In this document: in pieces, positions 1 to 55,232 of the stretch
Numbering within the stretch: position 1 is the first letter of the stretch
Layout of the letters: every line of letters starts with the position of its first letter
DNA from: a virus
Taxonomy: Duplodnaviria; Caudoviricetes
Virus record (IMG/VR): IMGVR_UViG_3300021963_000158
Location: 1 to 55,232 of that record
Reading direction: 5' to 3' (one strand)
Length of the DNA: 55,232 nt
Program-made: the position numbers and the translations under genes
The notes under the pieces: generated by a model
Database searches by the model: none
What the model was told of the DNA's origin: nothing
What the model saw: the letters and a program-made list of their open reading frames with translations, nothing else

Positions 1-936
1 TAGTTCTTCTAGCTTGCCCAACATCTTGTTACTTAGATCTGGTTCATACAGCACAACAGGCCATCTCTGTAGGGCGTCAGCGTAGTCTAGCACACTTGCA
101 ATATTGTCTGTGCTTAATACTGTTGTTGGATTGATCTTGGTTTCTCTATTAGTTAATAGATTATAAAATCTAGGACCGTACTCAGAAATCAATGCTGTGG
201 CCAAATCCGAATCTACAGTATATCCAAGAATGGGTGCGGCATCCACTAGTGTTAATAAGTTAGTTAAATCAAGCCCACCCAATCTAGTTTGTACATAGTC
301 TAACAAAGTTTGTGGTGCATTTCTAATAGATAACTGATCTCCGTTGACAAATAACTCAATAGCATAATTAGTACGCTCAACTTCGGTGACAAGATTCATC
401 AACCCATTGACCTCATCACCAATTTCAAACTTGTTGGCCTGCGACCAAGTATGAATCCAACTTAGATTATATTCCGTTAACCCAATGCTCCATACTTTCT
501 TTTCTTTATCCCAATTTGCAGACCCTTGACTTTCTTTGGTGAAGGATCTGATGCTGGCAATTAAATCGTTGTCAAAAGGAAACTTTAATACTAACTTGTC
601 GTTTTCTACGTCTAGTCTACGACTATAATCCATTTTGCGTAAAGCCGTGCGCCAATTGGGTTTCTTTACCGGTTCCACACTTACACCTTTGTGTGCAAGT
701 TGGCGTTCGTATTTTAATATAATTTTTAAAGCTAAATCACCCTGACGTTCAGTTAATGCTAAGTTAGAAGTCACAGTATCTGTCATGCTTTCTAAAACCT
801 TAACATCATATCTGGCCAAATTAATAATTGGATTAAAAGAGAATATCCCCCATACGGATATTAGCTTTCCGGTGTCAAATTCTCGTACACCGGCAATCAC
901 TTCAATATAGTCTTCTACGTAGGTAAACTGTTTCAT
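1..936 (-). CDS. hypothetical phage protein, 3' end truncated by window edge (MKQFTYVEDYIEVIAG...)
   Basis: ATG at 936 read manually, frame appears open toward position 1; -10 box TATACT 6 nt upstream. Confidence 0.75.
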   Translation of the reverse strand, partial: MKQFTYVEDYIEVIAGVREFDTGKLISVWGIFSFNPIINLARYDVKVLESMTDTVTSNLALTERQGDLALKIILKYERQLAHKGVSVEPVKKPNWRTALRKMDYSRRLDVENDKLVLKFPFDNDLIASIRSFTKESQGSANWDKEKKVWSIGLTEYNLSWIHTWSQANKFEIGDEVNGLMNLVTEVERTNYAIELFVNGDQLSIRNAPQTLLDYVQTRLGGLDLTNLLTLVDAAPILGYTVDSDLATALISEYGPRFYNLLTNRETKINPTTVLSTDNIASVLDYADALQRWPVVLYEPDLSNKMLGKLEEL

Positions 937-942
937 ATTAGT

Positions 943-970
943 AGTATAGCACACTTCTAAAAAAAAGCAA
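943..970 (-). promoter_or_regulatory. sigma70-type promoter TTGCTT-16-TATACT with extended -10; leaderless transcript
   Basis: motif match. Confidence 0.55.
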
Positions 971-974
971 ATAA

Positions 975-1008
975 AAAAAAACTCTGTATGTTGCCATACA
1001 GAGTTTAA
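975..1008 (-). terminator. intrinsic terminator
   Basis: AAACTCTGTATG-GCAA-CATACAGAGTTT hairpin followed by long U tract. Confidence 0.8.
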
Positions 1009-1102
1009 AAACTGCAATTCAGGAGCGAGAGAGCGAACTGCAGGGAAACAACTTTATCGGAAGAGGGCTTATTGACATTGCCTCTTACGCACACCGCAGG
1101 GG

Positions 1103-2128
1103 TTATGCTTTCATGCAAGTAACCTGTGCCATTGCCTTCCATTTAAGTGGGAAGCTCTTACGTAAGTCCGCAATCTTAATTGCCATACGCAAGCTCACCT
1201 CGCGCATTTTGTTTTTGTTTAGGTCCAAGAACTCCACAATCTCGTCCTTGACACAATCCTCAAAATTGTAGTCACTAAACAACTCGCCATCTTTGGCAAT
1301 TTGCTTGATACGGAGCACCTTGTCACGCATAGTGTCAAGTGTCAAATCCAAATAGTGGCAACGACTTTGGAGAGCGTCCAAGTGGTCCCGCAATTTCTGT
1401 GACTTCATTGTGTCAAACTTTAAGTTTGTAATGAAGATAACAGAACCATGGAACTCAAATTGGTCTGGCACGCCTTCACGACGCAACATGTGGCTGTCAG
1501 ACAACCAACTAATTTTACGCTTCTTGCCAGAATCCAGGGCACCTTTAAGCAAGTTTAAAGACACGTCATCTAACAAGATGCTGTCACAGTCGTCAAAAAC
1601 CAAAACACAATTCTCATCACTGTATTTGTACAGTTGGCAATAGAGACCTAGCGCAGAAGTAGAGCCTTTGATAACCTCTGCACGAAGCTTCTTACCTGAA
1701 ATCTGGTCAAAAAGTGTAGCCTTCTCAACAATGCGCTCTACACCAAAACTCTTACCAACGCCAGGTGGGCCACTGACAATCATAGCACGGATGTCACCGT
1801 TGGTAGCGGCAGTGGTCATCTCGTCTAGGATAGAGAAACGCTCACGAATACGCTCAATAATCTCTTCATCTGTCTCAACAGATTTAAATTGCACATCTTT
1901 AACTTCTGCTACCATATGGTCTCCTTCGGACACAAATTCGTAGGCGGCAACGCCATCTACTTTGACACGGATGTTATCAGGGAAGCCAGGAAATGCGCCA
2001 CCATTTTTAACTGTTACATAGCCACCTTTGCTGGTAGTCTTATATTGTTCTACTAATTGGAACACTTGACCAGATACGTCTGTAGTGCGATAAACACCAG
2101 ACTTAATACGAACAAATGCATTACTCAT
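1103..2128 (-). CDS. AAA+ family ATPase
   Basis: Walker A GPPGVGKS, Walker B LVFDDCD, sensor FITN, Arg finger SRC; SD AGGAG. Confidence 0.85.
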   Translation of the reverse strand: MSNAFVRIKSGVYRTTDVSGQVFQLVEQYKTTSKGGYVTVKNGGAFPGFPDNIRVKVDGVAAYEFVSEGDHMVAEVKDVQFKSVETDEEIIERIRERFSILDEMTTAATNGDIRAMIVSGPPGVGKSFGVERIVEKATLFDQISGKKLRAEVIKGSTSALGLYCQLYKYSDENCVLVFDDCDSILLDDVSLNLLKGALDSGKKRKISWLSDSHMLRREGVPDQFEFHGSVIFITNLKFDTMKSQKLRDHLDALQSRCHYLDLTLDTMRDKVLRIKQIAKDGELFSDYNFEDCVKDEIVEFLDLNKNKMREVSLRMAIKIADLRKSFPLKWKAMAQVTCMKA

Positions 2129-2159
2129 TTACAGCTCCTTTTTTAGTTTCAATACATGT

Positions 2160-2188
2160 ATTGTATAGCATACTGAATTATGGGTCAA
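2160..2188 (-). promoter_or_regulatory. early sigma70-type promoter TTGACC-17-TACAAT
   Basis: motif match. Confidence 0.75.
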
Positions 2189-2204
2189 CCAAAATCAGCG
2201 TTTT

Positions 2205-2357
2205 TTACAAAAAATCTGCAGTTTTGTCTGTTGTTTTTTCGCTACAATCCAACACTTCATAGACCCATGACATGGGGACTTCTAAAATAGCTGAGATGGA
2301 CAACGGGGAAAATCCGCTATTGTACATTTCCTCAATCTCAATTGCAAGATCTGACAT
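2205..2357 (-). CDS. small hypothetical protein, 50 aa (MSDLAIEIEEMYNSGFSP...), not in ORF track
   Basis: manual translation; SD AAGGAG; own promoter. Confidence 0.7.
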   Translation of the reverse strand: MSDLAIEIEEMYNSGFSPLSISAILEVPMSWVYEVLDCSEKTTDKTADFL

Positions 2358-2386
2358 CTAGACTCCTTTTTAACTACAATACAAGT

Positions 2387-2415
2387 ATTATAGCACAGGA
2401 GCCTTTATTGGTCAA
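2387..2415 (-). promoter_or_regulatory. early sigma70-type promoter TTGACC-17-TATAAT
   Basis: near-consensus with TG extension. Confidence 0.8.
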
Positions 2416-2631
2416 TTAAGAATTCACCGTTAAAAATGGGCTCAAATCCTCGTTGTTTTTATGCAACACAAAAGTAGTACTTTTTGTTACTCTAATTCCT
2501 GCTGAATTTTTAAGCATGTTTTCTGCCTGTGCTTCCGTTAAGAAGTCCTCATCCCGTGGAAACGCCTGGTCCCACTCTGTGGCATCAATAAAGTATTCTG
2601 GATCTTCTGTGATAAATGCAAAACGGCTCAT
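2416..2631 (-). CDS. hypothetical protein
   Basis: 71 aa ORF, SD AGGAG, own promoter. Confidence 0.7.
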   Translation of the reverse strand: MSRFAFITEDPEYFIDATEWDQAFPRDEDFLTEAQAENMLKNSAGIRVTKSTTFVLHKNNEDLSPFLTVNS

Positions 2632-2655
2632 TGTTACTCCTGTTATTGAAATACA

Positions 2656-2684
2656 AGTATAACAGCAATGTCTTTATTGGTCAA
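2656..2684 (-). promoter_or_regulatory. early sigma70-type promoter TTGACC-17-TATACT
   Basis: motif match. Confidence 0.75.
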
Positions 2685-2685
2685 G

Positions 2686-2710
2686 AGAAAGCCCACGTTG
2701 GGTGGGCTTA
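2686..2710 (-). terminator. intrinsic terminator after pstS
   Basis: AAGCCCAC...GTGGGCTTT hairpin. Confidence 0.65.
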
Positions 2711-2758
2711 CTGCTGACTACTTATCACACTATACGCCGTCAGCAGGCGAGTATTATT

Positions 2759-3760
2759 TTACTTAATCTGTGTCCAAACACGTTCACGTATCTGCTTTGT
2801 CAAACTGTCTGGCAATGCCACATAGTCTAAGTCTGCGGCATCTTTCTTGCCATTCTTGAATGCCCAGTCAAAGAACTTTAACACTTCATCATTAGTGGCT
2901 TTGTTCTTGGACTCTTTGTACATGATAATAAAACTTGCTGAACTTACTGGCCAAGCATTAGGATTCTTTTGATCCACAATACTCAATCCCATACCAGGAA
3001 CACTAAACCAATCAGCACCATCTGCGGCGGCAGCAAATGTTAAGTCATCCGGACTAACATACCGGCCTGACTTGTTCTGTAACTGTAGGAATATCATATT
3101 GTTTTTCTTAACATAAGCATACTCTACATAACCAATTGAACCTTTGATTCTGTTAACGTTGGCTGCAACACCTTCATTGCCTTTGCCACCTACACTATTT
3201 GGTGAAGGCCATTTAACTGCGGCACCACGACCTACTTTAGCTAGCCAATCTGGACTCACTGTGGCAAGATAGTCTGTCCAGTTGAATGTTGTGCCCGAAC
3301 CATCAGCACGATGCACAACGGTAATTGCTTCATTAGGTAGATTCTTACCTGGATTCAATGCCACTAACTTAGGATCATTCCATTTAGCAATAGTACCCAT
3401 GAATACTTCGGCCATCACAGGTCCTGTAATCTTTAGTTCTCCTGGCTTGATACCGTCTAAGTTAACCACAGGGACAGTTCCGCCTATGATAGCAGGGAAC
3501 TGCACTTGTCCCATCTTGTCTAAGTTCTCTCCGCTTACTGGAGCATCAGTTGCACCAAAGTCAACTGTCTTTGCGTTGATTTGTCTAATACCACCCGAAC
3601 TACCAATGCTTTGATAGTTTAAACTAGTGCCGGTTGCTTTCTTGTATCCTTCAGCCCATTTAGAATAGATAGGCATTGGAAAAGTTGCGCCGGCACCTGT
3701 AATGTCTGCGTTTGCTGATACGGTTACTGCGGCTAATAAAATTGCTAATAGTTTTTTCAT
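2759..3760 (-). CDS. pstS: phosphate ABC transporter substrate-binding protein
   Basis: signal peptide; GAGATFP, GSSGG, DFGATD, RADGSGTT, GYVE motifs. Confidence 0.97.
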   Translation of the reverse strand: MKKLLAILLAAVTVSANADITGAGATFPMPIYSKWAEGYKKATGTSLNYQSIGSSGGIRQINAKTVDFGATDAPVSGENLDKMGQVQFPAIIGGTVPVVNLDGIKPGELKITGPVMAEVFMGTIAKWNDPKLVALNPGKNLPNEAITVVHRADGSGTTFNWTDYLATVSPDWLAKVGRGAAVKWPSPNSVGGKGNEGVAANVNRIKGSIGYVEYAYVKKNNMIFLQLQNKSGRYVSPDDLTFAAAADGADWFSVPGMGLSIVDQKNPNAWPVSSASFIIMYKESKNKATNDEVLKFFDWAFKNGKKDAADLDYVALPDSLTKQIRERVWTQIK

Positions 3761-3801
3761 TGAATAATTTCCTTGTTACACATTTATTTAAAGATATTTG
3801 T

Positions 3802-3819
3802 GTTACAGTTTTGTTACAA
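3802..3819 (-). promoter_or_regulatory. Pho box (PhoB site) TTGTAAC-AAAA-CTGTAAC
   Basis: two 7-mers at 11-bp spacing resembling CTGTCAT-N4-CTGTCAC, directly upstream of pstS. Confidence 0.75.
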
Positions 3820-3847
3820 AACACGTATTTCTTAAAATATTTTTGCC

Positions 3848-3874
3848 AAAAGAAAGCCCACCAAAGTGGGCTTT
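3848..3874 (-). terminator. intrinsic terminator after groEL
   Basis: AAAGCCCAC-TTTG-GTGGGCTTT plus U tract; same hairpin recurs near 10007. Confidence 0.75.
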
Positions 3875-3890
3875 ACAAATGTAAACTAAA

Positions 3891-5809
<1,919 letters not shown>

Positions 5810-5892
5810 AAACTCCTTTAGTTAATTTTAATGATTTGTACGTATTGTACACTTGAAAATGCCAGTATGTCAACACCACTGGCAAAATTTAT

Positions 5893-6711
5893 TTAGTCAA
5901 TGACTAATTCTGTTTTTGGGTTTTGTGCATCACGTTCCAACCAAGATCCCACAAATTGTAGCAATTCTGGGCTATGCTCAATTAGTTTCCCAAGCATGTA
6001 TTCGTAGATATCCATTCGGTTACTACGTATAACTGCGGCCAATGTGTGATGCCATTTGTATCCATTCCATCCCCGGTAATCAATGCGTGTATAAAAATAA
6101 TCCATGTCCGCATCAGTCATTAAGTTAAACACATTCCACAGTCCATGGAATCCAAAACTTGGTTTGTGGACGCCCAACTCATAGCTAAATTTACGTGCAA
6201 GTTCTGTGGGTGCGTATTTGATACCGTATTCTGTTTCTAAGTAAGGACGTTTTTTAACTCCAATGACTCCATCTTCGGCCACTGTGGGATTTTCAAAATC
6301 TAGTTTAATAGATTCATCAAGGCAAGCATCTAGCAATCGTTTACTACGAAGACTAAATCCACCATTACCAATATTAGTTCCTTCTTTTTCCCAGGGCCAT
6401 ACTGCACCAATATAATCATAATCCAGGAATTCGTCTTGCCAACTTTCTTTGTTTAGTGCCATTCCGTCCCATTGGACATACAATGCATGGGCTGTGTTGA
6501 CATGTTCAGCAACCCCTTTTAACATAATGTGATTTAGTTCTCTCATGTCTGTACTGGCATCACGGATAATATGTCTTGCACCAGAAATAATTTCTCGATC
6601 ACTGATGATAACAATCTCTTTTGGCTCGATGTTTTTCAAAGTCTGTTCAATGGCATATTTTGTTAAATCGTGCCATACAAAATCGATTGCAACTAATGTA
6701 ATATCTTTCAT
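5893..6711 (-). CDS. DUF5672-like putative glycosyltransferase
   Basis: VQWDG, YDYIGAVW, GNGGFSLRSK, FGFHG motifs. Confidence 0.75.
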   Translation of the reverse strand: MKDITLVAIDFVWHDLTKYAIEQTLKNIEPKEIVIISDREIISGARHIIRDASTDMRELNHIMLKGVAEHVNTAHALYVQWDGMALNKESWQDEFLDYDYIGAVWPWEKEGTNIGNGGFSLRSKRLLDACLDESIKLDFENPTVAEDGVIGVKKRPYLETEYGIKYAPTELARKFSYELGVHKPSFGFHGLWNVFNLMTDADMDYFYTRIDYRGWNGYKWHHTLAAVIRSNRMDIYEYMLGKLIEHSPELLQFVGSWLERDAQNPKTELVID

Positions 6712-6720
6712 AAATTTCTC

Positions 6721-7632
6721 TTAGGTTAAATGTGTTAAAATTGTGTTAGCAATTAGGTCTGTATCCCAATTACTGGTACATGGATATGTAGATTTTTTAC
6801 AATCTATGAAACGTATAGGACGTTGCTGTACATCATTGCATCCACGACAGTCTTCCTGCGTTTGTATTGCTGTAAACTCAGCGTCAACTCTGTAAGGTTG
6901 AATAACTTCCGGGCGCAGATGTGTAAACAATCCCACTATAGGAGTTTTACTTGCACTTGCACACCAATACGGACCTGAGTCAATGCCAACAAAACATTGT
7001 GCATGATCACAGAGATACTTTAATTGCTGACTATTATACTTTGTTCTAGCGTCAACAAACAACGGATGATCTTCAATGTAAAAATCAGTTGCTCCACCAA
7101 CGCATACAATTTTAAAGTCGGCACGTTGTGTAAACAATTTGGTATAAACATCTAGCCAGGTTTGAATACTGATATTCTTGGCGGCCCAGTGCCAGTTACG
7201 CATATGGACAACAATAAACTTATCAATTTGATTAGCATCCAAATCGTTGATAACTTGCTTTCGATCATCCTCGCTAGGAAACAGTTCGACACTACGATCC
7301 ATGTCTGTTGTACCAAACGCACGATAAAAATAATTGTCTACATAGTTCTGTGTGGGATTAATTTCGTAGGCATCATCTAGATCAATGTAAATCTGATACT
7401 GTTGATCAACACGAGATAATGTGTCCACAGGGATGATATGCCTGATATGTGGGTTGTTACGATATACTTCAATTGCGTCTGTGGCAACATCGATGTTGGC
7501 ATTATCGCCATATCGACGTTTAAGTTCACGGACAACACCAGTGGACATAATAACATCGCCGATGGCGGCACGTCTACGCACTAGAATGTTAAATGGTTGG
7601 TCAGTCTTCAATTCGATTTCCGTTGGGACCAA
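6721..7632 (-). CDS. glycosyltransferase family 9 (heptosyltransferase-like)
   Basis: AIGDVIMST, NPHI, FVGIDSGP motifs. Confidence 0.85.
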   Translation of the reverse strand: MVPTEIELKTDQPFNILVRRRAAIGDVIMSTGVVRELKRRYGDNANIDVATDAIEVYRNNPHIRHIIPVDTLSRVDQQYQIYIDLDDAYEINPTQNYVDNYFYRAFGTTDMDRSVELFPSEDDRKQVINDLDANQIDKFIVVHMRNWHWAAKNISIQTWLDVYTKLFTQRADFKIVCVGGATDFYIEDHPLFVDARTKYNSQQLKYLCDHAQCFVGIDSGPYWCASASKTPIVGLFTHLRPEVIQPYRVDAEFTAIQTQEDCRGCNDVQQRPIRFIDCKKSTYPCTSNWDTDLIANTILTHLT

Positions 7633-8317
7633 GTAAGCCCGTTAATCCAACCCGTGGAATTTCTGTTACAAGATTTTTAGGCAAATAAGCAAACAACATG
7701 TGCTCAATGTCAAAATAGCCGCCAGCATGCAACCGTTCTGCCATGGCCATGAATCCGGTATTGTAACTGTTAATAACTAACTGCGTTTCATTGGCTGGCC
7801 AAGACCACAAGCGACTCATATACTGAAAGTCCATTCCACCAGTTATGTCGATGGGAAATTGACTGCGTTTACGTTCGAGCACAACAATACGTCTCGGTAC
7901 TGTGTCGTAATAAGAAGGATCAAAGTTTTCAGTTAACTGATAACGACCAGACATCTTAAACACTCTATCGTATTCTTTAATTGCACCCTGTTCAGTTAGT
8001 GTAGTTAATGCCGCAGCAAATACCATAACCTCTGTGGTATTTTTAACAATATCCCAATTGTCTGTACTGTTGTAGATTCCCTTAACTGCTTCGTTTTGTG
8101 TGAAGTCTAATACATAATTAGCGTGAAGGTATAATGTTTTTAATTGCTCTTCGGTTGGCGACATTGCGCCCGACATTTCAATAACAGCAATTTTAGCACC
8201 AGGTGCATATTTCTTAATACTGTTAATTGTATCAATGGTTTGATTTAATCGTAGATCTGTTGGGTGTACCCCAAACTTAGTGTTAAGAGCACTAGTTACA
8301 ATGAATAGTGATTTCAT
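7601..8317 (-). CDS. hypothetical protein, possibly glycosyltransferase-like
   Basis: ORF within glyco cluster; FKMSGRY, DIEH motifs. Confidence 0.6.
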   Translation of the reverse strand: MKSLFIVTSALNTKFGVHPTDLRLNQTIDTINSIKKYAPGAKIAVIEMSGAMSPTEEQLKTLYLHANYVLDFTQNEAVKGIYNSTDNWDIVKNTTEVMVFAAALTTLTEQGAIKEYDRVFKMSGRYQLTENFDPSYYDTVPRRIVVLERKRSQFPIDITGGMDFQYMSRLWSWPANETQLVINSYNTGFMAMAERLHAGGYFDIEHMLFAYLPKNLVTEIPRVGLTGLLGPNGNRIED

Positions 8318-8357
8318 AAAATTCTTATAGTTGAATTCATATTTATTTTATGGGCAG

Positions 8358-9182
8358 TTACGGCAAATATTGTCTAGCCGAAGATGCTGTTTCATGATCA
8401 ATGATGTGTTGTGTGTAACGTCTAATGCTTGTCGGGAAGTATGCGTCAATCTTAACTGTCACAAACTTACGAGGATCGTTGCGATTAAATCCAAGATTGT
8501 TTTTTATGCTGTCGTCTACATCAATGGGCAGGTCATTTAATTCATTGTGTGAAAAACTTGTAATCTTGTTTTTAACAAATTCACTGTTGCCTAGGTAGGT
8601 AAAATGCCAACCTGCATGCTCAACAACTTCTACATTGTCATCTACATATCCAAATTCAAGACTGTTTAAATTTTGTCTAGTGCGTCTTAGCTCTTCGGGA
8701 CTGGTAATCAACCCAACCCTAGAAGCCATGGTCCATACACAATAAGTTTCCCAATTGTCAATCAACATATAGTTAAACTTAAAATTAAAGTATGGCATAC
8801 GGAAGCCATAAATTTGTGCAGGATCTCTACGAATACGTGCAACTACTTCGGCACGTATGATTTCATCAACATCACCAATGATTGCAAGGTCTGCAGGATT
8901 GGCATCTACTAATCCCCGCATAATTGCATCACGTTGGAAACGCTCGTTACTCCACGGATCCTCAGCCAAGGGCATATCCTCAACTACAACATGAATAATC
9001 TTATCGTGATACTGTGCGTATCTATCCCAATTGTCCTTAAGATAAAGTGCTTTAGGTTTGTTTTGAAATGTTGTGGTAGCTTCAACAATAACAAAATGAT
9101 CCACTGCATTGTGCAATTCTTTTAATCGAATATCCAATAAGTCTAGCTCATTGTAAAATGTAAAACAGTCGTAGATTTTCAT
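8358..9182 (-). CDS. glycosyltransferase family 17 (GlcNAc-transferase-like)
   Basis: IYDCFTFYNELDLLDIR, ERFQR, DVDEI, GWHFTY. Confidence 0.85.
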   Translation of the reverse strand: MKIYDCFTFYNELDLLDIRLKELHNAVDHFVIVEATTTFQNKPKALYLKDNWDRYAQYHDKIIHVVVEDMPLAEDPWSNERFQRDAIMRGLVDANPADLAIIGDVDEIIRAEVVARIRRDPAQIYGFRMPYFNFKFNYMLIDNWETYCVWTMASRVGLITSPEELRRTRQNLNSLEFGYVDDNVEVVEHAGWHFTYLGNSEFVKNKITSFSHNELNDLPIDVDDSIKNNLGFNRNDPRKFVTVKIDAYFPTSIRRYTQHIIDHETASSARQYLP

Positions 9183-9781
9183 TGCTTAGTACACTCAAAT
9201 GTCATTGATTCTAGTTGAAGAAAGTTCGGTGGCATGCGCCAAGTAACTTCTAAATTCTTTAAGTTTTCGTCATTGCTTTCTAGCAAGCGATGTTCAGTGA
9301 TATTCACAAAGCCTGCGGCTTGCAAACAATTCGTCATAACATACTTATCATAGATAAATTGGTGTCCCCAATCTCTTACATAATTGTTGATTACAAAAAT
9401 AGGATCTGCGTACGGTGCCCACTTAATATCTCCGGTGGCCCAATTAACATAACTTGAAGACATTCCGCTGGGTTCTTTGTACATTCGAATTAGGAATTCA
9501 AAGTCCGGGCACGTCAGGCGGAATCTACCGCCGGGCTTCAATACTCGATATGTTTCGCTTAACATTACCTGCCCTTGAGCAAATGTCAAGTGCTCAATCA
9601 TGTGTTCCGAGTACACATAATCAAAGGTATTGTCCTCAAATGGAAAACGAGTAGATGCATCTAACTGATGCACCGCGGCAGTCATTGGTTGGTAATCAGT
9701 GTTTAACCAACCCTGCAATATGTTGCCACCGGCACCTAATTGTAACTTCTTAACTGCTGAGTTATTTAGATACTCTTGCAT
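9179..9781 (-). CDS. SAM-dependent methyltransferase (type 11)
   Basis: LQLGAG, FDYVYSEHMIEHL, RVLKPGG. Confidence 0.85.
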   Translation of the reverse strand: MQEYLNNSAVKKLQLGAGGNILQGWLNTDYQPMTAAVHQLDASTRFPFEDNTFDYVYSEHMIEHLTFAQGQVMLSETYRVLKPGGRFRLTCPDFEFLIRMYKEPSGMSSSYVNWATGDIKWAPYADPIFVINNYVRDWGHQFIYDKYVMTNCLQAAGFVNITEHRLLESNDENLKNLEVTWRMPPNFLQLESMTFECTKQ

Positions 9782-9783
9782 TA

Positions 9784-9969
9784 TTAATCTTGATCCTCGG
9801 CTGTGACACGTTCTCCGAGGTATTGTTTAACTGCTCGCATTAGCTTACGCTCGGTATCGTAGACAAATTCACGTGTGTCATCTTCTGTGGTCACTGCAAG
9901 AATAAAACCATTTGCGGCACGTCTAATTTCTAAATTTTCAAACATAGTATTCCTTGGATTGTTGATCAA
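9784..9969 (-). CDS. small hypothetical protein (start probably MFENLEIRR)
   Basis: ORF; AAGGA upstream of internal Met. Confidence 0.6.
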   Translation of the reverse strand: MINNPRNTMFENLEIRRAANGFILAVTTEDDTREFVYDTERKLMRAVKQYLGERVTAEDQD

Positions 9970-10003
9970 GTACTATAATAACACACACAGGAATTTTAGT
10001 CAA

Positions 10004-10027
10004 GAAAAAGCCCACCAAAGTGGGCTA
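10004..10027 (-). terminator. intrinsic terminator
   Basis: AGCCCAC-TTTG-GTGGGCT plus TTTT. Confidence 0.7.
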
Positions 10028-10039
10028 TTATTACCAAAA

Positions 10040-10468
10040 TTAAACTTGGGCTACCCCGATACCAGAATTTTTAAGGAATTCAACACCGTTATTGTCTCGG
10101 TAACTAGTTCGATAATACACACTATCAATGCCACTTTGGTAAATGAGTTTGGCGCAATCCAAGCACGGAGCATGGGTAATAAACATTGTTGCACCTAACC
10201 CACTTTCGGTGCTCTTGGCTAATTTTGCAATGGCATTGGTTTCTGCATGAAGAACTTCAGGTTTAGTTTTCAATTCATAGTCACCAGTTTTATCCCAAAT
10301 CTCATCTTCACAGTTGTTATCCCAACCTGCAGGCATACCATTATAGCCAATGCTAATAATACGATCGTCTTTGACTACAATAGCCCCAACGTGTAAACGA
10401 CGGGCCTGGCTTAGTTCAGCAAACACTTCTGCTGTATCCATGTACGCTTTGATTAATTTAACTTTCAT
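10040..10468 (-). CDS. dCMP deaminase
   Basis: GYNG, HAETNAI, PCLDC zinc motifs; start revised to MKVKL. Confidence 0.95.
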   Translation of the reverse strand: MKVKLIKAYMDTAEVFAELSQARRLHVGAIVVKDDRIISIGYNGMPAGWDNNCEDEIWDKTGDYELKTKPEVLHAETNAIAKLAKSTESGLGATMFITHAPCLDCAKLIYQSGIDSVYYRTSYRDNNGVEFLKNSGIGVAQV

Positions 10469-10475
10469 TACCAAC

Positions 10476-10685
10476 TTACGCTTTGGCTTTTTTTGCCCGG
10501 ATCTTAGTTGGTATTTCCGCCGAAGCCAATGCTGTCCTAACATCACGCATTAATGCGTCATCGTCCCAGAGCAGTTCTGTGCAACCATCCGGATATGTAG
10601 TAACAGTTAAATGACTGCCCACTGTTACTGTGGGCTCAGCTGAGACTGTGGATGCTATAGATTTTTTTGGTTTTTTAGTTGCCAT
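10476..10685 (-). CDS. hypothetical protein
   Basis: 69 aa ORF; TAAATA upstream. Confidence 0.6.
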   Translation of the reverse strand: MATKKPKKSIASTVSAEPTVTVGSHLTVTTYPDGCTELLWDDDALMRDVRTALASAEIPTKIRAKKAKA

Positions 10686-10735
10686 ATTAATACCTAGTTG
10701 AATTACAAGTATTTAAACAGAATTTGACAAAGATG

Positions 10736-11167
10736 TCAAATATTTTTATATTCGTAGTTTACAGTTTCTAAATTGTCTTGCAGTACAGTGGCACCATTCT
10801 TCATATGGAACTTTCGTGCCATTTCAGTCTTAGGGCTTAGAGTAACAAAACGTTTGATGTTTGGATGTCTGGTCTTAATATCTTCGACTGTTTCACGTAG
10901 TAAACGAACTCCTGCACCAGGAGCATAACTCCAGATGGTGTAGAATACCGCAGTGGTTGGATCTTCGCTGTCTCCAAGTTCATCAACTCGAGTAGGTACA
11001 CGATCTAATAGATTGACACAGACCATTGCAGTCGGTTTGACATCTACTAGCGCACTTACGAATCTATTTTTTGCTACGCGAAATTCTCTGGTAATTTCTG
11101 GGCGAACGGGGTCATCCTTGACATAGTCAAGTAATGGATCTTGAATGTTTGTAATTATTGAAAGCAT
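10736..11167 (-). CDS. GNAT-fold protein resembling malonyl-CoA decarboxylase C-terminal domain
   Basis: TAVFYTI, FVTLSP, ARKFHMKNGA motifs; start revised to MLSII. Confidence 0.6.
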   Translation of the reverse strand: MLSIITNIQDPLLDYVKDDPVRPEITREFRVAKNRFVSALVDVKPTAMVCVNLLDRVPTRVDELGDSEDPTTAVFYTIWSYAPGAGVRLLRETVEDIKTRHPNIKRFVTLSPKTEMARKFHMKNGATVLQDNLETVNYEYKNI

Positions 11168-11229
11168 GTGGCACCTACACAGTATAGTTGTATTTAACAA
11201 AATTTGAAAAAATCAACTAGTTGTGGCGC

Positions 11230-11457
11230 TTACTTGACCTTTCGCAAGTACTCCCTACCGACTTTTCCTTCTTGGATATCAAGCAATGCCGTCACTGGCG
11301 AGTGCCTGTGTTCATGACGCTCACTGTGATGGTTGAGTTGTGATTGCTCACGTGCTCTTGCAGAAGCAAGTACGACTAGATCAAATCGGTTGCCTCCGGT
11401 CATCTCAACGCATTGTTCAAGATCAATTTCGGTTCCGCGGCTTTGGCTTCTATTCAT
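11230..11457 (-). CDS. rpoZ: RNA polymerase omega subunit-like protein
   Basis: NRFDLVVLASARARE and PVTALLDIQEGKV resemble RpoZ conserved regions. Confidence 0.8.
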   Translation of the reverse strand: MNRSQSRGTEIDLEQCVEMTGGNRFDLVVLASARAREQSQLNHHSERHEHRHSPVTALLDIQEGKVGREYLRKVK

Positions 11458-11477
11458 AATGTTTCCTTTAAAAACTT

Positions 11478-11554
11478 TGGTCGGAGTACAAGGATTCGAA
11501 CCTTGGACCCCCTGGTCCCAAACCAGGTGCGCTACCAGACTGCGCTACACTCCG
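11478..11554 (-). tRNA. tRNA-Pro(TGG)
   Basis: cloverleaf, CCA encoded. Confidence 0.95.
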
Positions 11555-11556
11555 AA

Positions 11557-11706
11557 TTAACTTGGTATCATATGCGGTATGTATGGAACATTCCTGGGAC
11601 CGTGTCGCTGTTCAAGTAACCGTTTAGCTTCTTGAGCATTGGGTGCGTATACGCGATCTTTTTGTTCACCTTGCGGTGTTCTTACGGTTGTTTCATACAT
11701 TGGCAT
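11557..11706 (-). CDS. small hypothetical protein, 49 aa (MPMYETTVRTPQGEQKDRVYA...), not in ORF track
   Basis: manual translation; SD AAGGA; fills the spacer between two tRNAs. Confidence 0.65.
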   Translation of the reverse strand: MPMYETTVRTPQGEQKDRVYAPNAQEAKRLLEQRHGPRNVPYIPHMIPS

Positions 11707-11716
11707 ATAATGTCCT

Positions 11717-11791
11717 TGGTTGCGGGGGACGGATTCGCACCGCCGATCTTCAGGTTATGAGCCTGACGAGTTACTTCTTCTCCACCCCGCG
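11717..11791 (-). tRNA. tRNA-fMet(CAT), initiator type
   Basis: C1:A72 mismatch, CGCGGGG acceptor; T-loop TGCGAAT. Confidence 0.9.
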
Positions 11792-11798
11792 ATAAAAT

Positions 11799-11884
11799 TG
11801 GTGCGAGTACCCGGGGTCGAACCGGGATGCCATTACAGCGAGAGATTTTAAGTCTCTTGAGTCTACCAATTTCTCCATACTCGC
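11799..11884 (-). tRNA. tRNA-Leu(TAA)
   Basis: class II cloverleaf, CCA. Confidence 0.95.
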
Positions 11885-11894
11885 AATGTTCTAT

Positions 11895-12086
11895 TTAAGC
11901 CGCTTTGGCTTCTTTACGTGAGTTCTTGGTTTCTGTGATCTCGTTACGACGAGCTTTAACTGCTTTACCAAGTTCTGCTAGTGCTTTGCGGGCACGAGTA
12001 CCAGCGGCGCTGTTACCTGCTTCAAATTTAGTGTGCTCTGCCGTGTAGGCTTCAATTGCTGTTTCGATATCTGTATGTGCTGACAT
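11895..12086 (-). CDS. histone H1-like Hc1 family nucleoid protein
   Basis: GNSAAGTRARKALAEL motif. Confidence 0.75.
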   Translation of the reverse strand: MSAHTDIETAIEAYTAEHTKFEAGNSAAGTRARKALAELGKAVKARRNEITETKNSRKEAKAA

Positions 12087-12107
12087 GTTGTTTCCTTTGT
12101 TGAAATT

Positions 12108-12197
12108 TGGCGGAACGACTGAGACTCGAACTCAGAAAGCGGCTTTCACCACTCGACGGATTAGCAATCCGCTCCAATACCATTATGGGACCGTTCC
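12108..12197 (-). tRNA. tRNA-Ser(GCT)
   Basis: class II cloverleaf, G73, CCA. Confidence 0.95.
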
Positions 12198-12206
12198 TTG
12201 CTTAGC

Positions 12207-12848
12207 CTATATTATAACTAACTTCTTTATTCTTGTCAAGTCTAAAGGTGGGTTACATACAGGAATTTTTTGATATTTGTTATAATAGTTACATAGCAAT
12301 TCTAGTTCGGTACTTTTACACAAACTTGGGTGCATGGGCAAGTATGCTTGATAACACTGATCTATTAGGTCTTTACCAAACGCTTCTTTGAATGCTGTTC
12401 CGCATCCATATGGACTTAGCCTATTATTCTTAACTGTGCCTTTGAAGTCTGTTCTACGTCCAAGCATACAATGTCTTGTGACTGCACGACTTTCTCCAAT
12501 GTAAAATACTTCCGGTGCTAGGAAGTCTGCGGGACCTGTGGGCGGAGTATGAAATAAACCATACACATAGCATCCAGGATGCTTTTTGTCAAACCCCCAG
12601 GATGCATTCCATGGTTCATCAATTTGATGCCAGGTAGTAAACTCAGTAAGCTCAGGTTTAACTTGTACTGTGTCTTGCGTTATAAAAAAGTCCGGGCCAC
12701 TTAATTCTGCACACTTCTTCAAACTGTAGGCAAATTGGTCAACATCTTTACAATGCTGAATAATTTCGTACAACTGCTGTTCAGTAAGTCCATGGTTACC
12801 CGAACCCACTCTAATATTACGTGCTAGTATCGCCGCTTTATCAGTCAT
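12207..12848 (-). CDS. hypothetical protein, possible GIY-YIG-like nuclease
   Basis: GCYVYG...FYIGES...E...N spacing. Confidence 0.5.
   Translation of the reverse strand: MTDKAAILARNIRVGSGNHGLTEQQLYEIIQHCKDVDQFAYSLKKCAELSGPDFFITQDTVQVKPELTEFTTWHQIDEPWNASWGFDKKHPGCYVYGLFHTPPTGPADFLAPEVFYIGESRAVTRHCMLGRRTDFKGTVKNNRLSPYGCGTAFKEAFGKDLIDQCYQAYLPMHPSLCKSTELELLCNYYNKYQKIPVCNPPLDLTRIKKLVII
12211..12239 (-). promoter_or_regulatory. consensus sigma70 promoter TTGACA-17-TATAAT for tRNA-Ser(GCT) block
   Basis: perfect consensus inside the 3' end of the upstream ORF. Confidence 0.75.
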
Positions 12849-13731
12849 ATAACTTTTTAATAGTCTGCTCGTAACCGTTAGGAATAAGCATATCCCTGGG
12901 CAAATTAATCTGATGATTTAAACTTGCTATGGCCAAACGTTGTGCTCGAGGTCTATGTTTAGGCACTACATTACCTAACAACACATCAACGCAGAAGTCA
13001 TGATGTATAACTGCATCCGGATGTGGATCATCGTGTACGTAATCCATATATTCTACTGTTGTTTGTTTCTTAACCTTGTATTCCCACATCCCCGAATAGG
13101 TAACAGGGTCTAGCGCATTGGTAGGTCTAAGATAAAACTTATCCCAATCAATTGCTGTCAGCAAATTTTGCATGGGTTTTAAACGCATTATGGCAGCGGC
13201 TGTAACTATATCATTTTTGTTTAATTTGGTTTTATCTGCCCAAATGCTTTTCCAACTTGGCTCAAACTGTGGACGTACATCGTACCAAGGATTTTGCCAA
13301 AACATCATATGATATTTACATCCAATTGTATCGAGCAATAGTTGCATTTGATAGATGATGTTGAAGTTATCAACAATCATATGCGTTAGGCTAACATCAT
13401 GCTCTGGATGCAGTCTATAAAGACCGCGCCATGGATCAGACCCATGTTCGAGGTGTTCGTTGTTGTTAGGGAAAAATCCACGACAATTGTTCTTTTCGAT
13501 CCAGTCATTGTCGTACCACGCACATACACGATTGTTGCCAGTGAGCATAATATACACAGTATCGTCTTTGGTGATACTGTTACGCCGACTCAATAATTCC
13601 CAATAGATAGTTTCATTGGCAATACCCGGCCAACCTAGATTAACAACAGGCTCTGCAGAATATTCTGCAAGCCAATCGCTCCATGTGTGCCAGAACCATT
13701 TAGTAAAACTACAACCGAGAGTGTATGTCAT
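12841..13731 (-). CDS. SGNH-hydrolase-like hypothetical protein
   Basis: LGCSFT, NLG..G..N, DPHP motifs. Confidence 0.55.
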   Translation of the reverse strand: MTYTLGCSFTKWFWHTWSDWLAEYSAEPVVNLGWPGIANETIYWELLSRRNSITKDDTVYIMLTGNNRVCAWYDNDWIEKNNCRGFFPNNNEHLEHGSDPWRGLYRLHPEHDVSLTHMIVDNFNIIYQMQLLLDTIGCKYHMMFWQNPWYDVRPQFEPSWKSIWADKTKLNKNDIVTAAAIMRLKPMQNLLTAIDWDKFYLRPTNALDPVTYSGMWEYKVKKQTTVEYMDYVHDDPHPDAVIHHDFCVDVLLGNVVPKHRPRAQRLAIASLNHQINLPRDMLIPNGYEQTIKKLYD

Positions 13732-13737
13732 TGAATT

Positions 13738-13822
13738 TGGTGCGGATGGTGAGACTCGAACTCACACACCTTTCGGCGACGGCTTCTAAGACCGTTGCGG
13801 CTACCAATTACGCCACATCCGC
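13738..13822 (-). tRNA. tRNA-Leu(TAG)
   Basis: class II cloverleaf, CCA. Confidence 0.95.
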
Positions 13823-13832
13823 ATGTACTTAC

Positions 13833-14128
13833 TTATAATATAAAAAGTTAGGCACTTAAAATCTGCTTTCCAACCGCGGACCAATATGCCCCCAAGTACG
13901 TCTCTCAGGAATGCCAACTATTCAAGTACTAACTGCCTGTAAGATGGCCTAAATGAATAGCTTGTTATCGGAATCTCAGGAGTTCATTGACTTTCAAAAT
14001 AACGGTGTCGCTTCGGGAATACCCGATATTCACAGAATTCTAGAGCGGCTTCTTACAAATGTCATTTACTATCCCTACCACTAGTATCAGATGGTTGTCG
14101 AACCAGTGCCTAACTTTTTATATTATAA
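13833..14128 (-). ncRNA. candidate structured ncRNA closed by a perfect 24-bp terminal helix
   Basis: inverted repeat 13833-13856/14105-14128; own promoter; internal hairpins; no credible ORF. Confidence 0.6.
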
Positions 14129-14136
14129 CAGTACGT

Positions 14137-14165
14137 AGTATATGTGAAATACCACGTACTGTCAA
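14137..14165 (-). promoter_or_regulatory. sigma70 promoter TTGACA-17-TATACT overlapped by an inverted repeat (ACAGTACGT...ACGTACTGT)
   Basis: motif match; predicted start site near 14130. Confidence 0.75.
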
Positions 14166-14168
14166 CCT

Positions 14169-14753
14169 CTACATTGTGGGACCATTGCCGTTTTTAAAAC
14201 CAACACTACCGCCTTCTGATTCGATGCGCTTGATAACGTCTTCAAATAAGATAGGTGCGTAGTCTGTGGTCTCTACACATACACAATGGTATCTAGGATC
14301 AACAACTGGAACACCATACTTACCAACTGGTTGCATCATCACTCGATTAGCATGCAAGTGTCCGTGAATGTTAACCCCAAATCGTCCCAGCGATTCTGTA
14401 TGAATTGGAATATGGCTCAAGATCATTCCGTTCATAACATGGTATGCACGTAATTCACGAAAGTGTTCTCTGTATTCCTCATCACGGAAGATGTCATGGT
14501 TGCCGCGGATCAACACCTTGTCACCGTTTAATCTTGACATGATTTTCAATGCTCGGCGGTTGATCACAACATCTCCCAAGTGGTAAACCTTGTCGTTGGG
14601 CCTAACACGTTCGTTCCAAGCCTTGACCATAAACTCATCCATCTCCTCTGCGTTGTCGAACGGGCGTAACTTGGTTACACCATCATTACGCATAAAATGG
14701 CAAACACCAGCATGTCCAAAATGTGTATCACTAACTAAAAAAACTGCTGGCAT
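14169..14753 (-). CDS. calcineurin-like metallophosphoesterase
   Basis: SDTHFGH, HLGD, GNHD, HGHLH; start revised to MPAVF. Confidence 0.9.
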   Translation of the reverse strand: MPAVFLVSDTHFGHAGVCHFMRNDGVTKLRPFDNAEEMDEFMVKAWNERVRPNDKVYHLGDVVINRRALKIMSRLNGDKVLIRGNHDIFRDEEYREHFRELRAYHVMNGMILSHIPIHTESLGRFGVNIHGHLHANRVMMQPVGKYGVPVVDPRYHCVCVETTDYAPILFEDVIKRIESEGGSVGFKNGNGPTM

Positions 14754-14763
14754 AATATACTCC

Positions 14764-15225
14764 TTATGTGTACCAGACTTCGTCAAACCCTTCTTCTTCG
14801 GTGGGCGTAACATAATCTTCGATCATTTTATCAACCACTGCTTGTGGTATTACTTTATCCATCCTTGAGGATAATCTCATGTTTAGTTCTTCTGCAGCGG
14901 GTGTTGGAAACACTACAGCAATTTTATGGTATCCGGGCAACATTACAAGTTTCTTTTTGCGACTAGCAACTGTGGTACTAGTTTGGTCCCAGATAATATC
15001 TCGGCCTTCATCTCGTGCAGCAATGACTTCTTCGACCATTAACTCAACTGCGGTAGGCATGTAATCATCAAATACTTCGATATACATTTTATCAACAGAT
15101 GCCGCATAAGCTTCAACTATTTGGTCTGTGCTAATGTATGCACACTCAGCGGCCCATTCTTGGTCGGCTACCCATGTGCTTTTTCCTGCGGCAGGAACTC
15201 CAACTAATACATATACTTTTGGCAT
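14764..15225 (-). CDS. polynucleotide 5'-kinase-like P-loop kinase
   Basis: GVPAAGKST, ISTD, IIWDQT...SR. Confidence 0.8.
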   Translation of the reverse strand: MPKVYVLVGVPAAGKSTWVADQEWAAECAYISTDQIVEAYAASVDKMYIEVFDDYMPTAVELMVEEVIAARDEGRDIIWDQTSTTVASRKKKLVMLPGYHKIAVVFPTPAAEELNMRLSSRMDKVIPQAVVDKMIEDYVTPTEEEGFDEVWYT

Positions 15226-15692
15226 TATTCTACACTCCTAAATGTGCGCCAATCATCAATGTTTGGCTTTTCGTTTTCATCATAGGTCCAATCCAAGACT
15301 CGCATCATGAGATGCTTGACCAGCAGATTGGGACTACGCCATCTTCCTACATCATCGAAGCCCATCATTACACCAACTTCGCAAACTGCACCACTACGAC
15401 AAATACCTGCAAAGCAATGAACAACAACATTCATTTGATTGTCCTTTGCATGCTGTAGCAAACGCACAAGCTCTACAGCTTGCTCGTAACTACATTTCAT
15501 TTCTTCTTCAAGTACTTCGTCGTGTTCTTCTACATCAAGGAATTCAAAGTTGTGAATTTCTTTAAATGTATGTGCGGGTGTTGGACGCCAACTTGCGGGA
15601 TCAACAATGCTGATCAGCATACTGTTGGGGCCGGCGTCATGATGAAATCTTTTCGGGATATCATCAGCGGCTACGTTTTCAATCCATGGCAT
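15225..15692 (-). CDS. tyrosine/dual-specificity phosphatase-like protein
   Basis: VHCFAGICRS (CX5R). Confidence 0.85.
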   Translation of the reverse strand: MPWIENVAADDIPKRFHHDAGPNSMLISIVDPASWRPTPAHTFKEIHNFEFLDVEEHDEVLEEEMKCSYEQAVELVRLLQHAKDNQMNVVVHCFAGICRSGAVCEVGVMMGFDDVGRWRSPNLLVKHLMMRVLDWTYDENEKPNIDDWRTFRSVE

Positions 15693-15712
15693 AATGATAC
15701 CTTTAAGTTAAA

Positions 15713-15788
15713 TGGAGCGGGAGGCGAGAGTCGAACTCGTCTATTTCTGCTTGGAAGGCAGACGTGTAACCAAAAACACTTCACCCGC
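15713..15788 (-). tRNA. tRNA-Gly(TCC)
   Basis: cloverleaf, U73, CCA; A8/U14. Confidence 0.92.
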
Positions 15789-15797
15789 AATATTGCT

Positions 15798-15826
15798 ATT
15801 GTAACACTTATTTAATTAAATGTCAA
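15798..15826 (-). promoter_or_regulatory. sigma70 promoter TTGACA-17-TACAAT
   Basis: motif match upstream of tRNA-Gly and the phosphatase/kinase block. Confidence 0.7.
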
Positions 15827-15835
15827 TGATTATTT

Positions 15836-15909
15836 TGGCGACCCCCCGGGGACTCGAACCCCGACTAACGGTTTTGGAGACCGCAGTACTGCCATTATAC
15901 TAGAGAGCC
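15836..15909 (-). tRNA. tRNA-Trp(CCA)
   Basis: cloverleaf, G73, CCA. Confidence 0.93.
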
Positions 15910-15933
15910 TAGAGCCTATATATAAATATAGTT

Positions 15934-16647
15934 ATGAAAAATTTCCATCGCTTCCAAGAATTTGCCAATCAAGAACTATTATGGAGTCCGGGTGATTCCG
16001 AAGAACTGTATTTAAATAATCTAAAAACTAATTACGATAAATTAAAAGATAATGGATGGATTAATCATTCGTTTACTTACAAATATAACAGTCACGGGTT
16101 TCGTTGCAACGAGTTTGATGCGTCACCCTCAATTGTTGCACTCGGATGCAGTAATACCATGGGTACCGGATTACCAATAGAACATACTTGGTCATACATT
16201 TTAGCAGAAAATTTAAATTTAACTTGTTTTAATCTAGGTGTCGGCGGTGGAGCAAATGATACTTCGTTTAGACTTGCATATATTTGGTTAGAACTAATTA
16301 AACCTAAAATTGTTGTATTATGGAATCCACACCCTGACCGAATTGAACTGTTAGATGAAACAAAAAATTATACATATCAACCGATCAACCCTGATATTAG
16401 GATGCCAGGTAGTGATTGGTATAAACACTGGGTTAGTACTAGTGATAATGGGGAATTAAACAAAATAAAAAATAGTTATGCTATTGCCCAATTATGCAAA
16501 AGACTTGGTATTAAATTTTTTTCTAAGGAACAAATCTTAACTGAAGATTTCCCTTATGTCCTCGGGAATGATCGTGCCCGTGATTTACTGCATTCCGGTA
16601 GTCAATCTAATCTAAATATAGCAAATTGTATTTTAGACTATTTGTAA
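15934..16647 (+). CDS. SGNH-like hypothetical protein on the strand opposite the tRNA array
   Basis: YNSHGFR, ALGCSNTMG, NLGVGG, ARDLLH; TATAAATA at 15921-15928. Confidence 0.75.
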   Translation: MKNFHRFQEFANQELLWSPGDSEELYLNNLKTNYDKLKDNGWINHSFTYKYNSHGFRCNEFDASPSIVALGCSNTMGTGLPIEHTWSYILAENLNLTCFNLGVGGGANDTSFRLAYIWLELIKPKIVVLWNPHPDRIELLDETKNYTYQPINPDIRMPGSDWYKHWVSTSDNGELNKIKNSYAIAQLCKRLGIKFFSKEQILTEDFPYVLGNDRARDLLHSGSQSNLNIANCILDYL

Positions 16648-16648
16648 A

Positions 16649-16724
16649 TGGTAGGACCTGCCAGGTTCGAACTGACGACATTCTGCGTGTAAGGCAGACG
16701 CTCTACCAACTGAGCTAAGGTCCT
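16649..16724 (-). tRNA. tRNA-Val(TAC)
   Basis: cloverleaf, CCA. Confidence 0.95.
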
Positions 16725-16729
16725 AAATT

Positions 16730-16805
16730 TGGAGCGGCTAACCGGGTTCGAACCGGTGACGTCTTGCTTGGCAAGCAAGTACTCTACCAACTGAGCTACA
16801 GCCGC
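16730..16805 (-). tRNA. tRNA-Gly(GCC)
   Basis: cloverleaf, CCA. Confidence 0.95.
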
Positions 16806-16810
16806 ATGTT

Positions 16811-18247
16811 TTATTTAACACAGAGGAATGTAACAAATCCCCGATCTGAGTTAATTATATCTGAAGTTGCAAATCCTGTCAACCTCAATTGTTTCAAATA
16901 CCATTCAACGGATACACTATGCATAACGCCTACCAGTTTTTGTTCTTTTTCTTTGATGTACTCTTCAGATAATCCCTGTTGTCGTTTAAAATCATAGTAG
17001 AGATTTTTAACTATGTTGGACTGTGTGGTTTTGTCTGACAGTATTAAATATCCACTGGGTGTTAAACTGCGGTATATATCCTGTAGGTACTGTGCCTTGT
17101 CTTTTACAAAATGTAATGTCCAATTGGCCAATACTAATTTGTATTTGTCTGCAGGAAAGGTATCGCTGTTAATAACACAGTTTGAATGTAAACTGTGCGC
17201 TATCATAGCAGAGCTATTATCTACACCAACTACGTCAGTGTATCCTGCATTGATAAATTTATCTATAGTAAATCCTAGCGCACTCCCAACATCAATGACT
17301 CGATCAGTTTTGTTGATATTCTCATTGGCAAAATCCAAACACCAATCTATAACATGATTGTATGATGGTATGTTTGCAACTGCTTCTTCTTGAAACCGTA
17401 CAGCCACAGTATCATCAAATACCCAAGCATTTTCTTGTTTAATAACTTGTACATTATCAACAACTGTTTGATGTAATGTAGTTAATGTTGTGGTTGTACG
17501 TTGATACCTTGCCATATAACGCAATGACGATGTTCTACCATTTTCGTACAAAGTATCTTTGGTGTTATAGGCATCATGTACACCTGTTATTAACTCAGGT
17601 AATAACAAAGGCTCTGTTCTTTGAAAAGAACAAGTTCCCATTATTAAATCTAATGCTGGTGTAGAAATCCTTGCCCTAACACCGTAATACGATTCTTCAA
17701 ATTTATTATCAGTGCCGGGATTGTTCATATACCCACGGCGGTCAATTAATATCTCACCAAAGTTATCATTGTAACTAAATGTTGGCCAGTTTAAATTGTC
17801 AAACACCACTGCTTCTTTGGTCACTAGATTGATTTTTTTAATAATAGATATAATATCAAGAAAGCAATAAATGACCCCGGATGCAACAACATAATCGTAC
17901 GTTTTGCCAACGGCAATTGCATTGTCTAAAAATTCTTCTATGTCTTGTTGTACAATTTTAAATTGATGTTGCACCCAATATCTAGACAATATACTGTTAC
18001 TATGTTCAACATAATAGTCTTGAATTTCAACTCCGGTATACTCCCTGGCACCATGTGTTAACGCATAATGCCCTGCGGCACCCAGGCAACTTCCTAGATC
18101 TAACACAGATCGGCCTGCAATCAATTCTGCAGGCAACTGTACTTGCAGTCTCTTGTACAAAGATTCTGCTGTTACTATGGCAAATGTTGGGCGAAGCCTA
18201 CGTGGATCCATACTAATAAACTCAGTATGCTCGTTGAAAATGTTCAT
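16811..18247 (-). CDS. two-domain SAM-dependent methyltransferase with CmoA-like C-terminal domain
   Basis: N-terminal VLDLGSCLG; C-terminal WVFDDTVAVRF...IPSY, GVDNSSAMI, WTLHFV, YDFKRQQGLSE; start revised to MNIFNE behind TATAAATA. Confidence 0.8.
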   Translation of the reverse strand: MNIFNEHTEFISMDPRRLRPTFAIVTAESLYKRLQVQLPAELIAGRSVLDLGSCLGAAGHYALTHGAREYTGVEIQDYYVEHSNSILSRYWVQHQFKIVQQDIEEFLDNAIAVGKTYDYVVASGVIYCFLDIISIIKKINLVTKEAVVFDNLNWPTFSYNDNFGEILIDRRGYMNNPGTDNKFEESYYGVRARISTPALDLIMGTCSFQRTEPLLLPELITGVHDAYNTKDTLYENGRTSSLRYMARYQRTTTTLTTLHQTVVDNVQVIKQENAWVFDDTVAVRFQEEAVANIPSYNHVIDWCLDFANENINKTDRVIDVGSALGFTIDKFINAGYTDVVGVDNSSAMIAHSLHSNCVINSDTFPADKYKLVLANWTLHFVKDKAQYLQDIYRSLTPSGYLILSDKTTQSNIVKNLYYDFKRQQGLSEEYIKEKEQKLVGVMHSVSVEWYLKQLRLTGFATSDIINSDRGFVTFLCVK

Positions 18248-18260
18248 ACGGTATTTATAG

Positions 18261-18352
18261 TGGCGGAAGGCAGAAGAGTCGAACTCCATCCCATTTCTGA
18301 GAACCTGGTTTTCAAGGCCAGTCGCAGGACCATCCCCGCTGCATTACCTTCC
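18261..18352 (-). tRNA. tRNA-Ser(TGA), 8/4 acceptor/T-stem variant
   Basis: 8-bp acceptor GGAAGGTA/TGCCTTCC, 4-bp T-stem, long variable arm, G73. Confidence 0.85.
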
Positions 18353-18357
18353 TTATT

Positions 18358-18421
18358 TGGTGCAACCCCCAGGGATCGAACCTGGTTCAATGGCTCTTCA
18401 GACCACATCAGCTAGAGTTGC
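18358..18421 (-). pseudogene. tRNA-Phe(GAA) lacking the D-arm (64 nt)
   Basis: acceptor, anticodon and T arms intact; only 8 nt between acceptor and anticodon stems. Confidence 0.75.
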
Positions 18422-18423
18422 AT

Positions 18424-18498
18424 TGGTCCGGCCTACAGGAATCGAACCCATATTCACGGTGTAGAAGACCGCTGTATTATCCATTATACTAAGGCCGG
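18424..18498 (-). tRNA. tRNA-Arg(TCT)
   Basis: cloverleaf, CCA. Confidence 0.92.
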
Positions 18499-18504
18499 CT
18501 AAAT

Positions 18505-18578
18505 TGGTGCCCCTACACAGAATCGAACTGCAAACTACGGATTACAAAACCGTCGTTATACCATTTAACTATAAGGGC
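18505..18578 (-). tRNA. tRNA-Thr(TGT)
   Basis: cloverleaf, CCA. Confidence 0.92.
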
Positions 18579-18584
18579 AATATC

Positions 18585-18658
18585 TGGCACCCGGAGTAGG
18601 AATCGAACCTACAATAGCAGAGTCAAAGTCTGTTGTGTTACCACTACACTATCCGGGA
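18585..18658 (-). tRNA. tRNA-Gln(TTG)
   Basis: cloverleaf, G73, CCA. Confidence 0.93.
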
Positions 18659-18666
18659 TTAAATTT

Positions 18667-18742
18667 TGGTGGTGATAGAGAGATTCGAACTCCCGACAGT
18701 CTCCGTATGAAGGAGGTGTTCTACCAACTGAACTACATCACC
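18667..18742 (-). tRNA. tRNA-Met(CAT), elongator type
   Basis: cloverleaf, CCA. Confidence 0.88.
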
Positions 18743-18744
18743 AG

Positions 18745-18820
18745 TGGGGTAACCAATGGGTAACGATCCCATACTACCAGTTTCACAGACTAGGGTGCAA
18801 ACCTCTACACTATGGTCACC
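18745..18820 (-). tRNA. tRNA-His(GTG)
   Basis: G-1:C73; atypical T-loop ATCGTTA. Confidence 0.88.
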
Positions 18821-19338
18821 ATATCTTTAAATTCTACGCACTTGGGGCACTTCCCGCAGTCAGAGTCTGTTATACACCAACTAACCAACGGCTGGATATT
18901 TTTAGGAATTAAACTCCACTGTTCGGTCTTGGATAGATGATCCAAGGGATGATTGAATGCAACTGCGGGATGCATTGTCGCCCATACTGCCATCATTTCT
19001 TCAATGAAAGGTTTTATATTTCCACTTGGTTCTGCGCTGTTACGTCCACACCAAATTTCTGTAACACTAGAATCTCTGGCCACCCAAAGACTAGCAACAA
19101 ATATAAAATATCTCATCTGATGCACAAACTCACCACCACCGGCAGGTATAGACAAGGTGCTGTACTGTACCTGCTTGTTAAATGCTTGTGCTATTTTTTC
19201 TGCTTTAATGCTGTTAGGCGACAATATTGCGCCAGGATAGACGTGATCAATGTTTAAAAGAATATCTGCGTCTCGAGCAATAGTCAGCATAGCTGTACTT
19301 TCTACGCCGCCGCTGAATAAAATTAAAGCCTTAGACAT
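18805..19338 (-). CDS. QueC-like PP-loop ATPase (7-cyano-7-deazaguanine synthase-like)
   Basis: ALILFSGGVEST, PLDHLSK, SWC...CGKCPKC. Confidence 0.75.
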   Translation of the reverse strand: MSKALILFSGGVESTAMLTIARDADILLNIDHVYPGAILSPNSIKAEKIAQAFNKQVQYSTLSIPAGGGEFVHQMRYFIFVASLWVARDSSVTEIWCGRNSAEPSGNIKPFIEEMMAVWATMHPAVAFNHPLDHLSKTEQWSLIPKNIQPLVSWCITDSDCGKCPKCVEFKDMVTIV

Positions 19339-19394
19339 TGTTATTCCTTATTGTACTAAATATTTTTGTGAGAACCTATCAAAATCTTACCCCA

Positions 19395-19532
19395 ATGGGA
19401 CTTAACTTTCAATTAAGTTTAAGCAATGACGGTGTCTGTTGTATCCTAGTATACGACATTTACAACTGCGAAGCAACCATGCGGTACTTTACCAATGTAA
19501 ACAAGGCACTTAGGTTTATTAATAATCTTTGA
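19395..19532 (+). CDS. small hypothetical protein (MGLNFQLSLS...)
   Basis: short ORF; TAAATA upstream. Confidence 0.45.
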   Translation: MGLNFQLSLSNDGVCCILVYDIYNCEATMRYFTNVNKALRFINNL

Positions 19533-19533
19533 A

Positions 19534-19719
19534 TTATGCTCGAACGTCAACAGTTCGAGGTTTGACTGTGGGATCTAATTCGCCCATTTTGTTGTACAAG
19601 TATTGCACAACTTCTATAACTTTCTTTTGCGAAACAGGATCAACTAGAGTTTTGTACTCTATGTTACGGAATTGGTTATAAACCATATCCCAATTGTTTG
19701 CTATGCTTTGTACTATCAT
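19534..19719 (-). CDS. small hypothetical protein
   Basis: ORF directly behind ATAAATA. Confidence 0.6.
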   Translation of the reverse strand: MIVQSIANNWDMVYNQFRNIEYKTLVDPVSQKKVIEVVQYLYNKMGELDPTVKPRTVDVRA

Positions 19720-19732
19720 ATAGTATTTATTT

Positions 19733-19808
19733 TACCATACAAAAACACACCACTTTCTCTTTATATGCCACGGACGCCACGTGTACGGTGATGTGTTTTT
19801 GTATGGTA
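19733..19808 (-). repeat. 17-bp perfect inverted repeat that includes the ACCA end of tRNA-Lys
   Basis: arms 19733-19749 and 19792-19808. Confidence 0.8.
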
Positions 19809-19877
19809 GGGGTGCTCGGGAACGATCCGAGTTTTACTGGTTAAAAGCCAGTTACTTCACCTTAAAGTTTCACCCCC
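19804..19877 (-). tRNA. tRNA-Lys(TTT), atypical
   Basis: all stems pair; A8/U14; T-loop ATCGTTC. Confidence 0.85.
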
Positions 19878-19906
19878 GCTATCTTATCACTCTTGTCACT
19901 TGTCAT
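19862..19906 (-). CDS. 14-codon mini-ORF MTSDKSDKIAGVKL reading into tRNA-Lys
   Basis: strong SD AAAGGAG 7 nt upstream of the ATG. Confidence 0.5.
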   Translation of the reverse strand: MTSDKSDKIAGVKL

Positions 19907-19928
19907 GACAGATCTCCTTTAAAAAATT

Positions 19929-20003
19929 TGGTACCCGGAGCAAGATTTGAACTTGCGGCCAACGCCTTATCAAGGCGCTGCTCTACCACTGAGCTACCCG
20001 GGT
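19929..20003 (-). tRNA. tRNA-Ile(GAT)
   Basis: cloverleaf, CCA. Confidence 0.94.
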
Positions 20004-20007
20004 GCAT

Positions 20008-20084
20008 TGGTCGGCCCTGAGAGACTCGAACTCCCAACCTCTAGTTTCGAAGACTAGCACTCTAATCCATTGAGTTAAGGACCG
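20008..20084 (-). tRNA. tRNA-Arg(TCG)
   Basis: cloverleaf, CCA. Confidence 0.93.
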
Positions 20085-20149
20085 TAAAATTGTTGCCGGG
20101 TAGGTGCTCCGGCGCCGAATCGTCTTGATATTATCTCACGGCCCTTGTT

Positions 20150-20234
20150 TGGTGGAGATGATAGGGATCGAACCTATCGTGACCGAAGTCGGAGGAGTTA
20201 CAGTCCCCTGCCACACCATTGCGGCGGCATCTCC
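20150..20234 (-). tRNA. tRNA-Tyr(GTA)
   Basis: class II cloverleaf; C at position 8. Confidence 0.92.
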
Positions 20235-20239
20235 ATGTG

Positions 20240-20314
20240 TGGTACTCGATAGCGGAGTCGAACCGCTCTTGCCTGGATGAAAACCAGATGTCCTAACCGA
20301 TAGACGAATCGAGC
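20240..20314 (-). tRNA. tRNA-Glu(TTC)
   Basis: cloverleaf, CCA. Confidence 0.94.
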
Positions 20315-20324
20315 AAAATACTTG

Positions 20325-20397
20325 TGGAAGTGACAGGGATCGAACCTGCGACCTACTGGTTGCAAACCAGTCGCTCTCCCAATTGAGCTACACCCCC
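20325..20397 (-). tRNA. tRNA-Ala(TGC), CCA not encoded (CAA follows)
   Basis: G3:U70, cloverleaf. Confidence 0.93.
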
Positions 20398-20403
20398 ATA
20401 AAC

Positions 20404-20479
20404 TGGCTCCCCAACGTGGGCTCGAACCACGGACCAACAGATTAACAGTCTGCTACTCTACCGACTGAGCTATTGGGGA
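20404..20479 (-). tRNA. tRNA-Asn(GTT)
   Basis: cloverleaf, CCA. Confidence 0.95.
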
Positions 20480-20490
20480 ATACACAAAAT

Positions 20491-20660
20491 TGGTTGGCTG
20501 TGCTCTGCACATTTAATCGTTCCTGCTTGACGTTTTGCTTTCGCGTGTCTTGCGTTTTAAACGAACCATAATTAATCGTTGCCTCACCTAAGTGCCCTAG
20601 TTCCTCTAGGGCTTTACCGCTGTTCCTCAGCGGACCTAAATGCTGTTTACTTCAGCAACC
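20491..20660 (-). ncRNA. candidate ~170-nt structured RNA with AGGAA-loop hairpins
   Basis: terminal helix GGTTGCTG/CAGCCAACC; two hairpins with AGGAA loops; lies between tRNA-Asp and tRNA-Asn. Confidence 0.55.
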
Positions 20661-20665
20661 GTATT

Positions 20666-20740
20666 TGGCGGTCTGTGGGGGAATCGAACCCCCGTAAGTG
20701 GATAGACAATCCACAGTAATAACCTCTATACGAACAGACC
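20666..20740 (-). tRNA. tRNA-Asp(GTC)
   Basis: cloverleaf, G73, CCA; U37. Confidence 0.92.
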
Positions 20741-20748
20741 AAAATCTA

Positions 20749-21013
20749 CTATTTTAAAAAGTACTATAGGGAGGATATAAACTCAGCACCACCTGTTAGT
20801 TTACATTTTTTCTCATTACAGCCCACTGTTTATTCTGTCGCATTCCCGGAAGATGTTCCCTATTTCAACCGCTCGTTGCCTTTGGTATAGGCTCAGGTAT
20901 CTATTTCGGGCTTCCTGCTTCATGGGTATCAAGGCCGTGTACCGAAGTACTTCTGAAACACCTTTTCGTTCACCCCTAACAGAGTAGGTAACCTATAATA
21001 CGTTTTAAAATAG
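20749..21013 (-). ncRNA. candidate ~265-nt structured RNA closed by a ~22-bp terminal helix
   Basis: CTATTTTAAAACGTATTATAGG / CCTATAGTACTTTTTAAAATAG; internal UUCG hairpin; CTGTTAG/CTAACAG pairing. Confidence 0.55.
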
Positions 21014-21058
21014 CAACCCCTGCGGGTTACTTAAAACAACAACTTTTTAAAGAACATT

Positions 21059-21226
21059 TAGTTAATTTCCTAACTAGCTTCTAGTATAGCACTTTTGCCT
21101 TTATGGCACAACCTTTTTATGTGTTGTATTTTTGCTACACCGTCCGCTAGTTAATTTCCTAACTAGTCTCTATTGTATAGCAGATGCCTTTATTGGACAA
21201 CCATTATTTTGTTGTATTTTTACAAC
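21059..21226 (-). promoter_or_regulatory. tandem duplicated promoter cassettes (TTGTCC-17-TACAAT; TTGTGC-17-TATACT)
   Basis: 89-bp period; 19-bp direct repeat at 21059-21077 and 21148-21166; upstream GTTGTATTTTT boxes. Confidence 0.7.
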
Positions 21227-21231
21227 ATATA

Positions 21232-21309
21232 TGGAAGTGCGGGTCGGATTTGAACCGACGGTTTTGCGGATTTGCAATCCACTGCATTGGGCCACTCTGC
21301 CACCGCACT
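21232..21309 (-). tRNA. tRNA-Cys(GCA)
   Basis: cloverleaf, U73, CCA. Confidence 0.93.
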
Positions 21310-21315
21310 ATATTA

Positions 21316-21566
21316 TGGTACTCCTTGGTTCCTAGGTGATGCCCGGCCTGCCGTGGGCGCCTTTCCTTGGCGCTCGGCATGTTCATCCTCGGAGTATTCT
21401 AAAGCATACGTGGTTATATGCTTTAGAATACCCTGTGCTGACACAGGATATGATAGGGTTGATGCCCTACCCAGGAGTCTATTGTTCCACATATGGAACT
21501 CCATGTATCCTGTCCGCCCGTTTAGCTTGTTTAATGTGTTGCCTGGGACCTCGTTTCCCATTCCAC
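21316..21566 (-). ncRNA. candidate structured RNA domains between attenuator terminator and tRNA-Cys
   Basis: multiple GC-rich nested stems separated by a 14-bp AT-rich hairpin (21395-21430). Confidence 0.45.
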
Positions 21567-21568
21567 AT

Positions 21569-21603
21569 AACAAAAAACCCTAGGGTTTTTAGTCCTAGGG
21601 TCC
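21569..21603 (-). terminator. intrinsic terminator (putative attenuator)
   Basis: GGACCCTAGG-ACTAAAAAC-CCTAGGGTTT plus TTTGTT. Confidence 0.85.
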
Positions 21604-21628
21604 TTGAAGTTTGTTGTGAACTTGTGTG

Positions 21629-21769
21629 TTACACTACCATCTCCTGGACCCTAGATTTTTCTGAACCACGATCATTACTAAACATCGGTGCACAGATCGT
21701 TGACCAATAGGCTAACAAGCCTGTTGTGGGCAACGTATGCTGTGTGGATTGTTTAATAATTTGCGTCAT
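21629..21769 (-). CDS. putative attenuator leader peptide, 46 aa, containing all 20 amino acids
   Basis: MTQIIKQSTQHTLPTTGLLAYWSTICAPMFSNDRGSEKSRVQEMVV; ATG at predicted start site; anti-terminator segment within codons 39-42. Confidence 0.7.
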   Translation of the reverse strand: MTQIIKQSTQHTLPTTGLLAYWSTICAPMFSNDRGSEKSRVQEMVV

Positions 21770-21775
21770 GTCCGT

Positions 21776-21804
21776 ATTATAACTTCTTTTTTGTTTCTTG
21801 TCAA
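21776..21804 (-). promoter_or_regulatory. consensus sigma70 promoter TTGACA-17-TATAAT
   Basis: perfect consensus; 6 nt to ATG. Confidence 0.85.
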
Positions 21805-21869
21805 CGCTTTTGGGCGTTAACATAAAAATATTTATTTTGTTGCTACCACCATTGATAGCAATTTCATGT

Positions 21870-21898
21870 ATTGTAGTTTATTTAGCATTTGTTGTCAA
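21870..21898 (-). promoter_or_regulatory. sigma70 promoter TTGACA-17-TACAAT
   Basis: motif match; second promoter upstream of the leader. Confidence 0.65.
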
Positions 21899-21935
21899 CC
21901 ACGGTGTTAAATGGGGTAATTGTAGTGCTTTTGTA

Positions 21936-23201
21936 TTAAGCTTCTGTTACGTTGTGCTTCTTAAACTCGTTAACTAACCAAGGAAACACCTCACGCCAAT
22001 TTGTATTACGTCTACGATCCATTTCAGTTAAAAAGTCGTGCATTTTTTGTATTTGATCAACTCTTGGTCCTGTGCTAGCTGATTGCTGTGCTATGCCACG
22101 CAGGTAATCTTTGTTTGAAATTTGTTCAGGAAATTCAGTGGGCTTTAATGCCAATGCACGATCAAAATCTTCGGCAAATATGTCTCCAAAAATGTCAATG
22201 AAGAACGGGCTAGGCCCATTTACTGAATTTTGATAATGGTATACCGGACGCACAGAATTCCACTCATTGATTTTTATCAATAGTTCAGGCAAGGTTTTGA
22301 TAGTTAACGGAGTCACTGTAGAACTAATAATCAACTTAATCCAACGTTGTGACACTAGATAGTTAAAGTTTTCTTCCCATACTTTTAAGTCCAGAGGGAA
22401 TCTTACATATTCCTGTGCGGCTCCCCAACAATCTAAACTAGCAGTAATGTCCAACCCAGCAATTTTTTTACGTGCCACTAAATTACGTATACGTGTGACT
22501 ATTTTTTGTAAGTGTGGCAGTTTGGCGTTTAAGTTGGTAATGATCTGCAACTTTAAATTAGGTGCAGGATAATTTTCAAATAAATCCAAGCATTGTTCTA
22601 ATTCTGGCTGGAACAACGGTTCGCCGCCCAGGATATTAAAATTTGTTAACTTACTTCCATTATCTTTGAGCCAATCAAAAATTTTAACTTTGTTTGCTTC
22701 TATATGCGAGCTTTTTTGAAACTCATCAGAAATACGTAGGTCGCCTTTAGTAAAATACCCATGACGTTTGTTTTCTGCATCCCATAAAGAACTAAATGTG
22801 GGTCCGCAGTAAACACATTTTAAATTACAAGTATTGTCGAAATAAATTTCAAGAATCCTAGGAGTCACTGTTGTTGCAGTGGGATCTATATCTAATTCTA
22901 CCGGGGCATGAATGCCTGGAAAATTATTATTAGTGATTCTATCGCTTTGGCCGCCGGCTGTCTCAATGTCACGGCAATAGTTGCAACCAATTGTGGGCCA
23001 TTGCCCATCGAGCATGCGTTCTCTATCGTTAATCTTTGTGGGAGTATTGTGAAAATTGAAACTGCTAGTGTCGAACGTATGTTTATTCGTTCTATGACAA
23101 CTAGCAGTTTCATCTGTGGTCAGGAACAAAGTGCTCCATGTCCACTTTAATTGGCAAGCAGTTTCCGTTTTAATCGGGAATACTTTTTGCGGTAATGACA
23201 T
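21936..23201 (-). CDS. radical SAM protein with N-terminal SPASM/twitch-like domain
   Basis: CNLKCVYC, GGEP, N-terminal C..KW...SCH...CNYC. Confidence 0.9.
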   Translation of the reverse strand: MSLPQKVFPIKTETACQLKWTWSTLFLTTDETASCHRTNKHTFDTSSFNFHNTPTKINDRERMLDGQWPTIGCNYCRDIETAGGQSDRITNNNFPGIHAPVELDIDPTATTVTPRILEIYFDNTCNLKCVYCGPTFSSLWDAENKRHGYFTKGDLRISDEFQKSSHIEANKVKIFDWLKDNGSKLTNFNILGGEPLFQPELEQCLDLFENYPAPNLKLQIITNLNAKLPHLQKIVTRIRNLVARKKIAGLDITASLDCWGAAQEYVRFPLDLKVWEENFNYLVSQRWIKLIISSTVTPLTIKTLPELLIKINEWNSVRPVYHYQNSVNGPSPFFIDIFGDIFAEDFDRALALKPTEFPEQISNKDYLRGIAQQSASTGPRVDQIQKMHDFLTEMDRRRNTNWREVFPWLVNEFKKHNVTEA

Positions 23202-24100
23202 TACACAGTAACTGGGGTGTACTCAATGCCGGTGGTAGCAAGACCAACAAGACCGATTGCAGTTTCGAATGTGGCCAACTCGCTGGCAATAACCAATACG
23301 TCTGCTTGACTATATTTGTTACCATTCATCCAATTTGTCAATGCTGTTACATCATCTAATGTAGCAGTTGTGCCGGTTACATTCTTGTAAACATGTTTGA
23401 TGAATGTTTCATCGCTGACACCGCCGGCATCAGTTTTGTAAGTGTCAGTGGCCAATAATGCTTCTGCCAATTGTTTGTTAGTCCAACCTGCGTCAGCAAG
23501 GTGGATGCCAATGCCTGTGTAGGCCTTGGTAACGTCGGCTGTGCCAAGAGCGGCCGCTAACAATGCATACACATCACCTGCACGACCTGCGGCATCATAA
23601 GCAACGGCCTTGTCTGTGAATACTACACGTTCGTGGTCAGCAAGATTGAATTCCATGTTGCTGACTAATGTGCTGGCTAAGTTTACTTTGTCGGCAGTTT
23701 TAGTTGTTGTGTACTCAGTACTAGCACCACCCATGGTGTAAGTGTCGATACCAGCAGTACCGGTAACGTCAACTTGAATATCAACTGTGCCATCGCCGAC
23801 ACGGCCTGTACCTACTACACCGAATGTAGCAATCTTACCTGCTGTGCCAACTGTGGCCACAGTAACAATCAAGTTATTAAGATTAGTACCACCCAGGGCT
23901 GTACCAGCAAGAGTAATTGTGTCACCTGCAACATAACCTGTGCCTGCACTCGCCGCTAATGAATCGAGAACAACAGAATATGTTCCGTTGGTTTTTGTAA
24001 CATCAAATGTAGCACCGTCGCCACTTCCGCCTGTTAAGCCAGTAACATTTTGGTATGTAGTGTTAACTGCCTTGTCTTTGATTGTAATTGTAGTAGTCAT
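23201..24100 (-). CDS. Thr/Gly-rich beta-strand protein with C-terminal DUF4214/S-layer-like region
   Basis: GTGYVAGDTITLAG; SDETFIKHVYKNV...W...SQADVLVIASE. Confidence 0.55.
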   Translation of the reverse strand: MTTTITIKDKAVNTTYQNVTGLTGGSGDGATFDVTKTNGTYSVVLDSLAASAGTGYVAGDTITLAGTALGGTNLNNLIVTVATVGTAGKIATFGVVGTGRVGDGTVDIQVDVTGTAGIDTYTMGGASTEYTTTKTADKVNLASTLVSNMEFNLADHERVVFTDKAVAYDAAGRAGDVYALLAAALGTADVTKAYTGIGIHLADAGWTNKQLAEALLATDTYKTDAGGVSDETFIKHVYKNVTGTTATLDDVTALTNWMNGNKYSQADVLVIASELATFETAIGLVGLATTGIEYTPVTV

Positions 24101-24183
24101 TGAATTTTCCTTATGTTGAATAATGATTAAGTATATAGTAGTTTCACTAAGAAGTCAAAAATAAATTTAACCATTTTAAATGG

Positions 24184-24269
24184 TGGTAGAACGGGTGGGA
24201 TTTGAACCCACAATGTCTTTCGAACTGGATTATGAGTCCAGGGCCTGCAACCAATACGGCGTCCGTTCT
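24184..24269 (-). tRNA. tRNA with CAT anticodon and long variable arm (Ile2/Met, identity uncertain)
   Basis: AGAACGG/CCGTTCT acceptor, CTGGA-CTCATAA-TCCAG, 13-nt variable region, A73, CCA. Confidence 0.85.
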
Positions 24270-24927
24270 ATTTAAAACTTTTACCATGTTGACGATTTTG
24301 ATTATACTCATCAACATACTTTTTCCAAAGCATACACAATCTAGGTTGGGTAGTATTGTTAGCTTCGGCAAAGGCACATATTGAATTATACTTTGATTCT
24401 TTAAATTTGTCAAATAGTTTGTTAGCCAATATTTTTGCTTCTTCTTTTTTGCGACCATAAGCGGCCTTTTTGTAATCAAATTCAGGATCTTTGATTGGTT
24501 TATCAAAATTTACTATTCTACCTTTTTGCCAACCAGTAGGAATGGTTTCTGTTTTACTAATTTTTTTATTTTCCTTAAGAGACTTATTACAAATCCACAT
24601 CGATCCGAATTGAGTGTTTCCTGTTCCTGTTTGCCGAATCGACATAGAGGCCGAAAGTCTTCTTTTCAACCATCCGTAGAGTTTATTTGAAGGTCTACTG
24701 GGAATCATCATAACAGCAGCATTAATTAACTTATGACTTGATGGATAAATTTTAACCAGTAATTGGTGCGCTACATAATGCTCTTCGGGGGTTAGACGCA
24801 CAAGATTTTCTATAGAATCAGATCCGCCCATGCACCTAGGTATAACATGATGCAACTCCGTATAACCGTCTATGTTACGATTTTTTGCTTTTTCTATTAA
24901 TCTAGAATAGTGTAACTCATAATTCAT
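24268..24927 (-). CDS. HNH homing endonuclease
   Basis: HHVIPRCMGGSD...NLVRLTPEEHYVAH. Confidence 0.9.
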   Translation of the reverse strand: MNYELHYSRLIEKAKNRNIDGYTELHHVIPRCMGGSDSIENLVRLTPEEHYVAHQLLVKIYPSSHKLINAAVMMIPSRPSNKLYGWLKRRLSASMSIRQTGTGNTQFGSMWICNKSLKENKKISKTETIPTGWQKGRIVNFDKPIKDPEFDYKKAAYGRKKEEAKILANKLFDKFKESKYNSICAFAEANNTTQPRLCMLWKKYVDEYNQNRQHGKSFK

Positions 24928-24951
24928 ACTTTATTTATATGAATTATGAGT
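24915..24951 (-). promoter_or_regulatory. 14-bp hairpin enclosing a TATAAATA late promoter and sequestering the HNH start codon
   Basis: ACTCATAATTCATA / TATGAATTATGAGT perfect inverted repeat. Confidence 0.75.
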
Positions 24952-24961
24952 AATTTAGCTG

Positions 24962-26344
24962 TCAAGCAGGACGGAAGTCAAACACGTATTTTTGGTTAAT
25001 ACCGGATGCGTAGTAGCTCTTACCTGCTACGAGTACAATAGTACCCTGAAAGTTTGGCGGATATACTGCGTTGAATCCGGTAATAGCAACATCTTCGCCA
25101 TTGGCTCGAGCACTGGTATACATCTGCATCATACTAGCGTAGTTTAGAAATTCAATACATCCATTGCTAAAGTCTGGTGTTGAGTTTACACGTTCTGCCA
25201 CAGCGGCGGCCACGGCACTCATAACCCAATAACCATAATTCCATCCTTGTGCAGATTTCATCTTAAATGCATCAGTCCAAGGCTTGGTCCACTCTGGAGG
25301 ATTTTCGGTAGTGTGTGCTCTAATCATGCGAACAACGTCTTGTGCTTGTTCTTCTGTAATTAATTCAAAACTAATAGCTAGCTTCAACGGGCCATCAATC
25401 ATTGATGCTCCAGAAATAGTCTTAACAATGTTGGCCGCAATAGGATATTCTGCTTCTAAATCTTGATTAGCGGCTTTTGCATTAGCAATACCCTCAAGTA
25501 AATTCTTAACACTAGCAGGGGCACCTTTGCCGCCTTTACTACTAACACCCAAACTAAATTTACCAGAACGTAGATAAAAATCTACTAGTCCGTATGTTTT
25601 ACCACCCGGGAAGTGTATCTGAAGTTTATTCCATGGTGCATCTTTTAGAATTTGTTTTCTAGCATCGTCGGCTTCTCCGCCAACTATACCATAAGTCAAT
25701 GCAATACTTTGTAATACTTCGCCTAGATTATCACGTATGGCTTCGAGGTTGGCCTTTTCGCCTGTAAATACCGGAAGTTGTTTTTTACCCATCATTGCAA
25801 TACCTTCAATGATGTTAGGGGCAACTGTTGTTACGCCTTGTATATGTTGTAACATTGCCGCACCATTGGTAAATGTATCTGTGGCGCCCAACAAGTCTTG
25901 TGGTTTAAATCCTGCACGAGCTTTTTTACTTGCTTTGAGTTCGGGGCGCAGGCCAGGCAATTCATCGTTGTCCCATTTGTGCATCATACTGGGAAGAATC
26001 TCTTCAAAGTATTTGCCAAAGTATAAAGGTTTATTGTTTGGCCCAACAAACTGTGCAAGTGCAAACCCACGATGACGTGACGTTGGTTTATTTGCCCAGA
26101 CAATCGGGTTGCCTGCTTGTGCAACTGCCTGCTGATCAACATGTGCTACATCAGCGGTTAAAGAATCTGCATCCGGGTATTTGCCCACCGGGGGATAACT
26201 TTGTACACCCTGGAATTGGTAGGGGTCGCCTTGCGTGGCTTTAAATGTGTTACCCACAACTGCGGTAAATGGAGGATCGTTGGGACTACGTGCATAGATG
26301 CCGCGGCCTTCAAGTAAAGTAGTGATAACGTCAGAAATTTTCAT
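24962..26344 (-). CDS. hypothetical protein, putative internal virion protein
   Basis: MKISDVITTLLE N-terminus; ATAAATA upstream. Confidence 0.7.
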   Translation of the reverse strand: MKISDVITTLLEGRGIYARSPNDPPFTAVVGNTFKATQGDPYQFQGVQSYPPVGKYPDADSLTADVAHVDQQAVAQAGNPIVWANKPTSRHRGFALAQFVGPNNKPLYFGKYFEEILPSMMHKWDNDELPGLRPELKASKKARAGFKPQDLLGATDTFTNGAAMLQHIQGVTTVAPNIIEGIAMMGKKQLPVFTGEKANLEAIRDNLGEVLQSIALTYGIVGGEADDARKQILKDAPWNKLQIHFPGGKTYGLVDFYLRSGKFSLGVSSKGGKGAPASVKNLLEGIANAKAANQDLEAEYPIAANIVKTISGASMIDGPLKLAISFELITEEQAQDVVRMIRAHTTENPPEWTKPWTDAFKMKSAQGWNYGYWVMSAVAAAVAERVNSTPDFSNGCIEFLNYASMMQMYTSARANGEDVAITGFNAVYPPNFQGTIVLVAGKSYYASGINQKYVFDFRPA

Positions 26345-26357
26345 AATAAAGTATTTA

Positions 26358-27110
26358 TTACTTACGTTCTATATCGTCTTCTGAGCAGTCTGTGCCGTAC
26401 TGTATTTCCACTATTGTGCATGGTTCTGCGTATGAATTGCTTAGTTTATGCCATTCCCCCTGTGGTACACGATAATTTTCATGAGTTTTTAGCTCTACCC
26501 CGGGTAATCTATATCCATTGGGTAAGTAGCTTTCTGCAAAAGCTCTGCCACTGCTAACATGCCAATATTCGTGTCTATTTTGATGTCGTTGTAAACTAAT
26601 ACTCTGCCCAGGGTCTAAGGTCAGTTCCTTGACTTTGGTGCCAGAAACCTCATGTAACACACGGTAATATCCCCACGTGCGCTCAGTCTTGGGTGCTTTC
26701 CACTCCTCGAGGATCCATGAACTACTATTGGCCTTAACTTCTCCACCTACACCAAAAGCAAATATAACTTCTGGTACATCCATTTCTGGAATATTATCTT
26801 CTGTACGGTCGCCGCCGTTGGCAAAAATAATATCTGCGTAAGGAAATTCACGTTTAACCCCCACTAACAAATCACGAGCCGATCCATCATCGTCATTAAA
26901 GGTCATTGTAGCGTGTACACTTTTCAATGCCCCAATTATTGTTCTACGTTCGCCAATTGGCATAAACGCACGACTTTTTTTACGCTCAAGCCAGGCGTCG
27001 CTGTTAACGCCAACAATGAGCATATCGCCCAATGTGGCGGCTGCATTAAGATACGCAATGTGTCCGCTGTGTACGGGATCAAACCCGCCTGTGCATACAA
27101 CTATTTTCAT
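26358..27110 (-). CDS. cytidylyltransferase (RfaE-like) fused to a cupin (mannose-6-phosphate isomerase type II-like)
   Basis: GGFDPVHSGH, FANGGDR; RTWGYY, SLQRH..RHEYW, EIQYG. Confidence 0.9.
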   Translation of the reverse strand: MKIVVCTGGFDPVHSGHIAYLNAAATLGDMLIVGVNSDAWLERKKSRAFMPIGERRTIIGALKSVHATMTFNDDDGSARDLLVGVKREFPYADIIFANGGDRTEDNIPEMDVPEVIFAFGVGGEVKANSSSWILEEWKAPKTERTWGYYRVLHEVSGTKVKELTLDPGQSISLQRHQNRHEYWHVSSGRAFAESYLPNGYRLPGVELKTHENYRVPQGEWHKLSNSYAEPCTIVEIQYGTDCSEDDIERK

Positions 27111-27111
27111 A

Positions 27112-27864
27112 TTAGTTTGTTATTTGATAAAGTCCACGGTCTAACCAACGCACAACTAAATCGTCTAATCGTGCATGGCCGTATTTGTTTACACTAGCCA
27201 CGAGGTAGTCATTGATTAATTTCTTTTCTGCTAGTTCATACCATGTGGTGTGTTCTGGCATAGGGTCGTAACTTGATGCGTAGACTGCGGCATACAACCA
27301 AGGACTGTTTTCTTTTCTATAAAAGTATGCATCGTTACAATCAAACCCAGATATAGCTAACAGGTATATTAAATTTAAAATATTGTAACTATAATACTGC
27401 CCGTGGTGTGTTTCAATTTGTAATCTATTATTTTTTAAGTAGGTGGTTTGCGGAACCATCATTACTAGCATACCATTGACATTTAAACTATTTTTCCAAC
27501 TTGCTAAACATTTAATAGGATTCCTGGCATACTGAAATGCATCATGACTCCATATTAAATCAACTTTCTTTGGAAGTATCTTTGCTTCAAAGTCACCTTT
27601 AAAAGGAATAACATTTTTATTTTCTAAGACATGTGGTTCAATTTTACTAATGTCTTGATCAACTGCATAGACGAGGAAGTTTCTGGGTTCCGGCGGGTCA
27701 TCTCTAGTTTGCAATGTGGCCCACCAGTGTGAGTCAAGTCCTTGACCACATCCCAGGTCGGCAATTGTTTGTATACCATCTAAAAAGCTGTCGTAGCCGT
27801 AGATTGTGTCTAACACTTCTAAACTATGTGCGTGACTGTCGTATGCGTTTTTAAATAGTGCCAT
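27112..27864 (-). CDS. SAM-dependent methyltransferase
   Basis: IADLGCGQG, DLIWSHD. Confidence 0.85.
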   Translation of the reverse strand: MALFKNAYDSHAHSLEVLDTIYGYDSFLDGIQTIADLGCGQGLDSHWWATLQTRDDPPEPRNFLVYAVDQDISKIEPHVLENKNVIPFKGDFEAKILPKKVDLIWSHDAFQYARNPIKCLASWKNSLNVNGMLVMMVPQTTYLKNNRLQIETHHGQYYSYNILNLIYLLAISGFDCNDAYFYRKENSPWLYAAVYASSYDPMPEHTTWYELAEKKLINDYLVASVNKYGHARLDDLVVRWLDRGLYQITN

Positions 27865-28102
27865 GCTTTAGTACTTCAAATATTAATTTTTCTTTTAACT
27901 GCTTTAGTCTTGGTTCAAGTTGGTGACATGCTTCGGCAATTTCAATATCTGTTCCCCATCCGCGTTGAGTGGCTAGATTATAAGCAAACGTAGCACATCT
28001 ATCTTTTTCTAATTGCACATCAACAGCATTGTGTTTTGGGCGTGCCTGCATACACAAATTAAATTCTTCTAATAAGTGGTCTGCTTGACTGTACCAGTTC
28101 AT
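27851..28102 (-). CDS. hypothetical protein
   Basis: ORF coupled to neighbouring genes. Confidence 0.65.
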   Translation of the reverse strand: MNWYSQADHLLEEFNLCMQARPKHNAVDVQLEKDRCATFAYNLATQRGWGTDIEIAEACHQLEPRLKQLKEKLIFEVLKHGTI

Positions 28103-28554
28103 TATACTATAACATCTTCCATGCCAGCAGTCCTTAGACGAACTACGTGACCAAGCATAAAGTTTTTACTCTCTATGCCTTTCATTACACCTAACCATTT
28201 GTTGCGTACCAACGCAACTTCGTTGATGATAGTTTCCATGTCGATTACTTCATCCTCAGCTTCTGCATATTTTTCAGCATCTCTGCTAGTTAATGCACGG
28301 GCATAGGCTTCAAGGTATTTTTTGTAATGGGTTTGCTTGATCTTCCGTAACTGAATATTAAGAAAATTTAATACAGCTTCAATCTCTTGTAGTTGATTAA
28401 AACGTTGTTCTGTAACGCCAGGCAAATTACTTAATGCTCGCTCAACATTACCCTGAATCTTAATTTCACCCCTGGCTAAGATAAGTTCATTTTCGTAATA
28501 GTCAATAAAGTTAGGAATCTCACCTAAGTTAGTAACAACTCTGTTATACCACAT
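28102..28554 (-). CDS. uvsY: UvsY-like recombination mediator
   Basis: YLEAYARALTSRDAEKY, RLRTAGMED; close to uvsX. Confidence 0.75.
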   Translation of the reverse strand: MWYNRVVTNLGEIPNFIDYYENELILARGEIKIQGNVERALSNLPGVTEQRFNQLQEIEAVLNFLNIQLRKIKQTHYKKYLEAYARALTSRDAEKYAEAEDEVIDMETIINEVALVRNKWLGVMKGIESKNFMLGHVVRLRTAGMEDVIV

Positions 28555-28556
28555 TG

Positions 28557-28784
28557 TTAGTCTTCGTAGTCGTAGGGTTCTTCTTCGTCGTCATCTGTTA
28601 AGTATTCCTTAAGAGCACGTTTTAGGGTGTTATTAGTGCCACCAAACTCACGCAACTCCTGGTCACCCAACATATCAACCATAATACTCATTAAATTATC
28701 TGCACATTCCTGGCGATCTTTTTGTGGAATATACTGTGACATAATAGTGTACATTTCGCTTAATACATCTACATCAATACTCAT
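28557..28784 (-). CDS. hypothetical protein
   Basis: ORF with acidic tail. Confidence 0.7.
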   Translation of the reverse strand: MSIDVDVLSEMYTIMSQYIPQKDRQECADNLMSIMVDMLGDQELREFGGTNNTLKRALKEYLTDDDEEEPYDYED

Positions 28785-30232
28785 AATGTTTTACCTTCTG
28801 CAATTAATTGTTTAACTCTACCCATGGTTATTCTACCAGCAAATAAACTTGCGTCATCAACAATACTATGTATCACAATTTGTTCTAAATCAGATTTTTC
28901 TAATAGAGTATTAATTGCTTTGAGTACGTTGCTAGAATTTCTTGTTAGTGTTTCTTTTGCTACTTTACTCAATGGATATATATTAACTACGCCATTGACA
29001 AATTCGTACATATATTCCGAATGAAATAAATCTACATCTAGAACTGATTGGATAGTATTGTTTATATCTACACTAAACACTTTATTTCCCGATATTGTAT
29101 CTAATCTCTCTCTACCCAAAAAATGGTAAACACCGTGATCATCAACTCTAACATAATCGTGTGTGCAAAAATATCCATCATTATCTAAATTTTTTGTGTA
29201 TTTGCTTTGGCTAGGTGATCGAACCCAAAGTTTGTCATCAACAATTTTAATGTCAACTCCCTTTGTAATTTTACCTAGTCCCGATGTATAAACATCGTGT
29301 TTGTTAGAAGCAATTTCTAATTCAAATAACGGACTTGCAGCTAAAAAGGTACCAAAGCAACTATAAATTTTATCCGCGCCGCAATTGAATATACTGTCCA
29401 TTAATTTTGGTGTCGGTGCGAACCCGGCTGTAAAAACTGTACATCCTTTGAATGCATTAATAGGGATTTTAAAATTTGGATGCCATTCTGTTAGCTTTAA
29501 ATGCACTTCGTAAAAGAATACTTTGGTAAAAATATTTCTACAAGCAAGAAATACCACATCAAAAAATCCATTAAGTGTGTATAACATTGCACCTGCAAAC
29601 AATGGACCTAACACCGTTTGTGTTATCAGTCCGATGTGCGTAATGCCATTCATTGCACCGAATCTGTCTTCGGTATTATACATATGAGTGCATAGTAACC
29701 CGCCGTGCATAAATCTTCCGGATGTGTGTGCAATTTTAGAATCAGGGAAACCATTGATTTCACCTGTGATCAAATCTGCGTCCGGATTAATTAAGTTGGG
29801 TACATAGGTAGGCATTGTAGATTCAAAATCTTGGGTGATATCTGCTTCATTTAAAACATATAACGGTATACCATTTAATGGTCCTCGATTTGGGTCACGT
29901 TGGTCAAACCAATCTGATTCAAAAAACGGATTGATAAAATGCATATCTGCGCCTGCAGATCTACGTAGGAACGCCTCGGGTCCATCAATCAAGTTTGATG
30001 TTGCAATTAACACACCACATTCAGCTGATGCAAAAAATAATGCAATAGTATCAATGCTAGGGTTGCTAGCAATCAAAATAGTTTTGTGGTTATGTTTCTT
30101 TAAATAATTTTTCCAATATTGTACTCGATTAAGAAAATATTGTTTATCTCGTTTAATAAATTTTAAATCCACAATAGATGCATTGTTGTGGATTAACTCA
30201 GCCGATGTAAACGGCTTTGTTGTATCTATCAT
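28781..30232 (-). CDS. divergent AMP-binding (acyl-CoA synthetase-like) protein
   Basis: LWVRSP, GYFCTHDYVRVDDHGVYHFLGR resemble adenylation motifs A6-A8. Confidence 0.6.
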   Translation of the reverse strand: MIDTTKPFTSAELIHNNASIVDLKFIKRDKQYFLNRVQYWKNYLKKHNHKTILIASNPSIDTIALFFASAECGVLIATSNLIDGPEAFLRRSAGADMHFINPFFESDWFDQRDPNRGPLNGIPLYVLNEADITQDFESTMPTYVPNLINPDADLITGEINGFPDSKIAHTSGRFMHGGLLCTHMYNTEDRFGAMNGITHIGLITQTVLGPLFAGAMLYTLNGFFDVVFLACRNIFTKVFFYEVHLKLTEWHPNFKIPINAFKGCTVFTAGFAPTPKLMDSIFNCGADKIYSCFGTFLAASPLFELEIASNKHDVYTSGLGKITKGVDIKIVDDKLWVRSPSQSKYTKNLDNDGYFCTHDYVRVDDHGVYHFLGRERLDTISGNKVFSVDINNTIQSVLDVDLFHSEYMYEFVNGVVNIYPLSKVAKETLTRNSSNVLKAINTLLEKSDLEQIVIHSIVDDASLFAGRITMGRVKQLIAEGKTL

Positions 30233-31308
30233 TCTTCTTCCTTATCTATCACCGGCTCTTCTACATTAGTTGTTTTATCAAACATGTGTGGGTTAGAAGT
30301 AATATTTGCCATTACAGTATCCAAACATCCGTCATCATTGCGTTCCCAACCTTTACGGAACTTCTTAATAATCTCGCCTTCGGCTGTTGTGTAAAGCAAG
30401 CTGTTACCTTCTTTCTTTAACAGTCCTTTAGCTTCAATCAGGTCAGTTAGACCCGAATAAGGGTTCATTCCTGTTTCGTATGGGATCTTAACTTGTACGC
30501 TTTCAAACGGTTTAGCATAACGTGTTTTCATGATTTTACATGCGGCACGGATACCTTTGACTTCAGAAATCTTGTTGCCATCCTCATCTTCCTTGAGCTT
30601 TAGTTTACGCATAGCAACCACGATAGAACTTGCATAGATGAAACCTTGTCCACCACTAATCTTGTCATCTGGGTCAAACATATCTTGACTAGCGTATGTA
30701 TGGTTGGTTGCGACCAACCCCAGATTCAAATCACCAAACATGTTTACGCAATTACGAACTAATGCTGTAAGTGCTTTGGGCTTACGACCCATGTCACCTT
30801 TCATGTCACCTGCATTAAACTGGTTAACGTCAGTTGGCGTCAACAACATGCCCAAAGAGTCAAGCACAAACAAAATCTTAGGGCGGCCTTCTTCAGGCAA
30901 CGTTTTATATTCTTTAACAAACTCGCTGATCATTTTAGCAACATCGTCAATCATCGCCATGTTCAACTTTAGTAGTTTGTCCTCGCTTGTATCAACGTTC
31001 AATGCGTGTAACCACTTTTCATCTAGGGCGTTTTCTGTGTCAATTAAGATAGGAAAGATTCCTTGCTTTTGTGCATTGGCAACCAAGTTACCAGAACAAA
31101 TAAAGCTCTTGCCTGCCCCTGACTCGCCGGCGAATACAGTGACCTTGCCTAGCGGAATTCCTTTGTTAAAGTCCCCACTGATCAAATAGTTTAGTGCAAA
31201 GTTGTTTGTTGAGACCCAATCAGTTGGGTCATTAAACCCCACACTAAGTCCTTCAATTGATTTTGTAATGCTTTTACGAAATTTGCTTACGTCAAATGGT
31301 TTTGCCAT
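30229..31308 (-). CDS. uvsX: RecA-like recombinase UvsX
   Basis: AGESGAGKS, IDTENA, VLDSLG, TNHTY, SGGQG. Confidence 0.95.
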   Translation of the reverse strand: MAKPFDVSKFRKSITKSIEGLSVGFNDPTDWVSTNNFALNYLISGDFNKGIPLGKVTVFAGESGAGKSFICSGNLVANAQKQGIFPILIDTENALDEKWLHALNVDTSEDKLLKLNMAMIDDVAKMISEFVKEYKTLPEEGRPKILFVLDSLGMLLTPTDVNQFNAGDMKGDMGRKPKALTALVRNCVNMFGDLNLGLVATNHTYASQDMFDPDDKISGGQGFIYASSIVVAMRKLKLKEDEDGNKISEVKGIRAACKIMKTRYAKPFESVQVKIPYETGMNPYSGLTDLIEAKGLLKKEGNSLLYTTAEGEIIKKFRKGWERNDDGCLDTVMANITSNPHMFDKTTNVEEPVIDKEEE

Positions 31309-31325
31309 GATAATTTTCCTTTAAT

Positions 31326-32606
31326 TTAAATTTTGTATGTTTGAGATTTATCAACATAATAATATTGAACGGTAGCAAGATTGCTAAAATTCAATAATTC
31401 CCGAGTCAGTGTGTCTTGCATGCTACAAAACTTTTCGTACACATATTCTCTATAAGTTAGAACTTGTAGACAATTATTTTCAACTTTAATTTCAAAATCA
31501 GACATGCCAATGTTAGTATCCAGTACTGTGCCACATAAAAATTCTTCTATATCGCTGATATAAAGATTGTTGATTTTTTCTTTCCCTTTTAATACCAATT
31601 GTCCATTTGTGTTATCGACAACGTTCTTAGTATTATGCCACAAATCATCCGACTTGTCAAGATATTTGATTAACAATTCATTGTCCTGATTCAGAGTGTA
31701 GTCAATACCTGGTATCAATGTCCCTAATGTACGCGAATACAAATCAGATTTTGATGAAGAAATTTCGTTTACAAATAGTGGTGCAATATCCGCAACAAAT
31801 ATAGTCTGTATCTTTTGTGCGCCCCGCATTAATGCCCAATCCAATACATCCGGTGGGGGGAGTTTTCCGGTTGTCATCATAGTAGTATTGTTAAATTCGA
31901 ATGCAAAAGATTTCTTACCAAACGGACTAAACTTGTTTATGTTTTGTTCCATTAGGCAGAGTGTATGTAAATGCATTGGGTACAGTCCGACAACATCAAC
32001 AATACCTTTATATAGTAGACTACTTAAATCTATTAGATGAGCACAGGCATAAATGTTAGTTCCCGCTAATACAGGGGATAGCAACCATACTGCATTAGTT
32101 TTTAAGTTACTTATGTGTTGGATAGTAGCAATATTTTGTCCTATGCTAAAAAGACTCTTACCTAATAGTCCTGCATAGATAAACTCTCCTACTGTATATA
32201 CATCTGTTCCATTGATAATAAATGGTGCTTGTATATCTATTTCATTTTCTTTATAACTATTTCCATGATAGCCTAATTGCAAATTGTCAGCTATTAATAC
32301 AGATTTTGAATTTCTATCATTGTGTACCTGTTTCTTGCAGTAACCAATTATAGCCATATCAACACTAGCAGTTACTGAGTGATGCTCTGTGATGTTTATT
32401 GATATTGATTTTTCAAAACATGCAAACATAATAGCAGTTTGTGTTATTCCTTGATAACACAATAGATTCACTGACGTAACTCGATGCTGTGTAAAGTAAT
32501 CTTTCCAATACTGTATACGTTGTAATAGTTCGGTCTTATCCACCGTGATATAATTAAAATCATATACTGTAGTGCTAGTATGAATTAACGTATTACTTGA
32601 GAGCAT
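31326..32606 (-). CDS. highly divergent AMP-binding-fold protein, paralog of 28781-30232
   Basis: shared RIQYWKDY/RVQYWKNY, LSPVLAG/LGPLFAG, PLF; start revised to MLSSN. Confidence 0.5.
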   Translation of the reverse strand: MLSSNTLIHTSTTVYDFNYITVDKTELLQRIQYWKDYFTQHRVTSVNLLCYQGITQTAIMFACFEKSISINITEHHSVTASVDMAIIGYCKKQVHNDRNSKSVLIADNLQLGYHGNSYKENEIDIQAPFIINGTDVYTVGEFIYAGLLGKSLFSIGQNIATIQHISNLKTNAVWLLSPVLAGTNIYACAHLIDLSSLLYKGIVDVVGLYPMHLHTLCLMEQNINKFSPFGKKSFAFEFNNTTMMTTGKLPPPDVLDWALMRGAQKIQTIFVADIAPLFVNEISSSKSDLYSRTLGTLIPGIDYTLNQDNELLIKYLDKSDDLWHNTKNVVDNTNGQLVLKGKEKINNLYISDIEEFLCGTVLDTNIGMSDFEIKVENNCLQVLTYREYVYEKFCSMQDTLTRELLNFSNLATVQYYYVDKSQTYKI

Positions 32607-33741
32607 ATAATTCTTTAAAAATTTTACTACTATCAAGGTGTCTGCGTTGATCTAATTTAGAAAGTTCATTAAATGATGCTGGTAAATTCTTTGTCCATGG
32701 CTCATCTAAGTATGATAGAATGTTTCTATAACTGTTCTCTAATAGAAACCCGGGTCCAAGATCAATGCGCCTGGCAAATTCTTGTTTGAGTTCATTTATC
32801 GTTCCAATTGGTAAGTTGCGTACATTAAGATATTCTGGCGTGACAATTCCGCCGATGATAAAACTATTATTATGAAAACCTAACCCTTGTAGGTACTCAA
32901 CACAGTCAAACAAACTGCGATAGTTTAACAAAAAATAAAGCATATTGAAACTTATCTTATGATTAAGACTCTTGATAATTGTTAGGCTGTCAAGAAAGTC
33001 TGTCCAAGATCCACCATAACGAATGTATTCATACTCTGCTTCTATGGTTTCTAAACTAACTGTCCAGTGTACGTTTTTAAACTGGCAGACTAAGTCAAAT
33101 ACTCGTGTATCTGTTTTACTTAGGTTGCTGTTAATTCGTAGGTTAACCGCGGGATTAGTTTTAAGTAATCGTTCCAGTAGTTCTACATTCTCTTTCATTA
33201 ATAATGGTTCGCCGCCAGCAAGGTACACATGGTTTAATTGTGCAGAACGTTCAAATATATAATCTTTAAATGTGTCACGCTGTGCTTCTGTAGGGGTTTC
33301 TTGCTGTATGTTTAACTCACTGGCCCATTTACTGCTAAATCTAGGAAAACAATATACGCAGGCAAAGTTACATAGATTAGTCCAACGTATATCAGTCTTA
33401 TGTAAATCAAATGTATTTGGACTATCATACAATGTGCGATCTACGTGTTTCATTTCTTTCAGATAGAATACGCGGTCACTGATTATATCAAAACTACGTT
33501 CATTCTTTTCTAAAGTATAACAAGTATCGCAGGTAGCGCAGGCTTCACCTGAGCGCATCTGCGTCTTATTCATTGTGTTAACGGCGCCAATGACAATTTC
33601 TTCTATGCTGTTATCTTTAATATTACCTATCTCTCCTGTGCTACGAATACAGTTCTTAACTGCACCATCATAGTTGTACATGAGCCCAGTCCACGGAATG
33701 GGACAAAAGTTTTTATTGGTTAAGTATTCTTTACTCTCCAT
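32593..33741 (-). CDS. radical SAM/SPASM (twitch) protein
   Basis: FCPIPW, CNFACVYC, GGEPLL. Confidence 0.9.
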   Translation of the reverse strand: MESKEYLTNKNFCPIPWTGLMYNYDGAVKNCIRSTGEIGNIKDNSIEEIVIGAVNTMNKTQMRSGEACATCDTCYTLEKNERSFDIISDRVFYLKEMKHVDRTLYDSPNTFDLHKTDIRWTNLCNFACVYCFPRFSSKWASELNIQQETPTEAQRDTFKDYIFERSAQLNHVYLAGGEPLLMKENVELLERLLKTNPAVNLRINSNLSKTDTRVFDLVCQFKNVHWTVSLETIEAEYEYIRYGGSWTDFLDSLTIIKSLNHKISFNMLYFLLNYRSLFDCVEYLQGLGFHNNSFIIGGIVTPEYLNVRNLPIGTINELKQEFARRIDLGPGFLLENSYRNILSYLDEPWTKNLPASFNELSKLDQRRHLDSSKIFKELYALK

Positions 33742-34729
33742 AATAAACTTTTCTATAATCTTGTTCTATGTCGATGTTACGTAAAGCATTTTGTTCTACC
33801 AGATGCTTTTCAAATGTATCCGAATTATCTTCACCAACAGCAATGTGCTCAGCAATAGGATGATTACCTAGTTTGTCTTTAGCCTTTAGTGTTAGGCCGT
33901 TTTTATGTTTGACACTAAGAACATCGGGGCTGTGTAATAATGCATAAGAATGATTAAACTCATATTTCTTAACAAAGTCAAAAATTTCTATTAGGTTACA
34001 AACATTCAATACGCTAACTGTGGTCCACAAATTTAAATCATGCAAGTCCATGGACTTATATGTCATTAGGTTATTATAAAACTTATCCCATTTAATAGGC
34101 CAACGTAGATAATCATGGTATTCATTGATGCCATCCAAACTTACTGTTACTGTAACTTGTACTCTGCGATCTATAATTGACTGTAACTCGGGCATAGCAA
34201 TACTGCAATTTGTGTTGATACGAATTGATTGTACATTTGCAGGAAGGTTAGCTAGAACTTGTTTGTAATTTTTACTGGCACTAGGCTCGCCACCATTAAT
34301 ATCTAAATGTGTTATCCTATCCTGTGGTAATTGCCAAAACTTATTAGTGTTATCAATGATTGGATATTCTTTACCATATAGACTACCAATTTTTGTACTA
34401 CAATTAGGATTACAAGTTTGACAACCACTATTACATATATTGTCTAAGACTCCGCCCACACATAGATAATCTTTTTTCTCTTGTGTTAAGTCAAACTCAA
34501 CAGCATTTAATCTAATGCTTGTTTTATTAATTTGCTCAGTTTGTTGACAACGAATACACTCTGGCGGGAATGTACCATTTAGGAACGAATGCTCTAAATT
34601 ACGTTGCCACCCACTGTCGTTCATTTCTTCAATCGAATCGAACTGCGGAGGTGCGACCATATGACCGCATCTGCTTACTCGGCCGCTGGGGTTTAATCTT
34701 ACAAAATGCTTTATTCTAGGACACCACAT
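33731..34729 (-). CDS. radical SAM protein
   Basis: CNSGCQTC, GGEPS, N-terminal Cys cluster. Confidence 0.88.
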   Translation of the reverse strand: MWCPRIKHFVRLNPSGRVSRCGHMVAPPQFDSIEEMNDSGWQRNLEHSFLNGTFPPECIRCQQTEQINKTSIRLNAVEFDLTQEKKDYLCVGGVLDNICNSGCQTCNPNCSTKIGSLYGKEYPIIDNTNKFWQLPQDRITHLDINGGEPSASKNYKQVLANLPANVQSIRINTNCSIAMPELQSIIDRRVQVTVTVSLDGINEYHDYLRWPIKWDKFYNNLMTYKSMDLHDLNLWTTVSVLNVCNLIEIFDFVKKYEFNHSYALLHSPDVLSVKHKNGLTLKAKDKLGNHPIAEHIAVGEDNSDTFEKHLVEQNALRNIDIEQDYRKVYYGE

Positions 34730-35328
34730 AAATCAATTGAACGCTGTATTACTTCTTTATATACCATTGGGTATTCTGATTTAATTGTACCAACAATTTC
34801 GTCAAAGCTCACCGTTTTACCTAATAAATTATTAATTAAAACTTTGTCTATTTCTAAATAGAAATGCACTTTGTCGTTGTTTTCAAAATACTCAACTAGT
34901 TCAGGGTCAGGTTCAGATTGATTTCTAACTTCTGAGGTTATTGTACTTACGTAATGCAATGGCTTGATAGTTATCTTTGCTGTAGTATATCTACGTAAAT
35001 TAACTAGCCAATGAAACTGGGGGCAAAAGTGTCTATTTAAAAATAAATGATTCTCAACAAAGTGTAGTGCAGTTGTTCTATGCAATTTAGGATCTAATGT
35101 ATCCAAGTACGTTTGTACCCCAGATATAAATCTTTCAAATGGATTTCTAACTAGCACTTCGACTTCGTTTATTCCCTGTATTTCATCTTGATTGAGGAGT
35201 CGAAGGCCAGAGTTCATTAAAGAACTACTGGCATTTTTGAAAATCGGATAGATGTACCGCTGTGACGGAACTATTTCTAGTACATCACAACGGTCCGGGA
35301 ATATAATGTTATCTAATTGCGATAACAT
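34711..35328 (-). CDS. sulfotransferase family 2-like protein
   Basis: IFKNASSS, VRNPFERFISG, HFCPQ. Confidence 0.7.
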   Translation of the reverse strand: MLSQLDNIIFPDRCDVLEIVPSQRYIYPIFKNASSSLMNSGLRLLNQDEIQGINEVEVLVRNPFERFISGVQTYLDTLDPKLHRTTALHFVENHLFLNRHFCPQFHWLVNLRRYTTAKITIKPLHYVSTITSEVRNQSEPDPELVEYFENNDKVHFYLEIDKVLINNLLGKTVSFDEIVGTIKSEYPMVYKEVIQRSIDLCGVLE

Positions 35329-35335
35329 CGGAGTC

Positions 35336-36319
35336 TTACTGCTTACGGTTTCGAATCATTGCCAAGATATCCTCAGCACGTTGATTTGATGGTTTAGCTT
35401 GAACTGGTGCTGTAGGAGCAGGAGTTTCATCCACATCAAATGGTGGGATGTCGTCTTCTGTGACTACCGGAGCCTTAGCCACTGGAGCAGGGGCACTGGC
35501 TGTGCTGTCTGCAGCAGGCTTGTTGCTTTGGAAGCCCGCAGGCTTAAAGTATGCACCCCACTTGTCAGCGTCGTATGCTTGGCCATCCACAGATGCTTCA
35601 AACATCTCTTTCATAACCTTCAACTCTACATCGCTGGGCTTCTTGGGCAAGAAGTCTGCCAGGTCATACAATCCAAACTTCTCAATTGCTTCTGCTTCAT
35701 CGGCAGTTACAGCAGTTTCTTTACGTGCCCATGTGCTGGTGTTGTAATCAGCATACCCGCCTTTGCTGGTCTTCTTAATAGAGAAGTCCAAGCCCGCGGC
35801 ATAATCTGTTGGGAGGTTTTCCATTTCTGGGTCCATCAATGCGTTCTTGATCAAGTTAAAGATCTGTGGGCTAATGATGAAACGACGAATTGGATTCTCT
35901 GGTGTCTTGTCATCTGACAATGGATTGTCATGTACAAACCCTTGGAACAAGTAACTACGTTTCTTCCAATACTTACGACCCATTTCTTCGAGATTGGGAT
36001 CTTTAAACCAGGTGCGAACCTCTGCAAGAATTGGGCAGGACTCTCCCCACATTTCAACACATGGTACTTGTACAATCACAGGCTTACTGTCAGACTGGCC
36101 TTTGATGCCAGCAAACGGAAGTTTGATCATTGCACGTTCAACCCAGAAGAAAGAATTCTTTGAGTTTGCGTCAGGTAGAAACCGTACGCGAGCTGTTGTG
36201 TTTTCGGGAATATTCCAGTGAGCGTAAATGGCGTTATCGCCTTGCCCTTGTGAGTCACCGCTTTTGCGGCCTTCTGATGCTTGTAGTTTTGCGCGAATCT
36301 CTGCTAATGTCATTGCCAT
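35336..36319 (-). CDS. single-stranded DNA-binding protein (T4 gp32-like)
   Basis: VRFLPD, CPIL, YWKKRSY, GGYADY. Confidence 0.9.
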   Translation of the reverse strand: MAMTLAEIRAKLQASEGRKSGDSQGQGDNAIYAHWNIPENTTARVRFLPDANSKNSFFWVERAMIKLPFAGIKGQSDSKPVIVQVPCVEMWGESCPILAEVRTWFKDPNLEEMGRKYWKKRSYLFQGFVHDNPLSDDKTPENPIRRFIISPQIFNLIKNALMDPEMENLPTDYAAGLDFSIKKTSKGGYADYNTSTWARKETAVTADEAEAIEKFGLYDLADFLPKKPSDVELKVMKEMFEASVDGQAYDADKWGAYFKPAGFQSNKPAADSTASAPAPVAKAPVVTEDDIPPFDVDETPAPTAPVQAKPSNQRAEDILAMIRNRKQ

Positions 36320-36426
36320 GATATATGTCCTTTATAAATTAAGATGGTCTTTTTGTGTGCCTGAATGTATACAGCACTCTCGCAGTATACAATACTATTT
36401 ATCTAAATCCTAGAGATTTGGTAAAT

Positions 36427-37896
36427 TTATTTTTTTAATCCTGCCAAACTTTTTAGGAAGTCTAGATTGTCGGATTCTTTAACAACTGGATTTTCTAGTG
36501 GCCAATCCATTCCGGTTGCACCATACTCACGTGAGTTGTCCGGTTGTGGACTTGTTTGTGGTGCAAAATTGGTTTGAGCATCACGTCCTGTTTTTTCTAA
36601 AGTTGCTTTTACTTGTGCAAATATAGCTGGCATGTTATCTTGTAACCAGGCTTTGACCAATGGTGTTGCATCTGCGTCGGGGCCTTGCGAACCAGCAAGA
36701 TCTGTAATTTGTGCGTTTAACTCATCGCTACCAATCAATTGGGATAAGTCACTGGTGGCATCCAGGCCGTCCATGCCAACTTTAATTGGGCGTTGCAACA
36801 ATACCTTTAAGGCTTTAACTTTATCTGCTGTGTCCGGAATACTCCAAGTGCCTTCTGTTACTGTGTCTGCCCATTCTTCTAGCTCGCTACCAAGTTGGCC
36901 TGCGGCTTCAGCTTTTTGTTTTTTGTGAGCACGGTATACAATAGGTAGCGCATCAGTAAAACGATCATCGTAGACCTTTTTAACAAAGCGTTCTTTTAAT
37001 GCATCGACGTCGATATCTTCATTGTCCAAATCTTCCGGATGATATCTTTCTTTAAATTCATCGTAGTGACGCTTAGATGCTAGGTGTCGTAGACTGCCTT
37101 TTACTTTTTGGTAATGCTGAATTGCAGATCGTGACATGTCTGCTGTTTCTTGATCTTCAAATTGTCTATTCTTTGTGGCACGCACAAAATGGCGCATTGC
37201 ACTCATTTCGTAGACCATAGTATTAATACATTCTGCAATATCGTCATACATACTACCACCCTCACTGAGGTGGCGTGCCATTGCGCGGGCACCATGCAAG
37301 TTAGTGTGGTCTAAACGGAACCGTTCTCCACGGCCGGTTTCAATGAAAATTGATTCAATTTGACGGCTACGAGAACCATGCACATCATCATTGACCATGC
37401 TGGTATGTTTAATCATTACGCGACATTCGCCCATGTCAGCATAGCTTTTATGCGACGTGCCGTATAAGCGGCTTTCACTCATTGACACATCTTTTGCTGT
37501 TGCTACAATATCTGTTTTAGCTTGTTGTTTAACATCTTGTAATTCTAAATTGGATTTATTAATATCACGAACATCAAACGTTTTAAGTATAGGATGTCGT
37601 TTTGTAAATTTTCTTAAATTTCGCATAAATGCGTACCATTCTAGTCGTTGGTCGCGGTCCATGTTCTTTGTGATATTTTGCGAAAAGTATACTTTTAAAC
37701 TTTTTTCGTCTACTAGACTTAACGTTACCTGACCGTATTCTGTGCCAGATGTGTCAGTATAGGTAAAATTAAAAAATCGTGCCTGGGTGGGATCTTTTGT
37801 GTCATTGGCGGTTTCGTTGCCCAATGTAACAGCAGGAAAACGCGAGCGTACTTTATTAAATAGCTCGTCGGATATGGATTCAATTTCTTTACTCAT
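36427..37896 (-). CDS. conserved phage hypothetical protein, probably virion-associated
   Basis: GERF...HGARAMARH; late motif; C-terminal LKSLAGL. Confidence 0.7.
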   Translation of the reverse strand: MSKEIESISDELFNKVRSRFPAVTLGNETANDTKDPTQARFFNFTYTDTSGTEYGQVTLSLVDEKSLKVYFSQNITKNMDRDQRLEWYAFMRNLRKFTKRHPILKTFDVRDINKSNLELQDVKQQAKTDIVATAKDVSMSESRLYGTSHKSYADMGECRVMIKHTSMVNDDVHGSRSRQIESIFIETGRGERFRLDHTNLHGARAMARHLSEGGSMYDDIAECINTMVYEMSAMRHFVRATKNRQFEDQETADMSRSAIQHYQKVKGSLRHLASKRHYDEFKERYHPEDLDNEDIDVDALKERFVKKVYDDRFTDALPIVYRAHKKQKAEAAGQLGSELEEWADTVTEGTWSIPDTADKVKALKVLLQRPIKVGMDGLDATSDLSQLIGSDELNAQITDLAGSQGPDADATPLVKAWLQDNMPAIFAQVKATLEKTGRDAQTNFAPQTSPQPDNSREYGATGMDWPLENPVVKESDNLDFLKSLAGLKK

Positions 37897-37917
37897 AATA
37901 CTATTTAGTGTTCTTTA

Positions 37918-39486
37918 TTACATTCCGCTTATCATAATAAACGGCATTGGTTCTATAAATGTGTCTGCATTATCCCGCAGTTCTGCATCAAAACTTGCAT
38001 CAAAATTCTGCATAAATTGCACCATGCGTACAACCAACAATGTACTCATTACCAAATCGTCGTGCTCACCAATTTTTGCAGCATAACTTGTTCCGCTGGC
38101 AACAAAGGTTTTTAACTCAGATATTAATGCTTTACTGGCAATGGCCATACGTTTAGTCTCAACCAAACTTTTTAATTTGGCACAGGCTGCAAGTTTTGAT
38201 TTATTGGTTGTAGTAAATCCTTTACGGTGTCTACTGTTTCCGGCTTTTTTGGGCTCGCTTAAGAATATACCTGGAATATTTTCTTCTCCAATTTCGTTGA
38301 TGGCAACCAGGGCTGCTTCGCCCAGGGTATTGTTTTCTACACTATAGTACACGTTGTTGTTGCCCGCGGTATCTGCCAAATACTGACATATTTCTCTAAG
38401 AATAACAACCTGTCTCTGAACAATTGTTTTATTATGGCTCCATTCGCCAACTTGTTTAAATCCTGGTAATTCGAATACCTGTATGGCTGCGGGATCTGAT
38501 CCTGTGCCCAGACTAGGATCTAATCCAACCACGTATGTTCTATCTTTTTCAGGTTTCTTATACCAACGTATTTGTCCCTGTTTTTCAGTTGGATCTATGC
38601 CTGCCATTTCAACTAGGTGTAAAGGATTAATCAACGTTTCATCAAAGATAATAAATTCGCATTCCATTTCTCGACGGAAACGTTCTTCGCCCAACTGCGC
38701 CCGCATGCCCGATGCCCATTTTTCATCACGGTCTGGATGTTCTTGCCATTTGCTACGGTATGCTTTAAATCCGTTGACACCGATATCAGTTTCGTTGCCA
38801 AAATCATCAAAACATTTATTGGCACTACGCCAAATTTGTGCAAACTGGTCTTCATCACTGTTTGGCGTTGATGTAATAATACACTTACCACCTGTACTCA
38901 ACGTAGGTGTAATACTAGTCCAAAACTCACTTGCAATGGTAGGTCTTACAAACGCAAACTCATCACAGTATAATAATGATATACTCATACCACGACCTGT
39001 GTTTTCTGTGGTTGTTTGACTTACAATACGACTACCATTTTCAAAGTCCAACGATCCTTTGTTGTAACTAGTAACTCCTGCCCGGATAAAGTTTGGACAG
39101 TTTTCATATGCATAACGGATACGTTGCATGATCTCTTGTGCGCCAAGGTATTTGTGTGCGGCCACTAGGATGGTCGAATCAGGGATAAACATTGCATACC
39201 ATAGCAAGTACCCTGCAGCCGATGTTGACTTACCAGTCTGTCGCGGCATCATTGATATCGAATAACGGTAGTTATGGTAAGTGTGTAATAACTTTTTTTG
39301 GTATTCAAACGGATGATATTGAATACTACCCTTGGTTGGATGTTGGATGTAAAAGTAATTATCCATAAAATATTCTGGCCCAGAGTCTGGGTCAGCACAT
39401 TTAGCAATCTCCCGAATTTGTTGTTCGGTATAAGACATCTTTTGATAAGGTGTCTTGATAATTGCTGATTCTAGGTCTTTACTCAT
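37918..39486 (-). CDS. terminase large subunit (gp17-like)
   Basis: PRQTGKST, LLYCDEFAFV, TSTPN, GLDPS, HDDLVM. Confidence 0.96.
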   Translation of the reverse strand: MSKDLESAIIKTPYQKMSYTEQQIREIAKCADPDSGPEYFMDNYFYIQHPTKGSIQYHPFEYQKKLLHTYHNYRYSISMMPRQTGKSTSAAGYLLWYAMFIPDSTILVAAHKYLGAQEIMQRIRYAYENCPNFIRAGVTSYNKGSLDFENGSRIVSQTTTENTGRGMSISLLYCDEFAFVRPTIASEFWTSITPTLSTGGKCIITSTPNSDEDQFAQIWRSANKCFDDFGNETDIGVNGFKAYRSKWQEHPDRDEKWASGMRAQLGEERFRREMECEFIIFDETLINPLHLVEMAGIDPTEKQGQIRWYKKPEKDRTYVVGLDPSLGTGSDPAAIQVFELPGFKQVGEWSHNKTIVQRQVVILREICQYLADTAGNNNVYYSVENNTLGEAALVAINEIGEENIPGIFLSEPKKAGNSRHRKGFTTTNKSKLAACAKLKSLVETKRMAIASKALISELKTFVASGTSYAAKIGEHDDLVMSTLLVVRMVQFMQNFDASFDAELRDNADTFIEPMPFIMISGM

Positions 39487-39546
39487 AATGAAGTTTTGTA
39501 TATAATATAAGTATATTTAACATCAATCAGAAAACGGTAAATCAAA

Positions 39547-40080
39547 ATGTCAGATACCTTGTTGCTAAACAGTAACTATGAACCAATCAGCATCTTGCCA
39601 TTGAGTGTAATCAATTGGCAACATGCAATCAAATTAATGTACTTGGGTCGTGTTCATGTACTTGAAACATATCCAAATTGGTTAATTCACAGTGAGCATA
39701 TAACCATCAATGTTCCCAGTGTCTGTGTAACAAAAGAATACTTTCATTACAAGAAGAATGTTAAGTTTAGTAGATATAACATGTATATGCGCGACCTGTT
39801 TAAGTGTCAGTACTGCGATGATGTATTTGACTTCGACGAACTAACCATTGATCATGTAGTGCCTCGTTCTGAGGGCGGTACTACTAAATGGGAAAACTGT
39901 GTAACTGCATGTAAACCTTGTAATCACCGCAAAGGCTCGAGTACTAAAATTAAACCAATGGTTAAACCTTATAAGCCAGACTACTACAGTCTTGTTAACC
40001 GCTGGAAGGAAATGCCCTTTACTGTAAAGCAAGAATCATGGAATCAGTATCTAGGAATTAAACGCCCGGTTGCTGCGTAG
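39547..40080 (+). CDS. HNH endonuclease (McrA-like)
   Basis: RDLFKCQYC, TIDHVVPRSEGG, CVTACKPCNHRK. Confidence 0.92.
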   Translation: MSDTLLLNSNYEPISILPLSVINWQHAIKLMYLGRVHVLETYPNWLIHSEHITINVPSVCVTKEYFHYKKNVKFSRYNMYMRDLFKCQYCDDVFDFDELTIDHVVPRSEGGTTKWENCVTACKPCNHRKGSSTKIKPMVKPYKPDYYSLVNRWKEMPFTVKQESWNQYLGIKRPVAA

Positions 40081-40450
40081 GCAGGCGGTATTGAGGATTC
40101 TTTTCTAGATACGCTTCAACGTGATCTTTAAGACTTCCATTTAAAAATGGTTTAGTAAAGTTAATTATAAACCAAAGGTCGGAACCTGGCATTGCATGAT
40201 ATTCACGCTCCATGTTCCTTCTTTCTTGTGCGGTGTTACTTATGTTACTACCAACCGGACTTTCAATACCTGCGTCAATTGCCTGTGGAACTGTGTTTTG
40301 TCCAGTGTACATGCCAGCTTCGGCTTCTGTGATTGGCATTCCTGCCAGTCGTTTTAATTCGTTTAAATCCGCTAGGTCCATAACTGCGTCTTGTTCCCCA
40401 GTCTCACCTTGAGGAACAAAATGTTCGCTGGTTATGCGATACTGTTTCAT
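40058..40450 (-). CDS. hypothetical protein
   Basis: ORF; LNELKRLAGM motif. Confidence 0.7.
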   Translation of the reverse strand: MKQYRITSEHFVPQGETGEQDAVMDLADLNELKRLAGMPITEAEAGMYTGQNTVPQAIDAGIESPVGSNISNTAQERRNMEREYHAMPGSDLWFIINFTKPFLNGSLKDHVEAYLEKNPQYRLPTQQPGV

Positions 40451-40839
40451 CTTAGTTTAGTAATAGCACCAACTTTGCGTGTCGGGCTCACTCGATGTAT
40501 TTCCGGCGATTCAATGCTTGCTTTTTCTCTGCTGACTTGATGTTTACTGTGATCGCCGACATGTGTGGCAGCATTGTCAATCATTTCTTCTTCTATGGGA
40601 TGGTACGGACTAGCCACCGGATTACCTGCGGCCCAGTTCTCATCTCCTAAATTCATACTTTCAACATTGCCTGCGCCGGCACCCGCAATGGCTTTCATAA
40701 ACTGTGAATGTTTATATGCGCTACCGTGATACATGTTTTGATCAGGCATGGTAAAAGTATTGCTCATTGATTTTTCAACGCCATCGTCGATGACATTCTT
40801 TTTCATACCAGATTCAGTGATGATGTCTTTGATTTTCAT
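40447..40839 (-). CDS. putative internal head protein
   Basis: MKIKDIITE N-terminus. Confidence 0.65.
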   Translation of the reverse strand: MKIKDIITESGMKKNVIDDGVEKSMSNTFTMPDQNMYHGSAYKHSQFMKAIAGAGAGNVESMNLGDENWAAGNPVASPYHPIEEEMIDNAATHVGDHSKHQVSREKASIESPEIHRVSPTRKVGAITKLR

Positions 40840-41210
40840 TTTTTCTTCTTGTTAAGTGCAATAGGTTCCCGACCTCTGGCAATACTTTGTTTATTGATCA
40901 TATCCATCTCTTGAGATTTTTTACCTGAGATTTTAGCAGGTGTAATTCCCATTCCTTTGGCAGCAAATTCAATTTTTTCTGCATCTGCGCTGGTGTACGC
41001 CAGTGTAATAAGCTGACCACCAATTGGGCCAACATCTGCGGTTTCAATATCCGGAGACCCGGCTAGCAATAATCCAAATCGATATTGTAGATACGGAACA
41101 TTACCGTTATCTAGGTCGGGCCAAGACTGAGCACCAGTTGCACCTTTTTGGAACGATTTACGTAGTTGTGTGCCTTTTGCGTTTTCAGTTACAATTTCAT
41201 TAATTTTCAT
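40836..41210 (-). CDS. putative internal head protein, paralog of 40447-40839
   Basis: MKINEIVTE N-terminus. Confidence 0.65.
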   Translation of the reverse strand: MKINEIVTENAKGTQLRKSFQKGATGAQSWPDLDNGNVPYLQYRFGLLLAGSPDIETADVGPIGGQLITLAYTSADAEKIEFAAKGMGITPAKISGKKSQEMDMINKQSIARGREPIALNKKKK

Positions 41211-41213
41211 ATA

Positions 41214-41747
41214 TTACCATGCCCTGCAAGACCAATAACGTGCTTTGGTACGGGGACCAGGATTAGCACAATTATGTCTAGCGCGAAAGCTCTTGCGGTG
41301 CTTGGGGCTAGTCTTTTTGATACGCATTTTTTTATCACCAAAGTTCACTTTAATTATTTTTCCCGTCTTGGGATTTTTTACATAAACTTTAGATTTTTTA
41401 ACATCACCGGCCATTGGTTTACCTAGCGGTACATTTCGGCCTTGATATTCAGCTTCGTCAACCTCGTCTTCAATCTCAACAATAGCGTTATCTGAAACTT
41501 TCTTGTTAATAAAGTCGTACACACTAGACGCTTTATCACTGTCGCTTTCTAATAGTATTCCTGTTGCAGTTAATATTTCAAGCACTGATTCATTGACAGC
41601 AATGACTATGCCATCGTCAACCAATTCAATGACTTCGGATTCTACCAATGACAATTCATCAATGATTAAATCAAAGTAATCACCCACCACTGGGTTGTGG
41701 CTAGCGTACTCTGCTTCTGACAAATAATCTGTTAAAGATTTTTTCAT
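41214..41747 (-). CDS. conserved phage protein with basic C-terminal domain
   Basis: KVNFGD...RKSFRARHNC...ARYWSCRAW. Confidence 0.75.
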   Translation of the reverse strand: MKKSLTDYLSEAEYASHNPVVGDYFDLIIDELSLVESEVIELVDDGIVIAVNESVLEILTATGILLESDSDKASSVYDFINKKVSDNAIVEIEDEVDEAEYQGRNVPLGKPMAGDVKKSKVYVKNPKTGKIIKVNFGDKKMRIKKTSPKHRKSFRARHNCANPGPRTKARYWSCRAW

Positions 41748-43708
41748 CGTACAGACTTTTTAATGCTTTCGTACTCCGCGGCTAATTGTGCTTCAAGCGC
41801 AATAACAGCTTCATTGGCAGGCTTTGCCAATGCATTATCGCCGTTGTTCATTGTAGGACGATCTGGGTGCATAGCTTTCTCGCCGTTGTCACCTTCGCCG
41901 GGGCCCATTGTGCTGGCTCTCATTGAGTAGTATTTTTCATCAGGGGCATTAACTGGGTTTGCACCTGCATCGTCGACTTCAATGCCTTCGTCGGCAACAA
42001 CATCCATTTGCGGCTCACCAACTTCGGGTTGTGACATTTGGCCTGCACCGCCGCCTAGGCCGGCCAATGCCAACATCTGCATTAGTGCTTCAGCTTCTGC
42101 ACCATTGGCTGTAACTGTAACACTCTTGTCACCGTTACTACTCATGTTTGTACTAACGTTAATATTGCTGTTGGAATCATCTTCCATACCACATTCTTCC
42201 ATGCCTTCTTCTTTGACAGGAAGATTTTGTCCGCCTGTGGTAATACGTTGTTGGCTGTTAGGAATGTCATCTAATTTCTTTTGACGAACCTCGTTGCCAT
42301 ATGCATTACCTTCGTCGGCCATTGTTGCACCGGTAATTTTATCTGCATAAGTGATTTCGTCTTTGGGTTCTGCTAATGCAGCAAACTTGGCTTTATCAAC
42401 ATTCTCGGCCACAGTTAACCCGGCCAAACGTGCTAGTTCATTTAATTCTTCATCTTCATTATAATGATTGCCACCAACTTGTTGCTTTAGTGGATCTAGA
42501 ATTTTGTCATCATCAGGGTGTCCAACTACGTCCATGAACTTTTTACCCATTGACTTGGCTCGGTCTAAGAATGTAGGTTGTGGTGCAGGGCTTGCAGGGA
42601 ATTGTGGTGCAAAACTATCACCACGTTGTGCAGCTTCATCGGCAACCATTCTACCATGTGCGCCTTTGATTTCCATGCAATCACGCAACAGTTCACTCAT
42701 GTGCCCTGTTTCTTTGAATGTATTCATGTCATCGCTTAATTCACCCAACATCTCTTCAACTGTTTGATGTTTTTCTCTAAGCATAGATTGTAAGTTAACA
42801 CCTTCGGAAATGCGGCTTAATTTTGTACTCATTGTCTTTAAACTTTCGTCCATAGAATGTACTACGCCTTTCTTACCTTTTGGTGGCTCACCAGGAACAC
42901 GACCAAACGGATCATTAAATTTCTTACCAAACTGTGGTAGGCTTGCTGCGGATCTTTCGCTGTCGGCTTTCTTTGGGCGACCACGTTGTCCTGCGGGATT
43001 CTTCGCTTTAACTGGAGTTGCGCCAGTAAAGTCTGGGTCATTGTAATAGCTACGTCCGTATGTATCTGGACCTTTGGTTACAGTCTCTCCCACTGGGCCA
43101 CGTGTGTCCGGAATGCCAGCAGCTTTATAAGCATCTTCGCGATCACTGTAACCCGGAATGCCGGACTTCATATCTTTGGTTGCTTTACCGATTGCGGCTT
43201 TTTCTTTTGCAGAAGCATTGCTGGCATTAACATGTTTCATCGTAGATCGAGCTTGATGACTAGTTTCTTGACACGTGCCAGCTTCGCACATCACACACTC
43301 ATCCATTTCTGGTTTGCCATACAAGTGAGTAGTAGATCCCATTGGGCTCACGACGTGAGCTTCGTCAAATACTTGGCTCGTAGAATAACCGTCTTCTTCT
43401 GGATTCGGAACATTATTGTTAATCCACATCTGTGCTTGTTGTTCGTTGGAAAACGGTCCGGCAACACGATCTGCATCGCCGGATCTTAATTCTTGTGTGA
43501 CATACCATCCAGGCGCTTGGCTTTCATTAAATTGCTTTGCTAACTTGGCCTCGACTCGGTCAACACCACTAAGGATAGATCCTTGAGCTTCAACACTTTC
43601 GTAGATACGTTTAACTGTGTCTGCACGAGTTTGGTCCGGTGTAGGCTTTAGTGCATTTAGTTTGCCTAAGATGCTGTAAATGTTATCGTGTGGGTGATTC
43701 TGGCTCAT
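41744..43708 (-). CDS. acidic low-complexity protein, putative head core/scaffold-associated
   Basis: 654 aa; AT-hook RGRPKK; two LAGL motifs. Confidence 0.65.
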   Translation of the reverse strand: MSQNHPHDNIYSILGKLNALKPTPDQTRADTVKRIYESVEAQGSILSGVDRVEAKLAKQFNESQAPGWYVTQELRSGDADRVAGPFSNEQQAQMWINNNVPNPEEDGYSTSQVFDEAHVVSPMGSTTHLYGKPEMDECVMCEAGTCQETSHQARSTMKHVNASNASAKEKAAIGKATKDMKSGIPGYSDREDAYKAAGIPDTRGPVGETVTKGPDTYGRSYYNDPDFTGATPVKAKNPAGQRGRPKKADSERSAASLPQFGKKFNDPFGRVPGEPPKGKKGVVHSMDESLKTMSTKLSRISEGVNLQSMLREKHQTVEEMLGELSDDMNTFKETGHMSELLRDCMEIKGAHGRMVADEAAQRGDSFAPQFPASPAPQPTFLDRAKSMGKKFMDVVGHPDDDKILDPLKQQVGGNHYNEDEELNELARLAGLTVAENVDKAKFAALAEPKDEITYADKITGATMADEGNAYGNEVRQKKLDDIPNSQQRITTGGQNLPVKEEGMEECGMEDDSNSNINVSTNMSSNGDKSVTVTANGAEAEALMQMLALAGLGGGAGQMSQPEVGEPQMDVVADEGIEVDDAGANPVNAPDEKYYSMRASTMGPGEGDNGEKAMHPDRPTMNNGDNALAKPANEAVIALEAQLAAEYESIKKSVR

Positions 43709-44301
43709 TATTTCTTTCCTTTTAAGGGATTATACATTTTATTCTGTTGAGTCATTGGACTTGCGCTACCAGTTGGAACAGAGTTTGTGTCTTTAACTGC
43801 TTCAGTGTTTGGTGAAGCATATTCAAACTTACGGCTTTCTAATTCTTTTAACAAACTGCCGATGCGACTTTGACCTGCCAGGGGCTGACCGTCGGCGTCA
43901 CATTTTAAATCAGGTTGTTCAAGCAATGCGCCAGTGTTATCTGTGCCATATGCTTCAGCTTCGTCTGTGTAGTTTGCTTCGTTCAAGTTGCGAACACAAA
44001 TCCAATCAGGATTTATTTGAGCACGTTCTTTGATCAATTGGCGTACTGTTACTGTGGTGGCAGGGTAGGCAACTTTAACATCAAATTGCCAGCACTCGCA
44101 AGGGCCGCCCCACTGTGGGAATTCTCTGTGTTCTTGTATTGGAAGGCTTTTCACTGGGCTAACGCTTTCAAGTTGGAAAGACTCAAGGGCATGTTTAATC
44201 TTGTCCATGACCTCACCTTGTGGGTTAACACCGGCCAACTTAATGCGGAATTCATACGGCTTGCTAAGTTCGTATATGTAAGTTTGGAATGGTTTCATCA
44301 T
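43708..44301 (-). CDS. hypothetical virion-associated protein
   Basis: MKPFQTYIYE N-terminus; TAAATA upstream. Confidence 0.7.
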   Translation of the reverse strand: MMKPFQTYIYELSKPYEFRIKLAGVNPQGEVMDKIKHALESFQLESVSPVKSLPIQEHREFPQWGGPCECWQFDVKVAYPATTVTVRQLIKERAQINPDWICVRNLNEANYTDEAEAYGTDNTGALLEQPDLKCDADGQPLAGQSRIGSLLKELESRKFEYASPNTEAVKDTNSVPTGSASPMTQQNKMYNPLKGKK

Positions 44302-44335
44302 TATAATCCTATATTCTATATTTAGTCGAAAAGAC

Positions 44336-44827
44336 TTATTTGTCTTGCTTGCCTAATATCTGTTTAAGCAGTTCGTTGCGATCTAAAACAATGCCTTGTC
44401 CCTCAATTGGGGCATCGCTTTCCGCAGCTTTGCCTGCGTCTTTTTTAACTTGGTGATCATGCTTGGCTTTGGCTAACTGTAGCTGTACCATTTTTAGCTT
44501 TTTATCTAATTTTGCTGTTTTAGCAGTGATACTGTGCCCAAACATTTGACTTGCTGTTTGTAATATAACACCGGCAAAGCGTGGATCTACATTCATCCCC
44601 AGATCAATTAAATCTTGTGCTCGATCTTTGGCTAGTGCGGCTAGTTCATCTAGTTCTTGATCTCCGGTATCTAGGTCATGGACTCCGGGTAGTGCAGCAT
44701 CAATTTTATCAATTGCTGAATTTACTTCAGACAACAATAATTTGTTTTCCTCTATCATAGCCGCAGATTCTTCAGGCGTAGCATCAAAGCTAGGTAGGTT
44801 TAACAGTTCTTCAAGTTTTTTGGTCAT
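44336..44827 (-). CDS. hypothetical protein, possible terminase small subunit
   Basis: helical/coiled-coil, size and context only. Confidence 0.45.
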   Translation of the reverse strand: MTKKLEELLNLPSFDATPEESAAMIEENKLLLSEVNSAIDKIDAALPGVHDLDTGDQELDELAALAKDRAQDLIDLGMNVDPRFAGVILQTASQMFGHSITAKTAKLDKKLKMVQLQLAKAKHDHQVKKDAGKAAESDAPIEGQGIVLDRNELLKQILGKQDK

Positions 44828-44835
44828 ACCAATAT

Positions 44836-45270
44836 TTATTTGGCACGGCCCTGGTGGAACAAATCATTTTCCGTGATAATACGGAATTTAACGTTGTTGG
44901 CCTTGCACCAAGCACTTGCGGCCTGCCATTTGGACATATTAAGTATGGCTGCCGCTTTGTCCCTAACAGATTTAGCATTTTCCAATGTGGTTTCTTTTGA
45001 GGGTTTGATTTCCCACAATTCCCCGTGTTGTGTGCCACCAGCATCAACAAATGTTACAAAGAAATCAGGTATGTATATTGTGTTCTTTCCTGTAAATGGA
45101 TTGCGATAGTTGATGTGTATGGCTTCGTTGGCCCATTGTAGGATGGCAGGATTGTTGTCACACATGGTCATTACACTATGTTCCCAGCTACTGCGGTAAT
45201 GGGGAGTTTTTTTACCTACATATTTTTGTGGATTCTTCATCTGAAAGAACCCATTGGCATACTTGCTCAT
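44836..45270 (-). CDS. head completion nuclease (T4 gp4-like, TnsA fold)
   Basis: YRSSWE, YIPDF, EIKP, KWQAA, FRIITE. Confidence 0.9.
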   Translation of the reverse strand: MSKYANGFFQMKNPQKYVGKKTPHYRSSWEHSVMTMCDNNPAILQWANEAIHINYRNPFTGKNTIYIPDFFVTFVDAGGTQHGELWEIKPSKETTLENAKSVRDKAAAILNMSKWQAASAWCKANNVKFRIITENDLFHQGRAK

Positions 45271-45659
45271 ACTAGTATTGTTCGTTGAATTAACGGATTA
45301 GTCTTACTTGAATTTTTAATACCAATGATACTGGTTGGTATTCTATTGATGTTTAAGAACGCAGCCAGATATGCATTTAACTGTCCTTTGGGCAATTTCT
45401 TAAAGTCTGTTAATACCTGCATTGGATTTATTTGCTGTGCCAACGCTGTGTACAGTACTGCGGCGGCCAAGTTTTCAGCGGCGGCTTTGTTACTGGTATA
45501 TTCTTCAAAGAAAGCAACAATAGCATCGTTGGCGGGTCCTGTACTTAAATCTACAGAAAAAAGATTATTGAAATATTTGTTTGCGTTGGCATTTGCAGCC
45601 ACTGCTGATACATTAGGGCCTACTACGTTAGTTGCTGTTGTTGTTTGAATGTTTGCCAT
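45267..45659 (-). CDS. hypothetical structural protein
   Basis: ORF in tail module. Confidence 0.65.
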   Translation of the reverse strand: MANIQTTTATNVVGPNVSAVAANANANKYFNNLFSVDLSTGPANDAIVAFFEEYTSNKAAAENLAAAVLYTALAQQINPMQVLTDFKKLPKGQLNAYLAAFLNINRIPTSIIGIKNSSKTNPLIQRTILV

Positions 45660-45660
45660 A

Positions 45661-47118
45661 TTAGAAATCTCCCCATGTTATCGAAGATGCATCGTACGGG
45701 CCAATGCTATTAGCAAACTGCCAATCTCTGAATCCGCTGACCACCGATGTACTTATATTATTCCAGGCTAGTTCTAACGGCTTTGATACAAAATCACTAA
45801 CTGCGCCCGACACAGTTTTACCAAGTTCATTTAAGTACGGTGTGGTAAATTCTTGTATCTTCTGTGATGCATAACTTACGCCAATACCGACTGCCATGTT
45901 AGTTGCTGTGGTCAGCAATGCTTTAGGATTAGTTAGACCTTGCGCCACTAATCCAACAATAGCACTACCATTTGGTCCAAGGCCTTGTGCAATGCTGCCA
46001 ACCACTTTATTGCTTAATTGGCCGGTTAATGATCCGGCCAAGTTAGTTGCCCCAGCAGATAGTTGTTGAGATATGCTTGCACCAGTCGGCAGTCCGGATG
46101 GTAGGTTACCCAAACTTGGTATACTAAATCCGCCAACGTTTACTCCACTGTTAAAAGTAGAATAACTAGTACCACCCAATAAGTTAGTGCTACCCAGGCT
46201 AGTAATACCAGTTAGGGTGCTGTTAAACAACGGTGCGGAAATAGTTTTAAATAAATTTGCTGTTGCCAAATCTGTAATCTTATCCGTGGCATGTGCAAAT
46301 CCTCCATTGTTGTTGTCAATCAAATCTGTGCCGTCTTCGGGACTAATAGGACTTGGTTGATTATCGTAGTGTAAATCAATATACCCACCAACTGTGTTGG
46401 ACGTGGTGTAGCCTGTGTAATACTTTACAGTTTCAAACTGTACACTCATTGAGTGCTGTAGTAAACTTGTGTTCTCGCCATTGGCGTGTTCGCCATGATC
46501 AAATTTAGTAATTGTAGGATTAATTAATTCGTACTCTGAGAAATTCTTTTGGTATAAACTATAAATTCGAATAGCCTGTATGTATTGATAGGGTTGGCTA
46601 CCATTGGCATTGTTATATCCTACTGTGGCCTTGGGACTGTATCCCCAATCAAAACTTGGACGATTTTGATATTTGTGAGGACTCGAGTAGGTTGAATCGG
46701 CATAGTCTGGATCACGATAATAAAAGTTATAATAATCAAACCAGAAGTTTCTTACATTGTCGGCCTGGTCGTCATGGAATACAATACTAATTGGATCGTA
46801 TTTAATTTTGTTCTGTACAATGTTTACACGATTGTAGGCATTGTGAGTTTTTGTTTCTACTGAATATTTTGGTAACGTAACATTCTTAACAATCATTCCC
46901 AACTCTTGCGCTGTGGTATTACTAAGGCTGGTAATTAAGGGATTAAAATCAAACTCTACGTAAAATAAGAAGCCGTATTTTGGGCTTAGTCTATAATCAG
47001 CATCTGTGAAGATACGTGCGGCATGTTGGTAACTGCGTAGCGTTACTGCGCCACGGTCGCCGTTATTCATATTGGCCACAAAGCCGCCTGCAGGTCTAAG
47101 ATACTTATTAATACTCAT
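45661..47118 (-). CDS. tail-tube-like baseplate protein (tube initiator-like)
   Basis: VTLPKY, YNR, YDPISIVFHDD; next to the tail tube gene. Confidence 0.7.
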   Translation of the reverse strand: MSINKYLRPAGGFVANMNNGDRGAVTLRSYQHAARIFTDADYRLSPKYGFLFYVEFDFNPLITSLSNTTAQELGMIVKNVTLPKYSVETKTHNAYNRVNIVQNKIKYDPISIVFHDDQADNVRNFWFDYYNFYYRDPDYADSTYSSPHKYQNRPSFDWGYSPKATVGYNNANGSQPYQYIQAIRIYSLYQKNFSEYELINPTITKFDHGEHANGENTSLLQHSMSVQFETVKYYTGYTTSNTVGGYIDLHYDNQPSPISPEDGTDLIDNNNGGFAHATDKITDLATANLFKTISAPLFNSTLTGITSLGSTNLLGGTSYSTFNSGVNVGGFSIPSLGNLPSGLPTGASISQQLSAGATNLAGSLTGQLSNKVVGSIAQGLGPNGSAIVGLVAQGLTNPKALLTTATNMAVGIGVSYASQKIQEFTTPYLNELGKTVSGAVSDFVSKPLELAWNNISTSVVSGFRDWQFANSIGPYDASSITWGDF

Positions 47119-47135
47119 ATTAATTATTTAGCCCA

Positions 47136-47170
47136 TAAAAAAACCTGGGTTTTTTAGTCCCAGGTTTTTA
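47136..47170 (-). terminator. intrinsic terminator after tail tube gene
   Basis: AAAAACCTGGG-ACTAAAAAA-CCCAGGTTTTTTT. Confidence 0.8.
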
Positions 47171-47184
47171 TTAGTCGCTGTATT

Positions 47185-47799
47185 TTAGCTTACTGTATTG
47201 CCGCCTGTTTGAGACTGTACAGTTTTACCAACGCCACCACCAATTAATTGGGTAGCATTATCAAACTTAATCTCACACATGATAATAACTGGATCACTGC
47301 TGTTATACGCCATGTCACCGTAGTCAACATTACTTAAGAAGCAACCTTCTAAGTCCCATTGCTCTAAGATGTTAGGTGTAGTTTGACCATTACCACCATC
47401 TAAAATATCAAATGTCATTGAGAACTTATAGTCAATGCCGCTCGGTGCGCTTGCTTGTTCCATGAAATCAAATTGCTTCTGGATTTGTTCACCGACTAAC
47501 TTGCTTACCTGACCTGTTGCGTCATCGCGGAAGTTTATTGTAGTGGCTTGCCATTCTGGTTTGCCCTGCAAAAATACTTTGCTGTTGTAAACATCAATTG
47601 TAATTGGATTGAAGTTTACGCTTGGACGCTTGATATCCTGAACTTGTTTTGTTAGTTCGGTTGTTGTTTTGGTAACACCAAAGTTGATAAAGTTTGCACG
47701 AAAGCGATACTTTAACTTTGGCATTAATAAGCCCTGACTAGCATTACTCTGTTGAGTTGATAGTGGAACTGTAAATTTGTTTAACGATGCGACTGCCAT
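47185..47799 (-). CDS. tail tube protein
   Basis: LLMPKLKYRFR, GKPEW, RDD, EQWDLEGCF, FDNA; follows the sheath gene. Confidence 0.85.
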   Translation of the reverse strand: MAVASLNKFTVPLSTQQSNASQGLLMPKLKYRFRANFINFGVTKTTTELTKQVQDIKRPSVNFNPITIDVYNSKVFLQGKPEWQATTINFRDDATGQVSKLVGEQIQKQFDFMEQASAPSGIDYKFSMTFDILDGGNGQTTPNILEQWDLEGCFLSNVDYGDMAYNSSDPVIIMCEIKFDNATQLIGGGVGKTVQSQTGGNTVS

Positions 47800-47827
47800 A
47801 TTGTTCTCCTGTTACTCTTATTTACCA

Positions 47828-50800
47828 TTAAGTCGATGCGATTTGTAAGGCACCAATATCGCCAGGATTGTACAATGCAATTGGGATATAGATGAACTCT
47901 ACATCACGCATTGGTTCAATCGCTACGTCAACATATAGTTGTTTATTAGCAATTGTAGCACTAGTATTATTACTTGTGTCACAGATAACCAAGAAGTCGT
48001 AAACACCTCTCTTAGCTAATATATCGTTTAATGCACCTTCAATTTGACGTGCAATACTTGTACGTGTAATTGTATCATTTGGCTCAAACAAGTAACCATG
48101 TGATATACTACGGAAGATTGTTCTTAGATAGTTTTCTAAACGAACAACGTTGATACTATCACGTGAGCTTGTAGTAGCTGAACGAGTCTGCTGACCCCAA
48201 ACAACAATACCTGTGCCAGGCAATTGTGTTAAAGGATTAATCTTTAAAGGATACAATGCATCACGTAGACCCTGATTAATACCATTGTGTATAAACGAAC
48301 CACTATTTGCATCAATGTAGCCAATGTTGTTCATGTTGCTTACCAGGCCGCGGTTAACACCAGCTGGTGCAAACCATGGATAGCTAACTTGGTCACTGTA
48401 CAAGAATGTACGTAATGCGGCATGGCTAGCAGGAACCACTACGCTGTTGCCAGCTAAGTCGTTTGTTAAACCAGCTGGATAGTAAATTCCGGTATATGGA
48501 TCACTTGCAGCTACACCAGGTAGACCTGTGCCGTCTGCGTTATTAACCCAATTGCTGATTGCAACTGCATTTGGTGTCAATGTCATTGGTGTGTCACCAA
48601 TGATGAAACCTGTATTACTGCGGTTGTTGTTTAAGTTAATTAAGTTACTTGTAACTTCTGAATAACCTGGGCAAACTAACAAGTTGAAGTTGTAAATATC
48701 TTCAAGTACATCAGTATTACTATCAATTGCGCTTGCCATTGCAGCCACAACAATTGCTCGTTGTGCTGCTTTTCCAGCATTCATTGCACCATTTGCATTT
48801 AATCCACTTACTGTAACCCATGAGTCTTTGACTGCCGGTAGACTAGAGCTTGCACCAGGGACTGTTGGCAATGTTGATGACGGATATGAAGTTAAATTAA
48901 ACTTGTCTGCTACAAATTGCTTAACGCTGTAACCACTGCGGCGTAGGTTAAACAACAATGTACCACGTGGATACAAGCGATAGTCGGGTGCATCTTGATC
49001 AATGTAATTGCTGATTAGCAAATCGGTGATTGTTGGTAAGTTACCAGTGATAACGTCGGTTGTACCATTGGTATCCCACCGTGCATCAGCAAATACAATA
49101 CCGTTGCTTGATGTGTGGTCTGTATTATCAATTTGGATCCAAGCACTACCATTCCAACGTCTTAATGCTGGGAAGTTTACTAGATCAGAAACATCCAACC
49201 ACAGATCGCCTGCTGCCAACGAATCTCCATTTGTTTGTGCAACTGGTGCTGTGCCTGCGCTAACAATAACTCCGTTTGCATCAGTATTACCTAAGTCATA
49301 CCCGCGGACATCACTAGTAACGTTTTGGTAACCTTTCCACCCGTTGTTGTTGATCATAATATCAACTTCAGTTGGTGTGCTGTAATACCAGTAAGTACCT
49401 GTTGCAGGAGCGGTATAAGGCTCGCTAACTTGATACTTAACCATATCTGTAATATGATCCCAGTTGTTAATTGACACTTTACCCAATGCTGCATTAATAT
49501 CTAAATTGCTACCAACACCGGCAATAAACTTAGCATCAACAGTTGGAGTTCCAACTGTATTACGTATTGTAATATCGCCACCAGCAGCATGAATAAAGCT
49601 GATGCTACCGTAAGGGCCGTCATCTGGATTAAATCTAGCTGATACATAAGGAATACCTGCGGCTAAAACTGCGGCAACAAATGACTGCGGAGTCTGCGAC
49701 CCTGTACCAGAAATAATAACTGTTGTAGTTGTAGTAGCTAAAATTCCAGGTGTACTAGAAATAATTATAAATGCGTCATCTGGCGTAAACGGTGTGTTTG
49801 ATGCCAATTGACCTCCGGTACCAACTGTTACTGTTGAGTTTGATTGTGCAATAAAGTTTATTCCATTTGCAGTTTGGTCTCTAGAACTGTATACCGCAAC
49901 CACTTGTCCGTGGGTAATATTAATGCCGCCACCCGTTGTATCCAATGCATAAATTGCATCAGTTTCCGAATAATACAACGGGGCATTTTTTGTTACCCAA
50001 GAATCTGTAATTGCGTCGTACTCTTTAAATACTGCGTTAAATCCGCCACCAGTGTTGGTTGTTTTCCACCATACACTACCCGTTGGGCGCGGCTCGTCAT
50101 CAGTGGCAAACCAGCCGCCTGTTGGAGTCTGAGCGTATGTGCCATAAAAGAAGTAAGGAGTATAGTAAGTACCTTCGTCGGCGCCAGCGGCTTCCAATGG
50201 CGAATGGGTACCGTCAACAATAATCATTTTACCATCAACAGTTACACCGTTACTTGTAGCATCACTAGTTGCATAAATTGTTAGATGTCCATCAACTGTA
50301 GAAGCTGCAATACCAGTAATGTTTGCACCGTTGATATAATCAGCAATGGTACTAATATCTAAGGTTCCTTCAGATGGTAATGTAACTTCATCGCCATTAA
50401 TAGTTAGTGTACTATTGTTAGTAATGACTGCGCTAACTTCTGTGCCTGTAATTACAGGAATTGCATTCTGCCACTCTGTAGAACCAACTTCAACCCAAAC
50501 GTTTGCACCCGGTCCACCTACATCTGCAGGTAATGCACGAGCATCAGTTTTGTAGTACAAACGAATTTGTTCTGGTGCTACACCCGCTGCAGTCACTAAC
50601 ACTAATGCAAATTCACCAGGGCTACCAATGGAGTTAATTGGTTTAAACACATCGTATGGATAGCTATTGTCGTTAATTACGTATGTGCTGTCAGTAATTA
50701 AAGTAGGCGAAATATGTGAGAACGAGCTTGTTGCGCTGTCTAACATATATAAACCAAATTCGGTGGCATCAATGTCTAACCAGTAAGTGCTGTCCTCTGG

Positions 50801-51181
50801 ACTGCCAACTGGACGAATAGATGTCCCTGTTAGTTGTGCTAAGTCGATATCAGCACGAATTGCATACATCTGGTTTGATACACCTAGTGCGCTATAAGCT
50901 GCCAATAACCCATATTCGTTCAATTCGCTACCGTTCACTGGGGTACCAGTTGCACTCAATTGGAATTTTGGTGTTCCGAGTGCAGTAACTAATTCACGCT
51001 GACTTGTAAAAGACTGTAGCTTTCCTGCGTTAGCTTTGCTTGTACCGGTTGCGGCTGCATTATTATAGGTTTTGTCTTGGGCAGTTGCCAATACAACTAG
51101 TGGGACTGAGCCAACGTTGCTGTTAACATATTGGCTTTGATCATTTATGGAAATCTGAATTCCTGGAGAAACTAGTGCCAT
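47828..51181 (-). CDS. contractile tail sheath protein
   Basis: MALVSPG, PWFAPAGVNRG, INPL, WGQQT, INVVRL, FEPND, EFIYIP. Confidence 0.95.
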   Translation of the reverse strand: MALVSPGIQISINDQSQYVNSNVGSVPLVVLATAQDKTYNNAAATGTSKANAGKLQSFTSQRELVTALGTPKFQLSATGTPVNGSELNEYGLLAAYSALGVSNQMYAIRADIDLAQLTGTSIRPVGSPEDSTYWLDIDATEFGLYMLDSATSSFSHISPTLITDSTYVINDNSYPYDVFKPINSIGSPGEFALVLVTAAGVAPEQIRLYYKTDARALPADVGGPGANVWVEVGSTEWQNAIPVITGTEVSAVITNNSTLTINGDEVTLPSEGTLDISTIADYINGANITGIAASTVDGHLTIYATSDATSNGVTVDGKMIIVDGTHSPLEAAGADEGTYYTPYFFYGTYAQTPTGGWFATDDEPRPTGSVWWKTTNTGGGFNAVFKEYDAITDSWVTKNAPLYYSETDAIYALDTTGGGINITHGQVVAVYSSRDQTANGINFIAQSNSTVTVGTGGQLASNTPFTPDDAFIIISSTPGILATTTTTVIISGTGSQTPQSFVAAVLAAGIPYVSARFNPDDGPYGSISFIHAAGGDITIRNTVGTPTVDAKFIAGVGSNLDINAALGKVSINNWDHITDMVKYQVSEPYTAPATGTYWYYSTPTEVDIMINNNGWKGYQNVTSDVRGYDLGNTDANGVIVSAGTAPVAQTNGDSLAAGDLWLDVSDLVNFPALRRWNGSAWIQIDNTDHTSSNGIVFADARWDTNGTTDVITGNLPTITDLLISNYIDQDAPDYRLYPRGTLLFNLRRSGYSVKQFVADKFNLTSYPSSTLPTVPGASSSLPAVKDSWVTVSGLNANGAMNAGKAAQRAIVVAAMASAIDSNTDVLEDIYNFNLLVCPGYSEVTSNLINLNNNRSNTGFIIGDTPMTLTPNAVAISNWVNNADGTGLPGVAASDPYTGIYYPAGLTNDLAGNSVVVPASHAALRTFLYSDQVSYPWFAPAGVNRGLVSNMNNIGYIDANSGSFIHNGINQGLRDALYPLKINPLTQLPGTGIVVWGQQTRSATTSSRDSINVVRLENYLRTIFRSISHGYLFEPNDTITRTSIARQIEGALNDILAKRGVYDFLVICDTSNNTSATIANKQLYVDVAIEPMRDVEFIYIPIALYNPGDIGALQIAST

Positions 51182-51282
51182 GGTTATTTTCCTTTATAAT
51201 ACATGTTATCAATATTTAGTTATAACGACAAAAAAATGGTGGCTATACTGCCCTTAATTAAGGTTTATGTGTTAAATACACT

Positions 51283-51636
51283 ATGAACACAAGAAAACTT
51301 TGTCCTACTTGCAATCAGCGCCCCGTTGCAATCAATTGCATTAAAGAAGGGCGTACATACTATCGACAAGTCTGCGATGCATGCGCCAGAGCAGGAAAGA
51401 AACTTAAACCCAAACCACCGGCATGGGCACAAAGTGGTTACATAAAAAAACCACAATGCGAACGTTGTGGTTTTAAAGCCAAGTATCCTGCAGAACAGAT
51501 TGGTGTGTTCTATGTTGATGGTAATTTAAAAAATAATAACTGGCTTAATTTAAAAACAGTTTGTTTAAACTGTCAACAGGAAATTTATAAATCAAGGTTA
51601 CCATGGAAGCCGGCACCTATTGTGCCAGACTTTTAA
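51283..51636 (+). CDS. zinc-finger/HNH-like hypothetical protein
   Basis: four CxxC pairs, DGNLKNN. Confidence 0.7.
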   Translation: MNTRKLCPTCNQRPVAINCIKEGRTYYRQVCDACARAGKKLKPKPPAWAQSGYIKKPQCERCGFKAKYPAEQIGVFYVDGNLKNNNWLNLKTVCLNCQQEIYKSRLPWKPAPIVPDF

Positions 51637-52231
51637 GTTGCTTGTATAAGTTCTCAATGCTACCATTGTTATCTACAATAGCATCAAATTGAGTACCTGC
51701 CCAGGAGTATTCGCTGGCATGTATATTTTCTTTTTCTAGCCAGGTTTGGGCTTTCATATCACCTTTATTAGCTTGTTCAGCAATACTATACCAATGCGGC
51801 GTAATACCACGTTGGACCCAAACAACTGTGGCGCCTTGTTGTTTTAGTCCCGTAATTTCGTTAGGGAAACGACAATCACTGATAACAATGCTGTCTTTGG
51901 CTGTACGCAGTTTGTTTTCTAAACTAGCAATCCATATATCATCGTGGAAGTGCTGTCGTAGTACGTTTGTGCCCCAATGCTGTAAAACATATCGAGGAGT
52001 CAAGTGTGGGATATTCAGTCTTGTGGCCCACCATTCGTCAACTTGCTCACGCCATTGCCTACTAGTTTGAGTGCGGCCCTCAAGCAGGTCTCTATCCCAG
52101 CCAAATACATTGGCTACTGCATCTTTTAATGTAGATGCAAAACTCTCTCGTTTAAAGTTATGAAAGTTACAAAGATAGTCTGCGGCTGTATCTTTGCCGC
52201 TGCCAATCAAACCACAAATACCAATGATCAT
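51617..52231 (-). CDS. deoxynucleoside monophosphate kinase (T4 gp1-like)
   Basis: GLIGSGKDT, FASTLKD, TPRYVLQHWGT, ISDCRFPNE. Confidence 0.92.
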   Translation of the reverse strand: MIIGICGLIGSGKDTAADYLCNFHNFKRESFASTLKDAVANVFGWDRDLLEGRTQTSRQWREQVDEWWATRLNIPHLTPRYVLQHWGTNVLRQHFHDDIWIASLENKLRTAKDSIVISDCRFPNEITGLKQQGATVVWVQRGITPHWYSIAEQANKGDMKAQTWLEKENIHASEYSWAGTQFDAIVDNNGSIENLYKQLKSLAQ

Positions 52232-52256
52232 AAAAAAATGCCCCTTAGGGGCATTA
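52232..52256 (-). terminator. intrinsic terminator
   Basis: AATGCCCC-TAA-GGGGCATT plus U tract. Confidence 0.75.
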
Positions 52257-52261
52257 TAGCA

Positions 52262-53176
52262 TTAACCTGTTATCCAGGTCAACGGTTGACTACCATCAAC
52301 AAAGGTTTTTAAATCCTCTTCTAGCTTGAGCATTTCTTCTTTGGCTTCTGCTACCATTCCTGCGCCATTCAAACTTGCTCCGCCTTGTGGGCCAGCAATT
52401 TGACTAAACTTGCTATATGCTTGCCCCAACAGCATCTTAGAGAAGCTGTAAGCATATTCTTGTATCCATGGAAACGACTGTACATCATTTAGAATCATCT
52501 GGTCGGGCTTGGAGTTGAACAGCCACAATATAATAGATTCTTGTTGAGCCAGATTTGGGTTTACGCCCTGGAATGGCATTTTACGCATTATTGTTAGTTT
52601 TTTGGTAGTAGGATTAAACGTAAAATTCATGTAACCACCAAACATTTTCATTGTTAGCTTTTGATAATCAACAAACAACTCATAGTTTGTTAACCCGCCT
52701 ACACGGCCTGCAACCAACATGTAAGTGTTTAAGTATCCACTTGCAAAAGGTTCAAATTGGCTTGCTGATGTACCTGTTACACTACCAATGCCACGTCGGA
52801 AAATTTGGCGCACACTTTGCACTTCTTTAGGGAGAATGTACTCTTGTGTTTCTGGTAGTAACACCATACTTGCATAGCTTTCTTCCACAGCGTTTTGAGC
52901 ACGTTGACGGTACTTAACTAGGGCCTGTTTAATAGCCATTTCATAGTGTTCCTTCTCTAGCTCAACATCCACAATACCGTCACCCAACCGCATACGCACA
53001 TAGTCTGTGATCTCGGCTCTTTGTGCATTTGCTGTTTCTAGCACACTTCCATCAAAGGCAATATGACTTGCAGATTGAGTACCTAACTCAGGGTCAAACA
53101 GATTTCCTGTTTGAATGTGGTTTTGTGCATCAAAGCCTGTTTCGGCTGTGGGCGTATTTGGATATGGAGTAGACAT
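52262..53176 (-). CDS. neck protein (gp13-like)
   Basis: RLGDGIVDVEL, WIQEY, LGQAYSKF, GPQGG, LNG. Confidence 0.85.
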   Translation of the reverse strand: MSTPYPNTPTAETGFDAQNHIQTGNLFDPELGTQSASHIAFDGSVLETANAQRAEITDYVRMRLGDGIVDVELEKEHYEMAIKQALVKYRQRAQNAVEESYASMVLLPETQEYILPKEVQSVRQIFRRGIGSVTGTSASQFEPFASGYLNTYMLVAGRVGGLTNYELFVDYQKLTMKMFGGYMNFTFNPTTKKLTIMRKMPFQGVNPNLAQQESIILWLFNSKPDQMILNDVQSFPWIQEYAYSFSKMLLGQAYSKFSQIAGPQGGASLNGAGMVAEAKEEMLKLEEDLKTFVDGSQPLTWITG

Positions 53177-53219
53177 TATAGGTTCCTATGTACAGTATTT
53201 ATAACTGCACATAAGAACG

Positions 53220-54395
53220 TTATGCCGTTTTAAGTAACACAATATCTGCGTTAATGCGGCCGGTCAGGCGTGTCTCTGTGGATTTGATATCCTCAATAAA
53301 TTTGCGTAATGCAATCTTACCTGCTTTAGCAAATTCTTTGAGTTTTTCCTCAGGCTTACGTAGTGTTTTACACACCGACTTAGCTTCATCAAACCCAATG
53401 ATTGTTGTACCCTTAACATTTAAGGGACCTTTGAGAGCATCTGCAACATACTTGCCTAACTTACGTGACTTGGTGTTGTAGATCCACAGCTCTTGTGCAT
53501 TAATGATGTCAGCAGGGTTAATGCTAATGATCTTTAATGTTTTATCTTCTTTGGCATACTTGAGCTTGGCTACTACTTTTTCCTTACTCACTGCACGTGG
53601 GGCACGGATTTTCTTAGTGGCCTTTTTAACGCCTCTATACTGCTCAATATCGGATAGAATCTTATCCATAAACGTAAAAAGACGCTTGAAATCTGCGGCT
53701 TTGTAGTGCTTGTATCCTTCCACTACCTGTGCATCCACTTTCTCAAATGCTTGCTTTAATTCATCAAACCTACGTTGGTAGACTGCTTCATATTTGCTAA
53801 GTTGACTTTGTGGTACATTGTTTGCTACCAAAAAGTCGTAGACTTTAAAAGTGTACTTTGGGTCAGCAACTATTTGATCGTAGTGCCCTTCTAACTCGCC
53901 AATTGTCTCGCTGGTCTTTTCGTTTAAGCGATCTTGGATAGTAGGCACGTAGGCTTTAACCTTTTCTGTGGCTATTTCCTCAACAGCCTCGGGCTCTGCG
54001 TCACCAATTGCGGTGGCAATTGAATCCTTTAAGAACTGTACATGGCGTCCTCGGAACGGCATACCTTGACGATGTGCCATAACCAAACTGCAGGCTGTCA
54101 TACTCATTGAGCGGTCGGGGCTACGGATAAATGCCGTAATGTCGGACTTGGTAAAGTCCTTTTCTTGTTTTTGCATCCACTCTACCACATACTTTTTACA
54201 ATCTTTTTGACTGTAATAATAATTGTAATAGTAAAAGCTCTTGCGGAGCATGTTGTCAAACTTGGCATCGTCCCAGGACGTGGCCAGCTCTGTGTTCCAC
54301 TCGGGCTCGGAGCCTGTGTACTTCTCATCTGCAAATCCAACATTGCGTGTTTTTGCAACTTTGGTCTTAATTTTAATTCCTGCTACTGTAGCCAT
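53220..54395 (-). CDS. conserved phage hypothetical protein
   Basis: 391 aa; YNTKSRKL, KTLRKPEE, GRIN; SD AGGAG. Confidence 0.8.
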   Translation of the reverse strand: MATVAGIKIKTKVAKTRNVGFADEKYTGSEPEWNTELATSWDDAKFDNMLRKSFYYYNYYYSQKDCKKYVVEWMQKQEKDFTKSDITAFIRSPDRSMSMTACSLVMAHRQGMPFRGRHVQFLKDSIATAIGDAEPEAVEEIATEKVKAYVPTIQDRLNEKTSETIGELEGHYDQIVADPKYTFKVYDFLVANNVPQSQLSKYEAVYQRRFDELKQAFEKVDAQVVEGYKHYKAADFKRLFTFMDKILSDIEQYRGVKKATKKIRAPRAVSKEKVVAKLKYAKEDKTLKIISINPADIINAQELWIYNTKSRKLGKYVADALKGPLNVKGTTIIGFDEAKSVCKTLRKPEEKLKEFAKAGKIALRKFIEDIKSTETRLTGRINADIVLLKTA

Positions 54396-54622
54396 TACAT
54401 TCTCTCCTTTTTCACTCTGCCAATGCGGCTTGCTTTATTCCAATCATAGGCAACGCCATCTGGGCACTTGCCGTCCTTAACTGAGTCCACTCCAAACATG
54501 CCAACAATCTCAAATTCACTGCCTTTAATTGTAACAAACACATTTAGTGTTTTGGCATAGGCCATTGCTAAATTTAAAGTACTAAAATTTGTCTCGTTGT
54601 TGTTTGCTATTACTTTGAACAT
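54395..54622 (-). CDS. hypothetical protein (leaderless)
   Basis: ATG 6 nt after TATAAT. Confidence 0.7.
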   Translation of the reverse strand: MFKVIANNNETNFSTLNLAMAYAKTLNVFVTIKGSEFEIVGMFGVDSVKDGKCPDGVAYDWNKASRIGRVKKERM

Positions 54623-54628
54623 AGATGT

Positions 54629-54657
54629 ATTATAGCACACTACCCATTTAGGGTCAA
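54629..54657 (-). promoter_or_regulatory. early promoter TTGACC-17-TATAAT
   Basis: motif match. Confidence 0.8.
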
Positions 54658-54658
54658 G

Positions 54659-54907
54659 TCAGTACAAAAGTGCGGCAAACATAGCCCATTGTTCAAAATT
54701 AGTTATATTTTCTTGTAGCTTCTGCTCTAATTCTGTATACTTATGTGTTACTTTTTGGTAACGTCGGCATTCTACCAATTCTTTGCTCATTTCTGTGTGT
54801 ACGGACTTGCAGGTTGTGTACATCTTAAACAGTTGGCTACGGGCCCGCATGTCTTTGGTAGTTCGTACCAAAAGTAACAGTTCTTCTAGCTTAGATTCGT
54901 AGTCCAT
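54659..54907 (-). CDS. hypothetical protein
   Basis: start revised to MDYESK, 5 nt after TACAAT. Confidence 0.65.
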   Translation of the reverse strand: MDYESKLEELLLLVRTTKDMRARSQLFKMYTTCKSVHTEMSKELVECRRYQKVTHKYTELEQKLQENITNFEQWAMFAALLY

Positions 54908-54912
54908 GCTGT

Positions 54913-54941
54913 ATTGTACTATAAAAATCATTATGGGTCAA
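54913..54941 (-). promoter_or_regulatory. early promoter TTGACC-17-TACAAT
   Basis: motif match. Confidence 0.7.
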
Positions 54942-54972
54942 GTCCATAAATACTACAATATTAGGGACAATT

Positions 54973-55232
54973 ATGGCACGGTTAAGCCTTTGGAAAGACG
55001 GTAAACACAGCAACGATTACAAGTTTATGGATAGACGCATATCCGAAATGTTTACCATTGGCGGTACAGGCATATTGGTTAACAAGTATCTTGGGCCAAT
55101 TGCACAAGGTACACAGGTTGCTACTAGTGCCGCACAAACTTCAACTACTGCTCCATTAATTTTTAGTAACACAAATGGTATCAATTTAAATGATTTTGTG
55201 TTTGGGGATAACGTTCCTGCTAACACTACTGT
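54973..55232 (+). CDS. structural protein, probably neck/head-closure (gp14-like), truncated at window edge
   Basis: MARLSLWKDGKHSNDYKFMDRRISEMFTIGGT...; ATAAATA upstream. Confidence 0.6.
   Translation, partial: MARLSLWKDGKHSNDYKFMDRRISEMFTIGGTGILVNKYLGPIAQGTQVATSAAQTSTTAPLIFSNTNGINLNDFVFGDNVPANTT

What the first reader, a model, noticed from the sequence alone, without database searches (positions are those of the whole stretch)
19733..19920. tRNA-Lys bracketed by a Lys-containing mini-ORF and a CCA-sequestering hairpin
Seen: SD AAAGGAG, then ATG ACA AGT GAC AAG AGT GAT AAG ATA GCG GGG GTG AAA CTT TAA (3 Lys in 14 codons), which stops inside the D-loop of tRNA-Lys(TTT). On the 3' side a perfect 17-bp inverted repeat pairs with the tRNA's own UACCA end. 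Inference: efficient translation would unfold the pre-tRNA, while stalling at the upstream Lys codons would let it fold and be processed, giving a feedback switch specific to tRNA-Lys. Known: tRNA-Lys(UUU) is the target of PrrC and PARIS AriB.
Basis: partly seen in the sequence, partly recalled or inferred. Interest (0 to 1): 0.75.

Follow-up and report, generated by a model that had tools for sequence, protein, structure and literature searches.

The report
Lysine-coded leader ORF on phage tRNA-Lys
A giant freshwater phage, like many uncultured relatives, puts a tiny ribosome-readable gene with two fixed lysine codons directly in front of its lysine tRNA and a long hairpin behind it, which hints that translation may help control how this tRNA is made.

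Summary
On the minus strand lie SD AAAGGAG (19920-19914), a 14-codon ORF MTSDKSDKIAGVKL (19906-19862) that stops in the D-loop of tRNA-Lys(UUU) (19877-19804), and a 21-bp hairpin (19808-19788 / 19753-19733) starting at U72-ACCA.

It is not chance. In IMG/VR jumbo-phage contigs the leader motif precedes a tRNA-Lys(UUU) in 92 of 95 hits, and 45 distinct tRNA-Lys sequences sit behind 72 distinct leaders. In samples not chosen by the leader, an SD-led ORF reads into tRNA-Lys(UUU) in 28 of 103 contexts, against 9 of 2136 for other tRNAs. A Lys codon sits at -8±1 in 72 of 72 leaders and at -17±1 in 70 of 72, in three leader types.

Other occupants of the same slot are a ~45-aa basic ORF ("gene X") whose stop lies inside tRNA-Lys (58 of 63), or tRNA-Lys(CUU).

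The hairpin stem is conserved with compensatory changes while its loop varies from 3 to 157 nt. It occurs with or without the leader and, less often, after other tRNAs.

Best reading (about 0.38, inferred): a translated leader whose ribosome competes with pre-tRNA folding and RNase P cleavage, relieved by stalling at Lys codons. The hairpin is a separate processing stem. Translation and regulation are untested. I found no precedent in four literature searches.

The parts
19929..20003 (-). tRNA-Ile(GAU), upstream neighbour in the same-strand tRNA array
   Evidence: ARAGORN; Rfam tRNA 71.3 bits
19914..19920 (-). Shine-Dalgarno AAAGGAG, preceded by an A/U-rich stretch (19928-19921), 7 nt before the ATG
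   Evidence: Sequence. An SD plus in-frame ATG accompanies the core motif in 20 of 20 contexts not chosen by the leader. The SD is mostly unpaired in predicted folds.
19862..19906 (-). Leader mini-ORF MTSDKSDKIAGVKL*, ATG at -29 relative to tRNA +1, stop TAA in the D-loop
   Evidence: There are 72 distinct leaders in relatives.
19892..19894 (-). Lys codon AAG at -17
   Evidence: A Lys codon starts at -17±1 in 70 of 72 distinct leaders
19883..19885 (-). Lys codon AAG at -8
   Evidence: A Lys codon starts at -8±1 in 72 of 72 distinct leaders
19804..19877 (-). tRNA-Lys(UUU) with encoded CCA. Atypical features: G1.U72, A8, and T-loop AUCGUUC (A54/U58 instead of U54/A58).
   Evidence: ARAGORN; Rfam 49.3 bits; sequence. 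The same 41-nt 5' half occurs in 45 IMG/VR loci.
19788..19808 (-). Hairpin 5' arm, beginning with tRNA nt U72-A73-C74-C75-A76
   Evidence: The stem is conserved with compensatory changes in 59 distinct arm pairs.
19754..19787 (-). Hairpin loop, 34 nt; this part is hypervariable among relatives (3-157 nt)
19733..19753 (-). Hairpin 3' arm, ending in UGGUA, which pairs with UACCA
   Evidence: In most relatives the last 2-4 nt of this arm are the first nt of the next tRNA, Met or His.
19534..19719 (-). Downstream 61-aa ORF that starts 14 nt after the hairpin. It is a neighbour and probably not part of the module.
   Evidence: Only a weak PHROG match, E = 0.027. A similar ORF start follows the hairpin in L014.

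Best explanation
This is a three-part cassette built around the phage tRNA-Lys(UUU).

(1) The leader. It has a strong ribosome-binding site and a 10-14-codon ORF. The ORF carries Lys codons at about -17 and -8 and runs into the 5' part of the tRNA. In most relatives its stop codon is tRNA nt 8-10 (UAA or UAG). In the window, where position 8 is A, the stop moves to the D-loop.

(2) The tRNA.

(3) A stem of about 20 bp. It starts at the tRNA's own UACCA end and fills the spacer up to the next gene.

Shown: the cassette is conserved, the leader is specific to tRNA-Lys(UUU), and the Lys codon positions are fixed.

Inferred:
- The leader is translated on the polycistronic tRNA precursor.
- A ribosome moving through it holds the 5' acceptor and D-arm strand unfolded and keeps RNase P off.
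- When Lys-tRNA(UUU) is scarce, for example after attack by an anticodon nuclease, the ribosome halts at the first Lys codon. Its leading edge is then still upstream of +1, so the tRNA can fold and be cut out.
- The leader would thus tie output of the phage's tRNA-Lys to demand.
- RNase P cleavage also removes the stop codon and leaves a non-stop leader.

The hairpin is a separate element. Most likely it is a double-strand-specific (RNase III-type) processing or insulating stem that defines the 3' end of tRNA-Lys and the 5' leader of the next tRNA.
For: Specificity
- The leader motif lies 28-30 nt before a tRNA-Lys(UUU) in 92 of 95 IMG/VR hits. Of the other three, one runs off its contig, one precedes a decayed tRNA, and one is unrelated.
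- In loci not chosen by the leader, an SD-led ATG ORF enters tRNA-Lys(UUU) in 28 of 103 non-identical contexts, against 9 of 2136 for other tRNAs. Those 9 show no common sequence.

Conservation
- 45 distinct tRNA-Lys sequences lie behind 72 distinct leaders.
- For 163 unbiased pairs whose tRNAs are under 75% identical, the leader is 76.5% identical and the tRNA 65.0%.
- 20 of 20 unbiased contexts with the D-K-S-x-K core have an in-frame ATG and an SD.

Lys codons
- A Lys codon sits at -8±1 in 72 of 72 leaders and at -17±1 in 70 of 72. In the unbiased set the counts are 26 of 26 and 24 of 26.
- The same positions hold in type B (MKKSIKTRK.. / MKRKSKTRK..), found in 4 loci before 3 tRNA-Lys types.
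- They also hold in type C (MGDDGKSGK..), where K-S-G-K is written AAA TCT GGT AAA instead of AAG AGT GGT AAG.
- Leaders use AAG 126 times and AAA 22 times. The window's own long ORFs use AAA 528 times and AAG 294 times.

Ribosome-binding site
- AAAGGAG with a 7-nt spacer and an A/U-rich upstream stretch resembles the strongest sites of the window's long ORFs. It is weakly structured, with mean MFE -6.4 kcal/mol and z -0.6.

Other ORFs also read into this tRNA
- The stop of gene X lies inside or beyond the start of tRNA-Lys(UUU) in 58 of 63 distinct proteins.
- Gene X is absent from four near-complete leader-type genomes.

Distribution
- 0 of 107 leader-bearing loci carry a tRNA-Lys(CUU), against 35 of 90 loci without a leader.
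- The tRNA arrays of 4 leader-type genomes have no Lys(CUU), nor does the window.

RNA
- Contigs from metatranscriptome libraries join SD, ORF and tRNA-Lys. X2 record 10 covers 19802-19920 at depth 50. X5 covers 19791-19912 and X7 covers 19847-19932.

Hairpin
- 71 of 79 tRNA-Lys(UUU) genes have a stem of at least 15 bp starting in the ACCA end.
- 94.2% of positions 6-19 are paired, against 86.3% in shuffles (maximum 88.1% of 1000 shuffles).
- Double-sided changes occur at 7 stem positions.
- There is no U-tract and no terminator call at this site.
Against: - Nothing here shows translation. The RNA data are assembled contigs, cannot show ends, and may include DNA carry-over.
- The leader is dispensable. 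Only 28 of 103 unbiased contexts have it, and 32 of 100 abut another tRNA with no room for it.
- Synonymous sites are almost invariant: AGT 18 of 19, GAC 19 of 19, AAG 18 of 19. The excess of third-position change is weak, with extra states 2:2:4. Selection on the RNA sequence itself, or recent spread of one module, fits as well.
- Ser and Asp/Gly are kept as strictly as Lys, which a pure Lys-codon sensor does not require.
- The frame into the tRNA varies (ATG at -28, -29 or -30), and so does the stop position: +8, +10, +16, +21 or +30.
- Gene X has no Lys codon at -17 or -8 (read from the sequences).
- The exclusivity with tRNA-Lys(CUU) may be purely positional, because both occupy the same slot.
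- Leader and hairpin are not coupled.
- RNase III cleavage of the stem is not tested. In the window the stem lacks the A.C mismatch at pair 10 that 38 of 59 relatives have.
Confidence: 0.38

Rival explanations
1. The leader is translated, but its role is not Lys sensing. Because the stop codon lies inside the tRNA, RNase P cleavage makes the leader (and gene X) a non-stop mRNA. The point may be to engage trans-translation or rescue factors, to clear the leader, to gate expression of the upstream ORF, or to make a short peptide with a K-S-x-K motif that itself acts.
For: - Several unrelated ORFs share the trait of ending inside tRNA-Lys: leader types A, B and C, gene X in 58 of 63, and two further small ORFs in L010/L045 and L199.
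- K-S-x-K is kept at the amino-acid level with different codons in type C, and also occurs in gene X as K-S-N-K.
- Gene X and the leader exclude each other in 5 near-complete genomes.
Against: - A non-stop design gives no reason for the restriction to tRNA-Lys(UUU).
- The C-termini of the peptides vary with the frame, so any product is ill-defined.
- Gene X matches no family: Pfam, PHROGs, NCBIfam and PDB sequences. My recalled likeness to the rescue factor ArfA found no support.
Confidence: 0.2
2. The conserved leader is a nucleic-acid element and the ORF is incidental. Candidates are an RNase E or RNase P leader determinant, a protein-binding site, or a small hairpin around the AUG.
For: - Near-invariance at synonymous sites.
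- A recurrent 4-6-bp hairpin encloses the AUG, as GUCC..GGAC, AUCC..GGAU or UGUCAU..GUGACA.
- The frame into the tRNA is not fixed.
Against: - SD and in-frame ATG accompany the core motif in 20 of 20 unbiased contexts.
- Types B and C differ in sequence yet keep an SD, an ATG and the Lys codon positions.
- The only motif copy without an SD (L067) sits before a decayed tRNA.
- The leader region is not unusually structured, z -0.6.
Confidence: 0.2
3. Leader and hairpin arms are conserved flanks of an exchangeable tRNA-Lys cassette. They persist because recombination between co-infecting phages swaps tRNA-Lys alleles under pressure from anticodon nucleases. The mini-ORF is then a relic of a former gene start.
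For: - Both flanks are conserved around 45 different tRNA-Lys bodies.
- Upstream neighbours differ from locus to locus.
- The arm motif occurs about once per near-complete genome, at tRNA-Lys.
- L199 has a 35-aa ORF with the same MDSDK start.
Against: - Recombination arms need no SD, no ATG and no fixed Lys codons.
- Compensatory changes in the stem show selection for pairing, not only for sequence.
- A relic would decay, yet three leader types keep the same layout.
Confidence: 0.15
4. Chance: a short ORF and an inverted repeat that happen to flank a tRNA.
For: Short ORFs are common. 13 of 1465 other tRNA contexts in the first two samples also have an SD-led ORF.
Against: as given under the best explanation.
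Confidence: 0.01

Closest known systems
Leader-peptide (ribosome-mediated) attenuators of amino-acid and aminoacyl-tRNA synthetase operons: trpL, hisL, pheM of pheST (recalled, not read here)
   Same: A short SD-led ORF carries codons cognate to the regulated function. The position of the ribosome decides which downstream RNA structure can form.
   Different: - There is no terminator/antiterminator pair and no U-tract.
- The structure at stake would be the tRNA itself, and the step would be RNase P processing, not transcription termination.
- There are only 2-4 Lys codons rather than a long run.
- The ORF overlaps the regulated RNA.
arfA-type regulation, in which the stop codon is removed by cleavage of the mRNA so that the product depends on trans-translation capacity (recalled, not read here)
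   Same: The stop codon of the leader, and of gene X, lies beyond a predictable endonuclease site, here the RNase P site at tRNA +1.
   Different: - The cleavage would be by RNase P at a tRNA, not by RNase III at a hairpin.
- Gene X has no detectable sequence relation to ArfA.
- Nothing has been tested.
Phage-encoded tRNA-Lys(UUU) as counter-defence against anticodon nucleases: T5 tRNA-Lys versus PARIS AriB (abstract and passages of PMC12409363; listing of PMC11464382 and PMC10264068)
   Same: A phage carries its own tRNA-Lys(UUU), the isoacceptor that AriB cleaves. Sequence variants of the tRNA body are the known escape route. Here 45 different bodies are seen.
   Different: Neither the abstract and passages I read (PMC12409363) nor the search listings of the other two papers mention a leader ORF or a 3' hairpin. 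Whether the host of this phage has such a nuclease is unknown.
Double-strand RNA processing stems cut by RNase III in phage polycistronic transcripts, such as the T7 early sites (recalled)
   Same: A stem of about 20 bp, often with one internal mismatch, sits between two functional RNAs and is conserved in pairing rather than in its loop.
   Different: - The stem includes the CCA end of one tRNA and the first nt of the next.
- Cleavage is not shown.
- Loops reach 157 nt, and some hold T-arm-like hairpins.

Membership tests
Leader-peptide attenuator | Short ORF with a ribosome-binding site directly upstream of the regulated RNA | tested here: met
   SD AAAGGAG and an ATG 7 nt later. SD plus ATG in 20 of 20 unbiased motif contexts.
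Leader-peptide attenuator | Codons cognate to the regulated function at conserved places in the leader | tested here: met
   Lys codon at -8±1 in 72 of 72 leaders and at -17±1 in 70 of 72. The leader is specific to tRNA-Lys(UUU): 28 of 103 against 9 of 2136.
Leader-peptide attenuator | Mutually exclusive terminator and antiterminator hairpins | tested here: not met
   No terminator-like site at the locus. The hairpin has no U-tract and occurs independently of the leader.
Leader-peptide attenuator | Output responds to supply of the cognate charged tRNA | not testable with these tools
   Needs an experiment
RNase III processing site | About two turns of double-stranded RNA, with pairing conserved | tested here: met
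   21 bp in the window. Across 59 arm pairs, 94.2% paired against 86.3% in shuffles, with double-sided changes at 7 positions.
RNase III processing site | Cleavage by RNase III | not testable with these tools
   RNA contigs cannot show ends
Intrinsic terminator | G+C-rich stem followed by a run of U | tested here: not met
   The stem is A/U-rich and is followed by AAAAUAAAU. Not among the terminator-like sites.
Dispersed repeat (REP- or MITE-like) | Many copies per genome | tested here: not met
   Unique in the window. About one hairpin of this sequence per near-complete genome.
tmRNA or other described RNA family | Match to the family model | tested here: not met
   ARAGORN finds no tmRNA. 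Rfam finds only tRNA above threshold. The best sub-threshold match on the hairpin is noise, E = 0.12.
ArfA-like rescue factor (for gene X, the alternative occupant) | Sequence match to ArfA models or solved ArfA chains | tested here: not met
   No Pfam, NCBIfam or PHROG match and no PDB sequence match

The most novel reading that the evidence does not exclude
The leader is a sensor and actuator in one RNA. Ribosomes read two fixed Lys codons just upstream of the phage tRNA-Lys(UUU). When host tRNA-Lys is destroyed by an anticodon nuclease they stall short of the tRNA, so the precursor folds and RNase P releases the phage's own variant tRNA. In relatives, a small basic protein (gene X) takes the leader's place and would be expressed from the same RNase P-truncated, stop-less message. 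This would be the first case of translation-controlled tRNA maturation, and a built-in alarm against tRNA-targeting immunity.
Probability: 0.3. Interest if true: 0.92.

Novelty: new variant of a known kind. Interest (0 to 1): 0.8.

Why it matters
Phage tRNAs are now seen as counter-measures against tRNA-cleaving immune systems, and tRNA-Lys(UUU) is a prime target of those systems. How phages control the supply of such tRNAs is unknown.

A conserved, ribosome-readable leader with cognate codons placed directly on a tRNA gene would link translation status to tRNA maturation. I know of no example of that principle and found none in four full-text searches (read at listing level).

It can be tested with a 200-nt construct. 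The comparative data also define a compact cassette (leader, tRNA, stem), point to a new small-protein family tied to tRNA-Lys, and show that the flanks are kept while the tRNA body is exchanged or evolves fast.

Tried and rejected
- Near and distant DNA searches of GenBank phages found no relative of the locus beyond tRNA bodies. One apparent extension into the hairpin arm, in Escherichia phage EJP2, turned out to be a tRNA-Arg with unrelated flanks. No cultured phage with the cassette is in hand.
- I thought gene X might be an ArfA-like rescue factor. There is no hit in Pfam, PHROGs, NCBIfam or PDB. The protein atlas gives only 'hypothetical protein' clusters and one weak DUF7230 lead at 0.87. 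The idea is dropped as a claim.
- A terminator reading of the hairpin is rejected. A dispersed-repeat reading is rejected.
- Codon-position test on 19 unbiased leaders: extra states 2:2:4. This is too weak to prove coding selection.
- Covariation of the small AUG hairpin: from my reading of the leader list, 28 of 30 combinations are compatible, but this does not differ from expectation. I make no claim from it.
- Rfam at gathering threshold on 14 loci listed only tRNAs among the 150 rows shown of 209, so it says nothing about the loops.
- Metatranscriptome contigs give no cover over the hairpin loop 19754-19787. This shows nothing either way, because the loop is hypervariable and contigs break there.
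- The 'moraphage' paper (PMC12619734, passages only) does not appear to describe this lineage.
- Supplementary files of papers were not consulted.
Full report
**What is in the window**

The window is an IMG/VR virus record of 55,232 bases, estimated 16% complete. It encodes a tail sheath, a T4-type large terminase, a GroEL-like chaperonin, methyltransferases, a QueC-like protein and radical-SAM proteins. Its terminase is 55.7% identical to that of the Pseudomonas jumbo phage PA5oct group. Near-complete relatives are 320-364 kb.

All 24 tRNA genes lie on the minus strand between 11.4 and 24.3 kb.

At the site of the finding, the minus strand reads in this order:
- tRNA-Ile(GAU), ending at 19929;
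- an A/U-rich spacer;
- SD AAAGGAG (19920-19914);
- ATG (19906-19904);
- the ORF MTSDKSDKIAGVKL, with TAA at 19864-19862;
- tRNA-Lys(UUU) at 19877-19804.

The ORF starts at -29 and stops in the D-loop. A 21-bp stem follows (arms 19808-19788 and 19753-19733, 34-nt loop). It begins with U72-A73-C-C-A, and its first 17 pairs are perfect.

The region folds with z = -5.0, and 0 of 200 shuffles fold as well. The repeat is the longest in the tRNA region and is unique in the window.

**Relatives**

GenBank phages hold no relative of the locus beyond tRNA bodies. IMG/VR does, and I took three samples from it.

*Sample 1* used the exact 41-nt 5' half of this tRNA-Lys. It is blind to both flanks and gave 45 loci.
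- The SD-led mini-ORF is present in 18 of 46 sequences, counting the window. The upstream neighbours of these differ.
- A stem starting at the ACCA end is present in most.

*Sample 2* used the leader motif alone and gave 95 loci.
- In 92 the motif is followed by a tRNA-Lys(UUU).
- Of the other three, one runs off its contig, one (L067) has lost its SD and precedes a decayed tRNA, and one is unrelated.
- The tRNA-Lys genes behind the leader are of many sequence types: 45 distinct sequences behind 72 distinct leaders.

*Sample 3* used the hairpin 5' arm alone.
- In the new loci, 63 of 132 matches follow a tRNA-Lys(UUU), 24 follow other tRNAs, and 45 follow nothing that ARAGORN called.
- As read by eye in the same output, some of those 45 are the opposite-strand arm of a perfect hairpin and a few are tRNA-Lys genes that my extraction cut.

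**Specificity of the leader**

| Sample | tRNA-Lys(UUU) contexts with an SD-led ATG ORF running in | Other tRNA contexts |
|---|---|---|
| Samples 1 and 2 | 63 of 81 | 13 of 1465 |
| Samples 1 and 3 only (not chosen by the leader) | 28 of 103 | 9 of 2136 |

The 9 ORFs on other tRNAs share no sequence.

**Anatomy of the leader**

Most of the 72 distinct leaders read M-x-S-D-K-S-(D/G)-K. The ATG is at -29 and the stop is tRNA nt 8-10 (UAA or UAG). In some the ATG is at -30 or -28, and the stop then falls at +16 to +30 or at +8.

Two other types exist:
- Type B (MKKSIKTRK.. or MKRKSKTRK..) occurs in 4 loci, before three different tRNA-Lys types. The other 8 hits of that pattern were unrelated.
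- Type C (MGDDGKSGK..) occurs in one near-complete genome. It writes K-S-G-K as AAA TCT GGT AAA, where the common type has AAG AGT GGT AAG.

Across all types, a Lys codon starts at -8±1 in 72 of 72 leaders and at -17±1 in 70 of 72. In the unbiased set the counts are 26 of 26 and 24 of 26.

Further observations:
- Every one of 20 unbiased contexts that holds the core motif also has an in-frame ATG and an SD.
- The leader is as conserved as the tRNA or more so. It is 76.5% identical, against 65.0% for the tRNA, in 163 unbiased pairs whose tRNAs are under 75% identical.
- Leaders prefer AAG (126 AAG, 22 AAA), while the window's long ORFs prefer AAA (528 AAA, 294 AAG).
- The ribosome-binding site resembles the strongest ones of the window's genes and is weakly structured.

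Against a purely coding constraint:
- Synonymous sites hardly vary (AGT 18 of 19, GAC 19 of 19, AAG 18 of 19).
- The excess of third-position change is small.

**Other occupants of the slot**

In 100 unbiased contexts the script filed:
- 26 as mini-ORF. It filed two more, L233 and L148, under a longer spurious frame; counting them gives the 28.
- 11 as a small basic ORF I call gene X. L157 and L229, which the script filed as having no SD-led ORF, also look like gene X by eye.
- 28 as directly abutting tRNA-Lys(CUU).
- 4 as abutting another tRNA.
- The rest as other or none.

Gene X is 43-48 aa, with consensus MKRKPIVRERNCFVRLALFRKAGSHRKSNKALRRA... It matches no family.

A search for gene X itself gave 144 relatives. 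Of these, 80 loci and 63 distinct proteins were kept. In 58 of the 63 the stop codon lies inside a tRNA-Lys(UUU) or past its start.

Gene X is absent from the window and from four near-complete leader-type genomes, and is present once in a fifth genome. Translation running into tRNA-Lys(UUU) is thus a recurrent design with interchangeable ORFs.

No leader-bearing locus carries a tRNA-Lys(CUU) (0 of 107), against 35 of 90 loci without a leader. The tRNA arrays of the five near-complete genomes (26-29 tRNAs each) have none. This fits a sensor that relies on AAG being read by tRNA-Lys(UUU). It may equally be positional.

**The hairpin**

A stem of at least 15 bp starting in the ACCA end follows these tRNAs:

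| tRNA | With such a stem |
|---|---|
| Lys(UUU) | 71 of 79 |
| Glu | 19 of 68 |
| Gln | 8 of 73 |
| Leu(UAG) | 7 of 51 |
| Arg(ACG) | 4 of 32 |
| Every other type | 0-3 each |

- Loops run from 3 to 157 nt and share no sequence. Some hold sub-hairpins, or a T-arm-like GGTTCGAATCC next to the 3' arm.
- The last 2-4 nt of the 3' arm are usually the first nt of the next tRNA, Met or His.
- Among 59 distinct arm pairs, positions 6-19 are 94.2% paired, against 86.3% in shuffles (maximum 88.1% of 1000).
- Seven positions show double-sided changes.
- An A.C at pair 10 (38 of 59) and a U.G at pair 18 (43 of 59) recur.
- Outside these two positions G.U outnumbers A.C by 47 to 19, which mildly favours the tRNA-sense RNA.
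- The arm motif occurs about once per near-complete genome.
- There is no U-tract, no terminator call and no Rfam family.

The stem occurs with the leader, with gene X and with neither. It is therefore a separate element.

**RNA**

Sixteen metatranscriptome runs hold 5-15% of the sampled words of 18800-21400. I laid four of them.

Contigs join SD, ORF and tRNA-Lys:
- X2 record 10 covers 19802-19920 at depth 50. Its one difference, at 19901, makes ACA into ACT, a synonymous change.
- X5 covers 19791-19912.
- X7 covers 19847-19932.

These are assembled contigs from RNA libraries. They show that the joined form exists there. They do not show its ends, nor that it is free of DNA.

**Literature**

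Four searches, read at listing level, gave no report of a leader ORF on a tRNA gene or of RNase P-made non-stop messages.

[quoted passage not shown] What I say about PrrC, attenuators, arfA and RNase III sites is from recall.

**Mechanism**

If the leader is translated, a ribosome whose A site is on the -8 Lys codon reaches into the first bases of the acceptor stem. One terminating at nt 8-10 covers the D-arm. Folding and RNase P cleavage must then wait. This uses recalled footprint sizes of about 12 nt ahead of the A site.

A ribosome waiting at the -17 Lys codon ends near -5 and leaves the tRNA free. Scarcity of Lys-tRNA(UUU) would therefore favour release of the phage tRNA.

This explains the restriction to tRNA-Lys(UUU), the fixed Lys positions, the AAG bias and the strong ribosome-binding site. 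It does not explain the conserved Ser and Asp/Gly codons or the silent-site conservation.

I give it 0.38. The rivals are:
- translated, but for a non-stop or peptide role: 0.20;
- an RNA or DNA element with an incidental ORF: 0.20;
- conserved flanks of an exchangeable cassette: 0.15;
- chance: 0.01.

**Limits**

- All relatives are uncultured and the host is unknown.
- Loci are partly redundant and phylogenetically related, so the counts are not independent events.
- No supplementary files were seen.

Noticed in passing
L239:1501-1641 and 79 further loci (L240-L318); absent from the window: Gene X is a conserved 43-48-aa basic protein (MKRKPIVRERNCFVRLALFRKAGSHRKSNKALRRA..) with no family assignment. 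Its stop codon lies inside, or past the start of, a tRNA-Lys(UUU) in 58 of 63 distinct versions. It is absent from four near-complete genomes that have the mini-ORF instead.
   Followed up: partly
window 19804-19877 (-): This tRNA-Lys(UUU) has A8 instead of U8, G1.U72, and a T-loop AUCGUUC in which positions 54 and 58 are A and U instead of U and A. The same T-loop recurs in some tRNA-Lys(CUU) and tRNA-His genes of relatives.
   Followed up: no
L005, L006, L010, L028, L036 and others, just downstream of tRNA-Lys: Where the TACCA hairpin is missing, tRNA-His follows. It is flanked by a 9-10-bp inverted repeat that extends its acceptor stem (for example GTGTTCTTTG ... CAAAGAAT). This is the same layout as the hairpin, with a whole tRNA as the 'loop'.
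   Followed up: no
L007, L011, L016, L021 and about 25 further loci: The tRNA-Lys(CUU) genes that sit 3-4 nt upstream of tRNA-Lys(UUU) start with C1-C2 paired to G71-G72 (CC...GGACCA), an unusual acceptor stem.
   Followed up: no
window 20811-20984: RNA-library contigs of high depth (X7 734, X1 126) cover a stretch of about 160-175 nt between tRNA-Asp and tRNA-Cys. There is no Rfam match and no unusual folding (z = 0.6). A 38-aa TTG-start frame lies there. It may be an abundant small RNA or a short message.
   Followed up: partly
window 21394-21431: A perfect 15-bp hairpin with an 8-nt loop lies in the gap between tRNA-Cys and the radical-SAM gene. Its only sub-threshold match is a microRNA-like Rfam hit, which is noise.
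   Followed up: no
L169, L236, L184: The same hairpin 5' arm also follows sequences that ARAGORN does not call as tRNAs but that end in ..ACCA. They may be tRNA-like or other small RNAs.
   Followed up: no
Leaders with spacer ATCTGTC: Codon 2 of this leader class is Thr (ACA/ACT/ACC), Asn (AAT/AAC), Lys (AAA), Ser or Glu. Thr, Asn and Lys are the amino acids whose tRNAs AriB cleaves in E. coli (abstract). This may be coincidence, since these codons are single-base neighbours.
   Followed up: no

Follow-up and report, generated by a model that had tools for sequence, protein, structure and literature searches.

Attenuators of amino-acid biosynthetic operons, such as trpL, hisL, thrL, leuL, the ilv leaders and pheL, typically combine a short translated leader, an intrinsic terminator and an antiterminator that shares a strand with the terminator, and the position of the ribosome on the leader decides between the two folds, with completed translation favouring termination. 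Known leader-peptide attenuators each watch one or a few amino acids. Attenuators of antibiotic-resistance genes that depend on ribosome stalling, for example the vmlR and mef/msr leaders (PMC9226507, PMC4335068), also carry a leader ORF with a terminator and an antiterminator and respond to slowed ribosomes in general, although they do so through a drug-bound ribosome at a particular arrest site and control resistance proteins. T-box riboswitches generally sense the charging state of one specific tRNA by binding it directly and need no translation, while in pyrBI and related coupling attenuators a closely following ribosome generally blocks the terminator hairpin directly, so that coupling turns expression on. 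A short ORF at the head of the tRNA cluster of a phage contig (IMG/VR record IMGVR_UViG_3300021963_000158, analysed over its 55,232 nucleotides and hereafter referred to as the window) uses all 20 amino acids just before a predicted transcription switch and was compared with these systems. No description of an all-amino-acid leader or of an attenuator before phage tRNA genes was found in a limited literature search.

The leader differs from the trp, his, thr, leu and phe type in several respects. No codon occurs more than 3 times and there are no runs; instead each of the 20 amino acids appears, and relatives carry most rare residues once. The leader is about 3 times longer than trpL. The 5' hairpin (RNA nt 1-105) does not overlap the antiterminator (nt 116-175) and both coexist in the minimum free energy (MFE) fold, so that an untranslated leader should read through rather than super-attenuate. 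The regulated products are RNAs, a structured RNA and tRNAs, in a phage rather than biosynthetic enzymes, and many members are leaderless. With respect to the resistance-gene leaders, no arrest motif is evident here, composition rather than sequence is conserved and the target is a tRNA array. No T-box hit was obtained at E up to 1 in positions 10000-25000 of the window, nor at gathering score in 10 loci, and no other Rfam family matched the leader; one element here would cover all amino acids through the ribosome. With respect to pyrBI, the stop codon lies 25 nt before the terminator and a coupled ribosome should favour termination, so that coupling would turn expression off.

The sequence features noticed in the first-pass annotation were confirmed, all on the minus strand. 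A perfect promoter (TTGACA at 21804-21799, a 17-nt spacer and TATAAT at 21781-21776; 12 of 12 positions) is one of four perfect sites on this strand in 10500-25000, and its -10 hexamer ends 6 nt before an ATG at 21769, so the transcript would be leaderless. In 19 of the 49 units with a promoter match of at least 9 of 12, the -10 hexamer likewise ends 6-9 nt before the ATG. A distal sigma-70-type promoter (TTGACA-17-TACAAT, 21898-21870; 11 of 12), not noted in the first-pass annotation, and an in-frame ATG at 21823 lie upstream; the distal promoter is homologous to the only promoter of the L004 unit (L numbers denote loci), and an RNA contig of one metatranscriptome run (X15) reaches up to 21833, beyond the proximal promoter. 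A site at 21200-21172, listed in the first-pass annotation as an internal promoter, is only a 9 of 12 match.

The leader ORF (21769-21629, with the stop codon TAA at 21631-21629) has 46 codons, 34 of them different, and holds all 20 amino acids. For this ORF alone this is about a 1% event, as 211 of 21717 stop-free 46-residue windows of the contig (0.97%) hold all 20 amino acids; however, it is not chance, because homologous units recur in IMG/VR phage contigs. The first ~35 codons (21769-21665) form a long hairpin which may serve as a pause or synchronising hairpin. The whole leader folds at -68.3 kcal/mol (z -6.2), and for the head alone z is -3.9 in the window, with a median of -2.6 in 46 relatives and values below -2 in 29 of 46.

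The 3' end of the ORF pairs with the 5' arm of an intrinsic terminator. In the predicted antiterminator hairpin (21654-21595; -26 kcal/mol, z -4.85), CUAGGGUCC (21654-21646) pairs with GGACCCUAG (21603-21595), and the pairing extends through GGAG (21644-21641) with CUUC (21609-21606), while the apical hairpin holds the stop codon. A tenth pair proposed in the first-pass annotation, T21655 with G21594, would be a wobble. The terminator (21603-21572) consists of GGACCCUAGG (21603-21594), a 9-nt loop and CCUAGGGUUU (21584-21575), forming a 10-bp stem with a run of six U (21577-21572); it starts 25 nt after the stop, folds at -16.1 kcal/mol and shares its first 9 nt with the antiterminator. The two folds are mutually exclusive, and the full-leader MFE of the window contains the antiterminator and not the terminator.

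Directly downstream lies a conserved structured RNA (21567-21313), with a hairpin with loop AACGAGG, a hairpin with loop CACUAUAAAC, then AAACGGGCGG and further helices. It belongs to no Rfam family and would be the first product of read-through; RNAalifold recovered only its first hairpin. It is followed by a co-oriented array of tRNA genes (21309-11478), interspersed with protein genes and further promoters. The first-pass annotation described the array as covering all 20 amino acids; ARAGORN finds 24 tRNAs, 23 of them downstream, covering 19 amino acids, and no tRNA-Phe was found. Further near-consensus promoters inside the array mean that the attenuator can control only part of it.

Related units were searched for in IMG/VR with a pattern based on the downstream RNA. 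Of 130 pattern matches, 70 passed the motif filter and de-duplication, and 56 of these had a terminator within 280 nt. The remaining 14, in which a simple finder detected no such terminator and some of which are chance matches in GC-rich contigs, were left out of all counts. Each of the 56 had an ATG ORF ending 21-36 nt before the terminator; 46 of these ORFs are unique and 36 aa or longer (ORFs of this size end 21-33 nt before a conserved terminator), whereas ten are short (14-35 aa) and none of those holds all 20 amino acids. As all units were found through the downstream RNA, their linkage to that RNA is by construction. Of the 30 units with at least 3 kb of downstream sequence, 29 have 5-30 co-oriented tRNAs, starting 214-1626 nt after the terminator. 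A blastn search of the leader region against 50,697 phage records found no match. No host can be named.

All 20 amino acids are present in 32 of the 56 leader ORFs and 11 more hold 19. About 1.0 all-20 ORFs are expected with the leaders' own composition, 0.75 with the proteome composition of this phage and 3.45 with uniform composition; these expectations were computed for a harsher start rule which gives shorter peptides, and under that rule 24 of 56 still hold all 20. In comparison, 24 of 2615 other unique ATG ORFs of 38-53 aa in the same loci hold all 20, and at least 4 of those 24 are further leaders as judged by eye. Leader-like all-20 ORFs that turned up in this control are carried by at least two of the 14 excluded units (L088 and L151) and by L093 and L178, which did not reach the 70. 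The completeness is not simple inheritance. Median pairwise identity among the 32 is only 0.30, redrawing 60-70% of positions keeps all 20 in only 3.5-4% of trials, and 17 of 38 clusters at 60% identity contain an all-20 member. Among the 46 aligned leaders, Cys is present exactly once in 85% but in 22 different alignment columns, and His is present once in 83%, in 14 columns. Constraint on the ORF is of the coding type, with a pooled pN/pS of 0.50 over 18 close pairs, 0.37 in the head and 1.05 in the last 12 codons.

The alternative structures are also maintained in the relatives. In 55 of 56 units at least 4 nt of the terminator's 5' arm pair upstream, in 49 of the 56 all partners lie in the last 10 codons, where a ribosome at the end of the ORF would cover or unwind them, and the median energy z is -3.4. 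The terminator is absent from the full-leader MFE in 35 of 56 units, the window included. Cognate pairing of the ORF end with the terminator flank averages -19.8 kcal/mol, against -13.7 for non-cognate pairing, and none of 5000 permutations reached the cognate value, although the window's own cognate pairing is only mid-rank among relatives, as 21 of 54 non-cognate partners pair as well or better. On 28 of the 29 class-2 units (one near-duplicate, L161, was omitted), the antiterminator has 85.3% of cells paired and 12 double changes (1 of 500 shuffles), and the terminator has 98.9% paired and 7 double changes (0 of 500). The core helix GGGUCC with GGACCC hardly varies within the window's class, so covariation there rests on the flanking pairs.

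Every computational test proposed in the first-pass annotation, which had inferred a pan-amino-acid translational attenuator, came out as predicted, and the most probable explanation, held with reasonable though not full confidence, is a ribosome-mediated transcription attenuator whose leader ORF has been selected to contain every amino acid, so that it reports the overall speed of translation rather than the supply of one amino acid. Host RNA polymerase would start at a near-consensus promoter, in this window at or next to the AUG. By default, the RNA would fold into the antiterminator hairpin, which encloses the stop codon and takes up the first 6-9 nt of the terminator's 5' arm, so that transcription runs on into the structured RNA and the tRNA array. 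A ribosome that keeps pace with the polymerase and reaches the last ~8 codons would unwind the 5' strand of the antiterminator, allowing the terminator to form, whereas a delay at any earlier codon, possibly from starvation, tRNA shortage or tRNA damage, would leave the antiterminator intact and turn the tRNA array on. Translation of the leader, the direction of the switch, the kinetic race between ribosome and polymerase and the physiological trigger are inferred from sequence and not from experiment.

The placement of the residues supports this reading only under one of two assumptions about the ribosome. If a stall is counted as sensed while at least 4 of the 6 core pairs stay closed, taking the ribosomal helicase to act at about +11 from the P site, 27 of 46 heads already hold all 20 amino acids, against 0.28 expected. 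With a more conservative footprint (15 nt ahead of the A site), no head of the 46 holds all 20, and D, E, R and V are mostly supplied by the unsensed tail; the less conservative boundary was chosen after that result. In this window Val lies only in the unsensed tail under both boundaries, as the first-pass annotation had itself noted. Leader codons match the phage's own anticodons no better than other phage genes do (0.76 against 0.74 decodable in 17 loci). Contigs from four lake metatranscriptome runs of four studies cover the leader and bridge the terminator, and short high-depth contigs end at 21576/21577, in the U-run; this is only a weak hint; such contigs cannot show strand, true ends or the absence of DNA.

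It appears somewhat more likely than not that these units represent a widespread class of phage regulators in which a ribosome races the RNA polymerase over a track of roughly 40 codons containing each of the 20 amino acids, so that slowing at any one codon, whether from starvation, codon-demand mismatch or host tRNA-cleaving defences, switches on the phage's own tRNA array and an undescribed ornate RNA. This would be the first general sensor of the whole tRNA or amino-acid pool built from a leader peptide and a new design principle for sensing translational capacity. It would also explain how large phages time and dose their tRNA arrays, which is an open question, and offers a route by which a phage could respond to tRNA-cleaving host defences. 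The family gives an unusually clean signature of selection on composition rather than sequence, which can be searched for elsewhere.

Among the alternatives, the one that survives best, although it is unlikely, is a translation-coupled attenuator that senses ribosome availability or transcription-translation coupling in general, for example host shut-off or ribosome-targeting defences, and not the tRNA or amino-acid pool, with amino-acid completeness serving some other end or being a side effect. The same architecture fits this view, the default fold gives read-through so that any loss of translation would induce, and leader codons are not tuned to phage anticodons. However, it does not explain why all 20 amino acids are kept at 30% identity with single Cys and His residues moving between positions; a coupling sensor needs no particular composition.

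It is less likely still that the ORF encodes a small protein acting in trans, with the terminator simply ending its gene and the hairpin stabilising or processing the mRNA. The pN/pS value below 1 in the head and some conserved positions, such as a Trp in column 29 and an Asp in column 53, are compatible with this possibility, and a protein database search with the leader found only two near-identical ORFs, called in public data without a name. On the other hand, completeness with wandering singletons is not how folded or binding peptides evolve, the hairpin overlaps the terminator arm and covaries with it, the stop-to-terminator distance is fixed at 21-33 nt for the ORFs of 36 aa or more, and no Pfam domain is on record for the hits.

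A non-coding small RNA of about 200 nt, in which the ORF is incidental, is very doubtful. The leader RNA is very structured, the ORF head folds into a long hairpin in most relatives and a terminated fragment may accumulate, for which the RNA evidence is weak. Nevertheless, the ORF stays open at 38-53 codons across sequences of 30% identity, there is an excess of synonymous change in the head, the amino-acid composition is non-random and the -10 hexamer is placed for a 5'-terminal AUG in 19 units.

A RiPP pair, in which the ORF would be the precursor peptide of the radical-SAM enzyme encoded just upstream (21936-23201, ending about 170 nt before the leader's ATG), is disfavoured by synteny, as only 8 of 56 loci hold any homologue of that enzyme, only the window and its near-twin L001 have it within 300 nt although many loci offer 5-13 kb of upstream sequence, and sixteen closer relatives of the enzyme (L002-L016) have no tRNAs nearby. 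A tblastn search of the phage records with the radical-SAM protein found one distant Ralstonia jumbo phage.

The features of interest all lie on the minus strand and begin with a perfect sigma-70-type promoter (TTGACA at 21804-21799, a spacer of 17 nt and TATAAT at 21781-21776), which ends 6 nt before an ATG at 21769. The ORF runs for 46 codons to a TAA at 21631-21629, uses 34 different codons and contains all 20 amino acids. An intrinsic terminator starts 25 nt after the stop, with GGACCCUAGG (21603-21594) as its 5' arm, a loop of 9 nt and CCUAGGGUUU (21584-21575) as its 3' arm, followed by six U at 21577-21572, and it folds at -16.1 kcal/mol. A second promoter (TTGACA-17-TACAAT, 21898-21870) and an in-frame ATG at 21823 lie further upstream. 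The 55 kb contig carries a 1117-aa tail sheath, a large terminase, a GroEL-like chaperonin and a radical-SAM protein and is therefore a fragment of a large myovirus. A total of 24 tRNA genes were identified with ARAGORN, of which 23 are downstream of the leader and co-oriented with it; they cover 19 amino acids, and no tRNA-Phe was found anywhere in the window. A tRNA-Sec-like hit at 18265-18352 (-), which scores below the gathering score (33.7 bits against 47) and is not called by ARAGORN, may represent an unusual long-arm tRNA.

The 201-nt leader RNA folds at -68.3 kcal/mol (z -6.2; none of 200 shuffles folds as well) into three parts, namely a long hairpin made of codons 1-35 (nt 1-105), a hairpin at nt 116-175 and a small residual hairpin. 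In the second hairpin, CUAGGGUCC (21654-21646) pairs with GGACCCUAG (21603-21595) and GGAG (21644-21641) pairs with CUUC (21609-21606), while an apical hairpin holds the stop codon. This hairpin takes 9 of the 10 nucleotides of the 5' arm of the terminator, so that the two structures exclude each other. Alone it folds at -26 kcal/mol (z -4.85), and it is the one present in the full-length minimum-energy fold; an untranslated leader should therefore read through.

For the single ORF, all 20 amino acids occur in 211 of 21717 (0.97%) stop-free 46-residue windows of this contig and in 2-3% of random 46-mers with the composition of this phage or of the leaders, and on its own the observation would be a curiosity. 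A search with the neighbouring radical-SAM protein retrieved 80 IMG/VR loci. One of these, locus L001, is 98.8% identical over the leader, with two changes in the ORF, both of which are non-synonymous. The identity of 98.8% extends from the end of the radical-SAM gene through the leader (L001 4854-6855 against window 21200-23201), whereas the radical-SAM protein of L001 is only 76% identical, which marks a mosaic junction near the 3' end of the gene. Two other loci, L004 and L062, carry recognisable but diverged units whose ORFs also hold all 20 amino acids.

Downstream of the terminator, all of them share a structured RNA (21313-21567 (-) in the window; also L004 12346-12500, L062 15785-16100 and, in a further locus, L082 3314-3480). 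It has a hairpin with a covarying stem and the invariant loop AACGAGG, a second hairpin with loop CACUAUAAAC, then AAACGGGCGG and further long-range helices. No Rfam 15 family matches it, and RNAalifold on 31 sequences finds 11-12 double changes per pair in the first hairpin; it looks like an undescribed phage RNA family at the head of tRNA arrays. After filtering and de-duplication 70 units were obtained, of which 56 had a terminator within 280 nt upstream as judged by a simple finder, and the other 14 were excluded from all counts. In the 56 units the terminator is of one conserved type, GGACCCUAGG-AUUAAAAAC-CCUGGGG-U6, with varying stems. It lies about 20-36 nt before the RNA in some units and about 190-230 nt before it in others, in which a small ORF of about 54 aa with a good Shine-Dalgarno site (MKK...EHTLS...) intervenes (L004 12160-12324; loci L082, L083 and many others); this ORF is absent from the window. 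Every one of the 56 units has an ATG ORF ending 21-36 nt before the terminator stem.

The amino-acid completeness of these ORFs was examined next. Of the 56 ORFs, 32 hold all 20 amino acids, 11 hold 19 and 5 hold 18. Monte Carlo simulation gives about 1.0 all-20 ORFs with the pooled composition of the leaders themselves, 0.75 with the proteome composition of the window and 3.45 with a perfectly uniform composition, although these expectations were computed for a harsher start rule, which takes the shortest in-frame ATG leaving at least 36 residues and hence gives shorter peptides; under that rule, 24 of 56 remain complete. As an empirical control, 24 of 2615 (0.9%) other unique ATG ORFs of 38-53 aa in the same loci are complete, and at least four of those 24 are further leaders missed by the terminator finder. 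The 10 ORFs shorter than 36 aa are never complete, and five of them form a subfamily of about 27-33 aa with 14-18 different residues.

Completeness is not explained by descent. Among the 32 complete leaders the median pairwise identity is 0.30, and the leader of the window is 0.20-0.42 identical to all but its twin. If 60-70% of the positions of the window's peptide are redrawn at random, completeness survives in 3.5-4% of trials. At 60% identity the leaders fall into 38 clusters, of which 17 contain a complete member. In an alignment of the 46 unique leaders of at least 36 aa, Cys occurs exactly once in 85% of the peptides but in 22 different columns and His occurs once in 83%, in 14 columns, while Trp (once in 93%) and one Asp are mostly positionally conserved. 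A residue kept at one copy while it moves about is what selection on presence, not position, predicts.

Indirect evidence bearing on translation of the leader was obtained from substitution patterns and promoter geometry. Over 18 close pairs, which are not independent, the pooled pN/pS is 0.50, with 0.37 in the head and 1.05 in the last 12 codons, where RNA pairing also constrains synonymous sites. Near-consensus promoters (at least 9 of 12) precede 49 of 56 units. In 19 of these, from several subfamilies and including the window, the -10 hexamer ends 6-9 nt before the ATG, which is the geometry of a leaderless mRNA, while the other 30 have 10-80 nt of leader and 13 of them show a Shine-Dalgarno-like motif.

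To assess the alternative structure in relatives, the nascent RNA was folded up to the terminator loop. In 55 of 56 units at least 4 nt of the 5' arm pair upstream, and in 49 of the 56 all partners lie in the last 10 codons; the median energy z against shuffles is -3.4, and in 35 of 56 units the terminator is absent from the full-length minimum-energy fold. Two architectures occur, a long continuous hairpin with the stop codon in its 5' strand and a three-part hairpin with the stop codon in the apical hairpin, the latter being the form found in the window. Pairing the ORF end of each unit with its own terminator flank gives -19.8 kcal/mol on average, against -13.7 with the flanks of other units; none of 5000 permutations reached the cognate value and 38 of 56 cognates rank in the best tenth, although the window's own pair is only mid-rank because it relies on the conserved core. 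On a MAFFT alignment of 28 class-2 units, the antiterminator has 85.3% of cells paired, against 56% and 65% when slid by one column, with 12 double changes (1 of 500 shuffles), and the terminator has 98.9% paired, with 7 double changes (0 of 500). The core GGGUCC with GGACCC is almost invariant there and is uninformative either way. In L062, on inspection of the sequence, the same GGGUC sits in a different reading frame, which points to an RNA-level constraint.

The placement of the residues along the leader depends on the boundary chosen. Under a conservative rule, in which a stall is sensed only if the A site is more than 15 nt before the pairing strand, no head of the 46 is complete and D, E, R and V are mostly supplied by the tail, which argues against the simple model. 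A second rule was based on the position at which the ribosome probably unwinds mRNA, about +11 from the P site, and required that 4 of the 6 core pairs stay closed. Under this rule 27 of 46 heads are complete, against 0.28 expected; however, the second boundary was chosen after the first result had been seen, so that the point remains tentative. Under the second rule, the head of the window has 19 amino acids and lacks Val.

RNA data provide only a weak hint that both terminated and read-through RNAs exist. Runs containing the stretch are mostly lake and freshwater metagenomes, and six are metatranscriptomes. Contigs of four RNA runs from four studies cover 21472/21510 to 21734/21833 and span the leader, the terminator and the start of the downstream RNA, though contigs cannot show strand, true ends or freedom from DNA. 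Several short, deeper contigs of close relatives have their own ends at 21576/21577, the first U of the U-run. In four RNA runs the bin 21576-21636 is 10-70 times deeper than its neighbours, the depth coming mostly from short contigs of related phages that share the conserved terminator and end in the U-run.

The mechanism inferred here is that polymerase starts at the strong promoter and a ribosome loads on the AUG. If the ribosome keeps pace, it enters the last ~8 codons and opens the antiterminator just as the 3' arm of the terminator emerges, and transcription then ends at 21572-21577; if it is delayed at any earlier codon, the antiterminator forms first and the polymerase continues into the structured RNA and the tRNAs. 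The long 5' hairpin, present in most relatives (median z -2.6; below -2 in 29 of 46), may pause the polymerase until translation begins, as the 1:2 hairpin does in trp, although this role is speculative. The reach of such a switch is limited by further promoters inside the array. Three more perfect TTGACA-17-TATAAT promoters lie on the same strand in and around the array (12211-12239, 16854-16882 and 24385-24413 (-)), the one at 24413-24385 preceding the lone upstream tRNA-Met, along with 11 of 12 sites at 15798-15826 and 14137-14165.

The element conforms to the structural definition of a leader-peptide attenuator but lacks the codon runs and the competing 1:2 hairpin of the amino-acid-specific class. 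It matches no Rfam family, nothing similar was found in a limited literature search, and the leader has only two unnamed near-identical entries among 5.8 billion proteins. That it senses the whole amino-acid or tRNA pool is well supported by comparative evidence, though untested at the bench.

In 29 of the 30 units with at least 3 kb of downstream sequence, 5-30 co-oriented tRNA genes follow, starting 214-1626 nt after the terminator and covering 18-20 amino acids where the array is complete; the exception, the unit L156, looks like a chance match. Leader codons are no better matched to the anticodons of the phage than other phage genes are. A homologue of the radical-SAM gene is present in only 8 of 56 loci and is adjacent only in the window and L001, which makes it very unlikely that the leader ORF is a RiPP precursor. 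Protein genes are interspersed in the tRNA array of the window (16811-18289 (-), 18805-19338 (-), 14169-14813 (-) and 15225-15692 (-)) and include a methyltransferase matching a phage 'tRNA methyltransferase' family, a QueC-like protein, a metallophosphatase and a dual-specificity-phosphatase-like protein. A GOLLD RNA (RF02032, 190.8 bits) lies at the far end of the tRNA array led by one of these units (locus L125, 1-458 (-)), and a permuted tmRNA hit lies about 12 kb upstream of the unit in another locus (L107, 12798-12977 (-)).
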